Shown here: piece after piece, positions 1-64,000 of the stretch
Layout: each line of letters opens with the position of its first letter
Numbering within the stretch: position 1 is the stretch's first letter
Assembly: GCA_963823665.1 (NCBI GenBank)
Contig: CAWGMQ010000008.1
Location: forward strand, 1,184,001-1,248,000
Reading direction: 5' to 3'
DNA from: an uncultured Planctomycetota bacterium
Lineage (GTDB): Bacteria; Planctomycetota; Planctomycetia; Isosphaerales; Isosphaeraceae
Length of the DNA: 64,000 bases
The notes under the pieces: generated by a model
Seen by the model: the letters and a program-made list of their open reading frames with translations, nothing else
Told to the model about the DNA's origin: nothing
Database searches by the model: none
Program-made: the position numbers and the translations under genes

Positions 1-1789
1 ATTCGCCGTGGCGGCGCTCGGCGTGATCGTCATCACGATCACGACAAGAAACGGACAGACGAAGATCACAGCAAAGGACGACGTGCCATTCAAGATTGAA
101 ACGCCAGATGTAAGCGTGGAGCACACGCCGGAGCACACCGCCACATCGTCGCGCGCTTCGACCACCCCAAAGGAGTCAAATGGCATGATCCCTCGCAGTG
201 GCGAGCCGGCGCGAAACGCTTGGGTCAATCTTTTCAACGGAAAGGACCTCGATGGCTGGGAGAAGAGGCCCGAATATGGGGGAGGCGAATGGAACGTGAC
301 CGACGGTGTCCTGGAGGGCGGAGGATCGGCCGAAGGCCATGCAACCCTTGTGACGAAGCGGCGTGACTTTAGGGATTTCCGGCTGCGAGTTACATTGATG
401 TATAAAGAACCTTTAGGGACAGGGCACATCCAATTGCGACGGTCCGAAGCGGCTGGAAAGTGGTATGGATACCTGGTCACGGACGGCGGTTGGTGGAACG
501 TAAGGCAGGACGGGCAGCGACAGATCGCCGACCAGGGTTGGTTCCCCGCTATTGGAAGTGTCGCCAAGCACGGCGGGCGCGGCGTCTACGGGCCCTGGGC
601 TCTGCTCTCCAAGCCAGTACCCTACACGTCCCCGCACTGGAACGTTATCGAGGTTACGACTCTGACAAATCGGATATCTACAACGGTTAATGCAATCACG
701 GTCTCAGAATATGTGGACGACGACGAACCCCACGCCTCGGGCAGTATCGCACTGGTTTGCAATGGAACCTGGAACGTCCGAATTCGGTCGGTGGAAATCC
801 AGGAAATTAGGCCTCTCGCGTCCGGTGGCAGCGATGCCGCGCCCATCGGTACGGTAAATGGTTCCGTCGGAACAGAGATGGGCAGCCCACAGGTGCCACG
901 CGCCGACCATGACCGCCGAGTAGTCGCAGTACCGAAGCCGGAATTTGGTCGTGACCCTGTTCAAAGGAAACCGTCCTACGCGTCAGAGCCGGAAGGACCC
1001 ATGGGTGAGAAGGTAAGGAGTCACGGCAAGGCGAGCGCTTTGGATGGGAGCACCGACACCCGAGAAAAGCGTCCTCAGCCCGCCAATCCAGATATCGAGC
1101 GCAGGCTCGAGCAACTGAGAAGACAGGCTGTCGCTCGCATGCTGCACCATATTGAGGTGTTCAGCGAGGCGTATACAGATATAAGCGGGCGCGCCTGGGC
1201 TTATCAAAACTGCTTCCGGGATTTTCAGCCAAGACTCCAAGGGCTGGTCGCGACCATGGAAGCGGGCACAATTCCGGTTGATGAGATGCAAAGCCTAAGC
1301 GTTGAGATGAAGAACCGTAACATATATCTTCTCATGATGTCTGGTTTCGAATCACCCCAGGCCGAGGGGAGAGCCCCTATGGCATGGAAAGACTACGGAC
1401 CGGCGGTTAGAGATCTAGAATGGACGATTTCACAGTTTGGGCAACTGAACCAACAGAACACCCAAGGTGTTGATCCATTTCGAGCCGGTTCAGTGTGGAC
1501 AAGCGAAGGCGGACAACGCCCACGAACGGTGCTCCTGGTTCTGGAGCGGTCCGGCGAGCGATTCAAAGGCAGGTTTGTGACTTCCGATGAGCCGTTGCGA
1601 TTCTTGGAAATCACCGGGACCATCCGCGACCGGCGGGTCTCATGGCTAGGAAAAGATGTGGTTGCAAAAGTGCCGGTGCAGGCTCCAGACCAGTCCGGGT
1701 TAATGAATGGCGAAGTGATAAACATGGAGTGGTCCGGCAACGGCTTACCTGATTCCGGCCGGTATGTGTTGCGACTCTGGAAGGATTAG
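1..1789 (+). CDS. DUF1080 (3-keto-disaccharide hydrolase-like) domain protein, 5' end outside the window; possibly the C-terminal part of a membrane Ser/Thr kinase
   Basis: WVNLFNGKDLDGW...W.V.DGVL...DFRLRV...WN.IEV...GSIAL..VRIRSVEI match DUF1080 motifs; hydrophobic stretch at the window edge. Confidence 0.75.
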   Translation, partial: FAVAALGVIVITITTRNGQTKITAKDDVPFKIETPDVSVEHTPEHTATSSRASTTPKESNGMIPRSGEPARNAWVNLFNGKDLDGWEKRPEYGGGEWNVTDGVLEGGGSAEGHATLVTKRRDFRDFRLRVTLMYKEPLGTGHIQLRRSEAAGKWYGYLVTDGGWWNVRQDGQRQIADQGWFPAIGSVAKHGGRGVYGPWALLSKPVPYTSPHWNVIEVTTLTNRISTTVNAITVSEYVDDDEPHASGSIALVCNGTWNVRIRSVEIQEIRPLASGGSDAAPIGTVNGSVGTEMGSPQVPRADHDRRVVAVPKPEFGRDPVQRKPSYASEPEGPMGEKVRSHGKASALDGSTDTREKRPQPANPDIERRLEQLRRQAVARMLHHIEVFSEAYTDISGRAWAYQNCFRDFQPRLQGLVATMEAGTIPVDEMQSLSVEMKNRNIYLLMMSGFESPQAEGRAPMAWKDYGPAVRDLEWTISQFGQLNQQNTQGVDPFRAGSVWTSEGGQRPRTVLLVLERSGERFKGRFVTSDEPLRFLEITGTIRDRRVSWLGKDVVAKVPVQAPDQSGLMNGEVINMEWSGNGLPDSGRYVLRLWKD

Positions 1790-1857
1790 GTATCGCTGTT
1801 CACTGATAGAAACCCGATTCGTAAATCGCTGGAGTTCTTAATTGTCGCCGATCACCG

Positions 1858-2487
1858 ATGGAACGCACGTCGAGATTGATCCCGCTGCACGCGGGATCGG
1901 GGCCCTTGTGCCTGAGGTCACGGGGCTCGAGATCGTCGCGAAGGCGCCGCCGCCGGCGCACGGCGATTATTGGGTTTATCACTCCGGCGGACCTCAAGCA
2001 TAAGCGCCAGCGGATTGACCGGCTTGATGGGCCGACACTCTTCAATCGACTCATGCGCCGCATTGGCACACTCGCCGAAGGTTATTGCTCCATTCCCGAT
2101 GGGACTCCTCAGCCTGATTACAAAGCCCTGGCCGCAATGGCCGAACAGGTTGTCGTTCGCGAACAAGATGTGCGGCTGCGTGAGTGGGAACGGTTGAGCG
2201 TGCGGCGGGGGATCAAGCATCCGCTGGCTGGGCTGTCTGGGCGGGCACTGGTTACTAATATCGCTGAGCCGCTCTGGCCTTATCTTATCGTTGGGCAGTG
2301 GGTGCATGTCGCGAAGGCGGCTAGCTTTGGGCAGGGGCGGTATTTGGTGGCGCTTCAGCATGAGGATGCGGGAAGGCTGGTGGACGGAGCGGGTCAGGGT
2401 TGTTGTGAGGCGAGCGCCATCGCGCCTGTCGTCAGGCCGCGGCAGGATAGTCCGGGGGTGCTTTCGAGACGGCGGGCGCGGGGATGA
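1858..2487 (+). pseudogene. cas6: Orphan Cas6 (RAMP, CRISPR_Cas6-type) C-terminal fragment
   Basis: FITPADLK...LMRRIGTL...WERLSVRR...GLSGR...LIVGQWVHVAKAASFGQGRY glycine-rich loop; N-terminal half absent. Confidence 0.7.
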
Positions 2488-2739
2488 TAGATAAGATGAT
2501 TGAAAATGCGGGCGCTGGCGCTGGCGATCGGGATAGTTCGCGGCCGAATTGAGAACCGTGCGCTGGCTGAAATCAGCCAGGTGCTTTGGGCTGGTCGGAC
2601 GGGTGCTTTCTACTCTCGGGAGGCCTTCGGTCGCGATCAGGGGGAACGGGAATGCCCCTTCGCGGAGCGACGGGCGACAATGGCGTGTACGGACGCGGAA
2701 AGCGGAATCGAATGCCGCAGGCAGCGCCGTTTGCTGACG

Positions 2740-3346
2740 TCAGAGCACTTCGTCGACCGCGACGACGAGGCCCGGCAGGGCGGCGATGTCGGTGCTTTGA
2801 CCACGCTGTAGCACGCCGCGTTTCCTGATAAGTGCCGTCCGGCCGTGGGCCGCGGTAAACTTCCAGGCAGTTGTCGCGGAGGTTGGCGATCCAGAATTCC
2901 TGGATGCCCGACTCCGCGTAGAGAGGCCGCATGATGTTCCGGTCGTCATCCAGCGATGAGTCGGACACCTCGACGACCAGGAAGATGTCAGCGGGCTCAG
3001 GATGCCTGGTCAGATATCGTTCTTTGGGGGGACGCACCAGGGAGATATCCGGCTCCGGCTCACTGTCGGGAAGGCGAATCGGATCTTGGATGCCGGCGAT
3101 CGCCCTGTCGGCTGCCCGCTGCGTGAGGAGTTGGTTGAACGCTTTGACACAAGTTGAATGCCTAGGTCCGATGGCCATCTTGGGAACGATCTCCCCCCGG
3201 ATGAGTTCCACCTGGTCTCTCTCGGTGAGGGCGCCGAGCCGGATCATCTCCTCGTAGTCGTCGACGGAGTACTTGGTAATGGCCATGAGCGGCTCCAGAC
3301 GCTGGGGAATGCCTGCGCCGTCCCGGTCGGCAAAGGCGCATTCCAT
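2740..3346 (-). CDS. Uma2-family (DUF820) endonuclease, frameshifted near 2810
   Basis: YSVDDYEEM...VELIRGEIV..M.IGPRH...SEPEPDI...LVVEVSDSS...YAESGIQEFWIANL; the C-terminus continues in ORF 2740..2949. Confidence 0.85.
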
Positions 3347-3411
3347 TTTAGTCGTCGCACCGAGCAAGGGCGACATCAAAGCTGATAGTGCCGACGACAC
3401 ACACGTTGAAA

Positions 3412-3680
3412 CCCGCTGGCTGGGCTGACCGGACGCGCACTCGTCACCAATATCGCTGAGCCGCTCTGGCCTTATCTTGTCGTTGGGCAGTGGGTGCATG
3501 TCGGTAAGGCCGCTAGCTTTGGACAAGGGCGGTATTTGGTGGGCTTCAGCATGAGGATGCGGGGAAGCTGATGAACGTCGCCGGTCAGGGTTGTTGTGAG
3601 GCGAGTTCCAACGCGCCGGTCAATGTGGCGCGGCAGAATAGTCCGGGGCTGCTTTCGAGACGGCGGGCACGGGGGCAGTA
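3412..3680 (+). repeat. Diverged direct duplicate of the cas6 3' end (copy of about 2221-2485)
   Basis: ccgctggctgggctg...aatatcgctgagccgctctggccttatctt...gggcagtgggtgcatgtc...gggcggtatttggtg is shared by both copies. Confidence 0.9.
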
Positions 3681-3879
3681 GTTGATTTGGAACGCGTCAG
3701 ATGATCCGTCCGGGCAGTATCAGACTCCGTGCTGGCTGATGTGGGCCAGGTGGTTATTGTGTCGGTTCTCCCTCCGCCCAGGCCCCCACGGCCGCCTGCG
3801 GCGGCACCTCCCCGACAAGGGCGGGAGGAATGCCTGATGCCCCTTCGCGGAGCGAAGGGCGACAATGGGCTCGTCTGTT

Positions 3880-6050
3880 CCCTTAGTCCTTACTGAGTAA
3901 GGTCGCGCGACAAATGTTCAAAACGAACTCGGGCCTGCGTGGAGGACGGAGGACGCAGGACGGAGGACGCCAGGCGATCGTGCGTGGGGGGCGGGAGGAG
4001 ACCTTCGGTCCCGCTCTGGGGGCGGGGTCAGAGACCCGCGCCCAACAAGAGCTTGAGGGCGGAGGGCGGAGGAATCTCACTCGAAATGGACGAATACCAC
4101 ATCTTCGGCGCAAATGGATCGGGGGTTTTGTAGATCATCTAGATAAGAGCCGTGAGTGCGCACGGCGGAGCGGCGCGAAGCAGCAGGGGGGTCAATACGT
4201 CAGGCTGAAAGCCTGACCTACTTTCGAGGACTGAACATGATTCCAACTTTATTGAGCGGCCTTCAACAGGCGATCGCAGGTGGCGATTGGCCGCACTCGA
4301 GAACGGGCGATTTACACTGGTGTACGAATGCATGAGACCCTCGAAAAAGCGCCACTTTGCGCCACAATCCGCCATGTGTGAATGGCCGTAAACGGCGGGC
4401 GATGCCGATCCACAAGTGATATGGGCGCCAAGGGATAAGATGTGATCTCTATGCCGTCTGACGATCGAAAAGACCTCGTGGCGCTGGTCAGCGCAAAAGC
4501 GCCACCTTGAATCTCTTGAGTTGTTCACTATGTTTTCGGACGCCCCGGAAGCGTTTCAGCGAGCCGCAATGTCGTATTGGAAACTCGAGGTAATGCTTCG
4601 GAAACGGTGCCGTTGGGCTCAGTCCTTTTGGCCTTTCAAGCCGCGGAGGGGGATTTGATGAACAACTTCGAGAACGATTGGCGGGATGGATTGAGAAAAG
4701 GTTCCTCGCTGGCGCTTCGGGTTGGTGTGCCGAAGCACCTCCCCCACGGAGCGGGGCGGAATACGTAAATGGACGAATTCCACATCTTGTTGGCAAATGG
4801 AACGGGGGGTTTGTAGATCATTTAGGGTAGGAGCACGCGGTGCGCCGGCGGGGCGGCGCACGAAGCAGGCGGTCAATACGTCTGGCTGAAAGCCTGAGCT
4901 ACTTTCGAGGACTGATCATGATTCCAACTTCGTTGAGCAGTTTTCAACAGGCGACGGTTGATGGCCATTGGCCGCTTCTGAAAACGGGTAATTTACACCG
5001 GCGTCGCGGGCAAGGTTTCGGCTTCGAGTTCGGCCCATCGCTCGCGCATATACCGAGCGAGTGCGTTCCCGTAGTCCTTGTGGCGTAAGGATGCGCGACG
5101 AATGTACAAAACGAACGAGCATCAGGACGGAGGGCGGAGCACGAAGCGAGGAGGGCGCAGGGCGGCGGAACTGAGGCGATCGTGCGTGGGGGGCGGAGGG
5201 AGACCTTCGGTCCCGCTCTCGGGGCGGGGCCAGAGACCCGCGCCCAACAAGAGCTTGACGGCGGAGGGCGGAGGAATCTCACTCGAAATGGACGAATACC
5301 ACATCTTCGGCGCAAAAGGATCGGGGGTTTTGTAGATCATCTAGATAAGAGCCGTGAGTGCGCGCGGTGGGTCGGCGCCGAAGCAGGCGGTCAATACGTC
5401 AGGCTGAAAGCCTGACCTACTTTTGAGGACGGAACATGATTCCAACTTTATTGAGCGGCCTTCAACAGGCGATCGCAGGTGGCGATTGGCCGCACTTGAG
5501 AACGGGCGATTTACACCGGTGTACGAATGCTTGAGCACCCTCCAAAGAGCGCCACTTTGCGCCACAATGCGCCATTCATCGAAGGGCATAGATGGCGGGC
5601 GAATTCGCCCCACAAGTCGAATGGAGATAAGGGTCTATGAAATGATTGCGATGCCTTCTAACGATCAAAAAGACCTCGTGGCGCTGCTCAGCGCAAAACG
5701 CCGCCGCGAATCTCTCGTGCTGTTCACTATGTTTCGGACCCCGAAGGCGCTCCCGTCGGACACCCGGACCGGTGCATCGCGCAAACAGGGCGAGTGGCAT
5801 CGGAAACCGCAGGCGGAAACCCAAGCTGCGGAAACTCAAGCTGCGGAAACCCAAGGCGTTGCTTTGGAAACCCAAGGCGGTGCCGTTGGGCTGAGTTGTT
5901 ATGACCTTTCAGGCCTCGGAGCGGATTGTCAGGAAGAACCGTCGGGGTGGATTGAGGAGTGGTTCCTCGCTGGCGCTTCGGGTTCGTGTGCGCTCGCGAA
6001 CGGTGATCAATCCGGCGTGCTGCCTCGCTGGCGCTTCGGGTTGGTGTGGC
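3880..6050. repeat. Tandem mosaic of a long non-coding repeat (two near-full copies and one partial) carrying several REP-like palindromes
   Basis: About 3975-4550 is similar to 5175-5745; the block aaatggacgaat(a/t)ccacatct...gtagatcat occurs near 4085, 4768 and 5286; GTCAGGCTGAAAGCCTGACCTAC at about 4199 and 5398; CCTCGCTGGCGCTTCGGGTT at 4704, 5965 and 6023. Confidence 0.85.
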
Positions 6051-6389
6051 GGAACGGCGCGTTGGTCGACGGCGCTCCGGCCGGTCACGTCGCATCGCCA
6101 AATCAGCGTCAGGTTTCCACCACGCGAGTTCGAGGCTCCTTGGCCATGACTAAAGTTGCGATTCGCGGTAGACTCCCGCGTCGACTCTGCGGGTCGGACC
6201 GACCGTACGGATTTTTCCGGATATTACGTCAAGTCGAGCGAGCGGTCGGCCGATCGAAGAACGATACACGGTCAAATCCAGACCTGGCGCAGCGTCCTGC
6301 GCCGGGTGACTGGAGGCGATCTTAACCTACCATGCCTTGATCTGCACGGATGCGGATCAGGTGCGGGCTGGGTGTCCTTGATCGAAGGA

Positions 6390-9300
6390 ATGCCCCCGGA
6401 CCGATGCGCAAGGATTCGGCGCAACGTCTTCCTGGTGTTGATTTTGCTCCTTGAAGGTGCAACCGCCGCGATTGCGCGTCAAGATCCCGAACCGAAGAGC
6501 GGTCCAGTCACCGGAGATTGCGTTCGCTTGACCGTCGAAGTGGTCTGGAGCACCTCGAAACCCGACGCAGATCCGTCCCAAGACACGAATACAACTCGCG
6601 AACCAGCAGCCGGGACTGAAGTGATGCTTGAAGTTACGAACGGACGGGTGATTGAGGTGATGAACTGGCCGCCGCCAAACTGGGCGCGGGGCGGCGATGG
6701 CGGGGGCGAATCGCTAGCGAGCAGTCCGATGCCGGCTTCGAAAGGGATGTGGAGTCTGGGCAAGCGAGGCGAGGGGCGGGTGCGGGCCCGGATCGAGGCG
6801 GCGGTGGACGCGAACCTGGTGTTGCGAAGCGATGATCAGGCGATCGGGATGCCGCTCGCGGCCGTGCTCGAGCGTCCGCAGCGCACGCCGCCGCAGTCGC
6901 GGCTGGTGGTGACGGTCGAGCGGCTTCCATGGGATTCGATCGTCATCGATCTGGGAGAATCGGCGCGTGACGGGGTCGTTGCGCCTGGGGCGGTGGTGCC
7001 GGTGTCCGTGGGGTACAACATCATCTGGCCGGAGGCGAGCGAAGTCAGCGTGCGGACGACGGCCGTGCTGCGGCCGCTGGCTGGGGGGGAAGTCCTGTGG
7101 CGCGATGAGCCGCGGGAGGTTGTGCCGGCGAATATGGCCGAGCCGCCATCACGAATCTGGAATGTTCGCGCGCCGTGCGCGGAGGGGACGTACGTGCTGG
7201 AGATCCGGTCGATGTGGGAGCCGGCGACAGCCCGCGACGGATCGCGGCTGGCTCGTTTGATCCGGCGCCGTCGGCCGAGTGCCGTCGCCACCTCGGCGGT
7301 GCGCCGGGTTGCGTTCACGGTGGTCGATCCCGAAGCGCGGGTCGGTGGCATCGCGGTCGAAGGCTCTACACGCGATACCGAGGTAGATTCGGTTGATCTG
7401 TCGCGGTCGCGAAGCCACCGCCCGATTGCCACCGGGCGGGCACCGCTGGCCGGGCCGGGGCGAGCGGAGTGGCCGGTGCCTGCGGAAGCGCTGATCGAGC
7501 CCTCGCGGCGCGATCGATTGCGGGGGTGGTTCACGCGCAACGGCGGGGAGGCGGCGAAGCTCGACGCCGCGGATGCGGGCGGTCTGGCATGGACAGCGCT
7601 TGGGCTCAAGGTCACACGGCCTGACCGCCCTCATCGTCTGAAGGTGCAGATCACGGGTGGCGAACCGTCGGCCCTGGGAGTGGCGCTGGTGGAAACAAAC
7701 AGCGGCGCTCCGGCCTCTGTGCCAAATGGCGGAAGCGCAGTCGTTTCGCCTCCGCGGTTGGTGCTGGATGCGTGCGCTTCCGGGCCGCCGATCTTGCAGG
7801 ATGGGCCGCCGGCGTACTTCGAGTGGCTGGTCTTCCCGCGGTCGGCGGATCTGGTGCTTGTGATGGTCAATCGCAGTCCGGAAGCCGAGGTGCGGGCGGG
7901 CGCGATCACGCTCACCGAAATCGAAGATGCGGGGGCACCGGCGTCGGGACCGCTACGAGTGGCGCGCGGACTGGGGCTGTATCTGACGGGGTCCGACGCC
8001 CTCGATCGATTCGGCAGTCGCCTTGGCTCGAATGACCCGTTGCGAATGGCTCAGAACCTGGTCAAGTACATGGGATATTGCGGCGCCACGGCGGCCGTGG
8101 TACCCGAGGAGTTGACCGAGAGGGACGCGCGCCGGAGCCTCTTCGGGCAAGCGGATGAAGATTCGACTCGACCGGACCGGGTGGAGGTGGTGCGGCGCGT
8201 TCTCGCACGGCAAGGGTATTCTCTGTGGCTCGAGCTGGGGTTCGACGGGCACAACTCGCTGCCGGGGCTGCCGCCGGCCGATTCGGCTGAGGCTTTGCGC
8301 CGGGGATTGGTCCGGCTCGACAGCCAGGGGCGGGCGGATTCGGCGGTCTATCATCCGCTGCATCCGGACGTACGTGGCGCGATGAAGCAGCGCGTAACCA
8401 ATGCTATGAACCAGCTCAAGCCGAGCGAGCCGGGCGGCGGTTCAGGCGGGCTGGTGATTCGACTGGGGCCGGGACCGACCCTGCTGGGCACGCCCGACAC
8501 GGGGGTCGACGACGCGACCTATCGTAAGTTCATTCACGACACGATCGGTCCGGGGGCCACGCGCGAGATGCCGATCCCGGGCGTGGAGAGCACGGATCCC
8601 GGTCGATTCGCGAAACGATCGCGGTATCTGGCGGGGGTCGGACGGATGCCGTGGCTCACGTGGCGAACGAAGGAGATTGCCGCGCTTTACGCCGAGTTGA
8701 ACGATGCGGTGCATGCGATTTCTCCCTCGGCGAGCCTGGCCGTTGTGACACCGGGGCTGGACGGCGGCCCGGCGGGGGACGAGGCGAGGCGAGTGGACCG
8801 AGCGGCCCTGCCGCCGAGTCAGTCGTGGCGCAGCGTCGGGCTCGATCTCAAGCAGTGGCCGAGTGGTCCCGTCTCGCCGCTGGTCGTGCGGGGGACGGCG
8901 CTGTCGAACGAAGCGCTCTCGCATGACCTGGCGATGAGCCCTGATCTCGACTCGCTGGTCGCGTCGCGTCCGCATCGCGGAATGCTGCTGGCAATTGGCC
9001 GTGAAGGTGGGTCGGACGATCTCGGCGGTCGATCGCCGGGGCCGGAGCTACCTGAGGACCTGGCGACTGCGACGAACACGGTGGTTTCCTTGCAGGGGCT
9101 GCGGCTGGGCGCGCTGCCGCTGGGAGACGGCCCGGCGGCGGACGAGCCGCTCGGGCATGCACTTGCCGCTCTCGATTCGCGGTGGGTGTTCCTCGCCGAG
9201 AAGGCCGCCGCGGGCCAGGAAGAGCGGCTGCGCCGGTTCGCGCGCGTGCTCGGCGCGCTGCCGGCGAAGGAGGGGCCGGCCGACGCCTTGGCCAACGCGA

Positions 9301-10421
9301 TTCCGAAGCCGTTCGGCGTCGTGGTGCGCAACCTGGATGAGGCCGACCAGACGTTTCTTGAGATTGCGAATAACTCCCCATACCCAATACGTCTGGCCGG
9401 AAAGCTCGGGGTGCCCGCGGGAGCGGCGGTCGAGGATGTCGGTCGGGGGGTACACCTGGCTCCGATCGCGCGAGCCGACGGCAGCAACCTGGTGCTCGAC
9501 TTGCTGCCGTATGGTGTCGCGGCGATCAAGATCGGTGCGCCGCGGGTGCAGGTTTTGTCGGTGAGTGCTTATCCTTCCGAGGCGGTGATGACATCGATGC
9601 GGGCCCGGTTCAACGAACTCTCGGCGCAGCTCAAGCGGCTCAACCAGGGTCTTTCGGCGGGACCCGCAGAGCCGGCGAACTGCGGGTTCGAGCCAGCGGC
9701 AAGCGTGAAAGAGCCGCTCGCGGGCGGGCCGCTCGTCAAGGTTGCCTCAGCGACGAGCGGGAGCTCGCGCGAGCTGGCCGGCTGGCTGGTCGAGGGTGCC
9801 ACGCGGGGCGAGGCGTCGATCAAGGTCGATCGCGAGAATCCCCATTCGGGGGAAGGGAGCTTGAAGCTCGATGCGTCGGTCGCGCCAGCGTCGGTCATCA
9901 GCGAATCGTTTGTTCCCAACAATCATTCGAGCTTGACGATCGAGGCCTTTTTCCGGGCGTCAGAGCCGGGGACGAAGGTGCGCGTCTGGATTGAGGGAGC
10001 TTCGGGAGGGAAGCCGTACGTCCGTCGGACCGAGATGACCGTGTCGACCGAGTGGGAGGGTAGGGCGGTGCGTGCTTCGGACGTGCCGGCCGGCGGGCTT
10101 GATTCGGCAAGATTGCGGTTCGAGCTGCTGGCACCGGGCAACCTATGGATCGACGACCTGCACATTCCGAACGAGGCGACTTCGCGGTCGGGCACGCTGA
10201 ACGCGCGGCGAACGTTGCTCGAGGCGATTCAAGCTTACCGCGAAGAGCGCTTTGCCGAGTTTGCCCGGCTCTCGAGCTCGCACTGGATCAGGGAATCAAG
10301 GGCAGCCGCGACGACGCGTCTGGCACGGGCAACCGAGCGGAGGCCGCAGGCGGGCGGAGGATCAGCGCGGCAGGGCAGCGCCAATCCTTCTGCCCTTTCG
10401 CCCGACCGTAAGCGCAGGTAG
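6390..10421 (+). CDS. Large secreted protein with a putative glycoside-hydrolase-like TIM barrel and a C-terminal carbohydrate-binding-like domain
   Basis: 1421-aa ORF (probable ATG at 6390) with a signal-peptide-like N-terminus; YHPLHPDVR and WLTWR motifs; ANCGFE...GW...HSGEGSLKL...LWIDDL CBM-like end. Confidence 0.6.
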   Translation: MPPDRCARIRRNVFLVLILLLEGATAAIARQDPEPKSGPVTGDCVRLTVEVVWSTSKPDADPSQDTNTTREPAAGTEVMLEVTNGRVIEVMNWPPPNWARGGDGGGESLASSPMPASKGMWSLGKRGEGRVRARIEAAVDANLVLRSDDQAIGMPLAAVLERPQRTPPQSRLVVTVERLPWDSIVIDLGESARDGVVAPGAVVPVSVGYNIIWPEASEVSVRTTAVLRPLAGGEVLWRDEPREVVPANMAEPPSRIWNVRAPCAEGTYVLEIRSMWEPATARDGSRLARLIRRRRPSAVATSAVRRVAFTVVDPEARVGGIAVEGSTRDTEVDSVDLSRSRSHRPIATGRAPLAGPGRAEWPVPAEALIEPSRRDRLRGWFTRNGGEAAKLDAADAGGLAWTALGLKVTRPDRPHRLKVQITGGEPSALGVALVETNSGAPASVPNGGSAVVSPPRLVLDACASGPPILQDGPPAYFEWLVFPRSADLVLVMVNRSPEAEVRAGAITLTEIEDAGAPASGPLRVARGLGLYLTGSDALDRFGSRLGSNDPLRMAQNLVKYMGYCGATAAVVPEELTERDARRSLFGQADEDSTRPDRVEVVRRVLARQGYSLWLELGFDGHNSLPGLPPADSAEALRRGLVRLDSQGRADSAVYHPLHPDVRGAMKQRVTNAMNQLKPSEPGGGSGGLVIRLGPGPTLLGTPDTGVDDATYRKFIHDTIGPGATREMPIPGVESTDPGRFAKRSRYLAGVGRMPWLTWRTKEIAALYAELNDAVHAISPSASLAVVTPGLDGGPAGDEARRVDRAALPPSQSWRSVGLDLKQWPSGPVSPLVVRGTALSNEALSHDLAMSPDLDSLVASRPHRGMLLAIGREGGSDDLGGRSPGPELPEDLATATNTVVSLQGLRLGALPLGDGPAADEPLGHALAALDSRWVFLAEKAAAGQEERLRRFARVLGALPAKEGPADALANAIPKPFGVVVRNLDEADQTFLEIANNSPYPIRLAGKLGVPAGAAVEDVGRGVHLAPIARADGSNLVLDLLPYGVAAIKIGAPRVQVLSVSAYPSEAVMTSMRARFNELSAQLKRLNQGLSAGPAEPANCGFEPAASVKEPLAGGPLVKVASATSGSSRELAGWLVEGATRGEASIKVDRENPHSGEGSLKLDASVAPASVISESFVPNNHSSLTIEAFFRASEPGTKVRVWIEGASGGKPYVRRTEMTVSTEWEGRAVRASDVPAGGLDSARLRFELLAPGNLWIDDLHIPNEATSRSGTLNARRTLLEAIQAYREERFAEFARLSSSHWIRESRAAATTRLARATERRPQAGGGSARQGSANPSALSPDRKRR

Positions 10422-10451
10422 AATCCGCAGAGCAAATCAAGGAGAATCACG

Positions 10452-11222
10452 ATGTTTGTCGCGTGCAATACGCTGTGCTTCGCGCGGGAGCCGATGGAGA
10501 CGGCCTTGCGCCACATTGTCGAACTCGAATTCGACAAGTTCGAGCTCGCGCTGGTTGAAGAGGGGCAACATCTCCGGCTTTCGGAAGCGTGTGATGACCC
10601 TGACGCGGCCGTGGCGCGGCTGAGACAGGGCCCGAGCCTGATCCCGTCGTCGATCTACGCCGACTTTGGCCCGGCCGACTGGCAGAGCCCCCAGACACTG
10701 CAGCGATTCGAGGGGCTGTGCAAGCTGGCGAAATCGCTGAGCGTCGCCGTGATCACGATGAACGCCGCTCCGCGCGGGGCCGCGATTGACGACGAGGTTA
10801 AACGGTTGAGCTCGATCGGATCGAGTGCGTTCCGCAAGGGACTGGTGCTGGCGCTCCTCACTCACTCGGAGACCTTGACCGGTGATCCCCAGGTTGCCGT
10901 GCAATTGTGCCAGTCGGTTCCGGGATTGGGGATCACGCTGGACCCCAGCCATTTCCTGCAGGGCCCGAAGCCGGACGTCGATTTCGACTGCGTTTTCCCG
11001 TATGTACAAAGCGTGAATCTGCGAGACACCGGGACGGGGCCGGGTGAGTTTCAAGTGCGGGTGGGCCAGGGCAAGGTCGACTATGCACGCATCGTGAACA
11101 TGCTCCAGCGACACGGATATAACCGGGCGCTTACCGTGACCATTATCGACCGGATTGAGAATCCATTCGACCGGGAAGTGGAGGTGCGCAAGCTCAAGCT
11201 GTTGCTCGAGACGTTGATTTGA
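10452..11222 (+). CDS. Sugar phosphate isomerase/epimerase (AP endonuclease 2 / xylose isomerase-like TIM barrel)
   Basis: GITLDPSHF, VNLRDT, GQGKVDY motifs; AGGAG RBS. Confidence 0.85.
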   Translation: MFVACNTLCFAREPMETALRHIVELEFDKFELALVEEGQHLRLSEACDDPDAAVARLRQGPSLIPSSIYADFGPADWQSPQTLQRFEGLCKLAKSLSVAVITMNAAPRGAAIDDEVKRLSSIGSSAFRKGLVLALLTHSETLTGDPQVAVQLCQSVPGLGITLDPSHFLQGPKPDVDFDCVFPYVQSVNLRDTGTGPGEFQVRVGQGKVDYARIVNMLQRHGYNRALTVTIIDRIENPFDREVEVRKLKLLLETLI

Positions 11223-11232
11223 TCGAAGCGGG

Positions 11233-14200
11233 TCAGTCGGCGAGCTTGAGTCGCACGAGCTCGGTTTCGATCACCGCGAGGTCCCAGACTTCGACCATGG
11301 AATCCGGCCCGCTGGCGCTGGCGCTGGCCAGCCGGCGGCCGTGGGCGTCGTACACCAGGTTCGTGACACCGCCGCGGTGGCCCGGAAGATGCAGTCGAAG
11401 CTGGGGGCGAGCGGGAACTTCGAGGGACCAAAGCGAGATTATTCCCTGCGAAGAACCGACCGCCAGCGAGCGGCCGTCCGGCGCGAAGGCCAGCGACGTC
11501 GACCAAGAGGGGTTTTCGGTCGGCTTTCCGGGCTCGGTGAGGACGCCGATCCACTGCAGGCTATGCGCGTCGATCAGGGTGACCTGGGTTGGCTCGAGGA
11601 TGGCGAGAATTGTTCCGTCAGGCTTCAACGTGACCTTGTTTGATTGTTCCAGGGTGGTCGACAGCAGCTCCGACGCACGGGCTGATTTCGCGCCCTGGAC
11701 GAAGTCGATCGCCCAGGCACGGAGTACGCTTTCTCGTCCTCTCTGGTCAACCGTGTAGAGCCGGTCGCCCCTGGGAGAAATCTGTAGTGACCGCAGCCCA
11801 GGCCCGCGCGGGTCGTTAGCACCGGGGGGGCGACCGCGCGGCGTCGGACCTGCTTCGGCGGTGAGCGGCGGGGACAGTTCGATGGGGATGAGTGTGTCGG
11901 GAGCCTCGGCACGCCAGAGAAAGAACGACGATCCTCGGACCACGACCATCATCGCGCCGTCGGACGTTTTTGCCAGTGCTGTGGTCCGGAACGTTCCCGG
12001 ACCCTGCGTGAGAGAACCCACAACAGAGAATTTCGCCTTACCAAGAACGGAGCCCACCTCTCCGGCAGAGAACCGGAGGCCCTGGTAGTCATGCACAACG
12101 AGCCGTCCCAACGAGTCGAACGCAATCGTCGTGGGCTGAAAGCCCATGAAGCCCCCACGTCCGCCCGTCCGCGGCCCTTCGCCCCGCGGCGGCCGTCCGC
12201 CTCCTCCTCGCCGATTGGCATCGGAGGCGGGGGCGTCGCTGCGCCTGGGCTCGAGAGGGCCGATGGCGGGGGACGCGACTTCGACCGCCGGCCTGGGGAC
12301 TGGCGGGCCGATTTCCGGGCATCGGCCGCTGCGCCATGTCCAGATCTCACCGCTCAAGCTTGCGGCGGCAAGCACGCCGTCTTTGCCGAAGGCGAGAGCC
12401 GACGGCGGCGAGTCGAAACCGCTGAGCTGCGTGCGGGCGGCCGAGTCATGCACGGTCCAAATCATGGCGTCACCCGAGCGGCCGACGGCTGCAAGGGTCA
12501 TCCCGTCGGGTGCAAAGGCCATGTCGGCGGCCTGATCAGACGTGCGCAAGGCGGCCACCAGATTGAGCGAGACCGGATCCCAGAGCTCGATGGGACCGTT
12601 GCCCATGATCGCGAGGAGGTTACCCTGCGGGTTAAATCGCATCAGCCGGGTGTTGGATTGGCCGGGCGTCAGGCCAATAGGGAACGAATGGGAATCCAGG
12701 TCCCAGATCCGGATCGATGTCCCGCCGGAGGTGTTGCCGGCGGTGGCCAGCATGTTGTTCGGCCCGAGCGCAATTGCGGAGAGGTCGGCCTGCGGCTCGA
12801 TCTCGCCCCGAGGCAGCGGACTGCCGTCCTGCGCCGAGTAGAGTCTGACAACCGCGCGTCTGAAGGCAGCCACCGCGACGGTTCGAGCATCCGGGCTGAT
12901 CGATACCAGTGGGAACGACATTTCCCGTGCGTCGTCGGTGCGCCAGGGCAGGGTGGCAATCGGCCGTTCGAGATGATCAGCATCCCAGAGGTTGACCTCG
13001 AGGATCACCTCGTTCTGGATCTGCTCGGTCCCGATTGTGATCAGGCGGTGGCCGGTCGGCTCGCCGATCAAGCCGACGATGGAATGGTTGGGCAGACTCA
13101 AGCTCCGCAGGGCGCGCCGGAAAGCAAGTCGAGCAATCCGAGCGCGGCGTCGCCAGGAAGAATCGTCGCGATGTAGGGACCGATTTGTGCGAGGCGGGGG
13201 AACCGAAACGGCCCGCCGCGACCGCCTTGACCGCCTCGCTGCCCGCCCGTGCTCGCGACCGAGCCGCTGCTCGCACCTGGAGCCGTTTCAGCCCTGCCGC
13301 CGGCGCTCTCGCTGATACCTTCGGCAACCGGTATCGGTGCGATTGCCGCGCCGCCTCGAAGGGGCAATTTCGTCAACTGGCGTCGCTTCTGCACGTCCCA
13401 AAAGTCGAGCTCGTCATCATCTTCAGACAGAATCGCGAGCTGATTTCCCGCGGGCGTGAAGATCAAACCCCGCGCCCGCCCCGTGGCCAGCGCCGGATTG
13501 CTCGGCTCGATCTCTCGCAAAACCAGGAACTTGACCGCCGAGTCGCGAAGCTGCGTCCGCTCTTCGTTGTCCGGCTCGAGCTCAGCCGCCTCCTTGACGA
13601 AATTCAGTCCGAGACTCCGCCGGGTCGGTGCCGCGCCGAGCGCGGTAAGCTGAATGATCGATCCCAGTCTTTCCTTCTCTGCCGCTCGGCGCCGGGCGTT
13701 GGCCGCCTTTTCGCGTTTGAAGAGCTCGTCGCTCTGCTGCTGCGCGGCGACGGCGAGATTTCGCTCGGACACGATCTTCACGTACGCGAAGGTGGCGATC
13801 GCCAGCACGAGTGCGGCCGCGGCGGTCGAGACGGCCGTGATTCCGGGATGGCGGCGGGCGACCCGCCAGGCCCGGCCAAGCGGGCCGATGCGCCGGGCCT
13901 TGACCGGCTCGCGATTCAAGAACCGCTCGAGGTCATCGAACAGCTCGCCTGCGGTTGCGTAGCGGTCGGCGGGCCGCTTGGCGAGGGCTTTGAGCACGAC
14001 GGTCTCGAGATCGCGCGGGACGCGGCGGTCGACCTTCGTCGGCGGCAGCGGATCTTGCTGACCGATCTGGTCGATCAGCTCGGCTGCTGTCTGACCGTCG
14101 AACGGGGGACGCAAGGACAGCAGCTCGTACAGGGTGGCTCCCAGGCTGTAGACGTCGGTCCGACCGTCGATCGAACCCGTGCGAGCCTGCTCGGGGCTCA

Positions 14201-15458
14201 TGTAGCGAGGAGTGCCCAGCAAACTGTCATGATGCGTGATACCAGGATCAGCGAGGCGGCGAGCCAGGCCGAAATCGGTCACCCAGATGCTGCCTTTCGC
14301 ATCGATCAACAAGTTCGAGGGCTTGACGTCGCGATGGATGACGCCCTGCTCGTGCGCATGCGCGAGGGCATCCGCCGATTCGCGGCCGACCTTGGCGACC
14401 CAGCGGAAGTATGCCGGCCCGCGAGGAGGATCGAAGGGAGGCGGCTCGAGCTCGCGGCGCTGCCGATCCGGATCGGGCGAGGTCAAATTCGGGAGAGACC
14501 CTGGGGCGACTGCTTGAAGCCCGCCGGGGGCGGAATCGGCAGCCGCGATCCGGCCATCGCGCGAAGCCGTTCCCCAGGACGCGGTCGAACCATCGGTTGG
14601 CGAAATGAGAGACTTTGGCCGAATGCCGTTGGGTCGTGCCGGCACCTGCTGCATTCCCGCGAAGCTCGACCGGGCAGCCGGCGTTTTCGCTTGGTCGAGC
14701 TGGCCATCGGGCCGTTTCCGCCCGTGCAGAAGACTAGCGGGCAGCCGTGCCCAGAATCGACCCGGGTGGGGGGAGGCTTTCGCCTGAGCTGCGCCGCCAC
14801 CTTCGCTGGCAAGGAAGCTCGGCAGCCGAGAGCTGGAAAGCGCCTCTCCGCCGCCGGAGGCCACGTGACGCGTGCGACGCAGATGCTTGAGCACGCGATC
14901 GAGCCCGCTCCCCTCGATTCGTTGCATGGCGTAATAACAAAGCCCGCCGACCTGGCCGACGTCGAAGACCGGCACGATGTGGGTGTGGTGCAGACCGGCG
15001 GCGGTGCGAGCTTCGTTCAAGAACCGTCGGCGGGCCGAGGAATCGGGCGCGGCGTGCACGCCAAGAACCTTGAGCGCCACGGGCCGGTCGAGCCCCATGT
15101 GCACGGCCTCGTAGACCGTGCCCATGCCTCCTCGTCCGAGCTCGCGCACAACCCGGTAGCCGGCGATTCGCTGGCCCGACTCAATCCGGTGGTCGAGCCC
15201 GCCGCGGCGGCCGCTCCCGGAGCCGGTTGCCGAACCGAGACCAAGCAAGCCGTGAACCAGCTCCAGGCCGTCAATGGCCGCCCGGAGGTCATCTTCGAGC
15301 CCAGGAAATCGCGCGACGAATTCGTCCAGGTCAGGCGGTGGGCCCTGCTCACAACTCAACATGTAGAGCTCGACGGCTTCGCCGACGCGATCGTCCTCGT
15401 CGTTCTCGTCGGGCGCGACGTCGGGACCGTCAGTCGTGCCGTCAGTGGGTTTGACCAT
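11233..15458 (-). CDS. Hanks-type Ser/Thr kinase with a TM helix and WD40 repeats, split by a frameshift near 13100
   Basis: LGRGGMGTVY, VALK, HRDVKPSN, DFGLA, GTPRYMSPE; WD40 repeats (AFAPDG, IWDL) in ORF 11233..13101. Confidence 0.9.
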
Positions 15459-16110
15459 CGCTGAACCTCAGAGATCCACCGGGGGGACCTTCCATCGAAC
15501 GCTTCAGGTTCTTGAGCCCGCGTGCCATGATGCCGCGCACCGATTTTCGGCTTAATCCGAACCGCTCGCCGATCGCCTCGAACGAAAGGCTTTCGGCAGC
15601 ATAGAGCCAAACCACGTCGGCCTCGGCTTCAGGAAGCGCGGCCAGCGCGTCGGCAAGGAGAATGATCTGCTCGCGACGACTGGCGGCCTGACTCGGACTG
15701 GTCTGAGATAGTGCCAGCATATCGACGATCCGCCCATTGTCCTCTCCCGACCGCGAACCCCCGGAAATCTCTGATGCCGCCCCGTCAAGCGGTAAGGCCG
15801 TCGACGCGCCGGCGCGCTTCGCCCGGCTGTGATACCGCCCCAAGTCGGCCAGCTTCTGCCCAACCAGGCGTCGTAGCCAGCCCACCAGGGCTGCTTCGTT
15901 CTGACCCGTGAACTGCGGGAACTGCCGCACCACCTCCACCAACACTTCTTGAATCACGTCCGACATCTCAACCCGCTCGCGCAGTCTGGGACCGAGGCCC
16001 GTGCGCACAACCATTCGCAGATAATTTCGATAGAGCGCGCACAACTCGCCCAGGGCTTCGGTCTCACCCGCGCGTGCCTTTGACAGTAAGTCAATCGGGC
16101 CTTCGGGCAT
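15442..16110 (-). CDS. ECF sigma-70 factor (planctomycete kinase-associated type)
   Basis: YRNYL...SDVIQEVL...FTGQNEAALVGWLRRL (sigma2); TSPSQAA; LPEAEADVV...LSFEAIGERFG (sigma4); overlaps the kinase start. Confidence 0.9.
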   Translation of the reverse strand: MPEGPIDLLSKARAGETEALGELCALYRNYLRMVVRTGLGPRLRERVEMSDVIQEVLVEVVRQFPQFTGQNEAALVGWLRRLVGQKLADLGRYHSRAKRAGASTALPLDGAASEISGGSRSGEDNGRIVDMLALSQTSPSQAASRREQIILLADALAALPEAEADVVWLYAAESLSFEAIGERFGLSRKSVRGIMARGLKNLKRSMEGPPGGSLRFSDGQTH

Positions 16111-16363
16111 CCGCGTCGGCTCTCATGCAAAAACTACCGGGCTGCCCAGGCCAGTCGCGCACCTATACCCATAGGCGTCAATCGATCAGCCGGCGGACCC
16201 GGTTCCCTGCAAAAACCGTTACTGAGAACTGTGGTGGCAGCCTACTTCACATACTAACACAAAGGGTCATGTCCCGCGCCAGGCACTCACGAAGGAAGTT
16301 ACACGAAGGAAGTTACACACTCTTCCGACCGTGTTCCGGGTGCGATAGAATGACCGGTCGCTC

Positions 16364-17249
16364 ATGAGCAAATCAACCGGCAGAATCGGAAACGCGACAA
16401 CGCCCGTTCAGGACTCCGCGCGGCCGGCGTTTCTTGCCGTCAACGGGGGCTCGTCAAGCCTCAAGTTCGCGCTGTACGACCTGGAATCCGCGTGCGCCGG
16501 GTTGTGCAGGCGAATGGGCCGCGGAAGGATCGAGCGCATCGGGCAACCGGATGCGAGCATGTCGGCCCAGCTTACCGGGGATCAGGAAGCTCGTGAGAGG
16601 AGTGTGACTGCGCCGGATCTCGGCGCCGCAGCCGGCCTGCTCATTGACTGGCTCGAGCGCACCTTGGGGCGCCGAACAGATCGCGGCGGTCGGGTTTCGG
16701 GTCGTGCACGGGGGGTGCCCGATCGATACGACCATGGGGTTGACGCCGGCCTCGGGTCTCGTGATGAGCACGCGGTGCGGCGACATCGACCCCGGTCTTT
16801 TTTTGTATCTGACCCGGATGGTCGCCGGCATGTCGGCCGAGGTATTCCATCGAATGGTCAATCATGAGTCGGGCTTACTTGGCGTCTCGGAAACCAGCTC
16901 TGACATCCGCGAGCTCCTGGCGTGTCGAGCGGACGACGAGCGCGCCGCGGAGGCCGTCGAGTTGTTCTGCTACCAGGCCAAGAAGGGAATCGGCGCGCTG
17001 GCGGCCGCGCTGGGCGGCCTCGATCTCCTGGTGTTCTCCGGGGGCATCGGCGAGAATTCGCCCGACATCCGCGCGGAAACCTGCGCGGGCCTCGAATTTC
17101 TGGGAATCAACATCGACCCGATACGTAATCGCGGGAATGAGCCGGTGATCACCACCGAAACGTCGCGCACGCCGATCCGCGTCATTCAAACCGACGAAGA
17201 ATCGATGATCGCGCGATACACGGCGCGATTCGTGCCTCTCAAGGAATAG
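16364..17249 (+). pseudogene. ackA: Acetate kinase with a large internal deletion and a frameshift
   Basis: LAVNGGSSSLKFAL, RVVHGG, DTTMGLTP..G..M.TRCGDIDP, GGIGEN, TDEE are present; the central segment between VVHGG and DTTMG is missing. Confidence 0.85.
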
Positions 17250-17397
17250 CACGTCTCGCGATGCTAGCATTTCCGGAACAGGGCATCGACAATGGAACCC
17301 ACTGGGCTCCGGGACGGCAATCGCGGTTCCTTTGATGCATTCCCGCTTGCCAGAGCGCGAAAACACACCAGTTACGTGGTATGCGCCGAGATCTAAA

Positions 17398-17993
17398 ATG
17401 TCCAAAGAACTACCCGAAATCTATCTGGCACGACACGGAGAGACGGCCTGGACACTCTCGCACCAGCACACCGGGCGATCCGACATCCCGCTCACGGCCC
17501 GAGGCGAGTTGAACGCACGCAGCCTGGGCGACCGGCTGCGTGGAATCGAGTTTCAGAGGGTGCTCACGAGCCCGCTGGAGCGTGCGCGGCGGACGTGCGA
17601 GCTGGCGGGATTCATCGAGCGGACCATCGTCGACCTTGACCTGATGGAATGGAATTACGGCGTCTATGACGGCAAGACATCCGCCGAGATCCGCCGCGAG
17701 AATGCCAATTGGCTACTCTTCCGCGACGGCTGCCCTGGCGGCGAGACGGTCGAAGAAGTCGGTGCTCGTGCCGATCGGGTCATCGCCCGACTCCGCGCCG
17801 TGACGGGCGCCAACTGCTGTTCGGTCACGGCCACTTTTTCCGCGTTCTGGCGGCGCGGTGGCTCGGTCTGCCGCCCTCGGAAGGGAGGCTACTCTACCTG
17901 GGCCCGGCGTCGCTCTCGATCCAAGGTTACGAGCATACGCTCGACGAGCCGGCGATTCGCCTCTGGAATGATGATCGCCACGTGCATAAATGA
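17398..17993 (+). CDS. Histidine phosphatase / phosphoglycerate mutase family, frameshifted near 17810
   Basis: RHGETAW...HTGRSDIPLT, SPLERARRT, then GHGHFFRVL..RWLGL and LWND in the next frame. Confidence 0.9.
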
Positions 17994-18037
17994 TCGACTC
18001 GTTCTCATGGCGCCACGAGCACTTTCGGAGCACCGGA

Positions 18038-20503
18038 ATGAACCAGACTGCCGATCCTTTGAAACGCTACGAATGCGGTCCGCTGCGATTCGATGATGAG
18101 GATTACTACGACCGTCATCTTGTGTTCGACCACGTCACTGCGCACGAACGGGCCAGCGCGCGCGACCGCTTCGAGGCGATGGCGCGCTCGGTCCGTGACG
18201 TGCTCGCCCAGCGCTGGATTCTGACGCAGCGCAGCTACGACCACAAGAATCCGAAGGAGGTCTATTATCTGTCGATGGAGTTCTTGATCGGCAGGACGAT
18301 GGCCAGCACGATCACCAACTTGCGGATCGAAGATTTCGTGCAAAGCGACTTCGCCTCCGACATCGGGCAGGAGTTATCGGCGCTTTACGAAGTTGAGCCA
18401 GACGCAGGCCTGGGCAATGGCGGTCTGGGCCGTCTCGCTGCCTGTTTTCTCGACTCGATGGCGACGCTCGAGATTCCGGCGGTGGGCTACGGCCTGCGCT
18501 ACGAGTACGGAATGTTCCGCCAGGAGATCAAGGACGGCCGCCAGATCGAGCACCCGGACAACTGGCTGCTTCACGGGGATCCGTGGGAGGTCGTGCGCCC
18601 GAACGAGACGGTCGATGTTCGTCTCAACTGCGCGTTTCAGATGAAGGAGGGACGGCTGACGGTGGTTCCCAACGTGCCGACGGTGATCGTCGGAATACCT
18701 TATGACCGACCCGTCGTCGGTTATGGCGGCAGCAACATCAACACGCTCAGGCTGTGGAACGCCACGGCCCACGCCGACTTCAACTTCCTGGAATTCAGCC
18801 GTGGCGATTTCTTCGACGCCGTCCACGAAAAAGTTGCCGCCGAAGTGCTGACGCGCGTGCTCTACCCCGATGACTCGACACCGCGGGGCAGAAATCTTCG
18901 GCTGCTTCAAGAGTACTTCCTGGTCGCGTGCTCGCTCGGAGATATCGTCGGGCGATTCAAGCGGCGCGGCAACGAATGGCACGCCCTTCCCGAGAAGGTG
19001 GCGATCCAGTTGAACGACACGCATCCGTCGCTCGCAGTGGCCGAGTTGATGCGAATCCTGGTGGACGACGCGGCGCTGCCGTGGGACGAGGCGTGGGACC
19101 TGACCACACGCACTCTGGCCTACACCAACCACACACTGATGCCGGAGGCGCTTGAGACCTGGCCGGTGATCCTCTTCGAGATCATGTTTCCGCGGCTGCT
19201 CGAGATCATCTACGAGATCAACCGCCGCTTCCTGGACGACGTTCGAGCGCGGTTTCCGGGCGACAACGGCCGCCTGGCGCGCGTGAGCCTGATCGCGGAA
19301 GGCCAGGAGAAACGCGTTCGCATGGCCAACCTGGCCATCGTGGGCACACACAGCACCAACGGTGTCGCCGAGATCCATTCGAGGCTCTTGCGCTCCACGG
19401 TCGTCTCTGACCTGGCCGAGATCTTCCCGGATCGGTTCAACAACAAGACCAACGGCGTGACGCCGCGGCGCTGGCTGCTTCTCGCAAACCCCGATCTGGC
19501 CAAGCTCATCTCGAGCGCAATCGGCGACCTTTGGATTTCCGATCTCAGCCAGCTCAAGAAGCTCGTGCCCCTGGCCGACGACGCAAGCTTCCTGGAGGGC
19601 TTCCGCGCTGCCAAGCGGGCGGCCAAGGTGCGCCTTGCTTCCTGGCTGCGAATGGGAACCGGGCTTGCCGTCGACCCGGATTCCATCTTCGATAGCCAGG
19701 TGAAGCGCATCCATGAATACAAGCGACAGTTACTGAATATTCTTCACGTTATTATTTTATACAATCGTCTGCGCGATAACCCCAGGCTGGATGTGCCGCC
19801 GCGCACCTTCTTCTTCGCGGGTAAGGCCGCGCCGGCGTACACGCTCGCCAAGCTGATCATCAAGCTGATCAACAATGTCGCCTCCGTGGTCAACGTCGAT
19901 CCCGCGAGCCAAGGGAAGATCCAGGTCTTCTTCCTGACCGAATACAACGTGAGCCTGGCCCAGCGGCTCATTCCCGCCAGTGACGTATCGGAGCAGATCT
20001 CGACCGCCGGGTTCGAGGCCAGCGGCACGGGCAACATGAAGTTCATGATGAACGGCGCTCTCACCATCGGGACCCGCGACGGCGCCACGATCGAGATGGC
20101 CCAGGAGGCGGGAGAAGAGAATTTCTTCTTGTTTGGGCTGACGGCCGAGCAGGTCGCCGCGACCCGCTCCTGGTACAACCCTTACTGGCACTACGAGCAC
20201 GAGCCCGAGACGCGGCGGGCGCTCGACATGATTACATCCAACGCGTTCAGCCCGCACGAGCCGGGGATTTTCGGCCCGATCGGCGACACGCTTCTGCCCC
20301 GCGGCGACCACTATATGCATCTTGCCGATCTGGCCGCATACGCGCAGGCGCAGGACTCCCTCGGCGCGCTTTACGTGAAGCCGGAAGCCTGGACGCGCCG
20401 GGCTGTGCTCAACGTGGCGCACTCGGGCAAGTTCTCGAGCGATCGAACCATCGCACAATACGCAAACGAAATCTGGGGTGCCAAACCTTGTCACGTCGAA
20501 TGA
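18038..20503 (+). CDS. glgP: Glycogen/starch/alpha-glucan phosphorylase
   Basis: [47 protein letters not shown] (PLP lysine), FSSDRTI. Confidence 0.97.
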
Positions 20504-20516
20504 CAGGAGCAGCGTG

Positions 20517-22159
20517 ATGGCGAATCATCCTCTGGCGGGCCAACCCGCGCCCGAAAGCGTTCTGATCGACGTGCCGGCGCTCGAGCGCGCTTATCACGCC
20601 AATCGGCCGGATCCCTCGGATCCCAGGCAGCGGGTGATCTTCGGCACCAGCGGGCACCGCGGCTCTTCACTCAACCACACGTTCACTGAATCTCACATCG
20701 TGGCCATCACGCGGGCCATCTGCGATTACCGGCAAATGAGCGGAATCGACGGGCCGCTGTACATGGGAAAGGACACGCACGCGCTTTCCGAGCCGGCCCA
20801 GCGCACGGCGCTTGAAGTGCTCTCCGCCGCGGGCGTCGAGACGATTCTGCAGCGCGACGACGGCGTGACACCGACACCTGTGATCTCGCACGCAATCCTG
20901 TCGTACAACTCCGGCCGCACCACCGGGCGATGCGACGGCATCGTGATCACACCGTCACACAATCCACCCCGCGACGGCGGATTCAAGTACAACCCGCCGC
21001 ACGGGGGCCCCGCAGACTCGGAGGTCACCTCCTGGATCGAAGACCGCGCCAATAGCTTGCTTCGTTCGGGAATCGACTCGGTCAAGCGCGTGCCATTTGC
21101 GACGGCGATCCGAGCGAGCACGACACTCGAGGTGGATTTCGTCGAGCCGTACGTCGCGGACCTCTCGAGCGTTATCGATATGAAGGCGATCAAGGCCGCG
21201 AAGCTGAAGATCGGTGTCGACCCCCTGGGCGGCGCGGCCGTTCATTACTGGCAGCCGATCGCCGATCGCTATGACCTTGATATCACGGTGACGAACGCGG
21301 CGATCGACCCGACGTTCCGATTCATGACGCTGGACCATGACGGCGAGATACGGATGGACTGTTCGAGCCCCTTTGCGATGGCCAGTCTGGTCAAACTCAA
21401 AGACCAGTTCGACGTCGCGTTCGGCAACGACCCCGATTCGGACCGACACGGAATCGTCACCAAATCCACGGGCCTCATGAATCCCAACCACTATCTGGCC
21501 GTCGCCATCCGCTATCTTCTGACCCACCGCGACCGCTGGCCGGCCCATGCGAAAGTGGGAAAGACCTTGGTGAGCAGCAGCTTGATCGACCGGGTAGTGA
21601 ACAGTCTGAACCGGCCGCTCGCCGAAGTGCCGGTCGGGTTCAAGTGGTTTGCGCCAAGCTGCTGGACGGCTCGTATTGTTTCGGCGGCGAGGAAAGCGCC
21701 GGCGCGAGTTTCCTGCGCCGTGACGGCTCCGTCTGGACGACCGACAAGGACGGCCCGATCCTCGACTTGCTCGCCGCCGAGATGCTCGCCTGCACCGGCA
21801 AGGACCCGGGCGAGCACTACCTTGAGCTGACCAAGGAGTTCGGCACGCCGTTCTATACGCGGATCGATGCGGAGGCGACCCCCGAGCAGAAAGCCCGCCT
21901 GCTGAAGCTCGACCCATCCAACGTCAAGGCTGCCAACCTTGCCGGCGAACCGATCGTGGCCAAGCTGACTCGCGCACCGGCCAACCAGGCGCCCATCGGG
22001 GGATTGAAGGTCGTGGCTTCGACCGGCTGGTTTGCAGCGCGTCCATCCGGCACCGAGAATATCTACAAGATCTATGCGGAGAGCTTCCGCGACCAGGCCC
22101 ACCTGGATGCCATCGTCGCGGAAGCCCAGCGGATCGTCACCGACGCCTTGAGCAGTTGA
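20517..22159 (+). CDS. pgm: Phosphoglucomutase (alpha-D-glucose-1,6-bisphosphate-dependent), frameshifted near 21655
   Basis: [36 protein letters not shown]. Confidence 0.95.
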
Positions 22160-22196
22160 GCCCCCGGCCCACCCTCCACCTACCTGGAGCCCGATC

Positions 22197-23838
22197 ATGA
22201 AACCGAAGCCCTTACGCGAGCGCCCGGCCTGGAAAGCACTCGAGGATCATCACCGCAAGTCGAGCGAGGTTCATCTCCGGGACCTGTTCGCAGGTGACCC
22301 CGGGCGAGGCGAGCGTCTCACCGCCTCGGGCGCCGGTCTCTTCCTCGACTACTCCAAGAACCGTGTCACCGCAGAAACCTTGGGCCTCCTCATGAATCTC
22401 GCCGAGGAATCGGGCCTGCGCGAGCGCATCGACGCCATGTTCCGCGGAGAGAAGATCAACATCACCGAAGACCGCGCGGTGTTGCATGTCGCCCTTCGCG
22501 CACCCAAGGGTCAGTCGATTCTGGTCGACGGCGAAGATGTCGTGCCCCAGGTGCACGATGTACTCGATCGGATGTCGAGTTTTGCCGCGCAGGATCAGGA
22601 GCGGCGACTGGAAGGGCCACACCGGCCGGCCGATCCGCAACGTGGTCAATATCGGCATCGGCGGCTCCGATCTGGGGCCCGTGATGGCCTATGAGGCACT
22701 CCGGCATTACAGCGAGCGTGCTCTTCGGTTTCGCTTCGTCTCGAACGTCGATGGAACCGACTTCGCAGAGGCGACGCTCGACCTCGATCCGGCCGAAACG
22801 TTATTCATCATCTCGTCCAAGACATTCACGACGCTCGAGACGATGACGAACGCCCGCACCGCCCGGGAGTGGTGCTTGAGTGCGCTCAAAAGCCCGCAGG
22901 CGGTGGCCCGGCATTTCGTCGCGGTTTCGACCAATCACGAGGAAGTGAGCAAGTTCGGGATCGATACGGCGAACATGTTCGGATTCTGGGACTGGGTCGG
23001 CGGGCGTTATTCGATGGATTCAGCCATCGGGCTCTCGACGATGATCGCGATCGGCCCGGACAACTTCCGGGCGATGCTCCGCGGCTTTCACGCCATGGAT
23101 GAGCATTTTCGTATGACGCCATTCGAGCGGAATCTGCCGGTGCTGATGGGTCTCCTGTCGGTCTGGTACACTGACTTTCTCGGGGCAGCGTCGATCGCCG
23201 TCCTGCCGTACGATCAGTACTTGAAGCGGTTCCCAGCTTATCTTCAGCAGTTGACGATGGAGAGCAACGGCAAGAGTGTGACGCTCGACGGGCGGCGTGT
23301 GTCGTATCAGACCGGCCCGGTTTACTGGGGCGAGCCGGGTACCAACGGCCAGCATTCCTTCTATCAGCTCATCCATCAGGGAACGCGGCTGATCCCTTGC
23401 GACCTGATCGGGTTTGGACATTCGCTCAATCCACTGGGCGACCACCATGATCTGCTGATGTCGAATGTCTTTGCCCAGGCCGAGGCACTCGCATTCGGCA
23501 AGACGGCGGATCAGCTCAAAGCGGAGGGCGTTGCCGACTTCCTCATACCGCATCGTACGTTTGAGGGCAACCGGCCGACGAACGTGATCCTGGCCGAACG
23601 GCTCACTCCGGAAGTGCTGGGGTCGCTGGTCGCGCTTTATGAGCACAGCGTGTTCACTCAAGGCACGATCTGGGAGATCAACTCGTTCGACCAGTGGGGC
23701 GTCGAGCTCGGCAAGGCGCTGGCGAAGAAGATCATACCCGAGCTTCAGAGCGAGGTTGAGCCGAAACTCGGCCATGACAGCTCGACGAATGCGCTGATCA
23801 GGCGCTACCGGAACATGAAAGCCGGCCAAACCGGCTGA
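22197..23838 (+). CDS. pgi: Glucose-6-phosphate isomerase, frameshifted near 22590
   Basis: [49 protein letters not shown]. Confidence 0.96.
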
Positions 23839-24016
23839 CGGGGCCGCAGGTACGCAAATTGGGAAATCATTTCAAGCGCGGCGTACGTCCAGCGAACGCA
23901 AGTTTCATGGGCAATACGATTTACGTGAATTCGAAAAAAGGCAGATCGGCAGAATCACTTCGAGTGCACTATTGCGATGGCAACGGGTTCGGTGCGCTGG
24001 CAGGGGTTGAGTTGTG

Positions 24017-25459
24017 ATGTCAGGTTCTTCTTCGCAAGCACTGACGGACCATCTGCAGTCTCTCTTCGACGTAGGTACATGCACGGGGTTGACCGACGGT
24101 GACTTGATCGACCGATTCCGAGAAGTCGGAGCGGAGGACGGTGAGCGGGCGTTCGAGGCGCTCGTGACGCGGCACGGGCCGATGGTGCTGGGAGTGTGCC
24201 GGCACTTTCTGACGGATCCGGTCGCGCTGCACGACGCGTTTCAGGCGACTTTTCTCGTTCTGGCTCGCCGCGCCGGGGCGATCCGTAATCGGGAATCCGT
24301 TGGGAGCTGGCTCTATGGGGTCGCTCTCCGGGTTGCGGTGCGGGGACGGGCCAACTCGATCCGGCGCGAGATTCGTGACCGACGAGCGATCGAGGCGGCG
24401 CGATCCGTGGCGGTGCCTCTGCTCGAAGCGCGCGGCGGTGCGTGTGTCGACGGTGCCGATGGCGCGGCAGTGGTCCATCAGGAGGTTGGCCGGCTGCCCG
24501 AAAAGTACCGATCGCCGGTTGTTCTCTGTTATCTCGAAGGTTTGACCCACGAGGAGGCCGCTACGCGGCTTGGCTGGCCGGTCGGGACCGTTCGCAGCCG
24601 GCTTTCGCGGGCGAGGAGCACACTACGGTTCCGATTGACCCGCCGCGGCATAACCGCCCCATCTGCCTTTGGACCGCTGGCGGCTTGGCTCGTCCGTGAC
24701 ACGGCCCCGTCAATGGCGGCAGCCGGATCATCGGTTCTACCGGCCCAACTCGCCCCTTCGGTGGCCCGCGCGGCAACACGATTCACATTCAGCCAGTCCG
24801 TCGCCACCAGCTCGTTGCAGGTAGGCGCGACGGAACTGGCCCGGGGAGTACTCACGATCATGCTGCTCAAGAAACTGACGATCGCCGGTTGTGTCGTCCT
24901 GTCGTTAGGGATCGCGACCGTTGGAGGTGGCGCTTTGCTCATCGGAAGAACTCAAGCGCAGGATCCCAAACCGGGTGCCGACGGAAGCCGAGGAGAGATA
25001 CGAAAGCCGACACCAGCAGCATTCACCAGGCCGGCTGATGTTGATCCGCAGCTTGCGAAGCTCCTTGCCGCAGCCCACGTGCGGGTCGACGCGCAGAAGG
25101 CTTACTACGAAGAAGGCCGTATCACTGTTGACCGTTTCATCGACGGTTTGGCACGGCTAGAAAAGGTGGAGCTGATCGCCGCCAAAACCGACGCGGAACG
25201 CGCGGAGATACGCAAGCGGCACGTGAACATCCTCGAGGAGATCGCGAACCGCGAAGATGCGGAGATTCAGGTGGGTAGGGGAACCATAGCCGACCTGAGT
25301 GAAGCCCGCCAGCGTCATCTCGAAGCGGAGTACGAGACGAAGATTGTGGATAAGGAGGCAGCGGAGAAGGCCGCGATTCTCAGGCGATTGAGCGATCTCG
25401 AGCGCACGGTCGAGGCGCTTCAAAAAGGACGGACGGAAAAACCGGCCGGTAGCCGGTGA
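24017..25459 (+). CDS. ECF sigma factor with a TM helix and C-terminal extension (planctomycete type)
   Basis: [68 protein letters not shown] segment near aa 285-310. Confidence 0.9.
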
Positions 25460-25616
25460 TTCAATTTCATTTCAACGAAAAGACCCTCGGACGCTGGCGC
25501 GCCGAGGGCCGGGGTGTGATCGATTCGATCGCGGGGTTCCGGGGGAAAGTGGCGAGCACGCAACTTGGCTCGATCCGCTCTCCGGGGGGCGAGAGACTTT
25601 CGTCTCCCGTTTCAGG

Positions 25617-26303
25617 TCAGGCGACGGCGCGAGGGCGACGTGCCAGAACATATCTGCGAAGGGCGAGGCCGCCCACCGTGGTCAGGAACAAAGCGATCGT
25701 GCTGGGTTCGGGCACGGGCGCCTGTGAAGGGTTCACCGTCCCGACCGTATTGATTGCGCCTTCCAGTGTGGTGACGCCACCGGCGGAGTTGGGCACGAGC
25801 AGCACTTGATTGGGCAGGCCAGCCAGCGTGCTGGTCGCACTGCCAAGTTGGAAGGTGTCGTTCGCAATCGGGTTGATCGTGGCAATCACGCTCGACTGCG
25901 AACTGCCCGTGAGCGTTCCATTCAACATGCCGGTGACTGTCAGCGGCGAGAAGTTGGAAAGTGCTCCCCCATTGTAGGCCGAGGGAATCAGCGTGAGGCT
26001 GAACGGCGTGTTGGTATACGTGGTCGTCGAATTGGGACCGAGCGGCGCGACCTGGAACTCGCCGAGAGGCAGGTTTGAGACCGTGTTAACCGCGGCGTCG
26101 TTGATGGACGAGTAAGTGATCGCATTCGTGCCGGAGACGCCGGTTGTGCCCTGCACAAAGCCCGATGTACTGTAGGTCAAGGTTCCGCCGGTGTTGGCGC
26201 TGATCATTCCGTCGGCCTTGGCGCTTGAGCTGGTCCAGGTGAACAGCCCCAGGGCGATGGCCACGATTCGCAGCCTGGTCCACCCCTGTGTCATCTGCAT
26301 CAT
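25617..26303 (-). CDS. PEP-CTERM sorting-domain exported protein
   Basis: Signal peptide ending AKAD; Thr/Ser/Gly-rich body; VPEPSTIALF..GGLALRR C-terminus. Confidence 0.92.
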   Translation of the reverse strand: MMQMTQGWTRLRIVAIALGLFTWTSSSAKADGMISANTGGTLTYSTSGFVQGTTGVSGTNAITYSSINDAAVNTVSNLPLGEFQVAPLGPNSTTTYTNTPFSLTLIPSAYNGGALSNFSPLTVTGMLNGTLTGSSQSSVIATINPIANDTFQLGSATSTLAGLPNQVLLVPNSAGGVTTLEGAINTVGTVNPSQAPVPEPSTIALFLTTVGGLALRRYVLARRPRAVA

Positions 26304-26753
26304 GATCCTCCTGAATACCGATGGGATAGTCGCATTCCGATTGGCGACTTCGCAACGTCTTCGTCTGGACGTGAAGTGTGACGTTCCCCCGGGTCGAAAT
26401 GTTCCGGACTGTCTCCCCGTTAGACCGGTAGAGACCGAACCCGACGACCGGTTGAACGAACGACACGGATGGCGGCTCTCACAACACCAGTCGAGGCCCG
26501 CTCCGGCAACGCGGCCGGGCCTTTTTCGTCGCGACCTCGAGTATCAGGAGACGGAAGCCGGGGGTGACTTGCTTGCATACCCGGCCTCCCTGCCCGAACT
26601 GGCGGGAGCTTATCCGTAAGCTCCCCCGTCACGAATTCTGGGTGTGAACGAACGGCCGGGAAAATACCCGGTCGCCGCGATGTTGTAAATCGAACTTTAG
26701 GGAAATTCGAACGATTTCTCGATTGCCGCCGGCCGGAGGGTCGCCACGTTGGG

Positions 26754-29168
26754 TCAAAGCATGGAGATTGGATCGACGTCGACGGCAACCTCGACGCCCT
26801 CCGGCGGCGGCGTTTTGCGAGGTATGACGCCAGCCAACAGTCTGAGTGGCTTCGAGTTCGGGCAACGAAGCTGGAGATGGAAGCGATGAAGATTGCGGAT
26901 CTTCTTGACCGGCGCGGCGCCGGGCCCAAGATCCTCACCGAGGGATCGGCTGCGGCGCCGAACGCGTCGGCCAATTCGTCCATGTATGCTCGAACGCTCG
27001 CTTCATTGCTTCCTCGGGCGATCACCCGCACCAGTCTGCCGTAGGGTGGCACACCAAACGACTTGCGAACGGGGAGCTCGATTTCGGCAAACCCCACGAA
27101 GTCATGGCGGGCGGCCAATTGGATTGCGGGGTGCTCGGGCGAAAAAGTTTGTACGATTACCCGCCCGGGTCGATCTCCTCTTCCCGTGCGGCCTGCGACC
27201 TGAGCCATGAGCTGAAATGTGCGCTCGGCAGCGCGGAAATCCGGCAAATGAAGGGCCGTATCGGCGCTGACCACGCCAACCAAGGTGACGTTGGGGAAAT
27301 CGAGGCCCTTGGCGATCATCTGCGTGCCGAGCAGGATCCGGACCTCGCCCGCCTGGAACGCCCTGAGCACGCGCTCGTGGCTGCCGCTGCCGCGCATCGT
27401 GTCGGAATCCATCCGGCGCGAGGCGACGTCCGGAAACGCGGTCTGGATTTCGCGCTCGAGCCGCTCGGTGCCGATGCCCCCGTAGTAAAGCTTGGGCGCT
27501 CTGCAACGGGGGCATGCCGGCGGGCATGGGCGCTCGGCATCGCATGTGTGGCAAATCAAAATGTGGCGTTTCTTATGATACGTCATCGCCACGTCGCAGG
27601 CGTGGCACTTGACGACTTCGCCGCACCGCGGGCAGAGAGCGAATGTGTGGAACCCACGGCGGTTCAGGAGCAGGATCACCTGGCCCCCGGCGGCGAGTGA
27701 AACCTGCATTGCCTCGCGCAGCGGTTGGCTCAAGCATCCGATCGCAGCCTTCTCAGTCCGCAAGTCGATGATTTCCACGCCGGGCATGGACCGGCCGCTC
27801 ACTCGAAAAGGCATCGAGATCAGTGAATACCGGCCGAGCTGGGCGTTATGCCAGGATTCGAGCGATGGCGTTGCCGAGCCCAGGAGCACCGGAATGCCTT
27901 CCAACTGGGCGCGCTTGACGCCCACGTCGCGCGCGTGGTATCGCGGCGCCGTCTCCTGTTTAAAGGTGCTTTCGTGTTCTTCGTCGATGACGATCAAGCC
28001 CAGTCGCCGGGCCGGCGCGAAGACAGCCGATCGCGCCCCGACGATGACCTGCACCTCGCCCGAAGCGATGGTTTGCCAGTAACGGTGGCGCTCGGCGTCG
28101 GAGAGATGGCTATGCAGCACGGACACCTTGCCGAACCGCTGGCTGAAGCGTTCGATCGTCTGCGGCGTGAGGCTGATCTCGGGCACGAGCACAATCGTCT
28201 CGCGGCCGAGTGCCACCACCTGTTCGATCGCCGTCAAATACACTTCGGTCTTGCCGCTGCCGGTGACTCCGTGGATCAAGAATGGAGCGAAGCCGCCCGC
28301 TGCGATGGCGGATTTGAGCCGCCCGATCGCCGCGGCTTGTTCCGCGGTCGGGATCAGTCGCTCCGCGCGGTCGGTGCCGGAAACTGCGCCGGAATCGAGC
28401 TGCGGAGGCGTGAATCCCGCGGTGGCTGCCCCGGCAAGTCCGACCGGAAGTCGTCTCCGCACGGCACGCACCAACCCGCGGCCGCGCAGGGCATGAACGA
28501 GACCCGGCGCGCATTTCGCCCGCCGGCATACATCCGCAGACCGTCAGAAAATCGCCGCAGAGGAGAACTTCCATCACTGCGGCCTGTTTGGCAGTGAGCG
28601 GAGGGTCGATCCTGGCGGCCAGGACTGCCTCGCGCACTTCCTCGGGAACCATCAAGAACGTGGCGATCCGAGTTCCCGCGTGCTTCTTGACGCCGGCGGG
28701 CACTGCGGCGTCGAGCGCCTGACCCCAGGAACAGGCGTAATAGTCGGCCAGCCATCGCGTGAGGGCCAGCATGTTGGAGTCGATCAGCGGCGACAGATCG
28801 AGCACCTCCACGACATCCTTGATTCGCGCGGGGTCGATGTCAGCGGGTGCGGCATCCTCGACTTGCACACAGTAGCCGATGGTCAACTTGTTGCCCTGGC
28901 CCAGTGGAACACGCACGCGCTGGCCGGGCCGGATGATTCGTTCGAGCCGGCTGGGGACGTGATAGGAGAGGACCTGCTCGAATGGCCGGCTGAAAACGAT
29001 GCCCGCGAAGGGACCCGCGGGCACGGGAGGAGCGTCCGATATGCCGAACCAGGTGGACTGGCGAGGTACTCCTTGCCGTTCCACGGCCGCGCTGTCGCCG
29101 GGGCAATCAACGGGCTCGGCGCTCGAATCCGCTGGCTCGGGCTCACCTCTGCCGTTGACAACGCTCAT
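26754..29168 (-). CDS. priA: Primosomal protein N' (replication restart helicase), with frameshifts near 28545 and 26920
   Basis: LSYHVP..G.RVRVPLG; GVTGSGKTEVY; DEEH; GSATPS; Cys-rich CPRC..CHAC..CHTC..CPRC; GTQMIAKGLDFP; QVAGRTGR; DVDP end. Confidence 0.95.
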
Positions 29169-29388
29169 CGATCGGACCTATCGTCGGAAGTCGCTCGCAC
29201 ACGCGGCCGAAAGGCACGCATTGGATCGCCGAAAGCCCGATTTGCCGAAGGAAAAGCACACGCGAGCGTCACAGCGGCCGTCATTTTACTTCACCCGAAT
29301 TTTGCACGTTCGTCCACACCAAAACGGTTGTCCGTGGGTGATCGGGGCTGGCACAAGCAACAACGGTCGCCGTGGGAGTTTCTCGGAG

Positions 29389-30021
29389 ATGCGACTGGGA
29401 ATTTTTGGAGGCACGTTCGACCCGATCCATCTTGGGCATCTCGTTCTGGCAGACCAGTGCCGCGAGAGTTGTGCTCTCGAGCGTGTCTGGTTCGTCGTGG
29501 CCGGCGAGCCGCCGCACAAGCGCGGCGAACTGACCGCCGTCGCCCATCGACTCGAGATGGCGCGGATCGCGGCGGCCGGCCACCCATCGTTCGTGGTTTC
29601 CGACATCGAGGCAAACCGACCTGGCCCGAATTACAGCGTGGAGACGCTGGAATCTGTCTCTCGCGCGCGGCCAGACGACGACTTGTACTTCTTGATCGGT
29701 GCCGACAGTCTGAATGATCTGCCGGGCTGGCGCGAACCCGGTCGCATCGCGAAACTGGCAACGATCGTCGTGGTGAATCGGCCTGGCATCGAAGAGGCGG
29801 ACCCTCTTGCGCTACCTACCTTCGGCGATGGAACTCGCCCGATCATATCGGTCACGATTCCACCGATCGGAATCGCCTCGACCGACCTCCGCCGGCGCGT
29901 GCGCGAAGGCAGGAGCATCCGCTACTTGGTTCCGCGGGGCGTGGAAGCTTACATCGAGGCACAGGGGCTATACCGCGACGCTCAGGCGAGTTCACCAAGT
30001 ACATCGTGCGCGACTCGGTGA
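29389..30021 (+). CDS. nadD: Nicotinate-nucleotide adenylyltransferase
   Basis: MRLGIFGGTFDPIHLGHL, PPHK, FLIGADS, IASTDLR. Confidence 0.96.
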   Translation: MRLGIFGGTFDPIHLGHLVLADQCRESCALERVWFVVAGEPPHKRGELTAVAHRLEMARIAAAGHPSFVVSDIEANRPGPNYSVETLESVSRARPDDDLYFLIGADSLNDLPGWREPGRIAKLATIVVVNRPGIEEADPLALPTFGDGTRPIISVTIPPIGIASTDLRRRVREGRSIRYLVPRGVEAYIEAQGLYRDAQASSPSTSCATR

Positions 30022-30158
30022 CGTATACAATACCAGCGGCGATCGTGATCGATAGAAGAGAGAGCGCCAGCGAGGCTAGAATGACAGGGGTGTGGCGCGG
30101 TGGGCGTTCTACGTAAGTCCCACCGTCGGGAATTATTCCCTCGAACTCGGCGAATTCG

Positions 30159-31421
30159 GTGATGAGACGCTTTCGGCGGAACTGGATGAACGGGGTGCTT
30201 CGGCGCCCGACCGGACCGCCGGTCGAAGAAGGGGATGAAGCTCTGCTGCTGGATCGGGTCCCGCGAGTGGGTTCCCCGGGCTTGCTCTTTTTGTGGACTT
30301 GCGTTTTTGCTTTCTTCGGCGTGTTCATTGTCGGCCGGCTTCTGCGACAACCGGCGGCCGAGAATGTAGTCTTGTGTGTGATCTTTGCCCTCATGTGCTT
30401 CGCCCTGTTGAAATCGCTCTGGCAGACGATACTCGGTGGTGAGCGACTTCGGCTCGATTCCGGAGGACTCGAATACTGCTGGTGCTTTGGTTTGACTCGC
30501 TGGCGCAGGTTGGTGCCAATCGAGGAAATCAAGAGTGTCTCGACGTACGTAAAGCGAGTGTTCGACCCAATCGTTGGACGCGCCCGTTCGGAGTATGGAG
30601 TGCAGGTCGAGACGCTGGGCCAGCCGCTTCGCCTCGGTCAAAGCCGGCAAGCGGACGATGTCGCCGAGATCCAGTGTCGAATCGAGAGGCGCCTTCGCCA
30701 GCTTGAACCGCGCTGGTTGAGTTCGACCTCCAGCCACGATCTCGAGATTCTGGAACGATCGAGCATCCTGGCTAAGCCCCCCTCAGATTGCACGATCGTT
30801 TGCCGTCGTGAGTGGGACCACACAGAGTTCGTGAGGCGCTGGCGATTGAGCTGGCCGAGAGGCCTCGCTGGAGCGTTGGTCGGCTTCACCGTCATTACGG
30901 CGACCTGGTTTCTGGCGGTGCGGATCATTGCCGCTTTCGACTCGTTCCTGCTTTTTTCCCTCGCGCTGTGCGGATTCTTCTGCGTGCTCACAGTCTGGAG
31001 CTGGGTTGGGATCATTCTCGACCGCCAGAGGTGGGACATTCGCCCAGGTGAAGTGACGTCATCGGTCCGCATGATGGGTTTCGGCTGGTCACGAACCGCC
31101 GAGGTGGAATGGCTGGACCGATTCGAGCTTCGCCGGCTTCCGACACGGGGCGGACGGTCGCCCGCGCAATTCGGTTACAATGAGCCTTATCCCGGTTACG
31201 AGCTGGCGCTTGTCGACCTCAAGGACAAAGACGTAGCTGCGATGGGACCTCTCACCCGCGGCGAAGCACTTTGGATGGCCGGGATCATCGCGGATGTGCT
31301 TAAGGATGCTCTTCCGAAGGAGGGGCAGACATTTGCCCGCTGGTCGGTCTCGACGGATGAGCCGGCCGGTGGGTCCAAGGCCATGGGGGATCGCTGGCTC
31401 GACGAAGCGGTGTATTCTTGA
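30159..31421 (+). CDS. Hypothetical membrane protein with two TM-hairpin plus soluble-domain modules
   Basis: 420-aa ORF with two pairs of hydrophobic helices. Confidence 0.6.
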   Translation: MMRRFRRNWMNGVLRRPTGPPVEEGDEALLLDRVPRVGSPGLLFLWTCVFAFFGVFIVGRLLRQPAAENVVLCVIFALMCFALLKSLWQTILGGERLRLDSGGLEYCWCFGLTRWRRLVPIEEIKSVSTYVKRVFDPIVGRARSEYGVQVETLGQPLRLGQSRQADDVAEIQCRIERRLRQLEPRWLSSTSSHDLEILERSSILAKPPSDCTIVCRREWDHTEFVRRWRLSWPRGLAGALVGFTVITATWFLAVRIIAAFDSFLLFSLALCGFFCVLTVWSWVGIILDRQRWDIRPGEVTSSVRMMGFGWSRTAEVEWLDRFELRRLPTRGGRSPAQFGYNEPYPGYELALVDLKDKDVAAMGPLTRGEALWMAGIIADVLKDALPKEGQTFARWSVSTDEPAGGSKAMGDRWLDEAVYS

Positions 31422-31485
31422 TATGAATTGGAGGACGTCTTGCGTGATTGCTGACCGACGATGTTTGCTTCGGGGAGTTTCCAAC

Positions 31486-31956
31486 ATGCGTCGCTGCGCT
31501 GTTTTCGCCTTGGCCCTTGTCCTGGGCCTTCCGCTTGCCGCACGAGCTCAAGACGATGACGCCAAGACCGTGGCGCAATGCATTCTCGATAAAGGAGCAG
31601 CGCTTTTCGACAAGCGAGACGCTGCGGCGATGGCTGCCACCTACACCGAAGATGCTCAGCTCGAATGGATCGAAAAGGACAGCGCCGCGGGCGGCATCAA
31701 GATCGACGTGAAGAAGGGCCGCGAGGAAATCGAGACGGTCTATCGCGATCTGTTCAAAGATGCAAAAGAGGCCACGACTTCCAAGAACATCGTCGAATAC
31801 GCCCGGTTCGTCAGCTCGGAATTGCTGGTGATCGAGGGCGACTTTCAGCCCAACGTCGCCAATGACGGCAAGTTTCACTTCGTGCAGATGCGCGTGAAAC
31901 AAGGGGACAAATGGCAGATGCGGAGCCTGCAATTGTTCGTGATCGCCAAGGATTGA
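31486..31956 (+). CDS. Secreted SnoaL/NTF2-like protein
   Basis: Signal peptide (ARA-Q); DAAAMAATYTEDA..KGREEI..VKQGDKW. Confidence 0.8.
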   Translation: MRRCAVFALALVLGLPLAARAQDDDAKTVAQCILDKGAALFDKRDAAAMAATYTEDAQLEWIEKDSAAGGIKIDVKKGREEIETVYRDLFKDAKEATTSKNIVEYARFVSSELLVIEGDFQPNVANDGKFHFVQMRVKQGDKWQMRSLQLFVIAKD

Positions 31957-32007
31957 GGCGGCGGCAAGGAACACGTCTGATCAACGACATTGAGGCACCG
32001 TCCGGGC

Positions 32008-34965
32008 ATGTCGCGACGAATCTGGCTGAGCGCGATCGTGGTGATCATGCCCACGGTGCTCCTGCCTCGCGAGGCTTTCGCGCAAGCAGCTCGTCCCCGC
32101 GCGCGCGTTCCCTGGACAAGCTCGCGCTTCGCCGGCACACCCGACCCGCCGCCCCCTTTCACCGTCGCTCTCGCCTTTCCGAAACTGAAATTTGAATTCC
32201 CGGTCGTGCTCGTCCCGGCCCAGGGAACGAGCCGGCTGTTCGTGGGTGAGTTGAAGGGACGCGTTTACTCGTTTCTCGATGATCCGGCCGAGCAAACGCC
32301 CCGCCTCGCACTCGACTTGAACAAGGTCCATCCCGACTTCTCCGCGCTTTATGGTCTTGTATTTCATCCTCGATTCCAAACAAACCGGTATGTCTACATT
32401 TGCTACGTGCGACGGAATGACGTGCCGGATGGATCAGTCGTTTCCCGATTCACCGTGAGCCGTACCGAGCCCCCGGTGATCGATCCGCAGAGTGAACAGG
32501 TCATCCTCAACTTCTGGTCCGGAGGCCACAACGGCGGCTGCCTCGTTTTCGGTAAAGACGGATATCTTTATATTTCGACCGGCGACGGCGCGAGCCCGTC
32601 GCCGCCGGACCCGAAGATGACAGGGCAGGACTGCTCGGATTTGCTTTCGAGCATCCTGCGGGTGGACGTGGATCGGTCGCAACCGGGCAGTGCGTATTCG
32701 ATTCCGGCAGACAATCCGTTCAAGGACCTTGCGGGAGTCAGGCCCGAGATCTGGGCGTTCGGATTCCGGAACCCATGGAGGATGAGCTTCGACCGCAAGA
32801 CAGGCGATCTATGGGTGGGTGACGTCGGCTGGGAGCTGTGGGAGCTGGTTGATAAAGTCGAGCGGGGCGGGAATTACGGATGGAGCGTGGTCGAAGGGCC
32901 GCAGCCGGTCAACGTCGAAGCCAGGCGCGGGCCGACACCCATCCTGCCCACGACGAAGGCACATCCTCACTCGGAAGCGGCTTCGATCACCGGCGGCTAC
33001 GTCTACCGCGGCACAGGGCTGCCCGAGCTCACAGGTGCCTACATTTACGGCGACTTTCAAACCGGCATCATCTGGGCGCTGCGCGAAACGGGGGGAAAGG
33101 TTACCTGGCAGACCGAGCTGGCGCGGACGCCGCTCCACCTCGTGGCGTTCGCCGAAACGGACGGCGGCGAGCTCTTGCTGGTCGACCATGATCGAACGCA
33201 TCAGATCTACAGGCTGGTTCCTTCTCCTCCCAGCACATCTCGCAACACGTTTCCGCGCAAGCTGAGTGAGAGCGGGCTTTTCGCCTCGATGCGCGAAGGA
33301 AGACCTGCACCGGGTGTGTTGCGCTACGAAATCAACTCCGAGCTCTGGTCGGACGGGGCGGTCGCCGAACGGTTCCTGGCCATTCCGGGAAGCGGAACGA
33401 TCGGCGTCGATGGACAAGGCTTCTGGCAGTTTCCCGAAGGCTCGGTGCTGGCGCGGACGGTGTCACTCGAGCTCGAGCCCGGCAAGCGGGAAAGCCGCCG
33501 CCGGGTCGAAACCCAGATCCTGCACCGCGAATCCGAGGCCTGGCGGCCATATTCGTATCTCTGGAGCGATGGGCAGGACGACGCGGAACTGGTCGACGCA
33601 GGGGGTGCCACTCACACGATTACTGATGGCGCGCCACAGCCGCACAAGCGAACGTACCGGGTTCCCGCGCGGTCCGAGTGTGTCTTGTGCCATAACCCCT
33701 GGGTCGAGAAGAAGACGACGGTTTTCGGCATCCAGTCGGCGTCGCCGCTGGGGGTGAATATCGCCCAGCTCAACAAGCCGATCAAGCACTCCGGCCACGG
33801 AACGAACCAGCTCGCCGTCTTGCATGAGAGCCGGCATTCTGGCGTGGAAGCCGGACGTCGCAAAACTGCCCAGTCTGGTCAACCCGTACGACGAATCGGC
33901 CGATCTCGACCGCCGCGCGCGATCCTATCTCCAGACGAATTGCGCGCACTGCCACCAGTTCAACGCCGGTGGTACAGCGAACATCGCGCTGGGATTCGAA
34001 GTCCCGCTTCCTGCTACGCAGACCGTCGGAATCAGACCGATCCAGGGAACGTTCGGCATCGCTGCGGCCAGGATCATCGCGCCAGGTGATCCCGCGCGGT
34101 CGATTCTGTATTACCGCATGTCCAAGCTGGGCGGCGGACGAATGCCCCGCGCTGGCTCAAATCAGGTCGACGAGCGCGCGACGCGAATGATCGCCGATTG
34201 GATCGAGCGACTGAGCGTCCCTGGCGGAGCACCGGACGGGGCGGCGGTGCTTTCAAAGGAGGACCGCGACGCAATCGCCGCTTTGCGGGACTCCGATCAG
34301 CTTTCAGCCCAGCGCGCACGGCCGCAGTCCGCCGATTGGCCGAAACGACGCGCGGGGCATTGATGCTCCTGGGATTGATCGATCATGGAGCGGCTTCGTC
34401 TCCGCTCAGAAATGATGTCGCGGCGATCGCTCGCACGAGCCCGAGCGTGGAAGTCCGCGACCTGTTCGAACGATTCATTCCCGAGGAAGAGCGAGCAAAA
34501 AGGCTCGGTGACGTGATCGACCGGCCGAGCATCCTGGCGCTGGCCGGCGATGCGGCTCGTGGAAAGCTGGTCTTCACCGCCAATTCGGCCGCCCAGTGCA
34601 AGACATGTCACAAGGCCGGCGAGGTGGGCGAAACGGTGGGCCCGGACCTGAGTAAGATCGGCGCAAAGTACGACAAAGCGAAGCTGCTCGAGCAGATCCT
34701 TGAGCCGTCAAAGTCGATCGACCCAGCCTTCATCACCTATCTGCTCGAAACGAAAGACGGCCAGGTCATCTCGGGCTTGGCCGTCGAAAAGACAGCGACT
34801 GGCGTCGTGCTCAAGGACGCGCAGGGCAAGACGGTACGCCTGGCCAACGGCGAGATCGAGCGGATGGTTCCCCAGTCTCGATCGCTCATGCCCGAGCTGC
34901 TGCTCCGCGACCTCACGGCACAGCAGGTCGCCGACCTGCTCGCATTTCTGGCCGGGCTGCGGTGA
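32008..34965 (+). CDS. Glucose/sorbosone (PQQ-dependent) dehydrogenase with c-type heme domains, frameshifted near 33830 and 34320
   Basis: HNGG.L.FG.DGYLY, GFRNPWRMSFD, GGNYGW, SITGGYVYRG; CxxCH motifs CVLCH, CAHCH, CKTCH; GPDLS...SLMP. Confidence 0.9.
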
Positions 34966-35715
34966 TCTTCGCTCAGCCCAACTCGGCATTCCAAGCCGGT
35001 CAATCGCCAGCAAGTTCCTCCCCGCGCAAGCTTGCGCTCGCCTTCGTGTCCCAATCGTGGGAACAGCTCGAGCAGACCCCCCAAAACGTCGTCATCGTCG
35101 TCATCTCCTTGCAGCAACAGCACTTACGAATGACGACGTTTTTGAGGGCGAAAAGCGACTCGAAGCAACTCCTGAGCCCGTCATCACTTGCGAATGACGA
35201 CGCGGTATCGCTTGATGCGATGGTCGCGATCAAGCCATTCGCCGCCCCCGATCGTGGGCCCGGTACTCTTCGCCGACTCTCGCTCCCCCGACATCGCGCG
35301 CCCCACCTGCCCAAAGATTCCCATTTTTCTCCGGTACCCCCCCGTTCGGTCCCGCGCTCACCGCCGATCATCGCGAGACAGAGAAGAACGACGGCGTTCA
35401 CCAGTGTCATCGAGGGTGTGGAGTTACCTTCACTTCCATTGACCCAGGCCGCAAAGCGTGATCACGCAACATATTGGCACTGAATCCGACACCTGGTGGG
35501 TCCATTTTTCGGGCTCCGCCCAGGGAGGCGTTCGTTTTGTAGATTTGTCGCGCGTCCTTACGCCACAAGGCTTACGGGAACGGACACGCGCACTTTTGAC
35601 CGCGAGCCACGGGTCAAACTCGAACCGTCCCTCGCCCGCACGATCTCCCAGAGACAGAGTTGGTCCCGCGCGCCGACTCAACAGGCCTGGCTGTTTCTTC
35701 GTAGGGTGGGTGCAA

Positions 35716-37262
35716 CTACCCCTGTGAACATGCAGATGCGAAATTAGCTAAACTGTGATTCTACTATGCTTTGATCCCTTTGTTCCCGCGGCAGGGGCTC
35801 CGCGGGACTTGTCCAGGAGCTTCTTGGTGGCAACGTGATGAATCCTGCTCCCGGAAGTCTTTTTGGTCTTCCTGGGCTTCTTCGGGCCCCGTCGCGATCG
35901 GAGCATCCGGTCCACGGGCACCTTGGCGGCCAAGGCGCTGAGCAGTCCGGCCACTTCGCCCGCCACGCAGCCGTCCAGAAACGACCAAACCGACGGTGGT
36001 GCGGCAATCATCATCCCGGGGTAAACCTCGGCGATGTCATTGACCAGGGCGTGATTCGACACCTCATTGACCATCTCGTCGCCGTGGACCGCTCGCAGAT
36101 TCCCCTTCAAGACGGCCAAGCCGTTTCCGGCAATTACAGACATGGAGAAGCCGAACAGAGCTGCTCGAGGGTATCCCAGCGTGGGGATTTCGCAATGCAG
36201 AAGGTCGGTCAACTTCTGGAAGTGCTTCTCAATTTCCCATCGTCCGCAGTAGGCCTGGCAGCACAACTCCGCCGAGGCCGTGTCCGGGAGGTTAGTTATC
36301 AAGATGATCTCGGTCTCCCCGTCGCGGGTGGGTTGGTCCAACCTCAAGACGATCCGTCGCAGGCGATAGCGACGCCCCTCGCATTCCGGATCATCGACCC
36401 AGATTGCTTGCTCAAGAATCTCGCCGGCCTTGCAGCGTCCGACCGACCGCAACGGCTTGATCGCCTGGAACGGCATGGTGGAAGAATGCCAGCGGACCAA
36501 GAAGAACGCTTCGGTTCGCAGGATCCGAAACACGAAGCTCCGGACGCAGAAGTTACGATCCATGATCCAGAGCTGGCCCGGCGCGATGACCACCTGATCC
36601 AGCAGCGAGCGCTCCTGGGTGTGGGCGTTCTCCTCAAGGATGAGGTCGAGCACCAGGCCACTGACCGGCTCGTAAATGGCCAGCGACATGCCCGGCAGGG
36701 CCGCCGAACGAGTCGAGCGCAGTTCATTGATGCGATGATCGGTCCCTGTCAGGATATTGCCGTCGAGGATCCTTGCTGTATATCCCGGGATCGGCTCGGG
36801 CAGGAGGCAATCAGCAGCGGAGATGAGTTCGCGGGCTCGACTGGCGGTCTCTCGTACGATGGCGGCGGCTACGCCAGGTTCCATCCGACCCAGCTTGCGG
36901 TAGAAAGCGGACAGCGAAGCCACGAGGTGCAGTTGGCGCTTCAGGAATGCCTCCCGCGGGGAGCGCCGAAAGCCGCAGGCGACATCACACATCACCTGAA
37001 CGAAATGACCGAGCAAAAATTCTCGCGTGTATTGTCCCTCGGACACCTCATCAAGAATGGGGTCAATCGAAGTGCGTTCGATCATCCAATCCAGGGCGAT
37101 CCGGGCCATGACCGCCGGAGCTGCCTCCTCCGCGAATGGGTCGAGTTTGGATGGGAGAACCATTGGACCTCCTTGTCCGGACGAATTGATCCAGCGCGAA
37201 CCTACCAATCCTTTTCGGCAAAAGAGGTTATGACAATTAAATCTGCATGTTCACAGGGGTAG
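35716..37262 (-). mobile_element. IS4-family insertion sequence with perfect 22-bp terminal inverted repeats and a 10-bp target duplication
   Basis: CTACCCCTGTGAACATGCAGAT (35716-35737) and ATCTGCATGTTCACAGGGGTAG (37241-37262); GTGGGTGCAA flanks both ends (35706-35715, 37263-37272). Confidence 0.95.
35748..37163 (-). CDS. IS4-family DDE transposase
   Basis: ILDGN, MDRNF and Y..RWEIE..F (YREK-like) motifs. Confidence 0.92.
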   Translation of the reverse strand: MVLPSKLDPFAEEAAPAVMARIALDWMIERTSIDPILDEVSEGQYTREFLLGHFVQVMCDVACGFRRSPREAFLKRQLHLVASLSAFYRKLGRMEPGVAAAIVRETASRARELISAADCLLPEPIPGYTARILDGNILTGTDHRINELRSTRSAALPGMSLAIYEPVSGLVLDLILEENAHTQERSLLDQVVIAPGQLWIMDRNFCVRSFVFRILRTEAFFLVRWHSSTMPFQAIKPLRSVGRCKAGEILEQAIWVDDPECEGRRYRLRRIVLRLDQPTRDGETEIILITNLPDTASAELCCQAYCGRWEIEKHFQKLTDLLHCEIPTLGYPRAALFGFSMSVIAGNGLAVLKGNLRAVHGDEMVNEVSNHALVNDIAEVYPGMMIAAPPSVWSFLDGCVAGEVAGLLSALAAKVPVDRMLRSRRGPKKPRKTKKTSGSRIHHVATKKLLDKSRGAPAAGTKGSKHSRITV

Positions 37263-37740
37263 GTGGGTGCAACCCACCATCCATACTAACCCGAAGCGTA
37301 AGCGAGGATTCCGGTTAGTCTCGCTCCCGCATCGTGCTAGCTCGCGGACGGTGTTACCCCCAATTGAACCACGCCCGGGATTTCGCCATTCCAGACCGCT
37401 TTTCATCAGGCCGGTGTCCCGCGCAATCGAGGCAGACATTCCTTTGAAGCAACGTCGGCCGAGCATAGTGAACAAGACCCCCGATCAAAGGTGGCGCTTT
37501 GATGCAACCCGCGCCACGGGGTAGCCGACGAGCCAAAAAGCCCGTCGCCGACTTCCGATCCTCTTGTATCACTTCGACATGCGGAACGACCTCAACAGCC
37601 GCCGCCCCCCGCGAAGAGTGGCGCAAAATGGCGCGTTTGGGCCGAGTCAAAGCATTCGTACAGTACTGTATGCCTCCCGTCAGGGAGGTGCCGCCGCAGC
37701 CGGCCGAGGGGCGGCCGGGCGCACACGAAAGCCATACTCC

Positions 37741-37792
37741 CTCTCCTGCTCATACTCGTACTTGTACTCGGATTCGTATTCCTACTCCTACT
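37741..37792. repeat. Degenerate hexamer tandem (TACTCG-like)
   Basis: ctcatactcgtacttgtactcggattcgtattcctactcctact. Confidence 0.7.
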
Positions 37793-38004
37793 GATGGGCC
37801 GGCCAGCGCACACGGAAGCCGCCGGCCCCCGTTGTCGCCGCCCAATCAAGCAAGCTTTCGAGTGAAAATGCCTCAAGGCGATCCAGCTCCGTTTGACATA
37901 AAAAATGACGGTACTCTTGGCCGCTACCCTAGATGATCTACAAACGCTCCGATTTTTTTGCGCAAAACATGTGGTATTCGTCCAATTCGAGCGAGATTTC
38001 TCTG

Positions 38005-38189
38005 CCCATGCATTGCTCCGACATGCCATACGACAGAATACGAACGGGTTGCCGCAGGTGAGCCTCAACCATCACACGCTCGAACGCCGCAAAGTCGGAC
38101 TCCTTGCGGAACATATGCATCAAGCCGACGGATCGGTTCAGGACGTGATAGACAAAGCCTCCAGGTGCCACTCTCGCTGTACTTGGCAT
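38005..38189 (-). pseudogene. Truncated REP-associated tyrosine transposase (RAYT, IS200/Y1 HUH family)
   Basis: MPSTAR..PGGFVYHVLNR...F....DF..F...ILSY is a RAYT N-terminus; it breaks just before the NHxH (HUH) motif. Confidence 0.8.
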
Positions 38190-38274
38190 GACAACATCTG
38201 CTCACAGAACTGAACGCTTCCGTCAATACTATTCGCGTCCCTGTTTCCGTCCCCGTAATCTTATTAGGTAGAGA

Positions 38275-41200
38275 GTTTCAATCCTTGTTGTCGTGGATCT
38301 CGGTCAACTGCGGCCGAAGTCACTCAGGCATCTCGTCGCGCCAGAAGGTTTCAATCCTTGTTGTCGTGGATCTCGGTCAACTGCTCGCCGCCCAAAGATC
38401 CTGCCGAATCGCTGCGGAAGAAGTTTCAATCCTTGTTGTCGTGGATCTCGGTCAACTGCAAGAAGATCGCCAACCCTGACGCGCGCCCGGTGATGTTTCA
38501 ATCAGTGTTGTCGTGGATCTCGGTCAACTGCTGCTCGGGATCACTGTTGAGTGTCCGAAACTTGGGAGTTTCAATCCTTGTTGCCGTGGATCTCGGTCAA
38601 CTGCGCCAACGAATCGCAGCTCTCAAGACGACCAGCAGAGTTTCAATCCTTGTTGTCGTGGATCTCGGTCAACTGCACGATGCCGCGATGGCCCAGGCTT
38701 TCTGGGCCTATGTTTCAATCCTTGTTGTCGTGGATCTCGGTCAACTGCTTGCGGCCTTCGGCCTGAATCAGGGCAGCGTGGCGAGTTTCAATCCTTGTTG
38801 TCGTGGATCTCGGTCAACTGCACGCTGCTCGGCAGCAATCAGATTTCCGTAACGTGGTTTCAATCCTTGTTGTCGTGGATCTCGGTCAACTGCCCCGGTC
38901 AAACTCAAGCAAGCCTCTCGAGCCAAGGTGGTTTCAATCCTTGTTGTCGTGGATCTCGGTCAACTGCAATATCCCTCCACTGGTCGGGGAATCGCGGATC
39001 GGGGTTTCAATCCTTGTTGTCGTGGATCTCGGTCAACTGCAGCAAACACGTTGCCGGGGAGATCGCGTGTGCTTGCGAGTTTCAATCCTTGTTGTCGTGG
39101 ATCTCGGTCAACTGCTCGTTCTGCGCCAGGGCCAGGGCGGCCTCCTTGGCGTTTCAATCCTTGTTGTCGTGGATCTCGGTCAACTGCCCGGATCATTGGA
39201 TGCGACGCTCGCGACCCAGTCAGGTTTCAATCCTTGTTGTCGTGGATCTCGGTCAACTGCCTGATTTACATCTCCGAGGGCGAGGACGAATCCAAGTTTC
39301 AATCCTTGTTGTCGTGGATCTCGGTCAACTGCCGGAGAGCTAATCGCCCAGAACATGGCCGGCATCGGGTTTCAATCCTTGTTGTCGTGGATCTCGGTCA
39401 ACTGCGTTCCGGCGCTCCCGTCCGGCCGCTCGAGGGTTTGGTTTCAATCCTTGTTGTCGTGGATCTCGGTCAACTGCACCTGAAGGGGTTTGCCTTCGGG
39501 AAAGCCGCTTGGGTTTCAATCCTTGTTGTCGTGGATCTCGGTCAACTGCAAGGCGACGAGCACTGGATTGACGGCACTCGTAAGAGTTTCAATCCTTGTT
39601 GTCGTGGATCTCGGTCAACTGCCTGTGCCCCTAACCCCGATTGGCCCAGCGCCTCGAGTTTCAATCCTTGTTGTCGTGGATCTCGGTCAACTGCGCGAAG
39701 AAACGGCGGGTGGCACGGAACAGCAGACCGGGTTTCAATCCTTGTTGTCGTGGATCTCGGTCAACTGCCCCGCGCACGCCACCGAAGCGGCTGCCGAATC
39801 AGAAGTTTCAATCCTTGTTGTCGTGGATCTCGGTCAACTGCCTGGCACAGTCGCGGGATGTCCTCTGGTTTCAGGTGTTTCAATCCTTGTTGTCGTGGAT
39901 CTCGGTCAACTGCTCGCATCAGCAGTCAGATCCGAGGAACTCCCAGATGTTTCAATCCTTGTTGTCGTGGATCTCGGTCAACTGCCGCTGCGCCGATCGC
40001 CGTCCATAGACCCGATCCTGAGTTTCAATCCTTGTTGTCGTGGATCTCGGTCAACTGCTTCTCTGCACCTCGCGCGACGAGCTCGCGTTTACCTTGTTTC
40101 AATCCTTGTTGTCGTGGATCTCGGTCAACTGCACGGCCTGCTCGAGATTCGGGCTCACTGGATCACCGGGTTTCAATCCTTGTTGTCGTGGATCTCGGTC
40201 AACTGCGCTCGGAATAAGCTGATTGAGGTCAGAAGAGCCGAGTTTCAATCCTTGTTGTCGTGGATCTCGGTCAACTGCGGGATCTCTGACGCTTTCTGCG
40301 GCAGCTACCCATATGTTTCAATCCTTGTTGTCGTGGATCTCGGTCAACTGCGCTGGACGAACATTAGTCTCTGATGCCCGCACTGGCGTTTCAATCCTTG
40401 TTGTCGTGGATCTCGGTCAACTGCAAGTAATTCGTAATTGTCCGAAAACTTGCATGGAAGTTTCAATCCTTGTTGTCGTGGATCTCGGTCAACTGCCGCC
40501 GCCTCCTCCACCCACTGCCGTTGATCGATCCAGTTTCAATCCTTGTTGTCGTGGATCTCGGTCAACTGCGGCGTCGCCATCGCACGGCCTGACTACGCCT
40601 CCATGATGTTTCAATCCTTGTTGTCGTGGATCTCGGTCAACTGGCGCGGTCACGATCCGGGCCCGGGAGCTGGATGTAGTTTCAATCCTTGTTGTCGTGG
40701 ATCTCGGTCAACTGCCCCGATCACATGCGTCCCTACCGGTAATGGCGTGGGGTTTCAATCCTTGTTGTCGTGGATCTCGGTCAACTGCGCGCGGGCCGCG
40801 CATCGCGAACCCCTACAAGGATCGGTTTCAATCCTTGTTGTCGTGGATCTCGGTCAACTGCCCCAGCAGGCCATGCAACTCGCGATCACCGCCCAGATGT
40901 TTCAATCCTTGTTGTCGTGGATCTCGGTCAACTGCCCGTACAACCACCATTTCTCGACCAGCTTTGTTATGTTTCAATCCTTGTTGTCGTGGATCTCGGT
41001 CAACTGCGCCGGTCAAGCTCCTCCTGCCGGGCCCGTTGCTCGGGTTTCAATCCTTGTTGTCGTGGATCTCGGTCAACTGCCCCTGCCCCATTTGCCTAAC
41101 CCGAGGGGGGAACCCAGTTTCAATCCTTGTTGTCGTGGATCTCGGTCAACTGCACCTGGAACCCCTGCGCCCGAAGCTCGAGCAGATTTTGTTTCAATCC

Positions 41201-44200
41201 TTGTTGTCGTGGATCTCGGTCAACTGCCAGCACAGGGGCGGCAGTGCTCATCTACGACAACGGTTTCAATCCTTGTTGTCGTGGATCTCGGTCAACTGCG
41301 GCGGGCACCGCCCCCGAAGTCGCCAAGGAGAAGCTGTTTCAATCCTTGTTGTCGTGGATCTCGGTCAACTGCGCGCGGCTGACGGTCGCCTCAGGCCTCA
41401 GCGAGCAGTTTCAATCCTTGTTGTCGTGGATCTCGGTCAACTGCCCGAGCGCCGGCACAACGAATGTACTCGTCAACGGGGGTTTCAATCCTTGTTGTCG
41501 TGGATCTCGGTCAACTGCACGTCGGTCGGGGTGAGTGGTCCGCTGCCGATGTCGGGTTTCAATCCTTGTTGTCGTGGATCTCGGTCAACTGCGGCTCTTG
41601 AGGTGCTCGGATCGGCGCAGCTAGATCGGTTTCAATCCTTGTTGTCGTGGATCTCGGTCAACTGCATCGATATCTTCCACCACAAAGAGCGTCCGGTCTG
41701 GGTTTCAATCCTTGTTGTCGTGGATCTCGGTCAACTGCACGTTTGCGGTGTCAGGGCATTCTTTGCGGTTTCGGTTTCAATCCTTGTTGTCGTGGATCTC
41801 GGTCAACTGCACGGCCCGGAAGCAATCGAGCGATGGAACGGCATGGGGTTTCAATCCTTGTTGTCGTGGATCTCGGTCAACTGCCTGCCTGTTCCGCCTT
41901 CCACTTCTCCCACACTTCACGGTGTTTCAATCCTTGTTGTCGTGGATCTCGGTCAACTGCGCTCGCGTGGGGGTGGTTGTGCGGGCCACCGGCACAGGTT
42001 TCAATCCTTGTTGTCGTGGATCTCGGTCAACTGCAGGGGGGATCATCGCTCATCCTCTTCAGGGCGCTTGGTTTCAATCCTTGTTGTCGTGGATCTCGGT
42101 CAACTGCCGACTAACTGACCTTCGTCGTCGTGATCGTGGGAAAGTTTCAATCCTTGTTGTCGTGGATCTCGGTCAACTGCATTCGTCGGCACCTACGCCG
42201 ACTGGCAGGCCCTGAGGTTTCAATCCTTGTTGTCGTGGATCTCGGTCAACTGCCAGATCAAAGTTCATGCTGGCCTCGCTGTTAGGGGGTGTTTCAATCC
42301 TTGTTGTCGTGGATCTCGGTCAACTGCCCGGGGGCGTCCCGTCTCACGCGCACGTTGTCGCCTGGTTTCAATCCTTGTTGTCGTGGATCTCGGTCAACTG
42401 CACGAATGTTTGGTGGTTATCACCGACGCCGGATTCAAGTTTCAATCCTTGTTGTCGTGGATCTCGGTCAACTGCAACTGTCGGAGCCGAATCCCATTTG
42501 CGAGCGGATGAGGTTTCAATCCTTGTTGTCGTGGATCTCGGTCAACTGCCTTGGCTATCTCGATTGCGACGAACGTTGAAAATGGGTTTCAATCCTTGTT
42601 GTCGTGGATCTCGGTCAACTGCACGTGAACCGGCTTTTGGCTGTGGATAAGCCGTTGAGGTTTCAATCCTTGTTGTCGTGGATCTCGGTCAACTGCAACC
42701 TTATCGGCTCGGCACCAGGCCCGGTTTAGGAACGTTTCAATCCTTGTTGTCGTGGATCTCGGTCAACTGCATGAGCGCCGCGAGCCACGGCACTTACTTC
42801 AACCGCGAGTTTCAATCCTTGTTGTCGTGGATCTCGGTCAACTGCTTGCGGGTTCGGTCACGAATGCCATCCATCTCCTTGGGTTTCAATCCTTGTTGTC
42901 GTGGATCTCGGTCAACTGCCGTCGATCGTTTTAATCGAGGATGTCGATGCGTTGTTGTTTCAATCCTTGTTGTCGTGGATCTCGGTCAACTGCAGGTGGA
43001 GCCTACTTCGCTGGCCTGACGCTCAGCTAGTTTCAATCCTTGTTGTCGTGGATCTCGGTCAACTGCTTGACGTGATGATCGGCGACCCGTCGTATTCCGG
43101 GTGTTTCAATCCTTGTTGTCGTGGATCTCGGTCAACTGCCTCATCGGCCAGGCGCAGCAGCTCCCCATACTTGATGTTTCAATCCTTGTTGTCGTGGATC
43201 TCGGTCAACTGCCTTGCGGATTCCGGAAGGTAGGCCGTTACGATCGGGGTTTCAATCCTTGTTGTCGTGGATCTCGGTCAACTGCCGCTGTAGCAGGTTC
43301 CTGGCGTCCCTCCGTTATTCGGAGTTTCAATCCTTGTTGTCGTGGATCTCGGTCAACTGCCAGACCCAGGCAGCACGGGCCATGATTGGCCCAAATAGTT
43401 TCAATCCTTGTTGTCGTGGATCTCGGTCAACTGCAAATGGGCCCATCCACCCCAAGACGGGGAGGCCAGTGTTTCAATCCTTGTTGTCGTGGATCTCGGT
43501 CAACTGCTTCCGCCAGCTCCCCCGAGTCCGCCCCTGCCCCAGGGGTTTCAATCCTTGTTGTCGTGGATCTCGGTCAACTGCTGGATGTACTCAGCGACCG
43601 TGAGCGCACGCTCTTGATGTTTCAATCCTTGTTGTCGTGGATCTCGGTCAACTGCCGGACCCGTCCGCCTCGGCGTTGACATCGCCCTGGGGTTTCAATC
43701 CTTGTTGTCGTGGATCTCGGTCAACTGCCCGGGCGAGCGCGTAGAGCTCGAGCCGGGATATGTGGAGTTTCAATCCTTGTTGTCGTGGATCTCGGTCAAC
43801 TGCGCCCCATTGGAGCTCCACAATGACGCCACCGAATAGGTTTCAATCCTTGTTGTCGTGGATCTCGGTCAACTGCTGGAGGAACTGATTGATGAGCGAC
43901 GAGAGCGAGAGGTTTCAATCCTTGTTGTCGTGGATCTCGGTCAACTGCGAAATCGGACGCCGCGCGGCACAGGCTGGCGATTGCGTTTCAATCCTTGTTG
44001 TCGTGGATCTCGGTCAACTGCGATTATCTCGTTCCATTCCTTGCCCGAAGAGAAAAGGTTTCAATCCTTGTTGTCGTGGATCTCGGTCAACTGCATCGAC
44101 TCCATCGAGCCTTACGGCGAAGCGCAAAATGTTTCAATCCTTGTTGTCGTGGATCTCGGTCAACTGCACGACCACGTTCTCGCCCCAAAATGAGCGTAGT

Positions 44201-47200
44201 TGCTGTTTCAATCCTTGTTGTCGTGGATCTCGGTCAACTGCCAGTCGCCCACGCGACGTCACCAAGCCAGCGCTCAGGTTTCAATCCTTGTTGTCGTGGA
44301 TCTCGGTCAACTGCGATCGGACCGCGCAAGGGGAAGGTGACATACGTCGGGTTTCAATCCTTGTTGTCGTGGATCTCGGTCAACTGCAAAACGCATCTGG
44401 CTCGTCGAGGACCTGGTGCTGATGTTTCAATCCTTGTTGTCGTGGATCTCGGTCAACTGCTGCTCGCGTAGGCTGTAACAGGGCTCCCATCGGTTGGTTT
44501 CAATCCTTGTTGTCGTGGATCTCGGTCAACTGCGCCCAGTGTAAGAACGTGGGCGATCTCATTGCCAAAGGTTTCAATCCTTGTTGTCGTGGATCTCGGT
44601 CAACTGCATCAAGTGCCCGCTGCCTGACTGCGGTCAGACGAGGTTTCAATCCTTGTTGTCGTGGATCTCGGTCAACTGCCTGACTGGCGGGCTCGCCAGC
44701 AGCGGCGTCACGCCCGTTTCAATCCTTGTTGTCGTGGATCTCGGTCAACTGCCCCGCCCAGCAAGAGCCCGATCGTCGGGCCCAGGTAGTTTCAATCCTT
44801 GTTGTCGTGGATCTCGGTCAACTGCTCGCCTGGGGTTCCTACACCAACACGCAAGCGAAGAAGTTTCAATCCTTGTTGTCGTGGATCTCGGTCAACTGCG
44901 TGAGGCTGGGCCTGCTCTAACTCGTCGCACGTAAGAGTTTCAATCCTTGTTGTCGTGGATCTCGGTCAACTGCAACAGCACGTCGGGTGTCCCGACTGTC
45001 GGTTCAGTCGGTTTCAATCCTTGTTGTCGTGGATCTCGGTCAACTGCCCGTGATCAAGACGCTGATGGACATCATCCACGACGAGTTTCAATCCTTGTTG
45101 TCGTGGATCTCGGTCAACTGCAGGCAAGAAAGCACAGCCTGGCGAGATACGATGGATGTTTCAATCCTTGTTGTCGTGGATCTCGGTCAACTGCTTGAAA
45201 AACGATTACCTGATCACGATCACCTGAGAGAGTTTCAATCCTTGTTGTCGTGGATCTCGGTCAACTGCTTTCGAACGTCACTCGGAAGACCATGTCAGGA
45301 TTAGGTTTCAATCCTTGTTGTCGTGGATCTCGGTCAACTGCGGCTGTCCGGTATGTGGTGACGGAGTCCGTGAACCAGTTTCAATCCTTGTTGTCGTGGA
45401 TCTCGGTCAACTGCGTGAGCGACCTGGGCGACACCGTCTGGCGACTCGTGTTTCAATCCTTGTTGTCGTGGATCTCGGTCAACTGCGCGACTTACCGAAC
45501 CACGAGCTCCAGCGAGTGATCGGGTTTCAATCCTTGTTGTCGTGGATCTCGGTCAACTGCCGTGGCGATGCGGGCGCCGGCCAGGGCTATGGTTAGGTTT
45601 CAATCCTTGTTGTCGTGGATCTCGGTCAACTGCACGCCGGGATGGGCTCACATACCCCATACGGCACACGGGTTTCAATCCTTGTTGTCGTGGATCTCGG
45701 TCAACTGCCGGAGTGTTCGCCACCATTGCTACCGAAGGAATGTTGTTTCAATCCTTGTTGTCGTGGATCTCGGTCAACTGCAATCGGGATGTTCGCCACA
45801 CCAGTCGGATGGATATTGATGTTTCAATCCTTGTTGTCGTGGATCTCGGTCAACTGCACGAGGATCGCAGTGTCATCGGCCATCCGCTGTACAGTTTCAA
45901 TCCTTGTTGTCGTGGATCTCGGTCAACTGCCGCCAAAGTTCAGACAGGCGCGCGGCCGGACGCAGGTTTCAATCCTTGTTGTCGTGGATCTCGGTCAACT
46001 GCCAGCTCCAGCTTGCGGGCTTCGGCCATCCGCACGATGTTTCAATCCTTGTTGTCGTGGATCTCGGTCAACTGCCGGCAGAGCCAATCTGGTTGCGGCT
46101 GCGAAGTCTGGGTTTCAATCCTTGTTGTCGTGGATCTCGGTCAACTGCCACGTCCAAGAACATCGTCCTGAACACCGGCGCGAAGTTTCAATCCTTGTTG
46201 TCGTGGATCTCGGTCAACTGCCGTTTACAACTGGTATCCGGCGGCGGCGGCGGCCAAGTTTCAATCCTTGTTGTCGTGGATCTCGGTCAACTGCGCGCAC
46301 CAGAAAGACGGGATCGAAATCGCGTGGGTGTTTCAATCCTTGTTGTCGTGGATCTCGGTCAACTGCCAAGCCCGATTGGAAACTTTCTTCGGATTCTTTT
46401 TGGTTTCAATCCTTGTTGTCGTGGATCTCGGTCAACTGCATTGCGGCGGTCATCTGCTATCACATTCGCATTTTTGTTTCAATCCTTGTTGTCGTGGATC
46501 TCGGTCAACTGCTCTTTTCGGCCATCCTAGCGGCGATTCCGTGGACGAGTTTCAATCCTTGTTGTCGTGGATCTCGGTCAACTGCGAGTCCAGCCACCTT
46601 GCCGCCCACGCCTCCTTTGGGTTTCAATCCTTGTTGTCGTGGATCTCGGTCAACTGCGACCCGCTGTAACGGGCCATCTAGAGTATGTATCGAGTTTCAA
46701 TCCTTGTTGTCGTGGATCTCGGTCAACTGCCTGGGGATCGGTGACCGGGCTTCGTGGGCAGGAACTGGTTTCAATCCTTGTTGTCGTGGATCTCGGTCAA
46801 CTGCAGCCGTTGGGGAGCAGGGAGAGTTGCTCCAGATGAACGTTTCAATCCTTGTTGTCGTGGATCTCGGTCAACTGCGCGAATAGCACCAGTCGACGCA
46901 AGAGCTGGTGGAGTTTCAATCCTTGTTGTCGTGGATCTCGGTCAACTGCGGAACGAAACTTGATGCCCGTGCGCACGGGCGCCGCGTTTCAATCCTTGTT
47001 GTCGTGGATCTCGGTCAACTGCTCGCTCCGATAACGAACGCGGCCCCCACACAGATCCAGTTTCAATCCTTGTTGTCGTGGATCTCGGTCAACTGCGCCG
47101 TCCGAGGAGCTCAGCGGGGCCGATGAAGACAATGTTTCAATCCTTGTTGTCGTGGATCTCGGTCAACTGCATTCGGATCAATGATCGGTATTCACGGCTC

Positions 47201-47392
47201 GATGAATGTTTCAATCCTTGTTGTCGTGGATCTCGGTCAATTGCGCGCTCTTCGTCCACCGGGCAAAGGCAGAGGATGGAATGTTTCAATCCTTGTTGTC
47301 GTGGATCTCGGTCAACTGCACCTTGACCGATGCTGAACGACTAGCGCTTGTGGAGGTTTCAATCCTTGTTGTCGTGGATCTCGGTCAACTGC
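38275..47392 (-). CRISPR. CRISPR array of about 125 repeats (37 bp) and about 124 spacers (about 34-39 nt)
   Basis: Repeat on + is GTTTCAATCCTTGTTGTCGTGGATCTCGGTCAACTGC; on - it ends ATTGAAAC. Variant repeats at about 38495 and 38568 mark the trailer end. Manual count 125. Confidence 0.99.
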
Positions 47393-47564
47393 CGCCCTCT
47401 GGCCCCAAGTCGACTTGCCATCTGGGATATCGAGTCCATCTTGTGAGGCGATAACGAGCCATCTGGGTACCTGTAAGGCGATCGTTGGGGGCGGTTTCAT
47501 AACCTTTCGCGCAAGTTTACTCGGTCGTAAGTGCCTTTTCAACAGGCCGGTTACGCCGAAGTGC
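47393..47564 (-). promoter_or_regulatory. Putative CRISPR leader
   Basis: Non-coding, relatively AT-richer gap between the cas4 stop and the first repeat; consistent with repeat orientation and trailer degeneracy. Confidence 0.75.
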
Positions 47565-48200
47565 CTACTTGATGCAAATATTTCGGTAGCAGCAGTCGCG
47601 GCAACTGGACTTCCAGGAGGTTGCACGCGGGAAGCAGCCGGTCTGGATCACTTGCAGGATCTCACGGAGCACGGCCTCGGCCTCGGCGAAGTCGGCGTCG
47701 CTGAATTCGACGGGCACCACCTTGTGCTTGGAGCGAATGTAGCAGAGGAAGCCCCGGTGCACGGCGCACTGAAAGGTTTCGCGGATCAACAGGGCATAGA
47801 GCACCGATTGCATCTTCTGGTTGTGGTAGACCCGGCCTCGATCCAGCGCGAACTTGTAGTCGAAGGGAGCCCTCGACCCGTCGGCCAGTGTGAAGACCTC
47901 GTCCACCGATCCGCGCACGCCCAGCCGGACCGAGGAAAGCGGCACGTCGAACTGGCGCTGGACCACCCCGAGCTTCTTGCGCAGATAATTCGGATTGATC
48001 CGCCGCCGCTCCTCATGCGCCTGTCGGCCCTTCTGAACCAGAAGCCGCCGCTCCTGCCGTTCCGGCACCGCCAGGACGTGCTCGAAGTATGTGAACCGCG
48101 GGCAGAACAAGTGCTCGAGCACATGGGTGACCGTCAGCGGAAGCGGTGGCGGCTCAGGCCAAGCGGCCGCCGACTGGGCCAAAGTCGCGATCTCGTTCAT
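47565..48200 (-). CDS. cas4: CRISPR-associated exonuclease Cas4
   Basis: FCPR; RGSVD..DYK (RecB-like); Q...YA; C..C.Y..IC Fe-S cluster cysteines. Confidence 0.95.
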   Translation of the reverse strand: MNEIATLAQSAAAWPEPPPLPLTVTHVLEHLFCPRFTYFEHVLAVPERQERRLLVQKGRQAHEERRRINPNYLRKKLGVVQRQFDVPLSSVRLGVRGSVDEVFTLADGSRAPFDYKFALDRGRVYHNQKMQSVLYALLIRETFQCAVHRGFLCYIRSKHKVVPVEFSDADFAEAEAVLREILQVIQTGCFPRATSWKSSCRDCCYRNICIK

Positions 48201-48352
48201 GACAGGAATCTCCCCGGTCAACGGCGTCGTCCCGCTCGATCCAGCCGTAACCATGACTGACCGCGCGGCCCAAGGCGAAACCATTCGGCAAGTCGAGGTT
48301 GGTCAAGAGGCGGCCGCGAAACCAAAGGAATGGGGACGTCTAACTGCATCCT

Positions 48353-50852
48353 TCAGAAGACCTCGCAAGACGGTTCTGGATGACCAGGGACAGAAGAGAA
48401 AAGGCCACCATATTTCGCGCCGTACTTCATCGCGCAGAAAGGAATCCCGTCTGAATCCCGCAGGTTGTGACGAGTGTACCAGATGGGCATCTTCAATTCG
48501 TAACGACGGCGGTCACGTGGACGGAGCTTCTTTACCCGATCGGCGAACACCTCAGGAATGACACTACGCTGCGGATAGTCATCGGGCCGGGTTTTCAGGA
48601 GCGCGTCGTCCTCCCAAGGCCGTGGAGCGTCAAGCACGCCGGCGAGACGATTCTGATGGTCTTTGATCGTGCTCTGGATTCGCAGGAAGGCGTCGTCGTT
48701 CTCTAGTGCAAATCCCTGATAAACCTCCTCAACCAGCTCAACAAGCCGGCGTTCAGTCAGGGGTCCCTGACTACGGGAGAGCAAAGTCCACGTGGAACCA
48801 AGGATTCCGGCCGGTCGAGCGTAGACCCGCTCGCTTTTCTCTTCATGTCGATGGACAATTACACGACCACATTTCAAGAGGCGGGCTCGATTCACTCGCC
48901 CTGCCCGCTGGACGAGTGCGTCGAAGGGTGCGCACTCGGTCAGCAGTATGTCGTAATCGATGTCGAGCGACACCTCTACCACCTGCGTGGCTATGAGTAA
49001 GCGGGGACTACATTCGTTGATCTGTCTTTCCTTCTCCTCTCGGTGCTTGAAGATAAACTTGGAGTGATAGCAAATCGGCTTGAATTGGCGCAGGGCCTTG
49101 GCAACGGTCTGACATTGCTGGACAGTGTTGACGACGACTAGGACGCGAATTGGCTTCCCGTGGTCATTGCATTCGTTCCAAAGCTCGCGGAATCGCTGCG
49201 ATGGTCTGGGATCGTCGGTTCGCAAACCTTCAAGAAGCCATTCGCTCAGTGGCGTTTCGCAAACCTTCCAGTCGTTCCTAGCCTGCTCAAGCAGCGTCTT
49301 CTCCTCGATGACCGAGACGCCAGGTCGTTCGTGGGTAGACGCTCCAAGGGCCTCGAGCATGACAGCGCGGAGATTCGATGGCATCGTCGCGCTCATGATG
49401 AAGAAACGAGAGCCCCAATGGCAAAGGCGTCGGATCATCATTACCATCAAGCCCAGGGTGTGAGGCTCGTAGGCATGAACCTCGTCGATGATGATCGCCG
49501 CATCCGCGGCCGCGAACTCTTTCAGGGCCCAACGGCCGGCATGGAGCTGAGGAACGAGCAACTGATCCACAGTGCCGACGGTCACCGGAAAGAAGAAGTG
49601 GGATTCTTGCAGCACCCCGGCACGTACGTCAGCTCGGTCGGCCTCGGATTCCGCCTCAATTCCTGTGTCGCGCACAAGGTCCGCCGTGGAGTGAACGAGA
49701 ACCGACTTCGTGACCATGATCGTCGAAAAACTCCTTCATTCGGTCGTGAATGCTATTGGCCGTAACCATCGTGGGCAAGAGGAAAAGAATCTTTCGAGCG
49801 TGCCCGCGCTGGATTTGACGCAAGGCCCATCCAAGCGCCGCCTCGGTCTTACCGCTCCCAGTGGGAGCGATGCCGAGCACGTGCCCGACGACCGCGTCGC
49901 ACTCACTCTGAAACGGCGTGAATCCTCCGTACTCCGGAAGATTGGGATTGTTGGAGCGCCTTTCCTCGTGGCGGTTGCGTAGGTAATCGGGCACGAGTTC
50001 CGGCCCGACGCGGACGACACCCCGTTCCACGTCGTCGGTTGGGTCCTCGCACCGGGCGCCGCTCGCCATCCAATCGGCGGTCATCAGGAGGCCCTTCAGA
50101 AGGGTGAACAGGTCGTGGAATGCTTCCTTTCGCGCGTAGGTTTTCACCTGGTTTTTGACGAGTTCCAAGCAATTGTATGGGTAATTTCCATTCGGTCCGT
50201 TGCTCAGCTCCCGACGTACGTCCTCTGGGATTATTTTGTAGCGCGGCAAGGTCCAACCCTGCATTGCGAACATCGCCCTGGCTAGGTCTTGCGCCGCGGC
50301 AGCCACGACTTCAGGCTCGGCGATCCAGGCGATCGCGTTCACGAATTGATCCTCAGAAGGGAGGTCGTGCGAGACGAATCGGTGGTGCCCTGCCACGGCC
50401 ATTACTTCCAAGAGGCCCCCACCGGGAATCTTGGTCATCTGGTCCAGCGCTCGCGACGCCTCCTTGACGACCCAGATGCCGGCGATCTCATGGCGATAGT
50501 TAAGCCGAGTCGCCCTTTTGTAGGCGCTGTCATCCTGCGCCCTCATCATGTCTTGAAAGTTCGTCGTCAGCTTTCCCACATCGTGAAGCGCCACGGTCAG
50601 GAGACTCGATTTCAGGAAACGCTGCGGACTGATGTTGCAACGGGCCGCGACAGCCTCAATCAAGGCAGCGTGCTGCCGCACGAGCCCACACCAGGCGCGA
50701 TGAACAGCAACTATGTGCTCACGGTAGGTTTGTCGTCTTTGCCCTTTTTTGGCGTCTTCCCGCTTGGCGAGGGCCTCGTCGAGGAGCCGCCCTCCAGCGG
50801 TTTCGATTCGTAGCGGTGCACGGGGATCGTCCAAGGTAGCTCTCCATTCCAA
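48353..50852 (-). CDS. cas3: Cas3 HD nuclease-helicase, frameshifted near 49700 (start 50852 or TTG at 50834)
   Basis: EHI..LHDVGK..RHE..GHH..ADW (HD); APTGSGKTE, DEVH, MSAT, ATQVVEVSLDID, QRAGRVNR. Confidence 0.95.
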
Positions 50853-51598
50853 GACGAGATTGCCGGGCTGGATCGAAGGGGCTCCGATTGAGGCTCGATC
50901 TGATAACCGACGACGGGCGCCTCGGTTTCATCCAGCACGATTGGATCGGCCACGAATGTTACGATCGAGCGCCCGTTGAGACGACGAGGGCCGTCGGAGG
51001 CGAATTCGAAGCCGGTGGGAATGCGTTCGACCCTGGGTGCACGGATCACGCGGCTAAGGGGAACCCTGGCAATGTCCTCGTATAACCCATAACGTGGGCT
51101 GATCTCCCCGAACACCAGAACATGTGCCAAGCGCCGCTCAGCCGTGAGCGAAGCGTCCTTCACCCGCACGGCGACCGCCTTCATGAGGGCGTCGCTTGGC
51201 CCGGCAGTGAGAGGAAACGCCGGACGGCGAAAAGCACCAGCCAGTTCCTCAGCTCCGCGCGCATCAGGTGATTCGAAGACAAGGACAAGACGAGTTTCGG
51301 TCCAGTACTCCCGGAGCAAGACGTCGGTCTTGCTCTCTTTGCCTTCTTCGACCAGCTCGAGTTTCTGGAACTTCCACAGGTCGCGCATCCGGCCCTCGTG
51401 CGAGCCGCCAACCCCCAAGCGCAGGTTACGATCGACGACATAGCGGTACGCCCCAGGCAAGTCCACGCCCAATGATGCGCCCAATAGACCGACGAGGGAC
51501 GTATAGGGTGGGAGTGGGAACGTCCGGTGATAGGTCAGTGCCTCAGGGGGCCGCCAACTGGACACGGGGGCGATTGCTTCGACGACCACGATCGGCAT
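50711..51598 (-). CDS. cas5: Type I-B Cas5
   Basis: SSWRPP...HRTFPLPPYTSLVGLLGA; LLREY; PAFPLTAG.SD. Confidence 0.92.
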   Translation of the reverse strand: MPIVVVEAIAPVSSWRPPEALTYHRTFPLPPYTSLVGLLGASLGVDLPGAYRYVVDRNLRLGVGGSHEGRMRDLWKFQKLELVEEGKESKTDVLLREYWTETRLVLVFESPDARGAEELAGAFRRPAFPLTAGPSDALMKAVAVRVKDASLTAERRLAHVLVFGEISPRYGLYEDIARVPLSRVIRAPRVERIPTGFEFASDGPRRLNGRSIVTFVADPIVLDETEAPVVGYQIEPQSEPLRSSPAISSWNGELPWTIPVHRYESKPLEGGSSTRPSPSGKTPKKGKDDKPTVST

Positions 51599-52530
51599 TA
51601 CAAAGCCCCCTTCACTCCGAAGTGGAGGTTAACCCACCCCCGGATGGTTTCGAACGCCTCGCCGATCGTGAGAGTGCCCTCGGGAAGATTAGTGAACAAA
51701 CCGGCGCGGGCGCCGAAGCAGTGGTTCACCAAGATATCCCTGGAATCACTCACCGACTGCGCCAGGGCATCCACGTCGATGCACTCGTCATCACGCACCC
51801 CCGAGCGTCGGACCGACTCGAGGAAAAGTGGCACCTTGGCCGTCGTGACCGCCGCGGCGATGAACTTGGGACTGATGTCCGCCAGAAACCGCGACTGCCG
51901 GCCGCTGGACCAGAGATGCTGAAGCGCCCCTAGGAGAGAATTGACGCGGCGAGCCTTCTCCGCTGATTTTAGGTCCCAATCTTTCTTCGGCTCCTTGGCC
52001 GAGATCCCCTCACCGGGTCGATTCTTGCCGACGGCATCGAGCTCGATCAAGACGGTCCCGCGGTAGAGGCCGCCGTGGATCTCCGTCTCGAAGATGTTCG
52101 GCGTGCCCCCGGCCTCGACACCCATGTAGTTCGTGCCGAAATCAAGATCTCCCTCGTAGGGGTCGATCGCCAATAGAGGAGCAACCCGCACTGGGCTCGT
52201 CCGTTTATGTGTCCCGCCCTTTGAGGCATCCATGAACCCGAACAGATCGTCGTCGATGAATTTCTCCGGCAAGCACGCAGTGATCGCCGCCCCCTTTTTC
52301 TCTTTGGCGGCCGCGCCCTCGGAAAGTTCATGATTGAGAGTTCCGAGCTGATCCCTGAGAGCGCGACGAACAGCCTGGCTCGAGACATAAGGAAAAGTTT
52401 TCGAGCCACGGGTTAGTTTCTTGATGTTACTGACGTTGTCTGCCTCCTTGTCGCTCCCGTTGAGGGAGCCAAGCGACACCGGTGTGAGAAACGTTATGGT
52501 TAGGGATTTGGCGTCCTGAAGAGTTGGCAT
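51598..52530 (-). CDS. cas7: Type I-B Cas7 (Cst2/DevR family)
   Basis: PYVSSQAVRRALR, DDDLFGFM, KRTSPVRV, NIFETEIHGGLY; AAGGAG RBS. Confidence 0.93.
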   Translation of the reverse strand: MPTLQDAKSLTITFLTPVSLGSLNGSDKEADNVSNIKKLTRGSKTFPYVSSQAVRRALRDQLGTLNHELSEGAAAKEKKGAAITACLPEKFIDDDLFGFMDASKGGTHKRTSPVRVAPLLAIDPYEGDLDFGTNYMGVEAGGTPNIFETEIHGGLYRGTVLIELDAVGKNRPGEGISAKEPKKDWDLKSAEKARRVNSLLGALQHLWSSGRQSRFLADISPKFIAAAVTTAKVPLFLESVRRSGVRDDECIDVDALAQSVSDSRDILVNHCFGARAGLFTNLPEGTLTIGEAFETIRGWVNLHFGVKGAL

Positions 52531-52543
52531 CGGATCGTTCTCC

Positions 52544-52891
52544 TTAAGAAGTTGTGGTGGCGACGTTCTTGGTTTCACGAGTTCCGTAAAGGAAGCGGCT
52601 CAAGGCTGACACGACGCAGAACCCCCGAAACTCCTCGAATGTTTCCCGGTTGAAGACGGCCCCATCGAGTACGTCGCGAGGTATGTCGATGTCATAGCGG
52701 AATTGCAGCCTCGCCAGCTCATTCATGAAGTCGGCGGTCGTCCGCGTCTTTCGCAAGCGGAACAAAGCGCCACGCGCTCTCCCTCGCGATTCATTCTCAT
52801 CCTTGTCGTTGACCTTATCTGAGACGGCTTTGCCGATCTCACCCCCGAGCCAAGTCGCAGTCTTGACCATTCTCTGGTACATCTCATCCAT
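52544..52891 (-). CDS. cas11: Putative internally translated Cas11 small subunit (about 115 aa)
   Basis: In-frame ATG (MDEMYQRM...) inside cas8, preceded by AAGGGG-ACGCCG. Confidence 0.6.
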   Translation of the reverse strand: MDEMYQRMVKTATWLGGEIGKAVSDKVNDKDENESRGRARGALFRLRKTRTTADFMNELARLQFRYDIDIPRDVLDGAVFNRETFEEFRGFCVVSALSRFLYGTRETKNVATTTS

Positions 52892-54493
52892 CGGCGTCCC
52901 CTTCTGGCGTTCCACCTCGTAGAGCATGACGAAATCGAGGAGCGGCCGAACCGACCTCGCCTTGCCCGCTTCGGTGTGAGGGTTGATGTGAAATGCGTGC
53001 TGCTCCAGCAACGCGAGCACGCTCTCGCGCCGCAGGATAGCTGAGCACACCCGGTCTCGGACGAGCGTTCGGCCCTCGTCCTTGGCTTCAAAATCGACGA
53101 GCGTTGCGAAGAGTTTTTTGGGAGAACAAACCATCTTATTGCGTCGCGGAGCAGTTTCTTCGACGCTCTGCATCCGTTCGAAGAGGCGCGCCAGGTACAC
53201 CACGTCCCTGACCGACCAGAAGTCGCGGGCAAGCCACACATTCCCTTTCTTCGCCGCAGAGATGACGGCAAAACTGACGTGTCCTTGCTGCTCTGTAGCC
53301 CGGAACACCTCTTCCGCTGAAATTGGGGCTTCCGGTTCCTCCGCCTCCGACGCTTCGGGGACTTCAGCATCTTCGCTGTCAACCGGCTCCAGTTCTGATC
53401 TCGCTTCTTGCGCGGCCACCCGAGCGCGCTCCCGCAATACCTTTTCCTCTCGGCTGAGCTCGACCAAGGCGCGATGCAAGAATGCCAGAGCGACCTCGGA
53501 TCGTCCGCGGAAAAGAAAGGCGAGCTTTCGACCGCCAAGCAAAAGGTCGAAATTGCGATAGAGATTTGGATCGAGCTGAATCATGCTGCCCAGCGTCTCC
53601 ACAAGAGCGTTAGTGCGCCGAAGGTCCGATGACTCGGGGAAAAACACGTGCAGGTCGTCGTCTTGTTGATGAAAAAAGGCCACGGCTGGAACAAATTTGC
53701 CGACGAAGTCGGCCCTCCACCCGAGTCGAGGCCAATTCGAATTCCCGCTGATGAACGACCGACTTCCTCCCATGAGCGGAAAGGCGGTCTCCTTAGCCTC
53801 GACGACGGAACTCTCGGGCATCCCTGTAAGAAAGCAATTCCAGTCGTGTCGATTGGCGCCGACGCGAATCTCTACCTTGGGACGAACCTGATTGGGGCCG
53901 TCGATGAGCAGGCCAGCCGGGGGTCCCGGCTTTAGGCCGTTTTTCGCCAGGAAATCGTCGAGTTGCGCCTGGAGGTGCTTGAGTTCCGGGGGCAAGCGGC
54001 CTGGCGCTCGCACCTCTTTACCGTGATCGTCAGTGATCGATCCCCATGTCACCTGCTCGCGGGAGGGGCGTGCCGCCTTGTCAAAAAGGAGCGAGGCCAC
54101 CCCGGTCGCTCTAACCTTGGGGAATGTGACAAAGTCCTTCCTTGAGCGATCGTAGTAGAAGTTGTAGCTTGACGTCTCCCTGCGTTGTTTCTGGCTCGAC
54201 TTGTTGAAGTAGAGATCGACAAGCCGGTCGTAGGCCCACTCCAGGCAAGCCTGAACGCGGCTGGCGGCTCCGCTGACGACCAGGCGGTCGGCCCGGAGGT
54301 CGTCACGTTTCACATCACGAAACGAAGCGTCCACGCCACCCTTCAGTCCGCAGGCCCCAGAAGAATCCGTGTAGTTGGGCAATTCGTTCAAGATGCGATA
54401 GAGTCCAACTATTCCCGCATCGATCCAAGAATTTCCTGTGCGGAGAAACTCCACGGCCAAGATCTCGTCAGCCTTGGCTTTCGCTTTCGCCAT
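52544..54493 (-). CDS. cas8: Type I-B large subunit Cas8 (Cas8b/Cst1-like)
   Basis: TGNSWIDAGIVGL N-terminal motif; helical C-terminal domain; position between cas6 and cas7. Confidence 0.85.
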   Translation of the reverse strand: MAKAKAKADEILAVEFLRTGNSWIDAGIVGLYRILNELPNYTDSSGACGLKGGVDASFRDVKRDDLRADRLVVSGAASRVQACLEWAYDRLVDLYFNKSSQKQRRETSSYNFYYDRSRKDFVTFPKVRATGVASLLFDKAARPSREQVTWGSITDDHGKEVRAPGRLPPELKHLQAQLDDFLAKNGLKPGPPAGLLIDGPNQVRPKVEIRVGANRHDWNCFLTGMPESSVVEAKETAFPLMGGSRSFISGNSNWPRLGWRADFVGKFVPAVAFFHQQDDDLHVFFPESSDLRRTNALVETLGSMIQLDPNLYRNFDLLLGGRKLAFLFRGRSEVALAFLHRALVELSREEKVLRERARVAAQEARSELEPVDSEDAEVPEASEAEEPEAPISAEEVFRATEQQGHVSFAVISAAKKGNVWLARDFWSVRDVVYLARLFERMQSVEETAPRRNKMVCSPKKLFATLVDFEAKDEGRTLVRDRVCSAILRRESVLALLEQHAFHINPHTEAGKARSVRPLLDFVMLYEVERQKGTPMDEMYQRMVKTATWLGGEIGKAVSDKVNDKDENESRGRARGALFRLRKTRTTADFMNELARLQFRYDIDIPRDVLDGAVFNRETFEEFRGFCVVSALSRFLYGTRETKNVATTTS

Positions 54494-54494
54494 G

Positions 54495-55199
54495 TCATGC
54501 CTCCAGTCTCACGACCGTGCCGAAGCCTCTTGCGCTGCTCTTACCGATTCCCCAGTGGTCCGGAATCAGAAAGTTGACCCTGAAGGTTCCGCTAAATCCC
54601 AACAGACTCAAGCCCGGCTTCAGTTCCTCGAAGCCCGTGAACTCCAGGCAGGTTTCTGCCACCAAGCGAGTCGTGACGTTCAGGTCGACGCTCTTGCTCA
54701 AGGAGAGGAGATTGCCGATGAGGATTCTCTTCAGCAAGGCCGACCTCTCCGAGGCATCAACTCGTGACCAAACCTCGTGGTTCTCTTGGTTCAGCGCCAA
54801 ATAGGGCGTCAAGAATTCATATCGGATCATCTCAGCACATGGTCCGACCAGCACCCGGCTTGCGGTCACGGATTGATTCGTTACAACAAGCTCGTCCGGT
54901 CCCAGCCGGAGGTGGTCCGTGGCGGGTAGACCGCGCACAAGCACTGCCCCCGCTGCGAGCCCCATCACGGCGGCGTCTCCTCGGCTCGTGTCGTATCGAA
55001 TAAGCGGATGCTGGTAGAAAAAGCCGTTTCCGCTGTGATTGTGGAAATCTTTTCGAGATGTTAGGCCAATTATCGCTCCCCTAAGCCAGCGCGATTGTTG
55101 AAAGCCGAGTGGCTTACTCAGGGTAAGCCGGACGTCGCCGTGTTCAATGATCGCCGCAGTGTCGAAGGAAGCCGGGTGGAGTGCGACGCCAATGCTCAT
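54495..55199 (-). CDS. cas6: CRISPR endoribonuclease Cas6 (Cas6b-like)
   Basis: LRG..FHNH...YQHPLIRY; TPYLALNQEN; LIGNLLS; GIGKSSARGFG glycine loop. Confidence 0.92.
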   Translation of the reverse strand: MSIGVALHPASFDTAAIIEHGDVRLTLSKPLGFQQSRWLRGAIIGLTSRKDFHNHSGNGFFYQHPLIRYDTSRGDAAVMGLAAGAVLVRGLPATDHLRLGPDELVVTNQSVTASRVLVGPCAEMIRYEFLTPYLALNQENHEVWSRVDASERSALLKRILIGNLLSLSKSVDLNVTTRLVAETCLEFTGFEELKPGLSLLGFSGTFRVNFLIPDHWGIGKSSARGFGTVVRLEA

Positions 55200-55248
55200 T
55201 TACGCGCTCCGTTCATTTGCACGAGGGAAGCCGTCATCGTGGTAAAAG

Positions 55249-55319
55249 AATCCGTCGAGGAATGTGGCTCGAAAACACCAACATTTCAATCCTTGTTGTC
55301 TTGGACATCCGCATCGCCC
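55249..55319 (-). ncRNA. Mini-CRISPR / crRNA-like regulatory RNA: degenerate repeat, about 21-nt spacer, degenerate repeat core
   Basis: 55283-55305 ATTTCAATCCTTGTTGTCTTGGA matches the array repeat at 21/23; 55249-55261 AATCCGTCGAGGA is the repeat stem with a 5-nt loop deletion; the spacer matches 55832-55846. Confidence 0.8.
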
Positions 55320-55335
55320 GACGGATCCTCAGTTC

Positions 55336-55821
55336 TCAATATTCCGCGAATATCTTGCGCGCTCGCCGAATCTCGGAGTAGTATCGCCGCTCACTGATAT
55401 TGATCCTTTTCCGAAACTGCTCCCGGGTCAAACCTTCCCGCTCCGCGATGAGCAATTGGCGAAACAGCGGGATGCGATCGCACAGCTCTTTTGCATCCAA
55501 CTTCGAGATCATTGTCTCGCAATCCCGACTCGCGCTCTCATCTACGGCACTGATCGGGAGGGACTCATCGAGCTGAATCAATGGCGACCTCATGGCGCGG
55601 GCTCTCGCCCGTGCCCGTCTCCACAGCAAGCCAGGAATGTCCCCACCTTGAATGGTTGCACCACTCATTTTGAGAAATTGCTGAGTGGAGGAATGTCGCC
55701 GGATCTCACAGTAAAGATCGTGAGCGACGTCATCGGCGAACTCGGCGTAACGTGTCCTCCTGATGCGACTCGCGATCAGTTCGGTCAGGCGGACAACCGG
55801 GTCAGAGGTGCTCTCAGACAT
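55336..55821 (-). CDS. ECF sigma-70-like protein (about 161 aa) embedded in the cas operon
   Basis: ADDVAHDLY..I and GLLWRRAR.RAR (sigma2-like); LCDRIP.FRQLL...EGLTREQF..INISERRYYSEIRRARKIF (sigma4 HTH-like); GGAG RBS. Confidence 0.7.
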   Translation of the reverse strand: MSESTSDPVVRLTELIASRIRRTRYAEFADDVAHDLYCEIRRHSSTQQFLKMSGATIQGGDIPGLLWRRARARARAMRSPLIQLDESLPISAVDESASRDCETMISKLDAKELCDRIPLFRQLLIAEREGLTREQFRKRINISERRYYSEIRRARKIFAEY

Positions 55822-55831
55822 TTCACGGTCA

Positions 55832-55849
55832 CTCCAAAACCCCAACCAA
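55832..55849 (-). promoter_or_regulatory. Putative Cascade target site (TTG PAM plus 15-nt partial protospacer) over the RBS of the sigma-like gene
   Basis: Minus strand TTG-GTTGGGGTTTTGGAG versus spacer GTTGGTGTTTTCGAG. Confidence 0.7.
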
Positions 55850-55989
55850 CTTGCGCTCTACCTTCGTTATGACGCCAGTCGGGGCTCCGTCCTTCGTTTT
55901 TTTTGGATTTTCGGCGCTCTGGCGAGCACTGCCACGTACGCATGCATGGTGACGCGTCACCACGCGATCGTCCTTCAATGAGTGCGGCG

Positions 55990-56280
55990 TCAGATCACTC
56001 TGGTCAGCACCTCGTCCGCCACCATCTCCCTATCAAACCCCTGCCCAACAATGCGGACCTTTGCGAAGTCGTCTCGGCACATGGGGAAGACATAGACCGC
56101 GTCCGTTTCGAGATTGAGAAGCTCCATGCTGAACTGAATGATTTCTTCAACGCGGCTGCCTGCGACCTCGCCCAGGTAGACGCTCTTTTGGACACGCTGG
56201 AGTCCATAATCGAGGCATCGGTCACCTATTCTTTTGCGCGTTCGATCCTTTGAAATGTCGTAGACGACCCAAGTCAGCAT
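55990..56280 (-). CDS. cas2: CRISPR-associated Cas2
   Basis: WVVYDISKDRTR...YGLQRVQKSVY. Confidence 0.96.
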   Translation of the reverse strand: MLTWVVYDISKDRTRKRIGDRCLDYGLQRVQKSVYLGEVAGSRVEEIIQFSMELLNLETDAVYVFPMCRDDFAKVRIVGQGFDREMVADEVLTRVI

Positions 56281-57398
56281 GATTCGGCCTCCCCGGGCGG
56301 CTGTTCTGAGACGACGTCCTCTTCGTCATTGGGCAGCTCGTCGGCGGGCGGCGCGTCAGTGAACTCGTCCCAGAGTTGGCGGGTCGCGACGACACGAGGT
56401 AGGTCGTTCTTGCCCAGCAGACGATTCGCCAGCGCGTGTGCCTCGTGGGCAATTGTGTCGCGACGCTTGATCTTGCGGAACTTACCTGGCTTCGATTGCA
56501 CCGGGTACTTTACCGGCCGGTCGAGCCGCTGGTTGTAGTAAGGTATGAACTCGGCGCGGCCGGCTTTACTCAATGCAACCCCGCCAGGCACGTGCTCGAA
56601 AAACTCGGCGCGAACTCGGCGGCCCGTGAACAAAAGCAGCGTCGCCCGCTCGGCCAGGATACGGAACGGCTCGATCAAATCAAAAACAAGCGAAGGCTTG
56701 TTGTAATTGTCAGTGTGAAGATACCCCAGAAATGGGTCAAGGCCAGCACATATGCAAGCGCGATCGACCATTGAATAGAGGACGCCGTACGAGTAGTTGA
56801 GCATCGCGTTGAAGCCATCGTGAGCGGGCTGGCGGCTGCGTCCGTCGAAGCGGTAAGCCTCGGGGACGAGCTGGCCCAGGCAGGCGAAATAGGCGCGGCC
56901 CGCGCTCCCTTCCAGGCCGAGCAGCCGCCCACGTTGTTGCTCAAGCGTGCCATCGATTTTATCGACCTGCGCCAGGCTCGAGCGAATCGACTCGATCGCC
57001 GTCGCGAAGATCGTGCGCTGGCCAGACCTGCGCTGCGACAGCTCGTCAAGAAACTCAGCCTGGTTGCGGATTTTGGCGGCGACCCATTCGCGAGCAAAGG
57101 CCAGTCCTTCAGGACCCTCCGCCGTCTCGAGCTGCCGCCGCCGTATGGCCGCCGTCGAACCCATTCGCGGCGGCCAGACCCGCGCGTAAGGGTCGCCGAA
57201 CTTGTCCAGGAAGATGACGTCGATATTGTGCGCAATGGCCAGCACGATCACATCGGAGGAGAGGTGCACGGCCGTGGTCACCAGAATGCTCTGGACCTTA
57301 TGCGCCGAGACCGTCATCTTGTTCGACCCGGCCCGGACCACGAACCGGTCGCCCTTGCGCTTGAGACTCGCCCCAAAGGTGTTGATCACCAATTGCAC
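56274..57398 (-). CDS. cas1: CRISPR-associated integrase Cas1
   Basis: LGLEGSAGRAYF, FNAMLNYSYG, GLDPFLGYLH, LVFDLIEPFR. Confidence 0.97.
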   Translation of the reverse strand: MQLVINTFGASLKRKGDRFVVRAGSNKMTVSAHKVQSILVTTAVHLSSDVIVLAIAHNIDVIFLDKFGDPYARVWPPRMGSTAAIRRRQLETAEGPEGLAFAREWVAAKIRNQAEFLDELSQRRSGQRTIFATAIESIRSSLAQVDKIDGTLEQQRGRLLGLEGSAGRAYFACLGQLVPEAYRFDGRSRQPAHDGFNAMLNYSYGVLYSMVDRACICAGLDPFLGYLHTDNYNKPSLVFDLIEPFRILAERATLLLFTGRRVRAEFFEHVPGGVALSKAGRAEFIPYYNQRLDRPVKYPVQSKPGKFRKIKRRDTIAHEAHALANRLLGKNDLPRVVATRQLWDEFTDAPPADELPNDEEDVVSEQPPGEAESC

Positions 57399-57759
57399 TG
57401 TAGCCGCCCATCAAACCGCGCCGCGGACACGAAACCTAACCATCTCTCTCGACTCGCGCCGCAGCATCCTGTAAGCGACTTGCTTCGGCGCCTTCGGCTG
57501 CTTGGGTTGCCACATCCCGATCGCCGCGCCTCCGCAGCCCGCTTGCCGGCCCGGCCTTCCGCCATCTGTCCGAGGCTATCACGGAATGCTCATCGCGAGA
57601 CCTTGCACAAGCCATCCATCGACCTGAGCCGTGCGTGAACGGATCGATACTACATTCGCTCCGGTAACTGGTCAAGCGGCTACTGTGGACAAATTTCCCG
57701 TTCAAGTACCGAGCGGGCGGAGGACACATGCGAGGACATGGCGAGTGCTGTGTCACGAA

Positions 57760-58099
57760 GCACATCTCGCCCGGCTTCGCGATCGCCTGTCGCAGGTCGG
57801 GCTCAAATGGCGTCCCTCGAAACTGGCGCGCCACCCGCTCGGTCCGGAAGAGTGGCAGCAGCTCACCCTGGATCAACTGCCGGAAGGTCAAGTGAAACGT
57901 AGGCTCGGTGTAGTAATATCCCCCTCGGGCCCTGTCGAATGCGATCGGGGCCTTGCACTGGCCGCGCAAGATCTCGAGATCGCGCCGGATCGTGCGAGGA
58001 TCGACCTCGAGATCAAGGGCGAACGTCTTGTCGGTCGGCCATTTCGTCGCCCCGCAGCGCCCGCTCGATCGCCTGCACCCGCCTCAAAGTTGGCCGCAC
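57760..58099 (-). pseudogene. Remnant of an HTH-WYL (YafY-like) regulator; only the N-terminal HTH remains
   Basis: R.LRRVQAIERALR..KWP....A.DLEVDPRTIRRDLE.LR....API.FDR...GYYY...GTPFE; frameshift near 58050; no WYL domain follows. Confidence 0.75.
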
Positions 58100-58235
58100 G
58101 GCGTGATACCGCGTCGCTCGCGGGGGAGGGAAACAGGGTCGCGATTAGTTAGTCTATGAATCTGACCGCTGGATATTGGAAACGTGGTCAGGTCCGGATT
58201 GCTCATAGAGCGCCCCCAAGGACACAGCCCAGCTT

Positions 58236-58640
58236 ATGGACGCTCCATAAGACCTGTTCCTCAACTTGATGACCCGGTGTTTGACGGACTCGATCTACGA
58301 CACGGTCGACGAGCGAGTGCGGGCCGAGGGTCGAGACTGGCCGGCCCGGGCGCACACGATGATCGGCTTCAAACGGTTGGCTAATATTCGAACGTGCGTC
58401 GAGGCGGTTCTGGACGACGGCGTCCCAGGCGATTTGATCGAGACCGGCGTCTGGCGCGGCGGGGCGGCGATCTTCATGCGGGCGATCCTCAAGGCACGCG
58501 CGGTCACCAACCGCGTCGTGTGGGTCGCCGACTCGTTCTCCGGGCTTCCACCACCAGACACAGCCCGGTATCCGCAAGACGAGGGCATCACCCTTCACCA
58601 ATCTCCCCAGTTGGCCGTGCCGCTCGAACGCGTGCATCTT
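58236..58640 (+). pseudogene. TylF/MycF/NovP-family O-methyltransferase fragment
   Basis: DWPARAHTMIG, VPGDLIETGVWRGG, VWVADSFSGLP; TAA after codon 4 and C-terminal half missing. Confidence 0.85.
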
Positions 58641-58928
58641 AGCCTGACAATTTCCCCGGCCATCCCGCCGGCGGCGACCATCGCCCGACGTGCGGAAAGT
58701 CTCTCCCAGCGCGGGCCGATGGTTGAAAGAGCTGCATTCCCCAAATTCGATTCCTCCCCTCCCAGTACTTCAGAACCGCCGCCAAGGCACGCCAACGCGA
58801 TGAACGCGTTCCTCACCGGCCCCCCGTTGTCGCCCCCATTTGCGACGGCGCAACGCGGCCCTTTACCCATATGAGCTGCAAACCCGCTAATCCTGATCGG
58901 GCTCCGGCGGAATCCGTCCCGGCTTCTG

Positions 58929-60815
58929 TCAATTGGAGTCGGAATTGGCATGGTCCGCACCCAGGTGCCGGCGGACCACCTCCGCCTCTCGCCCAAGCTC
59001 GCGGGCATGGTTCGTCTCGCCAAGGGCGCGCGCCGTTTCGCTCGAGTTGCTGAGGACGTCCGCCAGCTCTTTCTGCGACCGAGCGTCGCCGGCCTCGAGT
59101 TGGATGCATCGCCGCAGATGCTTGACGGCCCTCTCATACGCCCACTCGGCCTCCGGCAACCGGTCTGTATTCACAAAAAGGTCACCGAGCCGGTGGTACG
59201 CTCCGGCGAGCGATTGCAGGCTGTCATGCCGGTCGGGTTGTGCGCGAACGGTTGCATCGCCCGCCTGCACGGCCCGTCGAAGCTCTGCCTCAGCCGAACG
59301 ATTGACGGCGAGACGAAGCACCCGGCGATTCTCTCCATCGAGAGCCGCCACCGGTGCATTCCCGGAAAGGGGCCCAATTCTGCCGTAGCGAATTGCCAGT
59401 AGAGCTGCTGACGCACCCACCGCCGAGGCCGTGACTGCGAGAAAAGCCATGAGGAACACCAACCGATGGCGGCGACAAAAGCGAGTTACATGCGCCCACG
59501 CCCCCGGCGCACGGGCGGAAATCGGGCTGCCACTCTGGAATCGACGGAGGTCGTCCGCCATGTCTCGGGCCGTGGCGTAGCGTTTGCGAGGGTCTCTCGC
59601 CATCGCCGTGAGACAAACGGTTTCGAGGTCGCGCGGGACCGTGGGATTCAACCGCCTGGGAGGCACTGGCTCGGCGGTCCTGAGGAGCTGCATCGTCTCG
59701 AAGACATCGGGGCCAGGGAACGGGGCCTCTCCGGTAAGAAGCGCGTAGAGCGTTGCACCAAGGCTATAAACATCGGTGGCAGGACCGACCGCGTCGAGTC
59801 GCCCTTCTGCCTGCTCCGGGCTCATGTAGCTCGGGGTACCAACGATCTGGCCGGCATGGGAAAGCGTTGCCTCGGCACTATCAACCCAGGAACGAGCCAG
59901 GCCGAAATCGATCAGGTGCGGCCATAGTTCCTGGTCGATCAAGATGTTCGATGGTTTGACGTCGCGATGGACGATGCCCAAGCTGTGCGCGTAATGAATG
60001 GCGTCGGCAACACGCGCGATGATCCCAGCCAGATCATTGGGGGCAAGCCGACCGTGCGGTCGTGCGTACTCGGAGAAACTCTTGCCCTCAACGAACTCGC
60101 TGACGATGTAAGGCATGCCATTGACCTGGCCGATGTTGTAGATCTGTGCGATCGATGGATGCTTGAGACTGGCCGAGATCCGGGCCTCACGGAAGAGCCG
60201 GTTCATGCGGTCATCATGTACACTGCCGAACTCGCGAATGATCTTGATGGCAACAATCCGGTCGAGCGCGACATCGCGCACCTTGAATACGACTCCCATG
60301 CCGCCGGTCCCGATCCGTTGGATGATCTGATAATCGCCGAAAGTGGCCGGCACGTCAGACCAGCTTCCGGCCGTACTCACTCCGAGATCAAGCGGGCGCG
60401 TGGAACCGGCTGACGGGTACGAGCCAACCGTGTCTGCTGGATCGGCGATACTGTCGGCCATCCAGGCCTGGGAGGCCAATAGGGCGTTCGGGGCATGGGA
60501 CCTCGTGGATTGGGAATCCACGCGGAGACCAATCCCAGTAACGGACGCCTCCGAGACTGAAACGCTATCGGGGACGGGCCTGTCCACGGAGTTTTGCTCG
60601 ACGTCTTCGAGCGTTTCCTCGTTCTTCCAGCCCGTCGGCTCCGGTTCCTCGACCGCGCGCCCGACGACATGGCCAATCGCACGCTCGGCGGCCTGGCACT
60701 GAGGGCATGACGCGATGTGCAGGCGCTCGCGGGCTCGCCAGGAGTCGCCTCCGGCGACCTCCCAGAACCGGCTGGGCGCAGGGCACGGTGGTGTGTCACC
60801 CGTTTCGGAAGTCAT
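58929..60815 (-). CDS. Ser/Thr kinase with an N-terminal zinc-finger anti-sigma-like motif, a TM helix and a TPR-like tail
   Basis: HIASCPQC (HxxxCxxC); IGTGGMG, HRDVKPSN, DFGLA, GTPSYMSPE. Confidence 0.9.
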   Translation of the reverse strand: MTSETGDTPPCPAPSRFWEVAGGDSWRARERLHIASCPQCQAAERAIGHVVGRAVEEPEPTGWKNEETLEDVEQNSVDRPVPDSVSVSEASVTGIGLRVDSQSTRSHAPNALLASQAWMADSIADPADTVGSYPSAGSTRPLDLGVSTAGSWSDVPATFGDYQIIQRIGTGGMGVVFKVRDVALDRIVAIKIIREFGSVHDDRMNRLFREARISASLKHPSIAQIYNIGQVNGMPYIVSEFVEGKSFSEYARPHGRLAPNDLAGIIARVADAIHYAHSLGIVHRDVKPSNILIDQELWPHLIDFGLARSWVDSAEATLSHAGQIVGTPSYMSPEQAEGRLDAVGPATDVYSLGATLYALLTGEAPFPGPDVFETMQLLRTAEPVPPRRLNPTVPRDLETVCLTAMARDPRKRYATARDMADDLRRFQSGSPISARAPGAWAHVTRFCRRHRLVFLMAFLAVTASAVGASAALLAIRYGRIGPLSGNAPVAALDGENRRVLRLAVNRSAEAELRRAVQAGDATVRAQPDRHDSLQSLAGAYHRLGDLFVNTDRLPEAEWAYERAVKHLRRCIQLEAGDARSQKELADVLSNSSETARALGETNHARELGREAEVVRRHLGADHANSDSN

Positions 60816-61419
60816 GGCCGTTGTGCGATTCCCCGTCACGCCCGCGAACTTTCAAGATCAGGCGCTTGAGCTCCTTGCGGGCACGATTGAGACGACTGTT
60901 GAACGCAGCAAGGGAGATTTCCAGTGCTTGCGCGATATCGTACTGGGTTCCTTCCTTCCGGAGGTAGTATCGCTCGAGGACGTCTCGCTCCTCATCCGAC
61001 AGTAAACTCAGCGCGAGATCAAGCTTGCGACTCCTCTCCGCCTCGATCATCGCGCCCAACGGATCGCGGGCCTTATGATCGACCGGCACCGCCGAATGCG
61101 ATCCCCGCGAGCTCTCCCTCTCCGCTCGCGCGCTCAAGTCATCGAGGCTGATCGAGTTACTCTCCTTCGCCCGCCAGCAATCAAGAATGAGCCGACGTGC
61201 AGTCGTGAACACCCACGCACGGGCGTGAGGATGCCTGGGATCGAATTTCTCGTCGGTCCAGGCTTGCAAGAACGTCGCCTGCACAATGTCCTGGGTTAGA
61301 TGGTCGGACCCGACCCGGCTCCGGACAAAACCGCGGAGCTCGTTTTCGTGAGTGCGCACGAACGCCACAAATGCCTGCTGCCTCTCCGGTTGGGGAAAAG
61401 CCGCGCCGTTGAGCCCCAT
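60796..61419 (-). CDS. ECF sigma-70 factor
   Basis: LRGFV...TQDIVQATFL..W..RAWVFTTARR; LSDEERDVL...IAQALEIS...SRLNRAR. Confidence 0.9.
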   Translation of the reverse strand: MGLNGAAFPQPERQQAFVAFVRTHENELRGFVRSRVGSDHLTQDIVQATFLQAWTDEKFDPRHPHARAWVFTTARRLILDCWRAKESNSISLDDLSARAERESSRGSHSAVPVDHKARDPLGAMIEAERSRKLDLALSLLSDEERDVLERYYLRKEGTQYDIAQALEISLAAFNSRLNRARKELKRLILKVRGRDGESHNGHDFRNG

Positions 61420-62010
61420 CGTTGAGTTCCCCTCGAGGTGCCGAGATCGCGGTGTGACCGCGAACCATCAATCCTGCGCGAGTATAGGGTCGAGTGCGCA
61501 ATTCCTTTCCGATTATTTTCCCGAAGCTCAAAAAATATAGCTTCGGCGAACCCGCCCGGTTCACTGTCCATTCACAGTTCAGAAAAAAGAAAGGCTCCAC
61601 GCGTTCGACCATATTCAGTGGTGTTGAACGGAGTGGTCCGGCCGGATCGAGTTTTCAGACCTGACCGGACGCGGCACGAGGCGAGGCTCCATGCCCGCAG
61701 GTGCACCACATTCCGTGCACTCGATCGCTTTTTGACCGGTTTTCAGTCCATTGTACGGAGATCAACCCATGCGCGACCATTCGGATACGCACATCGATCG
61801 GGGCCCAGATCAGACCTCATATTGCGACTGGTCCAACCCGATGCCCTGGGAGCTACCCACATCGACCGACAACCGTGACAGGTCTGCGCCGACGCCGACC
61901 ATGCCGCGTGATGCGACGAAAAGCTGGCCAGGTTCCCCTTCCGAGCCGATTCGCAGATTCCAAGCCGATGGATCGATCACACAGACCGAGTACCGCACGC
62001 CCGAGCCGGA

Positions 62011-62658
62011 GTGCGCCCCACGCCTTCGCAACGAAGCGCGACCAGGTCTCGCGTCATTTCCCTCGTCGGGAACACGTCGACGGCACTTGGATTGGCGATC
62101 TTGCTCGGTTTGTTCGTCGGACCGCGCACCGTGATGCGGAGAGCCGAAGAGGCTGCGTTCGCCTCGTGGAGAGCGGTTGGCGATGCACTCGCGAACCGCG
62201 AGCTTGGCGAGATTTCAGAACAACTGGACCGCGATCGGCACGATGCAGAGTGTCTTCGTTCCTTGCGAGACTCCCTCTGGGCGCGATTGGAATCGCTCGC
62301 GATGCAGCGCGAGCGTGTCGTGCTCGAACTCAGAACCCGCGGACCGCGGCTTGCTTGCGATTCCGATTGTGAATTGCCGCGCCTGGACGCCGCGATTGCC
62401 CTGGTGAATTCCGCGATTGCACGCGCCGACCGTGCGCTGGACGGGACCAGAGAAGATCTGCGCGGGCGCGAGGTCGAGTTGATCACGCTCCAGGCCGAGG
62501 CGGACTTGAACCGCGCAAACCTCGTGCTAGCCAAACCGATTGGCGACCCGATGCTGTGGTCGACCCGGATCGCGCGCGTCCGCGACCTGCTCGGGACCCC
62601 GCTCGACGATCGCGACGTGCGCCGCAGCGCTCTCGAATCGCCTATCAGCGGCGAGTGA
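62011..62658 (+). CDS. Hypothetical protein with a TM helix and coiled coil (start uncertain)
   Basis: ALGLAILLGLFV followed by heptad-rich sequence. Confidence 0.45.
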   Translation: MRPTPSQRSATRSRVISLVGNTSTALGLAILLGLFVGPRTVMRRAEEAAFASWRAVGDALANRELGEISEQLDRDRHDAECLRSLRDSLWARLESLAMQRERVVLELRTRGPRLACDSDCELPRLDAAIALVNSAIARADRALDGTREDLRGREVELITLQAEADLNRANLVLAKPIGDPMLWSTRIARVRDLLGTPLDDRDVRRSALESPISGE

Positions 62659-62770
62659 CATCCTCGACAAGTGTGGCGTTGGGTCCGACCGACTTCAACC
62701 TGCGCGACACAACCCACTTCGGCTGGCTCCGCCACGCCGCCGCGAAGTCGTGTTCCTCCGCGCCCCAACG
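62655..62770 (-). pseudogene. Dihydrofolate reductase/RibD C-terminal family fragment
   Basis: EHDFAAAWRSQPKWVVSR.LKSVGPNATLVEDV. Confidence 0.6.
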
Positions 62771-62819
62771 CCTCTCGTGAAGGGAGGGTCTACGCACACC
62801 ACGATTCCCGCTCTCAGTC

Positions 62820-63150
62820 CTACTCGAGTCGAGCCACACCATTCCCCGGCTTCGGGAACCGGACGAACACCTCCGGGTCGTGTCCCGGGATGATCAATCG
62901 AGGGTTGGTCGCGAGCTGCTTCATCCGGTCCTGCGCAGCCAGGTTTGACTTGGCGTCGAGCGTAACCGCGATCGGCACGTGCTTGTCGAGGTTCTCGTAC
63001 AGATAGACGTTGTCCGACGCCACCACCATGCGGCCCGACTTCGTATTTACGCCCACGTACTGCGACGCGAACGTGTGCTTCCCTCCGGCGTAAACCGTCA
63101 CTCCCAGTATGATCTCCTTGGCATCGCCGTCGACCAGACGAACACGGCTC
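62820..63150 (-). pseudogene. C-terminal fragment of a metallo-beta-lactamase-fold N-acyl homoserine lactonase family protein
   Basis: GGKHT..SQYV.V.T..G..VVASDNVYLYEN...IIPGHDP; the N-terminal HxHxDH motif is absent. Confidence 0.7.
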
Positions 63151-63270
63151 GAGCGGTGTGTTGACACTGTCGATCGCCGGTGTCGATACACTCCGCCGGC
63201 GGAGCAGCTTGGCGGCAGCAGCCGGGAAATATGAGATTGCATTTTATGCCGTACGCGGTATATTCTACTA

Positions 63271-63618
63271 ATGGCAAAAGCGCCCGCTCAGAAGCCCGTG
63301 TTTTGGCTTAAGACTGAAGTCAAGACGCCTCCGTACTCGAAAGCGGCCAGGGTGGAAGCGGGGATGCTGCTTCGTCGTCTCCAGAGGGGCGAGTCACTCG
63401 GGATGCCGCACTCGCGTCCCATGTCGACTATCGGCACGCGTTGCCACGAACTTCGGGTGCGCGACGAGAACCGGGGTTGGCTGCTCATTTACCGGATCGA
63501 CCCTGACGCAATCGTTGTCGCGGTGGGATTCTTGAAGACAACCGAGCAGACGCCTGATTCGGTTATAGACAAGGCGAAAAAGCGCCTGCGGGAGTACGAC
63601 GACGTTGAATCAAAATAA
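63271..63618 (+). CDS. Type II TA toxin, RelE/ParE (Gp49/HigB-like) family
   Basis: LQRGESLGMPHSRPM..IG..CHELRVRD...LIYRID...FLKTTEQTP. Confidence 0.9.
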   Translation: MAKAPAQKPVFWLKTEVKTPPYSKAARVEAGMLLRRLQRGESLGMPHSRPMSTIGTRCHELRVRDENRGWLLIYRIDPDAIVVAVGFLKTTEQTPDSVIDKAKKRLREYDDVESK

Positions 63619-63632
63619 TAGGAAATATAATT

Positions 63633-64000
63633 ATGAATGCGCGGAAGAAAAAGGCGCTCGCTGCGGCCGGATGGGTCTCAGGCGACGCCGAAGACTACCT
63701 CGAGCTCAGCGCGGAGGAACGTTGTCTGGTTGAATTGCGCCTCGCGGTCAGCCAGGCTATGCACTATCGACGCAAACAGGGCAACCTCACCCAGCAGGAT
63801 GTGGCCAAGAAATTAGGGACGAGTCAGTCGCGCGTCGCGAGGATGGAAGCTGCATCCTCGGACGTGTCACTCGACTCGCTGTTTACGGGGCTGTTTGCTC
63901 TTGGCGGAAGCATGAAGGATCTCGCGGGAGGGCCCCCGAGCGGGAATGTCTTACCGCCCAGCACGCCCAGCACGCGCGGCGTGAAATATAGGATCAAAGG
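63633..64000 (+). CDS. XRE-family HTH antitoxin (runs off the window end)
   Basis: ATG at 63633: KKKAL.AAGW...LELS.EE..LVELR...LTQQDVAKKLGTSQSRVARME..SDVSLD. Confidence 0.9.
   Translation, partial: MNARKKKALAAAGWVSGDAEDYLELSAEERCLVELRLAVSQAMHYRRKQGNLTQQDVAKKLGTSQSRVARMEAASSDVSLDSLFTGLFALGGSMKDLAGGPPSGNVLPPSTPSTRGVKYRIK

Follow-up and report, generated by a model that had tools for sequence, protein, structure and literature searches.

A Solo CRISPR Repeat in a Type I-B cas Locus Predicted to Guide Cascade to a Sigma-Factor-Like Gene

[quoted passage not shown] The pseudo-spacer behind this repeat matches a site just upstream of the sigma-like gene. Because co-varying pairing of guide and target recurs in related genomes, we think it very likely that the pairing works as a genuine self-regulatory switch; its general type is known and its cargo is unusual. 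Self-targeting cr-like RNAs are already known that tune cas genes and that guard CRISPR loci by way of RNA toxins; here, the gene predicted to be directly under Cascade control is sigma-factor-like and is thus a potential switch for a whole promoter set.

The CRISPR-Cas Locus and Its Solo Repeat

The locus in the window is type I-B, with Cas6b, a large subunit, Cas7, Cas5, Cas3, Cas4, Cas1, Cas2, and an array. Written on the plus strand, the array repeat is GTTTCAATCCTTGTTGTCGTGGATCTCGGTCAACTGC, with 125 copies from 38275 to 47392; since the array is transcribed on the minus strand, the repeat end is ATTGAAAC. The genes and the array are arranged as follows.

57398-56274, minus strand: cas1, directly upstream of the cassette together with cas2
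56280-55990, minus strand: cas2, directly upstream of the cassette
54495..55199, minus strand: cas6b (Cas6b_C 1.1e-30, Cas6b_N 9.9e-11)
52544..54493, minus strand: large subunit, cas8b by position
51598..52578, minus strand: cas7 (Cst2/DevR, type I-B; TIGR02585, 217 bits, cut-off 72.75)
50711..51598, minus strand: cas5 (family matches)
48353..50852, minus strand: cas3 (HD plus helicase), two overlapping frames with a frame change near 49705
47565..48284, minus strand: cas4 (TIGR00372, 121.5 bits)
38275..47392, minus strand: CRISPR array, 125 repeats and 124 spacers (34-39 nt long), with its leader on the 47.4 kb side

The large subunit is named from position alone; it had no family match in the protein-family search and shares 55-60% identity with the same-position gene of related loci. 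That cas3 is split over two frames in the window counts against the explanation favored below.

Between cas2 and cas6b are the sigma-like gene, termed ORF161, and the predicted parts of a guide and its target.

55850..55925, minus strand: putative promoter region of the sigma-like gene, with an A-tract and then the -10-like hexamers CATAAC (55871-55866) and TAGAGC (55860-55855)
55847..55849, minus strand: PAM 5'-TTG-3', on the strand of the same sense as the guide
55832..55846, minus strand: target (protospacer-like) site GTTGGGGTTTTGGAG, covering GGAG, 11-25 nt upstream of the ORF161 ATG (55821)
55336..55821, minus strand: ORF161, 161 aa, sigma2-like N-terminal domain, linker, and sigma4-like HTH
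55317..55330, minus strand: 5' arm of a 14-bp stem, pairing with 55259-55246 (z-score -2.65)
55283..55319, minus strand: solo degenerate repeat (psi-repeat), keeping the TCC...GGA stem, predicted 8-nt 5' handle ATTGAAAT
55246..55282, minus strand: pseudo-spacer body of the predicted cr-like RNA, with complementarity in its first 15 nt (55282-55268)

An earlier sequence-only reading had described a degenerate repeat here, and its account stands: the 5' end of the repeat is 16 nt past the ORF161 stop codon (55336-55338), its 3' part (handle plus stem) is identical to the array repeat at 21 of 23 positions, and the TCC..GGA stem and a handle are kept on the minus strand. Over its full length, the repeat is identical to that of the array at 25 of 37 positions, and its handle is ATTGAAAT versus ATTGAAAC in the array. 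Outside the array, no other site in the window has 12 or fewer mismatches (the runners-up have 15-16), and the TCC/GGA pairs of the solo repeat are invariant across five aligned loci. A second repeat-like piece is clear in G002 only, and an Rfam search of 54400-56400 returned nothing beyond a chance-level snoRNA row (E 0.5).

Read from 55282 on the minus strand, the pseudo-spacer is GTTGGTGTTTTCGAG. Its nucleotides 24-37 are predicted to form the 3' arm of the long-range 14-bp stem, which encloses the psi-repeat and pseudo-spacer and is followed by a U-run. A stem of different sequence is found at the same position in G025, G064, G085, and G081. When five loci were folded to a consensus, the stem reappeared in the four CTGGT-type loci but that of the window was misaligned; the stem therefore yields no usable count of covarying pairs. 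With a stem and a U-run behind the pseudo-spacer, transcripts may often end before cas6, which loosens the link to cas expression and which we count against the favored explanation.

Match of the Guide to Its Target in the Window

Guide and target match at positions 1-5, 7-11, and 13-15, and differ only at 6 and 12. The match of 13 of 15 positions at minus-strand 55846-55832, its 5' TTG, and its location over GGAG, 11-25 nt upstream of the ATG, had each been proposed from the sequence alone and are all borne out. When consecutive matches are counted from position 1 and every sixth base is ignored, the target scores 13 and the next best site on either strand of the window scores 8. The pattern GTTGGNGTTTTNGAG has two matches in the window with at most one mismatch versus 0.09 expected; with no mismatches, the 13-position pattern occurs only in the guide and target in the whole 16.46 Mb genome. 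The PAM TTR followed by seed positions 1-5 and 7-11 has a single genomic occurrence, the target, and a reversed control is equally unique with one occurrence, so the weight comes from the location of the match and from comparative data and not from uniqueness alone.

Evidence from the array is compatible with the TTG PAM, as the earlier reading had supposed. The protospacer of spacer 123 lies in a phage portal gene (phrog_145, 2.1e-36), is flanked by 5'-TTG, and is present in three related genomes and two viral contigs. Spacer 123 is the sole matching spacer across 16 viral contigs with a related portal gene. The array spacers had no match in a phage collection and, in their own genome, matched only another array and a repeated 57-nt flank, so the PAM is derived from one protospacer family.

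The target is predicted to lie just downstream of a promoter. In a PAM-anchored comparison of 10 loci, read by eye, most have a CCGCTT-like box, 16-19 nt, and then a TAnnnT-like box ending about 6-20 nt before the PAM. The copy in the window is the least clear of the 10, and a consensus sigma-70 scan found 0 promoter sites in 55100-56100. Guide and mRNA are alike in sense, so the guide could pair with DNA and not with mRNA, ruling out antisense action on the mRNA.

Covariation of Guide and Target across Related Genomes

A cas6 homologue (E <= 1e-8) is present in 15 of 121 genomes of the same family. In 10 of these 15 loci, a solo repeat is just upstream of cas6 and the order of the cassette is conserved: target, sigma-like ORF, solo repeat, and cas6. 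The guide matches its target from position 1 in eight of the 10 cassette loci, with the target 526-681 nt upstream of the pseudo-spacer and on the same strand. The PAM is TTG in six and TTA in two of these eight, and TTG in six and TTA in four of all 10.

The eight pairs have a pattern of identity that points to pairing with Cascade. Guide and target are identical in all eight at positions 1-5 and 7-10, in seven at position 11, in seven at positions 13-16, and in four at position 17, with identity at background beyond; the match ends at position 15-17 in every pair. Only one pair is identical at position 6 and none at position 12, the two positions at which the earlier reading had expected variation to be concentrated. 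Identity broken at positions 6 and 12, together with compensatory changes from one locus to the next, is a signature of pairing by Cascade. Seeds vary by locus (GTTGG, GTTGT, ATTGT, TTATT, CTTAT, CTTGT, CTGGT) and targets vary along with them. Cognate guide-target scores are 9-15 and noncognate scores are 4-8, barring four loci with a shared CTGGT.ACTGT seed. Shuffled guides attained the observed score in 0 of 300 cases in six loci, 4 of 300 in G083, and 7 of 300 in G084. A chance match is ruled out by the gap in scores (13 vs. 8), the genome-wide scan, the shuffles, and the position-wise covariation.

The position of the target relative to the gene is also similar across loci. The target starts 25-46 nt before the start codon in seven of eight loci; in G021, the start codon called by script is a GTG at 17 and an ATG identified by eye is about 27 nt past the target start.

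Some loci deviate from the common pattern and are counted against the favored explanation. A strict seed scan misses G085 and G081, whose weakened targets were found by a mismatch-tolerant scan: the seed of G085 is mismatched at position 8 and that of G081 at position 7, and in G081 the match goes no further than position 12. The sigma-like ORFs of both also appear broken. In G021 and G025, the target has no nucleotide opposite guide position 6.

The cassette occurs in two contexts, behind a WYL regulator gene or behind cas2. It is missing in G098, in which the WYL gene is directly before cas6, and in G108, in which cas2 is directly before cas6, indicating that the sigma-like gene is dispensable for the cas operon. 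ORF161 has its closest homologues (P0003-P0005) among metagenome proteins. Searches of metagenome contigs and genome contigs with alignment A1, of genome contigs with Cas6 alone, and with the narrower alignment A6 uncovered no related locus, so the covariation comes from genomes of one family.

ORF161 Is a Divergent, Weakly Sigma-Like Protein

Its sequence and structural models suggest that ORF161 is a fast-evolving, divergent ECF-sigma-like protein that is, by itself, only weakly sigma-like. The sigma2/sigma4 fold put forward from the sequence alone is favored by relatives, profiles, domain-wise structure matches, and a predicted contact with beta'. ORF161 itself has no Pfam or NCBIfam match at E <= 0.01, is below the curated cut-offs for Sigma70_r2 and Sigma70_r4, and has no Foldseek match at E <= 0.001, though ECF sigmas head the Foldseek lists.

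Among members of alignment A2, Pfam Sigma70_r4_2 matches 6 of 15 and Sigma70_r2 matches 3 of 15 at E <= 1, with one matching row being a probable ordinary ECF sigma. A profile of the ORF161 family matches SigL (2e-4) and SigE (1e-3) in PDB, and its next-best genomic matches are true ECF sigmas: of nine checked, all carry Sigma70_r4_2 and eight carry Sigma70_r2. The AF2 model of ORF161 has a pLDDT of 79.3 (16 sequences). Matches to its sigma4 domain (Z 6.3, rmsd 2.6 A, 68 aligned) and of its N-terminal domain to SigE sigma2 (Z 5.6, rmsd 4.2 A, 72 aligned) are both below the tool's caution line of 8. A model of ORF161 with the beta' clamp helices scored 0.80 versus 0.00 for the best of three controls; 116 of 157 solved complexes attain that mark, as do 2 of 215 mismatched pairs. 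At least 40% of contacts were shared between runs, partner pLDDT was at least 64, and the modeled interface joins beta' residues 258-331 to ORF161 residues 27-41. Because sigma and beta' are a textbook pair, the score shows likeness to solved complexes and not binding.

The protein varies more than the Cas proteins that surround it. Identity between groups is 20-31% versus 73-83% for Cas7, and several copies of the ORF appear broken. A search of 61 relatives with ORF161 matched its own genome only, and profile A3 found nothing beyond the loci already known in the 121 family genomes and only weak matches, to ordinary ECF sigmas, in 401 genomes of the phylum. No anti-sigma gene was seen beside ORF161.

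Proposed Mechanism

We suggest that the cassette encodes a CreR/CreA-type self-regulatory guide of the type I-B system. The core of this explanation, repression through guide and target, is probable given the sequence patterns and the analogy to described systems. Cas6 is expected to cut the solo repeat and yield an RNA with handle AUUGAAAU and the pseudo-spacer, the first 15-17 nt of which would direct Cascade to the TTG-flanked site just past the putative promoter of the sigma-like gene. Bound Cascade would block RNA polymerase without cutting, as in tested type I-B systems. By the same analogy, Cas3 would not be licensed because pairing ends at approximately position 17. The sigma-like gene would be first in the repressed unit, which would include the guide itself. 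Since the gap between pseudo-spacer and cas6 is only about 45-85 nt, the unit probably also feeds cas6-cas8-cas7-cas5-cas3. With the guide and probably the cas genes in the unit that it represses, free Cascade would set its own level. Depletion or inhibition of Cascade, whether by crRNA load, an anti-CRISPR, or loss of a cas gene, would then lead to a burst of sigma-like protein.

Our preferred reading of the cargo, which we hold tentatively, makes the sigma-like protein a relay through which RNA polymerase is sent to another promoter set. A more elaborate form, which we consider doubtful, has Cascade wired to a dedicated sigma that is silent while surveillance complexes are free and intact, such that a phage anti-CRISPR or crRNA overload would let the sigma turn RNA polymerase to a back-up response (more cas, other defences, growth arrest). 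In its boldest version, the sigma-like protein would also dock on Cascade, giving type I-B a means of RNA-guided polymerase control in the manner of dCas12f-sigmaE. If the switch works as proposed, it would turn the condition of the CRISPR effector (free, saturated, or inhibited) into a transcriptional programme, and an anti-CRISPR attack would lead directly to a response by the cell. Ten natural variants already provide a set of compensatory mutations that reveal which guide positions matter. Two of them, in which the target lacks a base at a flipped position, bear on the rules by which Cascade binds and on how type I repression tools are designed.

Alternative Explanations

CreTA-like addiction is improbable but has the most in its favor among the alternatives. 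Here, the sigma-like protein would be a toxin, for example by capturing core RNA polymerase, the guide would be its antitoxin, and growth would stop if Cascade were lost or inhibited. The cassette acts as a discrete insert, in 10 of 15 cas6 loci and two contexts and missing in G098 and G108; its protein evolves far faster than Cas proteins, several copies appear broken, and the predicted docking on the beta' clamp helices would suit such a toxin. Protein toxins under repression by a CRISPR effector have been reported (10.1101/2024.01.05.574328). However, the CreT toxins described in PMC10120712 are small RNAs, the cargo here is a protein of 161 aa and two domains whose HTH is intact, and its toxicity is conjecture. 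The broken copies come from assemblies in which cas genes are also split into many frames and may therefore be sequencing errors. The perfect guide-target match in G021, despite an apparently broken ORF, also fits regulation of cas genes.

RNA-guided activation, in which the sigma-like protein binds Cascade and recruits RNA polymerase to the guide target in positive feedback on its own locus, is highly improbable. The parallel in layout is close: the target is upstream of the sigma gene, the guide is just downstream, and the polarity from PAM to gene is the same in 10 of 10 loci, and for dCas12f-sigmaE, with targets upstream of rpoE-dcas12f and a guide downstream, positive autoregulation is reported to be likely (PMC12259090). 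The fold matches of ORF161 also include one chain (9n9q_C) from an "RNA-guided transcription complex", at Z 4.9 and tied with many unrelated rows. The geometry nonetheless argues against recruitment. The start site of dCas12f-sigmaE is reported 46 bp past the TAM (PMC12259090), and such a start would fall within the ORF here, as the ATG is 25-34 nt past the target start in six of eight loci (about 27 by eye in G021; 46 in G002). Cascade carrying a full-length RNA would cover the start codon, and the promoter-like boxes are upstream, not downstream, of the PAM. Cas3 and a 124-spacer array mark this as an immune system, not as a nuclease-dead effector that has been exapted.

We disfavor, as the least credible alternative, that the 15-mers are bound by a DNA-binding protein, or are duplicated pieces of a promoter, beside an inert array relic: both copies are upstream of genes and relic repeats are common around cas loci (PMC10120712), but a protein site is not expected to vary exactly every sixth base while co-varying elsewhere, one copy always directly follows the 8-nt repeat handle and the other TTG or TTA, and similarity always ends near position 17.

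Relation to Known Systems

Autoregulation by partially complementary cr-like RNAs is reported for type I-B, I-E, and V-A effectors, which repress their own promoters (10.1101/2023.03.10.532045). The cassette resembles CreR/CreA in having a degenerate repeat that keeps the portion giving the 5' handle and is inside a cas locus, a pseudo-spacer with PAM-proximal complementarity of about 11-17 nt, and a cognate PAM with the target at or beside a promoter in the cas locus, here a putative one. Binding without cutting and autorepression that senses free effector would be expected by analogy. It differs in that the first gene past the target is sigma-like, not a cas gene or RNA toxin, the guide is downstream of this gene and probably on the transcript that it represses, and most copies have one repeat and a bracketing stem instead of two repeats.

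Repeat-like sequences are reported to be enriched beside cas6 in type I-B loci (27% in a survey; PMC10120712), and the same study describes solo repeats and mini-arrays near I-B cas6 as well as mini-array control of cargo that includes transcriptional regulators. The mini-arrays are similar to the cassette in having predicted targets with the right PAM and upstream of cargo genes, among them toxin-antitoxin genes and transcriptional regulators. In its I-B examples, however, the target is between the mini-array and cas6, and its cargo cases are I-D with the cargo downstream of the mini-array. The novelty claimed in the earlier reading was thus somewhat overstated. Full-text searches found no sigma-like cargo in print, and "sigma" occurs 0 times in the main texts of key papers, including PMC10120712, the supplementary files of which may hold such loci.

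Haloarchaeal I-B CreTA (PMC10120712; 10.1101/2023.03.10.532045) is likewise a small cassette amid cas genes, in which a cr-like antitoxin guide has a seed that fits the promoter of the neighbor, and it is reported to make Cascade indispensable. That neighbor is a small RNA, toxic through its sequestration of a rare tRNA, whereas the neighbor here is a conserved ORF for a 161-aa sigma-like protein.

Two known systems link sigma factors to CRISPR loci. DdvS is also an ECF-type sigma that has its gene at a CRISPR-cas locus and a link to cas expression, but it is held by a membrane anti-sigma and drives a cas promoter without control by a guide RNA. In dCas12f-sigmaE, an ECF sigma gene is linked to a CRISPR-type effector and to a guide that targets upstream of the sigma gene (PMC12259090). 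In contrast to the Cascade with cas3 found here, its effector is nuclease-dead and recruits polymerase; the geometry at the ORF161 locus and the short match fit a block and not recruitment.

A tested bacterial parallel for the length of the match is the type I-B system of Parageobacillus thermoglucosidasius (PMC10551041), which has a TTA PAM. Guides of up to 26 nt are reported to repress without cutting, and those of 11-26 nt do so with Cas3 present. Those guides are engineered and the guide here is natural. Judged against this system, a match of 15-17 positions is predicted to be too short for interference.

Organization of the locus and a putative guide

The type I-B locus is arranged on the minus strand, with a solitary degenerate CRISPR repeat (the solo repeat) located between a sigma-like gene, ORF161, and cas6.

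Features of the locus
57398-56274, minus strand: cas1
56280-55990, minus strand: cas2, followed by a 144-nt gap and then ORF161
55821-55336, minus strand: ORF161, sigma-like gene
55319-55283, minus strand: solo degenerate repeat
55199-54495, minus strand: cas6b
54493-52544, minus strand: large subunit, without a family match
52578-51598, minus strand: cas7, Cst2/DevR type I-B kind
Downstream of cas7, minus strand: cas5, cas3, then cas4 (48284-47565)
47392-38275, minus strand: leader and array of 125 repeats

The solo repeat starts 16 nt past the stop codon of ORF161 and is identical to the array repeat (3' end on the transcribed strand, ATTGAAAC) at 25 of 37 positions, and at 21 of 23 over the handle and stem end. 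Among non-array sites in the window, it alone has 12 or fewer mismatches to the array repeat. Its handle (ATTGAAAT) is followed by a pseudo-spacer, GTTGGTGTTTTCGAG, which resembles minus-strand 55846-55832 (GTTGGGGTTTTGGAG), a site with TTG directly 5' and the ATG of ORF161 11 nt further on. The sequence shows a guide derived from a repeat and, next to a PAM at the sigma-like gene's 5' end, its target. The details given in the sequence-only reading (repeat identity, 16-nt spacing, guide–target match, TTG, and distance to the ATG) were all borne out on re-reading.

Scored as consecutive matches from position 1 with each sixth base ignored, the pair reaches 13; the runner-up anywhere in the 64 kb, on both strands, reaches 8. 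The pattern GTTGGNGTTTTNGAG, allowing one mismatch, has two matches in the window versus 0.09 expected, and without mismatches it is found in the whole 16.46 Mb genome at the guide and target sites alone. Genome-wide occurrences with one mismatch are at chance level (27 sites versus 19 for a reversed control). A search with PAM TTR and seed positions 1-5 and 7-11 yielded one genomic site, the target, but the reversed control was likewise found once. Uniqueness alone therefore proves little, and the weight falls on position and comparison.

Covariation of guides and targets

Related loci, reached first through arrays with related repeats, all belong to a single bacterial family; they are not independent of one another. 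A Cas6 homologue was found in 15 of 121 family genomes, counting the window's own (G000). In 10 of these 15 loci (G000, G083, G084, G002, G069, G025, G021, G064, G085, and G081), a solo repeat with a degenerate 5' part is located just upstream of cas6, ending in ATTGAAA(C/T) except in G085, where it ends in ATCGAAAC. Among those lacking it, cas6 directly follows a WYL regulator gene in G098 and cas2 in G108; G003, G015, and G012 have other cas genes ahead of a more distant cas6. Starting at the first base past the handle, eight of the 10 loci show a match to a same-strand site 526-681 nt upstream, flanked 5' by TTG in six and TTA in two.

Guides and PAM-flanked targets (bracketed base, each sixth position)
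G000: guide GTTGG[T]GTTTT[C]GAG; PAM-target TTG-GTTGG[G]GTTTT[G]GAG
G083: guide GTTGT[C]GATTT[C]CAGCA; PAM-target TTG-GTTGT[G]GATTT[A]AAGCA
G084: guide ATTGT[A]GATTT[T]CAGCG; PAM-target TTG-ATTGT[A]GATTA[G]CAGCG
G002: guide TTATT[T]GATTT[A]AAGC; PAM-target TTG-TTATT[A]GATTT[T]AAGC
G069: guide CTTAT[C]GTTTC[G]AAAGC; PAM-target TTG-CTTAT[A]GTTTC[T]AGAGC
G025: guide CTGGT[G]ACTGT[T]GTGGG; PAM-target TTA-CTGGT[-]ACTGT[A]GTGGG
G021: guide CTTGT[G]AGTTT[T]CAAG; PAM-target TTG-CTTGT[-]AGTTT[C]CAAG
G064: guide CTGGT[G]ACTGT[G]GC; PAM-target TTA-CTGGT[T]ACTGT[T]GC

Guide–target identity over the eight pairs
Positions 1-5: 8/8
Position 6: 1/8
Positions 7-10: 8/8
Position 11: 7/8
Position 12: 0/8
Positions 13-16: 7/8
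Position 17: 4/8
Position 18 onward: 0-3/8, with one stray 6/8 at position 22

Seeds vary from locus to locus and targets vary along with them. It had been proposed that homologous loci would show guide–target covariation with variation concentrated at positions 6 and 12, and this is the pattern found (1/8 and 0/8 identical, against 8/8 at 1-5 and 7-10). Each sixth base is flipped out when type I Cascade pairs with its target (available part of PMC5904413), and the every-sixth-base pattern is that expected for pairing within this complex. A protein operator or a drifting duplication would not be expected to leave this pattern. Judged at the level of sequence, guide and target co-evolve under the Cascade pairing rule, with complementarity always stopping at 15-17 nt. 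When all guides were scored against all loci, the cognate score (9-15) was the row maximum in 8 of 8 cases; non-cognate scores were 4-8, apart from the four loci with the common seed CTGGT.ACTGT. Shuffled guides reached the real score in 0 of 300 trials in six loci, 4 of 300 in G083, and 7 of 300 in G084.

Four loci count against the proposed mechanism. In two of the 10, the target is in the same place but its seed match is weakened: that in G085 (TTA-CTGGTAATTGTAGAGGG) has a single mismatch, at position 8, and that in G081 (TTA-CTGGTACCTGTGG) has a mismatch at position 7 and no match past 12. The ORF flanked by target and repeat is apparently truncated or lost in both. Two otherwise good pairs, in G021 (L058 ~9497-9516) and G025 (L060 ~9066-9046), have a target one base short opposite guide position 6, with positions 7-16 or 7-17 back in register past the gap. 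Because the same gap occurs in two separate loci, an assembly error is unlikely.

Repeats of the same family also occur far from any detected cas gene, as an orphan solo repeat (L055 ~10010-10048, G012:C59) and as a two-repeat mini-array with 96-nt spacing (L056 9907-10041, G014:C8). No targets of either were found within 20 kb.

The protospacer-adjacent motif

Each of three related genomes has a gene that spacer 123 of the array (38385-38422) matches at 87-94% identity across 32-38 nt, and TTG precedes each match. It is a phage portal gene (phrog_145, E 2.1e-36), and the site, again with TTG 5', is also present on two viral contigs from IMG/VR whose portal gene is related. The five matches are copies of one protospacer and thus represent one data point. 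It agrees with the TTG or TTA at 10 of 10 guide targets, as well as with the PAM, TTA, of a bacterial I-B system studied experimentally (PMC10551041). From this one protospacer, the array-derived PAM is compatible with the TTG of the target, as the sequence-only reading required.

Architecture of the cassette

The cassette consists, in order, of a promoter-like region, the PAM and target, the sigma-like ORF, the solo repeat, and the pseudo-spacer, with cas6 always directly after. In one context (G021, G083, G084, and G069), it follows a WYL-WCX regulator gene and precedes cas6-8-7-5-3-1-2-4-array; in the other (G000, G025, G085, G081, and G064), it follows cas1-cas2. The window's locus is mixed, with cas6-cas3 genes like those of the first context (Cas8 55% identical) and cas1, cas2, and cas4 like those of the second (76-84% identical).

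Read by eye, the sequence upstream of the PAM in most loci has an A-/T-run and then two boxes 16-19 nt apart, the first CCGCTT-like and the second TAnnnT-like; the second stops ~6-20 nt short of the PAM. The pattern is clearest in G025 and G064 (GGGTAGTATAT). If these boxes are right, the transcript would begin a few nucleotides ahead of the PAM, and the first stretch to be transcribed would be where Cascade sits. A formal sigma-70 scan of the window's promoter region returned no sites. At 55880-55905, the plus strand has a hairpin and then eight T in a row, which read on the minus strand as an A-tract ~35-55 nt upstream of the PAM; A-/T-runs at a similar distance are present in 10 of 10 loci.

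cas6 lies only ~45-85 nt past the start of the pseudo-spacer, so a promoter of its own would hardly fit between them. The window's repeat and pseudo-spacer are enclosed by a 14-bp stem (55330-55317 paired with 55259-55246), with a U-run next; the fold z-score of the region is -2.65. A stem of other sequence (CCGTGGAC / GTCCACGG) is in the same position in G025, G064, G085, and G081, with T-runs after it. G083, G084, and G021 instead have a conserved hairpin past the pseudo-spacer, and G002 a second repeat-like piece. These structures probably determine where the guide ends on its 3' side, and they may reduce read-through into cas6.

The sigma-like protein

ORF161 is best described as a divergent ECF-sigma-like protein, not a proven sigma factor. 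Relatives, profiles, and domain-wise comparisons make the sigma2/sigma4 fold proposed from sequence plausible; for ORF161 alone, there was no match in Pfam or NCBIfam at E <= 0.01 and none in Foldseek at E <= 0.001, though ECF sigmas topped both Foldseek lists. Four homologues were found among 5.8 billion clustered proteins (one at 99%, two at 71%, and the fourth at 56% identity), three of them also 161 aa long. The 99% identical copy, P0002 from another record, is 177 aa; its tail continues into the solo repeat, which a single-base indel close to the 3' end would produce.

A profile of ORF161 found 11 cluster representatives among 1.84 billion. Across 15 aligned members, Sigma70_r4_2 matched six, Sigma70_r2 three, and Sigma70_ECF three, with one of the matching rows (P0015) probably an ordinary ECF sigma. 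Against solved structures, the profile matched M. tuberculosis SigL (2e-4) and SigE (1e-3 over positions 24-160). In 401 genomes of the phylum, it gave weak matches alone; of nine frames checked, all nine had Sigma70_r4_2 and eight Sigma70_r2 above threshold. Same-position ORFs of the cassette loci form one loose family (HMM E-values of 8.8e-15 for G064, 5.3e-11 for G002, 2.9e-5 for G083, 1.3e-4 for G021, and 2.8e-3 for G085), to which those of G084 and G069 are tied via G083 (BLASTP 2e-51 and 1e-11). Between groups these ORFs are 20-31% identical, and Cas7 73-83%.

The AlphaFold model (pLDDT 79.3; 16 sequences) has two helical domains and a disordered linker at 82-105. The C-terminal domain resembles sigma region 4 of SigB, sigma-28, and SigH (Z 6.2-6.3, rmsd 2.6-3.2 A, 65-69 residues); the N-terminal domain aligns with SigE sigma2 (Z 5.6, rmsd 4.2 A, 72 aligned), where unrelated helical proteins tie. 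In complex models with the genome's own beta' subunit (residues 7-400) and with three controls, ORF161 scored 0.80 and the best control 0.00, with at least 40% of contacts agreeing between runs and partner pLDDT of at least 64. Among solved complexes, 116 of 157 reach that mark, as do 2 of 215 mismatched pairs, and the model supports binding. The predicted interface pairs residues 27-41 (EFADDVAHDLYCEIR) with beta' 258-331, a stretch that includes the clamp-helix sequence. We take these to be the region-2.2 helix and the clamp helices, as in solved holoenzymes. As this is a textbook pair, the contact speaks for likeness, not binding.

Proposed regulation and alternatives

By analogy with tested systems, Cas6 would cut 8 nt before the end of the solo repeat, and Cascade would take up the guide RNA and bind the target. 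Short seed matches are enough for Cascade binding, whereas interference needs extensive pairing (available part of PMC5904413). A match this short is predicted to block transcription without recruiting Cas3, a step modeled on the accessible portions of the CreR preprint (10.1101/2023.03.10.532045) and PMC10551041. Cascade and guide would thereby silence the promoter from which the guide and the sigma-like protein, and probably Cascade too, are expressed, forming a negative feedback in which any fall in free Cascade would release the promoter.

The guide pairs with the template strand. In type I-E repression, this is the weaker orientation for blocks far inside genes; near the start site, orientation should be immaterial.

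For the released protein, a relay to other promoters is a possibility that we favor only tentatively, and a role as the toxin of an addiction module seems unlikely; the remaining probability lies with another regulatory role or none. Activation guided by RNA, as in dCas12f-sigmaE, is disfavored on geometric grounds, the start codon being too near the target relative to the geometry in the available part of PMC12259090.

The guide proposed to repress its own unit is the same in kind as the cr-like RNAs CreR and CreA, and it also falls within what Shmakov et al. (PMC10120712, as far as available) observed on "mini-array near cas6" and "cargo regulation". It differs from the cases in the accessible text of these sources in its sigma-like cargo, in a guide downstream of the cargo and inside the unit repressed, and in a 3' side with a bracketing stem and no second repeat. 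A full-text literature search found no published pairing of a sigma factor with cr-like RNA control, and "sigma" does not occur in the main texts of two key papers.

Neighboring genes and the array

The window's cas3 (48353-50852) is in two overlapping frames that change near 49705, and the G002 homologue is a single 858-aa ORF. This reflects either a frameshift and real defect, in which case regulatory activity alone would remain, or a sequencing or assembly error. Many frame breaks occur in cas genes of several related assemblies, so apparent breaks in the sigma-like ORFs of relatives are not interpretable.

Upstream of the cas locus, an ordinary ECF sigma gene (60796-61419) and a Ser/Thr protein kinase gene (58929-60839) overlap; no such pair was seen beside related cas loci. 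Just upstream of cas1, orf177 (57436-57969) had no Pfam match. Its first ~70 residues alone match, at 58-68% identity, the WYL-WCX regulators preceding the cassette in G021, G083, G084, and G069, and it may be a truncated regulator.

Array spacer 15 (46295-46329) has an exact counterpart, 35 of 35 nt, at L007 1510-1544 (G000:C10:179815-179858). The counterpart is a spacer of a second CRISPR array in this genome, whose repeat is different (ending ...CCATTGAAGCG) and which carries it in the same orientation. The 57 nt past the trailer end of the array (38200-38256) have 14 further copies in the genome (81-95% identity) and others in several relatives, and are a short dispersed repeat.

Follow-up and report, generated by a model that had tools for sequence, protein, structure and literature searches.

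A candidate CRISPR-repressed module with a sigma-like cargo gene in type I-B loci of one planctomycete family

What is a compact, sigma-like gene doing between cas2 and cas6 of a type I-B CRISPR locus, with no anti-sigma factor at its side, and what holds it in check? The gene lies in a stretch of 64,000 nucleotides (hereafter, the window) from an uncultured bacterium of the family Isosphaeraceae (Planctomycetota). The original prediction had placed a 161-aa ORF between cas2 and cas6, and both the coordinates and a Pfam scan confirm it. The type I-B gene order is cas1-cas2-ORF-cas6-cas8-cas7-cas5-cas3-cas4, followed by the array:

55990–57398, minus strand: cas1 and cas2, upstream of the cassette
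55990–56280, minus strand: cas2 (Pfam), upstream of the sigma-like ORF
55336–55821, minus strand: sigma-like ORF (protein P0001), 161 aa, ATG at 55821; divergent, ECF-type sigma-like
54495–55199, minus strand: cas6 (Cas6b; Pfam), the first gene past the cassette
50711–54493, minus strand: cas8, cas7 (Cst2/DevR) and cas5, the type I-B Cascade; cas8 assigned from its position, without a family match
48353–50852, minus strand: cas3, as two ORFs with a one-base frameshift near 49700
47565–48284, minus strand: cas4
38275–47392, minus strand: CRISPR array of 125 repeats of 37 nt and 124 spacers

The neighbours of the gene are cas2 on one side and a repeat with a guide, then cas6, on the other. No anti-sigma gene, kinase gene or extension adjoins it, although ECF genes usually, if not always, come with one of these. 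In this respect the gene differs, as had been claimed for it, from the three other ECF genes of the window:

60796–61419: ECF gene with a kinase neighbour (Pfam scan)
15442–16110: ECF gene with a kinase-like ORF as neighbour (read from the translation)
24017–25459: ECF gene with a long C-terminal extension (read from the translation)

A 169-aa form of P0001 could start at a TTG at 55845; the ATG at 55821 is favoured, as the equivalent methionine is the start in three homologues of the same length. The split in cas3 is likely an assembly indel, because further genes in the window likewise appear split when translated. In the related locus G002 cas3 is unbroken, and short DNA contigs cover parts of the guide and the ORF without differences and leave the cas3 frameshift unbridged. 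Cas3 would be dispensable for repression by Cascade.

Several other elements surround the locus. A shortened remnant of a WYL regulator lies upstream of cas1 (57760–58050), and longer WYL genes are found ahead of the cassette in related loci G475, G476, G021 and G461 (a contig-end fragment in G002). A Gp49/RelE-like gene followed by an HTH gene at 63271–63998 forms an ordinary type II toxin-antitoxin-like pair, and we take a 471-aa ORF near the distal end of the array (35748–37163) to resemble an IS transposase. Array spacer 15 (~46295–46329, 35 nt) is shared with another array of the genome, whose repeat differs (L006, G000:C10:179815-179858), at a locus that carries WYL, Cas3 and a Cas4-Cas1 fusion and is presumably type I-G by its gene order. 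The shared spacer suggests common adaptation, or the same target and PAM in both systems.

Is the product a sigma factor by fold? P0001 matches no sigma model in Pfam or NCBIfam, and two cas-linked homologues match the ECF superfamily model TIGR02937 over or near their full length with E-values of 2e-6 and 7e-6, which are below the cut-off. An AlphaFold2 model of P0001 has two helical domains joined by a low-confidence linker (mean pLDDT 72.7 with 5 sequences and 80.1 with 19):

P0001, residues ~8–78: sigma2-like domain with an inserted helix
P0001, residues ~117–160: sigma4 helix-turn-helix (HTH)

A fold search with this model returned mostly ECF sigmas as top matches, none of them at E <= 0.001, and the best VIA match was the sigma4 domain of SigK (Z 6.2, rmsd 2.3, 60 residues), which is middling alone. 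Searched against the PDB, the family profile found SigL as its best match (E = 0.005, positions 20–154), across both domains. The compact two-domain ECF layout of sigma2 plus sigma4 is found in P0001 on the evidence of the models, the weak fold matches and the profile match to SigL. We conclude that P0001 has a divergent sigma-like fold, a conclusion that is supported, if weakly by sequence alone. The proposed sigma2- and sigma4-like nature is borne out to this extent, and the predicted fold is sigma-like. Matches to PHROGs are at the HTH level only and involve 3 of the 19 family members; the nearest clusters in the ESM Atlas are mostly unnamed viral proteins, some with sigma domains, which is a lead only.

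Conservation is uneven along the protein. Among the 11 of 19 aligned rows that were kept after near-duplicate, truncated and frameshifted rows had been dropped, pairwise identity peaks in the sigma2.2 helix (36.9 per cent), followed by the sigma4 HTH (30–32 per cent), and sigma2.3/2.4, the region for -10 recognition and melting, has diverged and carries a helix insertion (24.5 per cent). Over the first 80 codons, dN/dS of the sigma-like gene is 0.21–0.31 among G475, G476 and G021, compared to 0.12 for cas6 and 0.11 for cas8 (G475 versus G476). By this comparison the gene is selected as a protein and evolves faster than cas6 and cas8.

These values bear on the most dismissive explanation, that of a decaying ECF gene or a chance ORF with an incidental guide match. 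In its favour are the lack of a family match for the window protein and the frameshifts that several copies of the gene show in their assemblies, as does cas3 in the window. The purifying selection just described, reading frames that are intact in G000, G476, G002, G025, G456 and L059, and a covariation of guide and target that shuffled guides did not equal in 1000 attempts (see below) already largely refute this explanation, which we find scarcely credible.

What, then, might control the gene? The original prediction described it without two key neighbours, a repeat with a guide (55246–55330) and a target site (55830–55849), which flank the ORF on its two sides:

55866–55871, minus strand: weak, putative -10-like hexamer, 16 nt upstream of the PAM; placed by eye from aligned upstream regions
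55847–55849, minus strand: PAM TTG, directly 5' of the target
55830–55846, minus strand: guide target within the 5' region of the gene itself; begins 25 nt ahead of the ATG and covers a GGAG ribosome-site-like motif
55283–55319, minus strand: solitary degenerate CRISPR repeat with 12 mismatches to the array repeat; TCC-N10-GGA hairpin and 8-nt 5' handle kept
55258–55282, minus strand: guide, the spacer-like part of a predicted crRNA-like RNA
55244–55330, minus strand: long-range stem around repeat and guide, then a U-rich run; arms at ~55330–55319 and 55257–55246

The solitary repeat begins 17 bases past the stop codon of the sigma-like ORF, and it is the only copy outside the array in a scan of the window that allowed up to 14 mismatches. 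A layout of two repeats around the guide is absent: the window has one repeat, and a second, partial repeat is seen only in G002. All 11 loci of the cassette (see below) carry a degenerate repeat with an 8-nt handle. The stem that encloses repeat and guide folds at -34.6 kcal/mol (z -3.71; 0 of 200 shuffles), and together with the U-rich run it may be a 3' end, a terminator or an attenuator of read-through into cas6. Six loci (the window, L059, L029, L033, L034 and L036) share such a long hairpin, with the Cas6 site in its loop and the sequence before the repeat paired with that after the guide, whereas G475, G476 and G021 have a local hairpin. In a consensus fold of the six cassettes, 3 of 21 pairs show double changes, and there is little formal covariation because the stems of the window and L059 are out of register with the other four. 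The cassette RNA has no match in Rfam.

Within its first 15 positions, the guide of the window differs from its own target (55846–55832, on the same strand) only at positions 6 and 12. Since the guide has the sense of the mRNA, action as an antisense RNA is ruled out, and the arrangement fits DNA targeting by Cascade. In the 16.5-Mb genome, the target beside a TTN PAM is unique at up to one mismatch, a count to be read beside that of a reversed control pattern, which also occurs once.

To compare loci, we scored guides against targets without gaps, beside TTN, at positions 1–17 minus 6 and 12 (15 positions). Guide and own target agree at 13–14 of the 15 positions in 8 of the 11 loci, and in each of these eight none of 1000 shuffled guides did as well beside TTN. 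Each of the eight guides scores highest on the target of its own locus, one of them tied with the target of another locus. Position 12 matches in none of the eight loci and position 6 in two; positions 1–5, 7–11 and 13–16 match in seven or eight. Mismatches at positions 6 and 12 are the pattern expected from Cascade, because every sixth crRNA position is flipped out, as stated in the part of PMC5904413 covered here. The same part reports that, for the type I-E system of Escherichia coli, PAM-proximal pairing over 18 bp (positions 1–18) gives full binding and no interference.

The fit is poorer in three loci: G021 and G025 align only with a one-base indel, and G473 reaches 10 of 15. The assemblies of all three have broken cas genes. 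L059 has an intact sigma-like gene and two seed mismatches, at positions 4 and 5, and its cassette is possibly a decaying or weakly repressed copy. At L059:5480-7100, cas1 is truncated and cas2 is missing.

The PAM agrees with the Cascade type. It is TTG in all seven loci of the window's Cascade group (Cas7 of the Cst2/DevR type) and TTA in the four loci of a second group, typed as Csh2-like from G025. Near matches of array spacers are thin but consistent with a TTG PAM: spacer 123 has near matches in three related genomes (L189, L190 and L194), all in one conserved sequence and all preceded by TTG, and spacer 42 has one near match preceded by TTC. These two spacers have 4–5 mismatches to homologous sites that are not true protospacers. 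Among the 7993 of 9118 array bases that were searched against phage records no spacer match was found, and one array spacer had no match in viral contigs.

Across the loci, the target starts 17–46 nt before the ATG, and in related loci a TA-rich hexamer lies, by eye, ~14–19 nt upstream of the PAM. A consensus scan of the window found no sigma70 consensus promoter, and none between the guide and cas6 that could serve as a second promoter. Judged by eye, Cascade would sit just downstream of the likely start site and meet the polymerase with its PAM side first. For dCas9 and dCas12a, which are effectors other than Cascade, binding with the PAM side first blocks polymerase fully, according to the part of PMC9758054 covered here.

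These features suggest the following course of events. A single transcript from the upstream promoter would span ORF, repeat and guide and probably extend into cas6-cas8-cas7-cas5-cas3. Cas6 would cut the solitary repeat and yield a short guide with a normal 8-nt handle; the guide-loaded Cascade would bind the PAM-flanked site between the predicted -10 element and the ATG, a step for which the covariation argues strongly. With ~15 paired bases, enough for binding and too few for cutting by Cas3, the gene, and perhaps the cas operon with it, would be transcribed less. Were Cascade deleted, blocked by an anti-CRISPR or titrated, the gene would be de-repressed. Taken together, transcription, processing, repression and de-repression of this kind are, in our assessment from sequence, very probable, and Cascade-guided repression of the sigma-like gene is strongly inferred. 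The idea that RNA-guided repression replaces the missing anti-sigma is thus well supported by comparison, as the PAM-flanked self-target covaries with the guide across loci.

How widespread is the cassette? The unit of gene, repeat and guide lies directly upstream of cas6 in 11 type I-B loci with two Cascade subtypes, always in the same direction as cas6; in related loci, WYL or cas2 lies upstream of the sigma-like gene and cas6 downstream. In a search of the order for cas6, 15 of 121 genomes were positive, and 10 of the 15 (window included) have the cassette at cas6. The eleventh locus, L059, came from a metagenome motif scan that was blind to cas genes; there, the homologue P0008 stands directly before cas6, with the same repeat and guide. 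A class-wide search for cas6 (12 of 401 genomes positive) added three further loci. Neither a sigma-like gene nor a solitary repeat was found upstream of cas6 in eight loci (five from the order, three class-wide). In G477 the gene is broken in the assembly and gives a weak profile match. In G473, where the gene is also broken in the assembly, there is no sigma ORF or profile match, so this locus is counted on repeat, guide and spacing alone. Upstream of another cas6 match, at a distance of ~70 nt, L102 has a two-repeat mini-array and no sigma-like gene; it is likely an ordinary CreR element.

Homologues of the protein are rare: a word-based search found 4, a representative library 11, and one came later. 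Run against the order's 121 genomes, a profile of the family found one more gene, in G025; it lies between cas2 and cas6 and is followed by a repeat and a self-matching guide. The neighbourhood survey that had been proposed came out in favour of a link to cas loci, in that both family members first found by homology and with readable context (G025 and L059) are at cas6; 12 family proteins are without readable context. A further profile search of the order is partly circular for its strong matches, as six of them built the profile; of its ~37 weaker matches (E >= 1e-8), the 22 examined were rejected as ordinary ECFs, with no cas gene or repeat within 1.5 kb. So was L016, the sole other match of a phylum-wide profile search (401 genomes, 9 candidates scored in each), which is an ordinary ECF. 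When cas6 loci were drawn from all prokaryotes, the best 80 of 576 included three with the gene, which repeat sequences counted above (all from Planctomycetota, one from Isosphaeraceae), and these 80 gave no wider range. Neither protein searches nor close alignment found related loci in viral, metagenome or genome contigs, and a wide alignment yielded no pattern that could be used; the motif scan found no viral locus and one metagenome locus, and a single-protein search matched 1 of 61 genomes, the window's own.

In a tree of 47 proteins, a branch with support of 98/96 parts 26 ordinary ECFs and P0015 from the 8 cas-linked and 12 context-less proteins. A single origin is likely, several long branches in the tree notwithstanding. 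The cassette is a real, conserved module within one planctomycete family.

The constant position before cas6 raises the alternative that the guide serves the cas6-cas3 operon as an autoregulator of the CreR type, the sigma-like gene being a co-regulated passenger with a minor or modulating role. The shared direction, the scan that found no second promoter between guide and cas6, and CreA and CreR targets at cas promoters (that of cas6 in type I-B), as described in the covered parts of 10.1101/2023.03.10.532045 and 10.1101/2023.03.03.530964, all speak for it. Yet repeat and gene come and go together (all eight cas6 loci without the gene also lack the solitary repeat), the gene is under purifying selection, and the U-tailed stem past the guide may stop read-through into cas6. 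We regard the gene as a mere passenger as improbable; autoregulation of the cas operon probably coexists with repression of a cargo gene that matters in its own right.

What would the protein do once released? In a predicted complex with the N-terminal region of the host beta', P0001 scored 0.82, compared to 0.00 for the best of three controls; among solved complexes 116 of 157 reach that mark, and among mismatched pairs 2 of 215 do. Runs share at least 61 per cent of contacts, and the pLDDT of the partners is at least 62. The predicted interface consists mainly of P0001 residues 27–41, the sigma2.2 helix, on the clamp coiled coil of beta'. The complex with beta', which had been put forward as a check, thus stands clear of its controls, with the qualification that sigma–beta' complexes are already among solved structures, so the score of 0.82 may be carried over from them and shows likeness only. 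On these models, P0001 probably binds RNA polymerase.

Two outcomes could follow from such binding. In the first, the conserved sigma2.2 helix is predicted to dock on the beta' clamp helices, compete with the housekeeping sigma and arrest growth; the cell would be addicted to Cascade, and phages that carry anti-CRISPRs would be aborted. The toxin that sequesters RNA polymerase, an idea of the original prediction, fits the predicted interface with beta'. We favour growth arrest by sigma competition for its likeness to CreTA and CrePA, and because conservation is higher in the polymerase-binding helix than in the -10 region. Two observations count against it: a strongly toxic gene should not tolerate the two seed mismatches that L059 combines with an intact gene, and the sigma4 HTH is conserved, as a working sigma would need. 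Overall, a toxic outcome through hijacking of RNA polymerase, argued by analogy, stands at about even chances.

In the second, P0001 would be a working alternative sigma with the RNA guide as its "anti-sigma", and loss of Cascade would switch on promoters of cas genes, backup defence or dormancy. This fits the retention of both sigma2 and sigma4, with the HTH second in conservation, the matches of two members to the ECF superfamily model (over or near full length, if below cut-off) and the purifying selection. Links between sigma factors and CRISPR exist in other systems (CalpS, the Csx30-bound sigma and DdvS, as far as the covered sources go), and the gene is preceded by a conserved bipartite element that could serve as a self-promoter of the ECF type. 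The -35-like part of this element, CCGCT, is exact, by eye, in 6 of the 11 loci; the window is without the exact motif. However, the motif is not enriched in five genomes, where it falls below a reversed control and no regulon was found, and it is absent before cas6, cas1, WYL and the array leaders examined. The CCGCT-like element also stays constant in loci whose sigma4 recognition helices differ, which argues against self-recognition, and sigma2.3/2.4 is poorly conserved and carries the helix insertion. A working sigma is therefore a possibility that we hold to be rather unlikely, and the same doubt attaches to its consequence, that a phage anti-CRISPR would reprogram RNA polymerase toward backup defence or dormancy, possibly boosting the cas operon from the same promoter.

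A third possibility, raised by the original prediction, is that P0001 binds Cascade and recruits RNA polymerase to sites set by the guide, in the manner of dCas12f-sigmaE. The atypical -10 recognition region would suit such a role, as would the precedent of a divergent sigma without an anti-sigma tied to an RNA-guided complex (PMC13472631, in the part covered). But the geometry and the single genomic target disfavour it. Within the genome, the guide has a PAM-flanked target solely in the 5' region of this gene, downstream of the predicted -10 element, and a start 46 bp past the motif, as given for dCas12f in the covered text, would fall inside the ORF, the ATG being at +25. The gene is also found with two different Cascade subtypes and is absent from eight related cas6 loci. 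We consider Cascade-guided activation very improbable.

The reading that we prefer remains that of a CRISPR-repressed module akin to CreTA and CrePA, with a sigma-fold, RNA polymerase-binding protein as its cargo, a proposal that we would put, in its entirety, at an even balance of being right or wrong. The CRISPR-repressed cargos known so far comprise RNA toxins, cas genes, defence enzymes and a division inhibitor. One that plugs into RNA polymerase, if true, would be a new output, with anti-CRISPR sensing coupled directly to the machinery of transcription; it would be a toxin that mimics a sigma, or else a sigma factor controlled by a guide RNA in place of a protein anti-sigma. With a length of ~0.65 kb, the cassette offers natural covarying variants under two Cascade subtypes. 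It points to the defence biology of Planctomycetota, a phylum for which the literature searched on CRISPR-repressed cargos gave no such coverage.

That literature contains no guide-repressed sigma gene as far as it was searched, mostly outside subscription papers, and large supplementary tables could list such loci. Specifically, the word "sigma" is absent from the main texts of 10.1101/2023.03.10.532045 and 10.1101/2024.12.27.630466, a sigma cargo is absent from two supplementary PDFs of PMC10120712, and a sigma is never the cargo in the covered parts of the CreTA, CreR, CrePA and CRISIS literature, including 10.1101/2024.10.29.618823 and the review PMC12737573.

Among systems with a sigma factor, CalpS-CalpT, the RpoE-like sigma bound by Csx30, and DdvS-DdvA likewise wire an ECF-type sigma into a CRISPR locus. 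In the Calp and Csx30 systems the sigma is released by proteolysis. As far as the covered sources describe them, these three are type III systems with a protein anti-sigma, whereas the locus described here is type I-B, has no type III anti-sigma, protease or sensor as a neighbour, and would be controlled by a Cascade guide. The dCas12f-sigmaE system shares with it a divergent ECF sigma that has no anti-sigma and is tied to an RNA-guided DNA binder (PMC13472631, in the part covered). Its guide activates distant promoters, with the start 46 bp past the motif, whereas the guide here serves Cascade and has a single target that overlaps the leader of the sigma-like gene itself, placed so as to repress. 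The neighbouring ORFs that were scanned belong to the type I-B cas set, with no Cas12f partner among them.

Closer parallels are found among CRISPR-repressed modules, again judged on the covered parts of the sources. In CreR mini-arrays and CRISIS (10.1101/2023.03.10.532045; 10.1101/2024.12.27.630466), the promoter before cas genes or cargo defence genes is repressed by a crRNA-like RNA, which would sense anti-CRISPRs; the cargos there are cas genes or defence effectors, and here the cargo is a partner like a subunit of RNA polymerase. The haloarchaeal CreTA (10.1101/2023.03.03.530964; 10.1101/2023.03.10.532045) shares the type I-B setting, the adjacency to cas6, a degenerate repeat that keeps its handle and a short seed match. 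It differs in its toxin, CreT being an RNA that sequesters a rare tRNA, whereas the cassette has a protein-coding gene under purifying selection. CrePA of the Acinetobacter type I-F system (10.1101/2024.01.05.574328) likewise places the gene of a small protein between cas genes, and the crRNA-like guide next to it partly matches a PAM-flanked site in the gene's own 5' region, with position 12 mismatched. CreP, however, is a KilAC-domain division inhibitor, and its module has two repeats, whereas the cassette is type I-B, with a sigma2/sigma4-fold cargo and one repeat.

The features that the cassette has in common with CreTA and CrePA are the degenerate repeat with its handle and the PAM-flanked guide match, ungapped at 13–14 of 15 positions in 8 of 11 loci. 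By its guide and target, and not by a two-repeat layout, it would work like a CrePA module, and it stands as a candidate member of CrePA, as its protein does of a functional ECF group. By this analogy, what appears to be new is the sigma-fold cargo, and the repression logic is already known from CreTA, CreR, CrePA and CRISIS.
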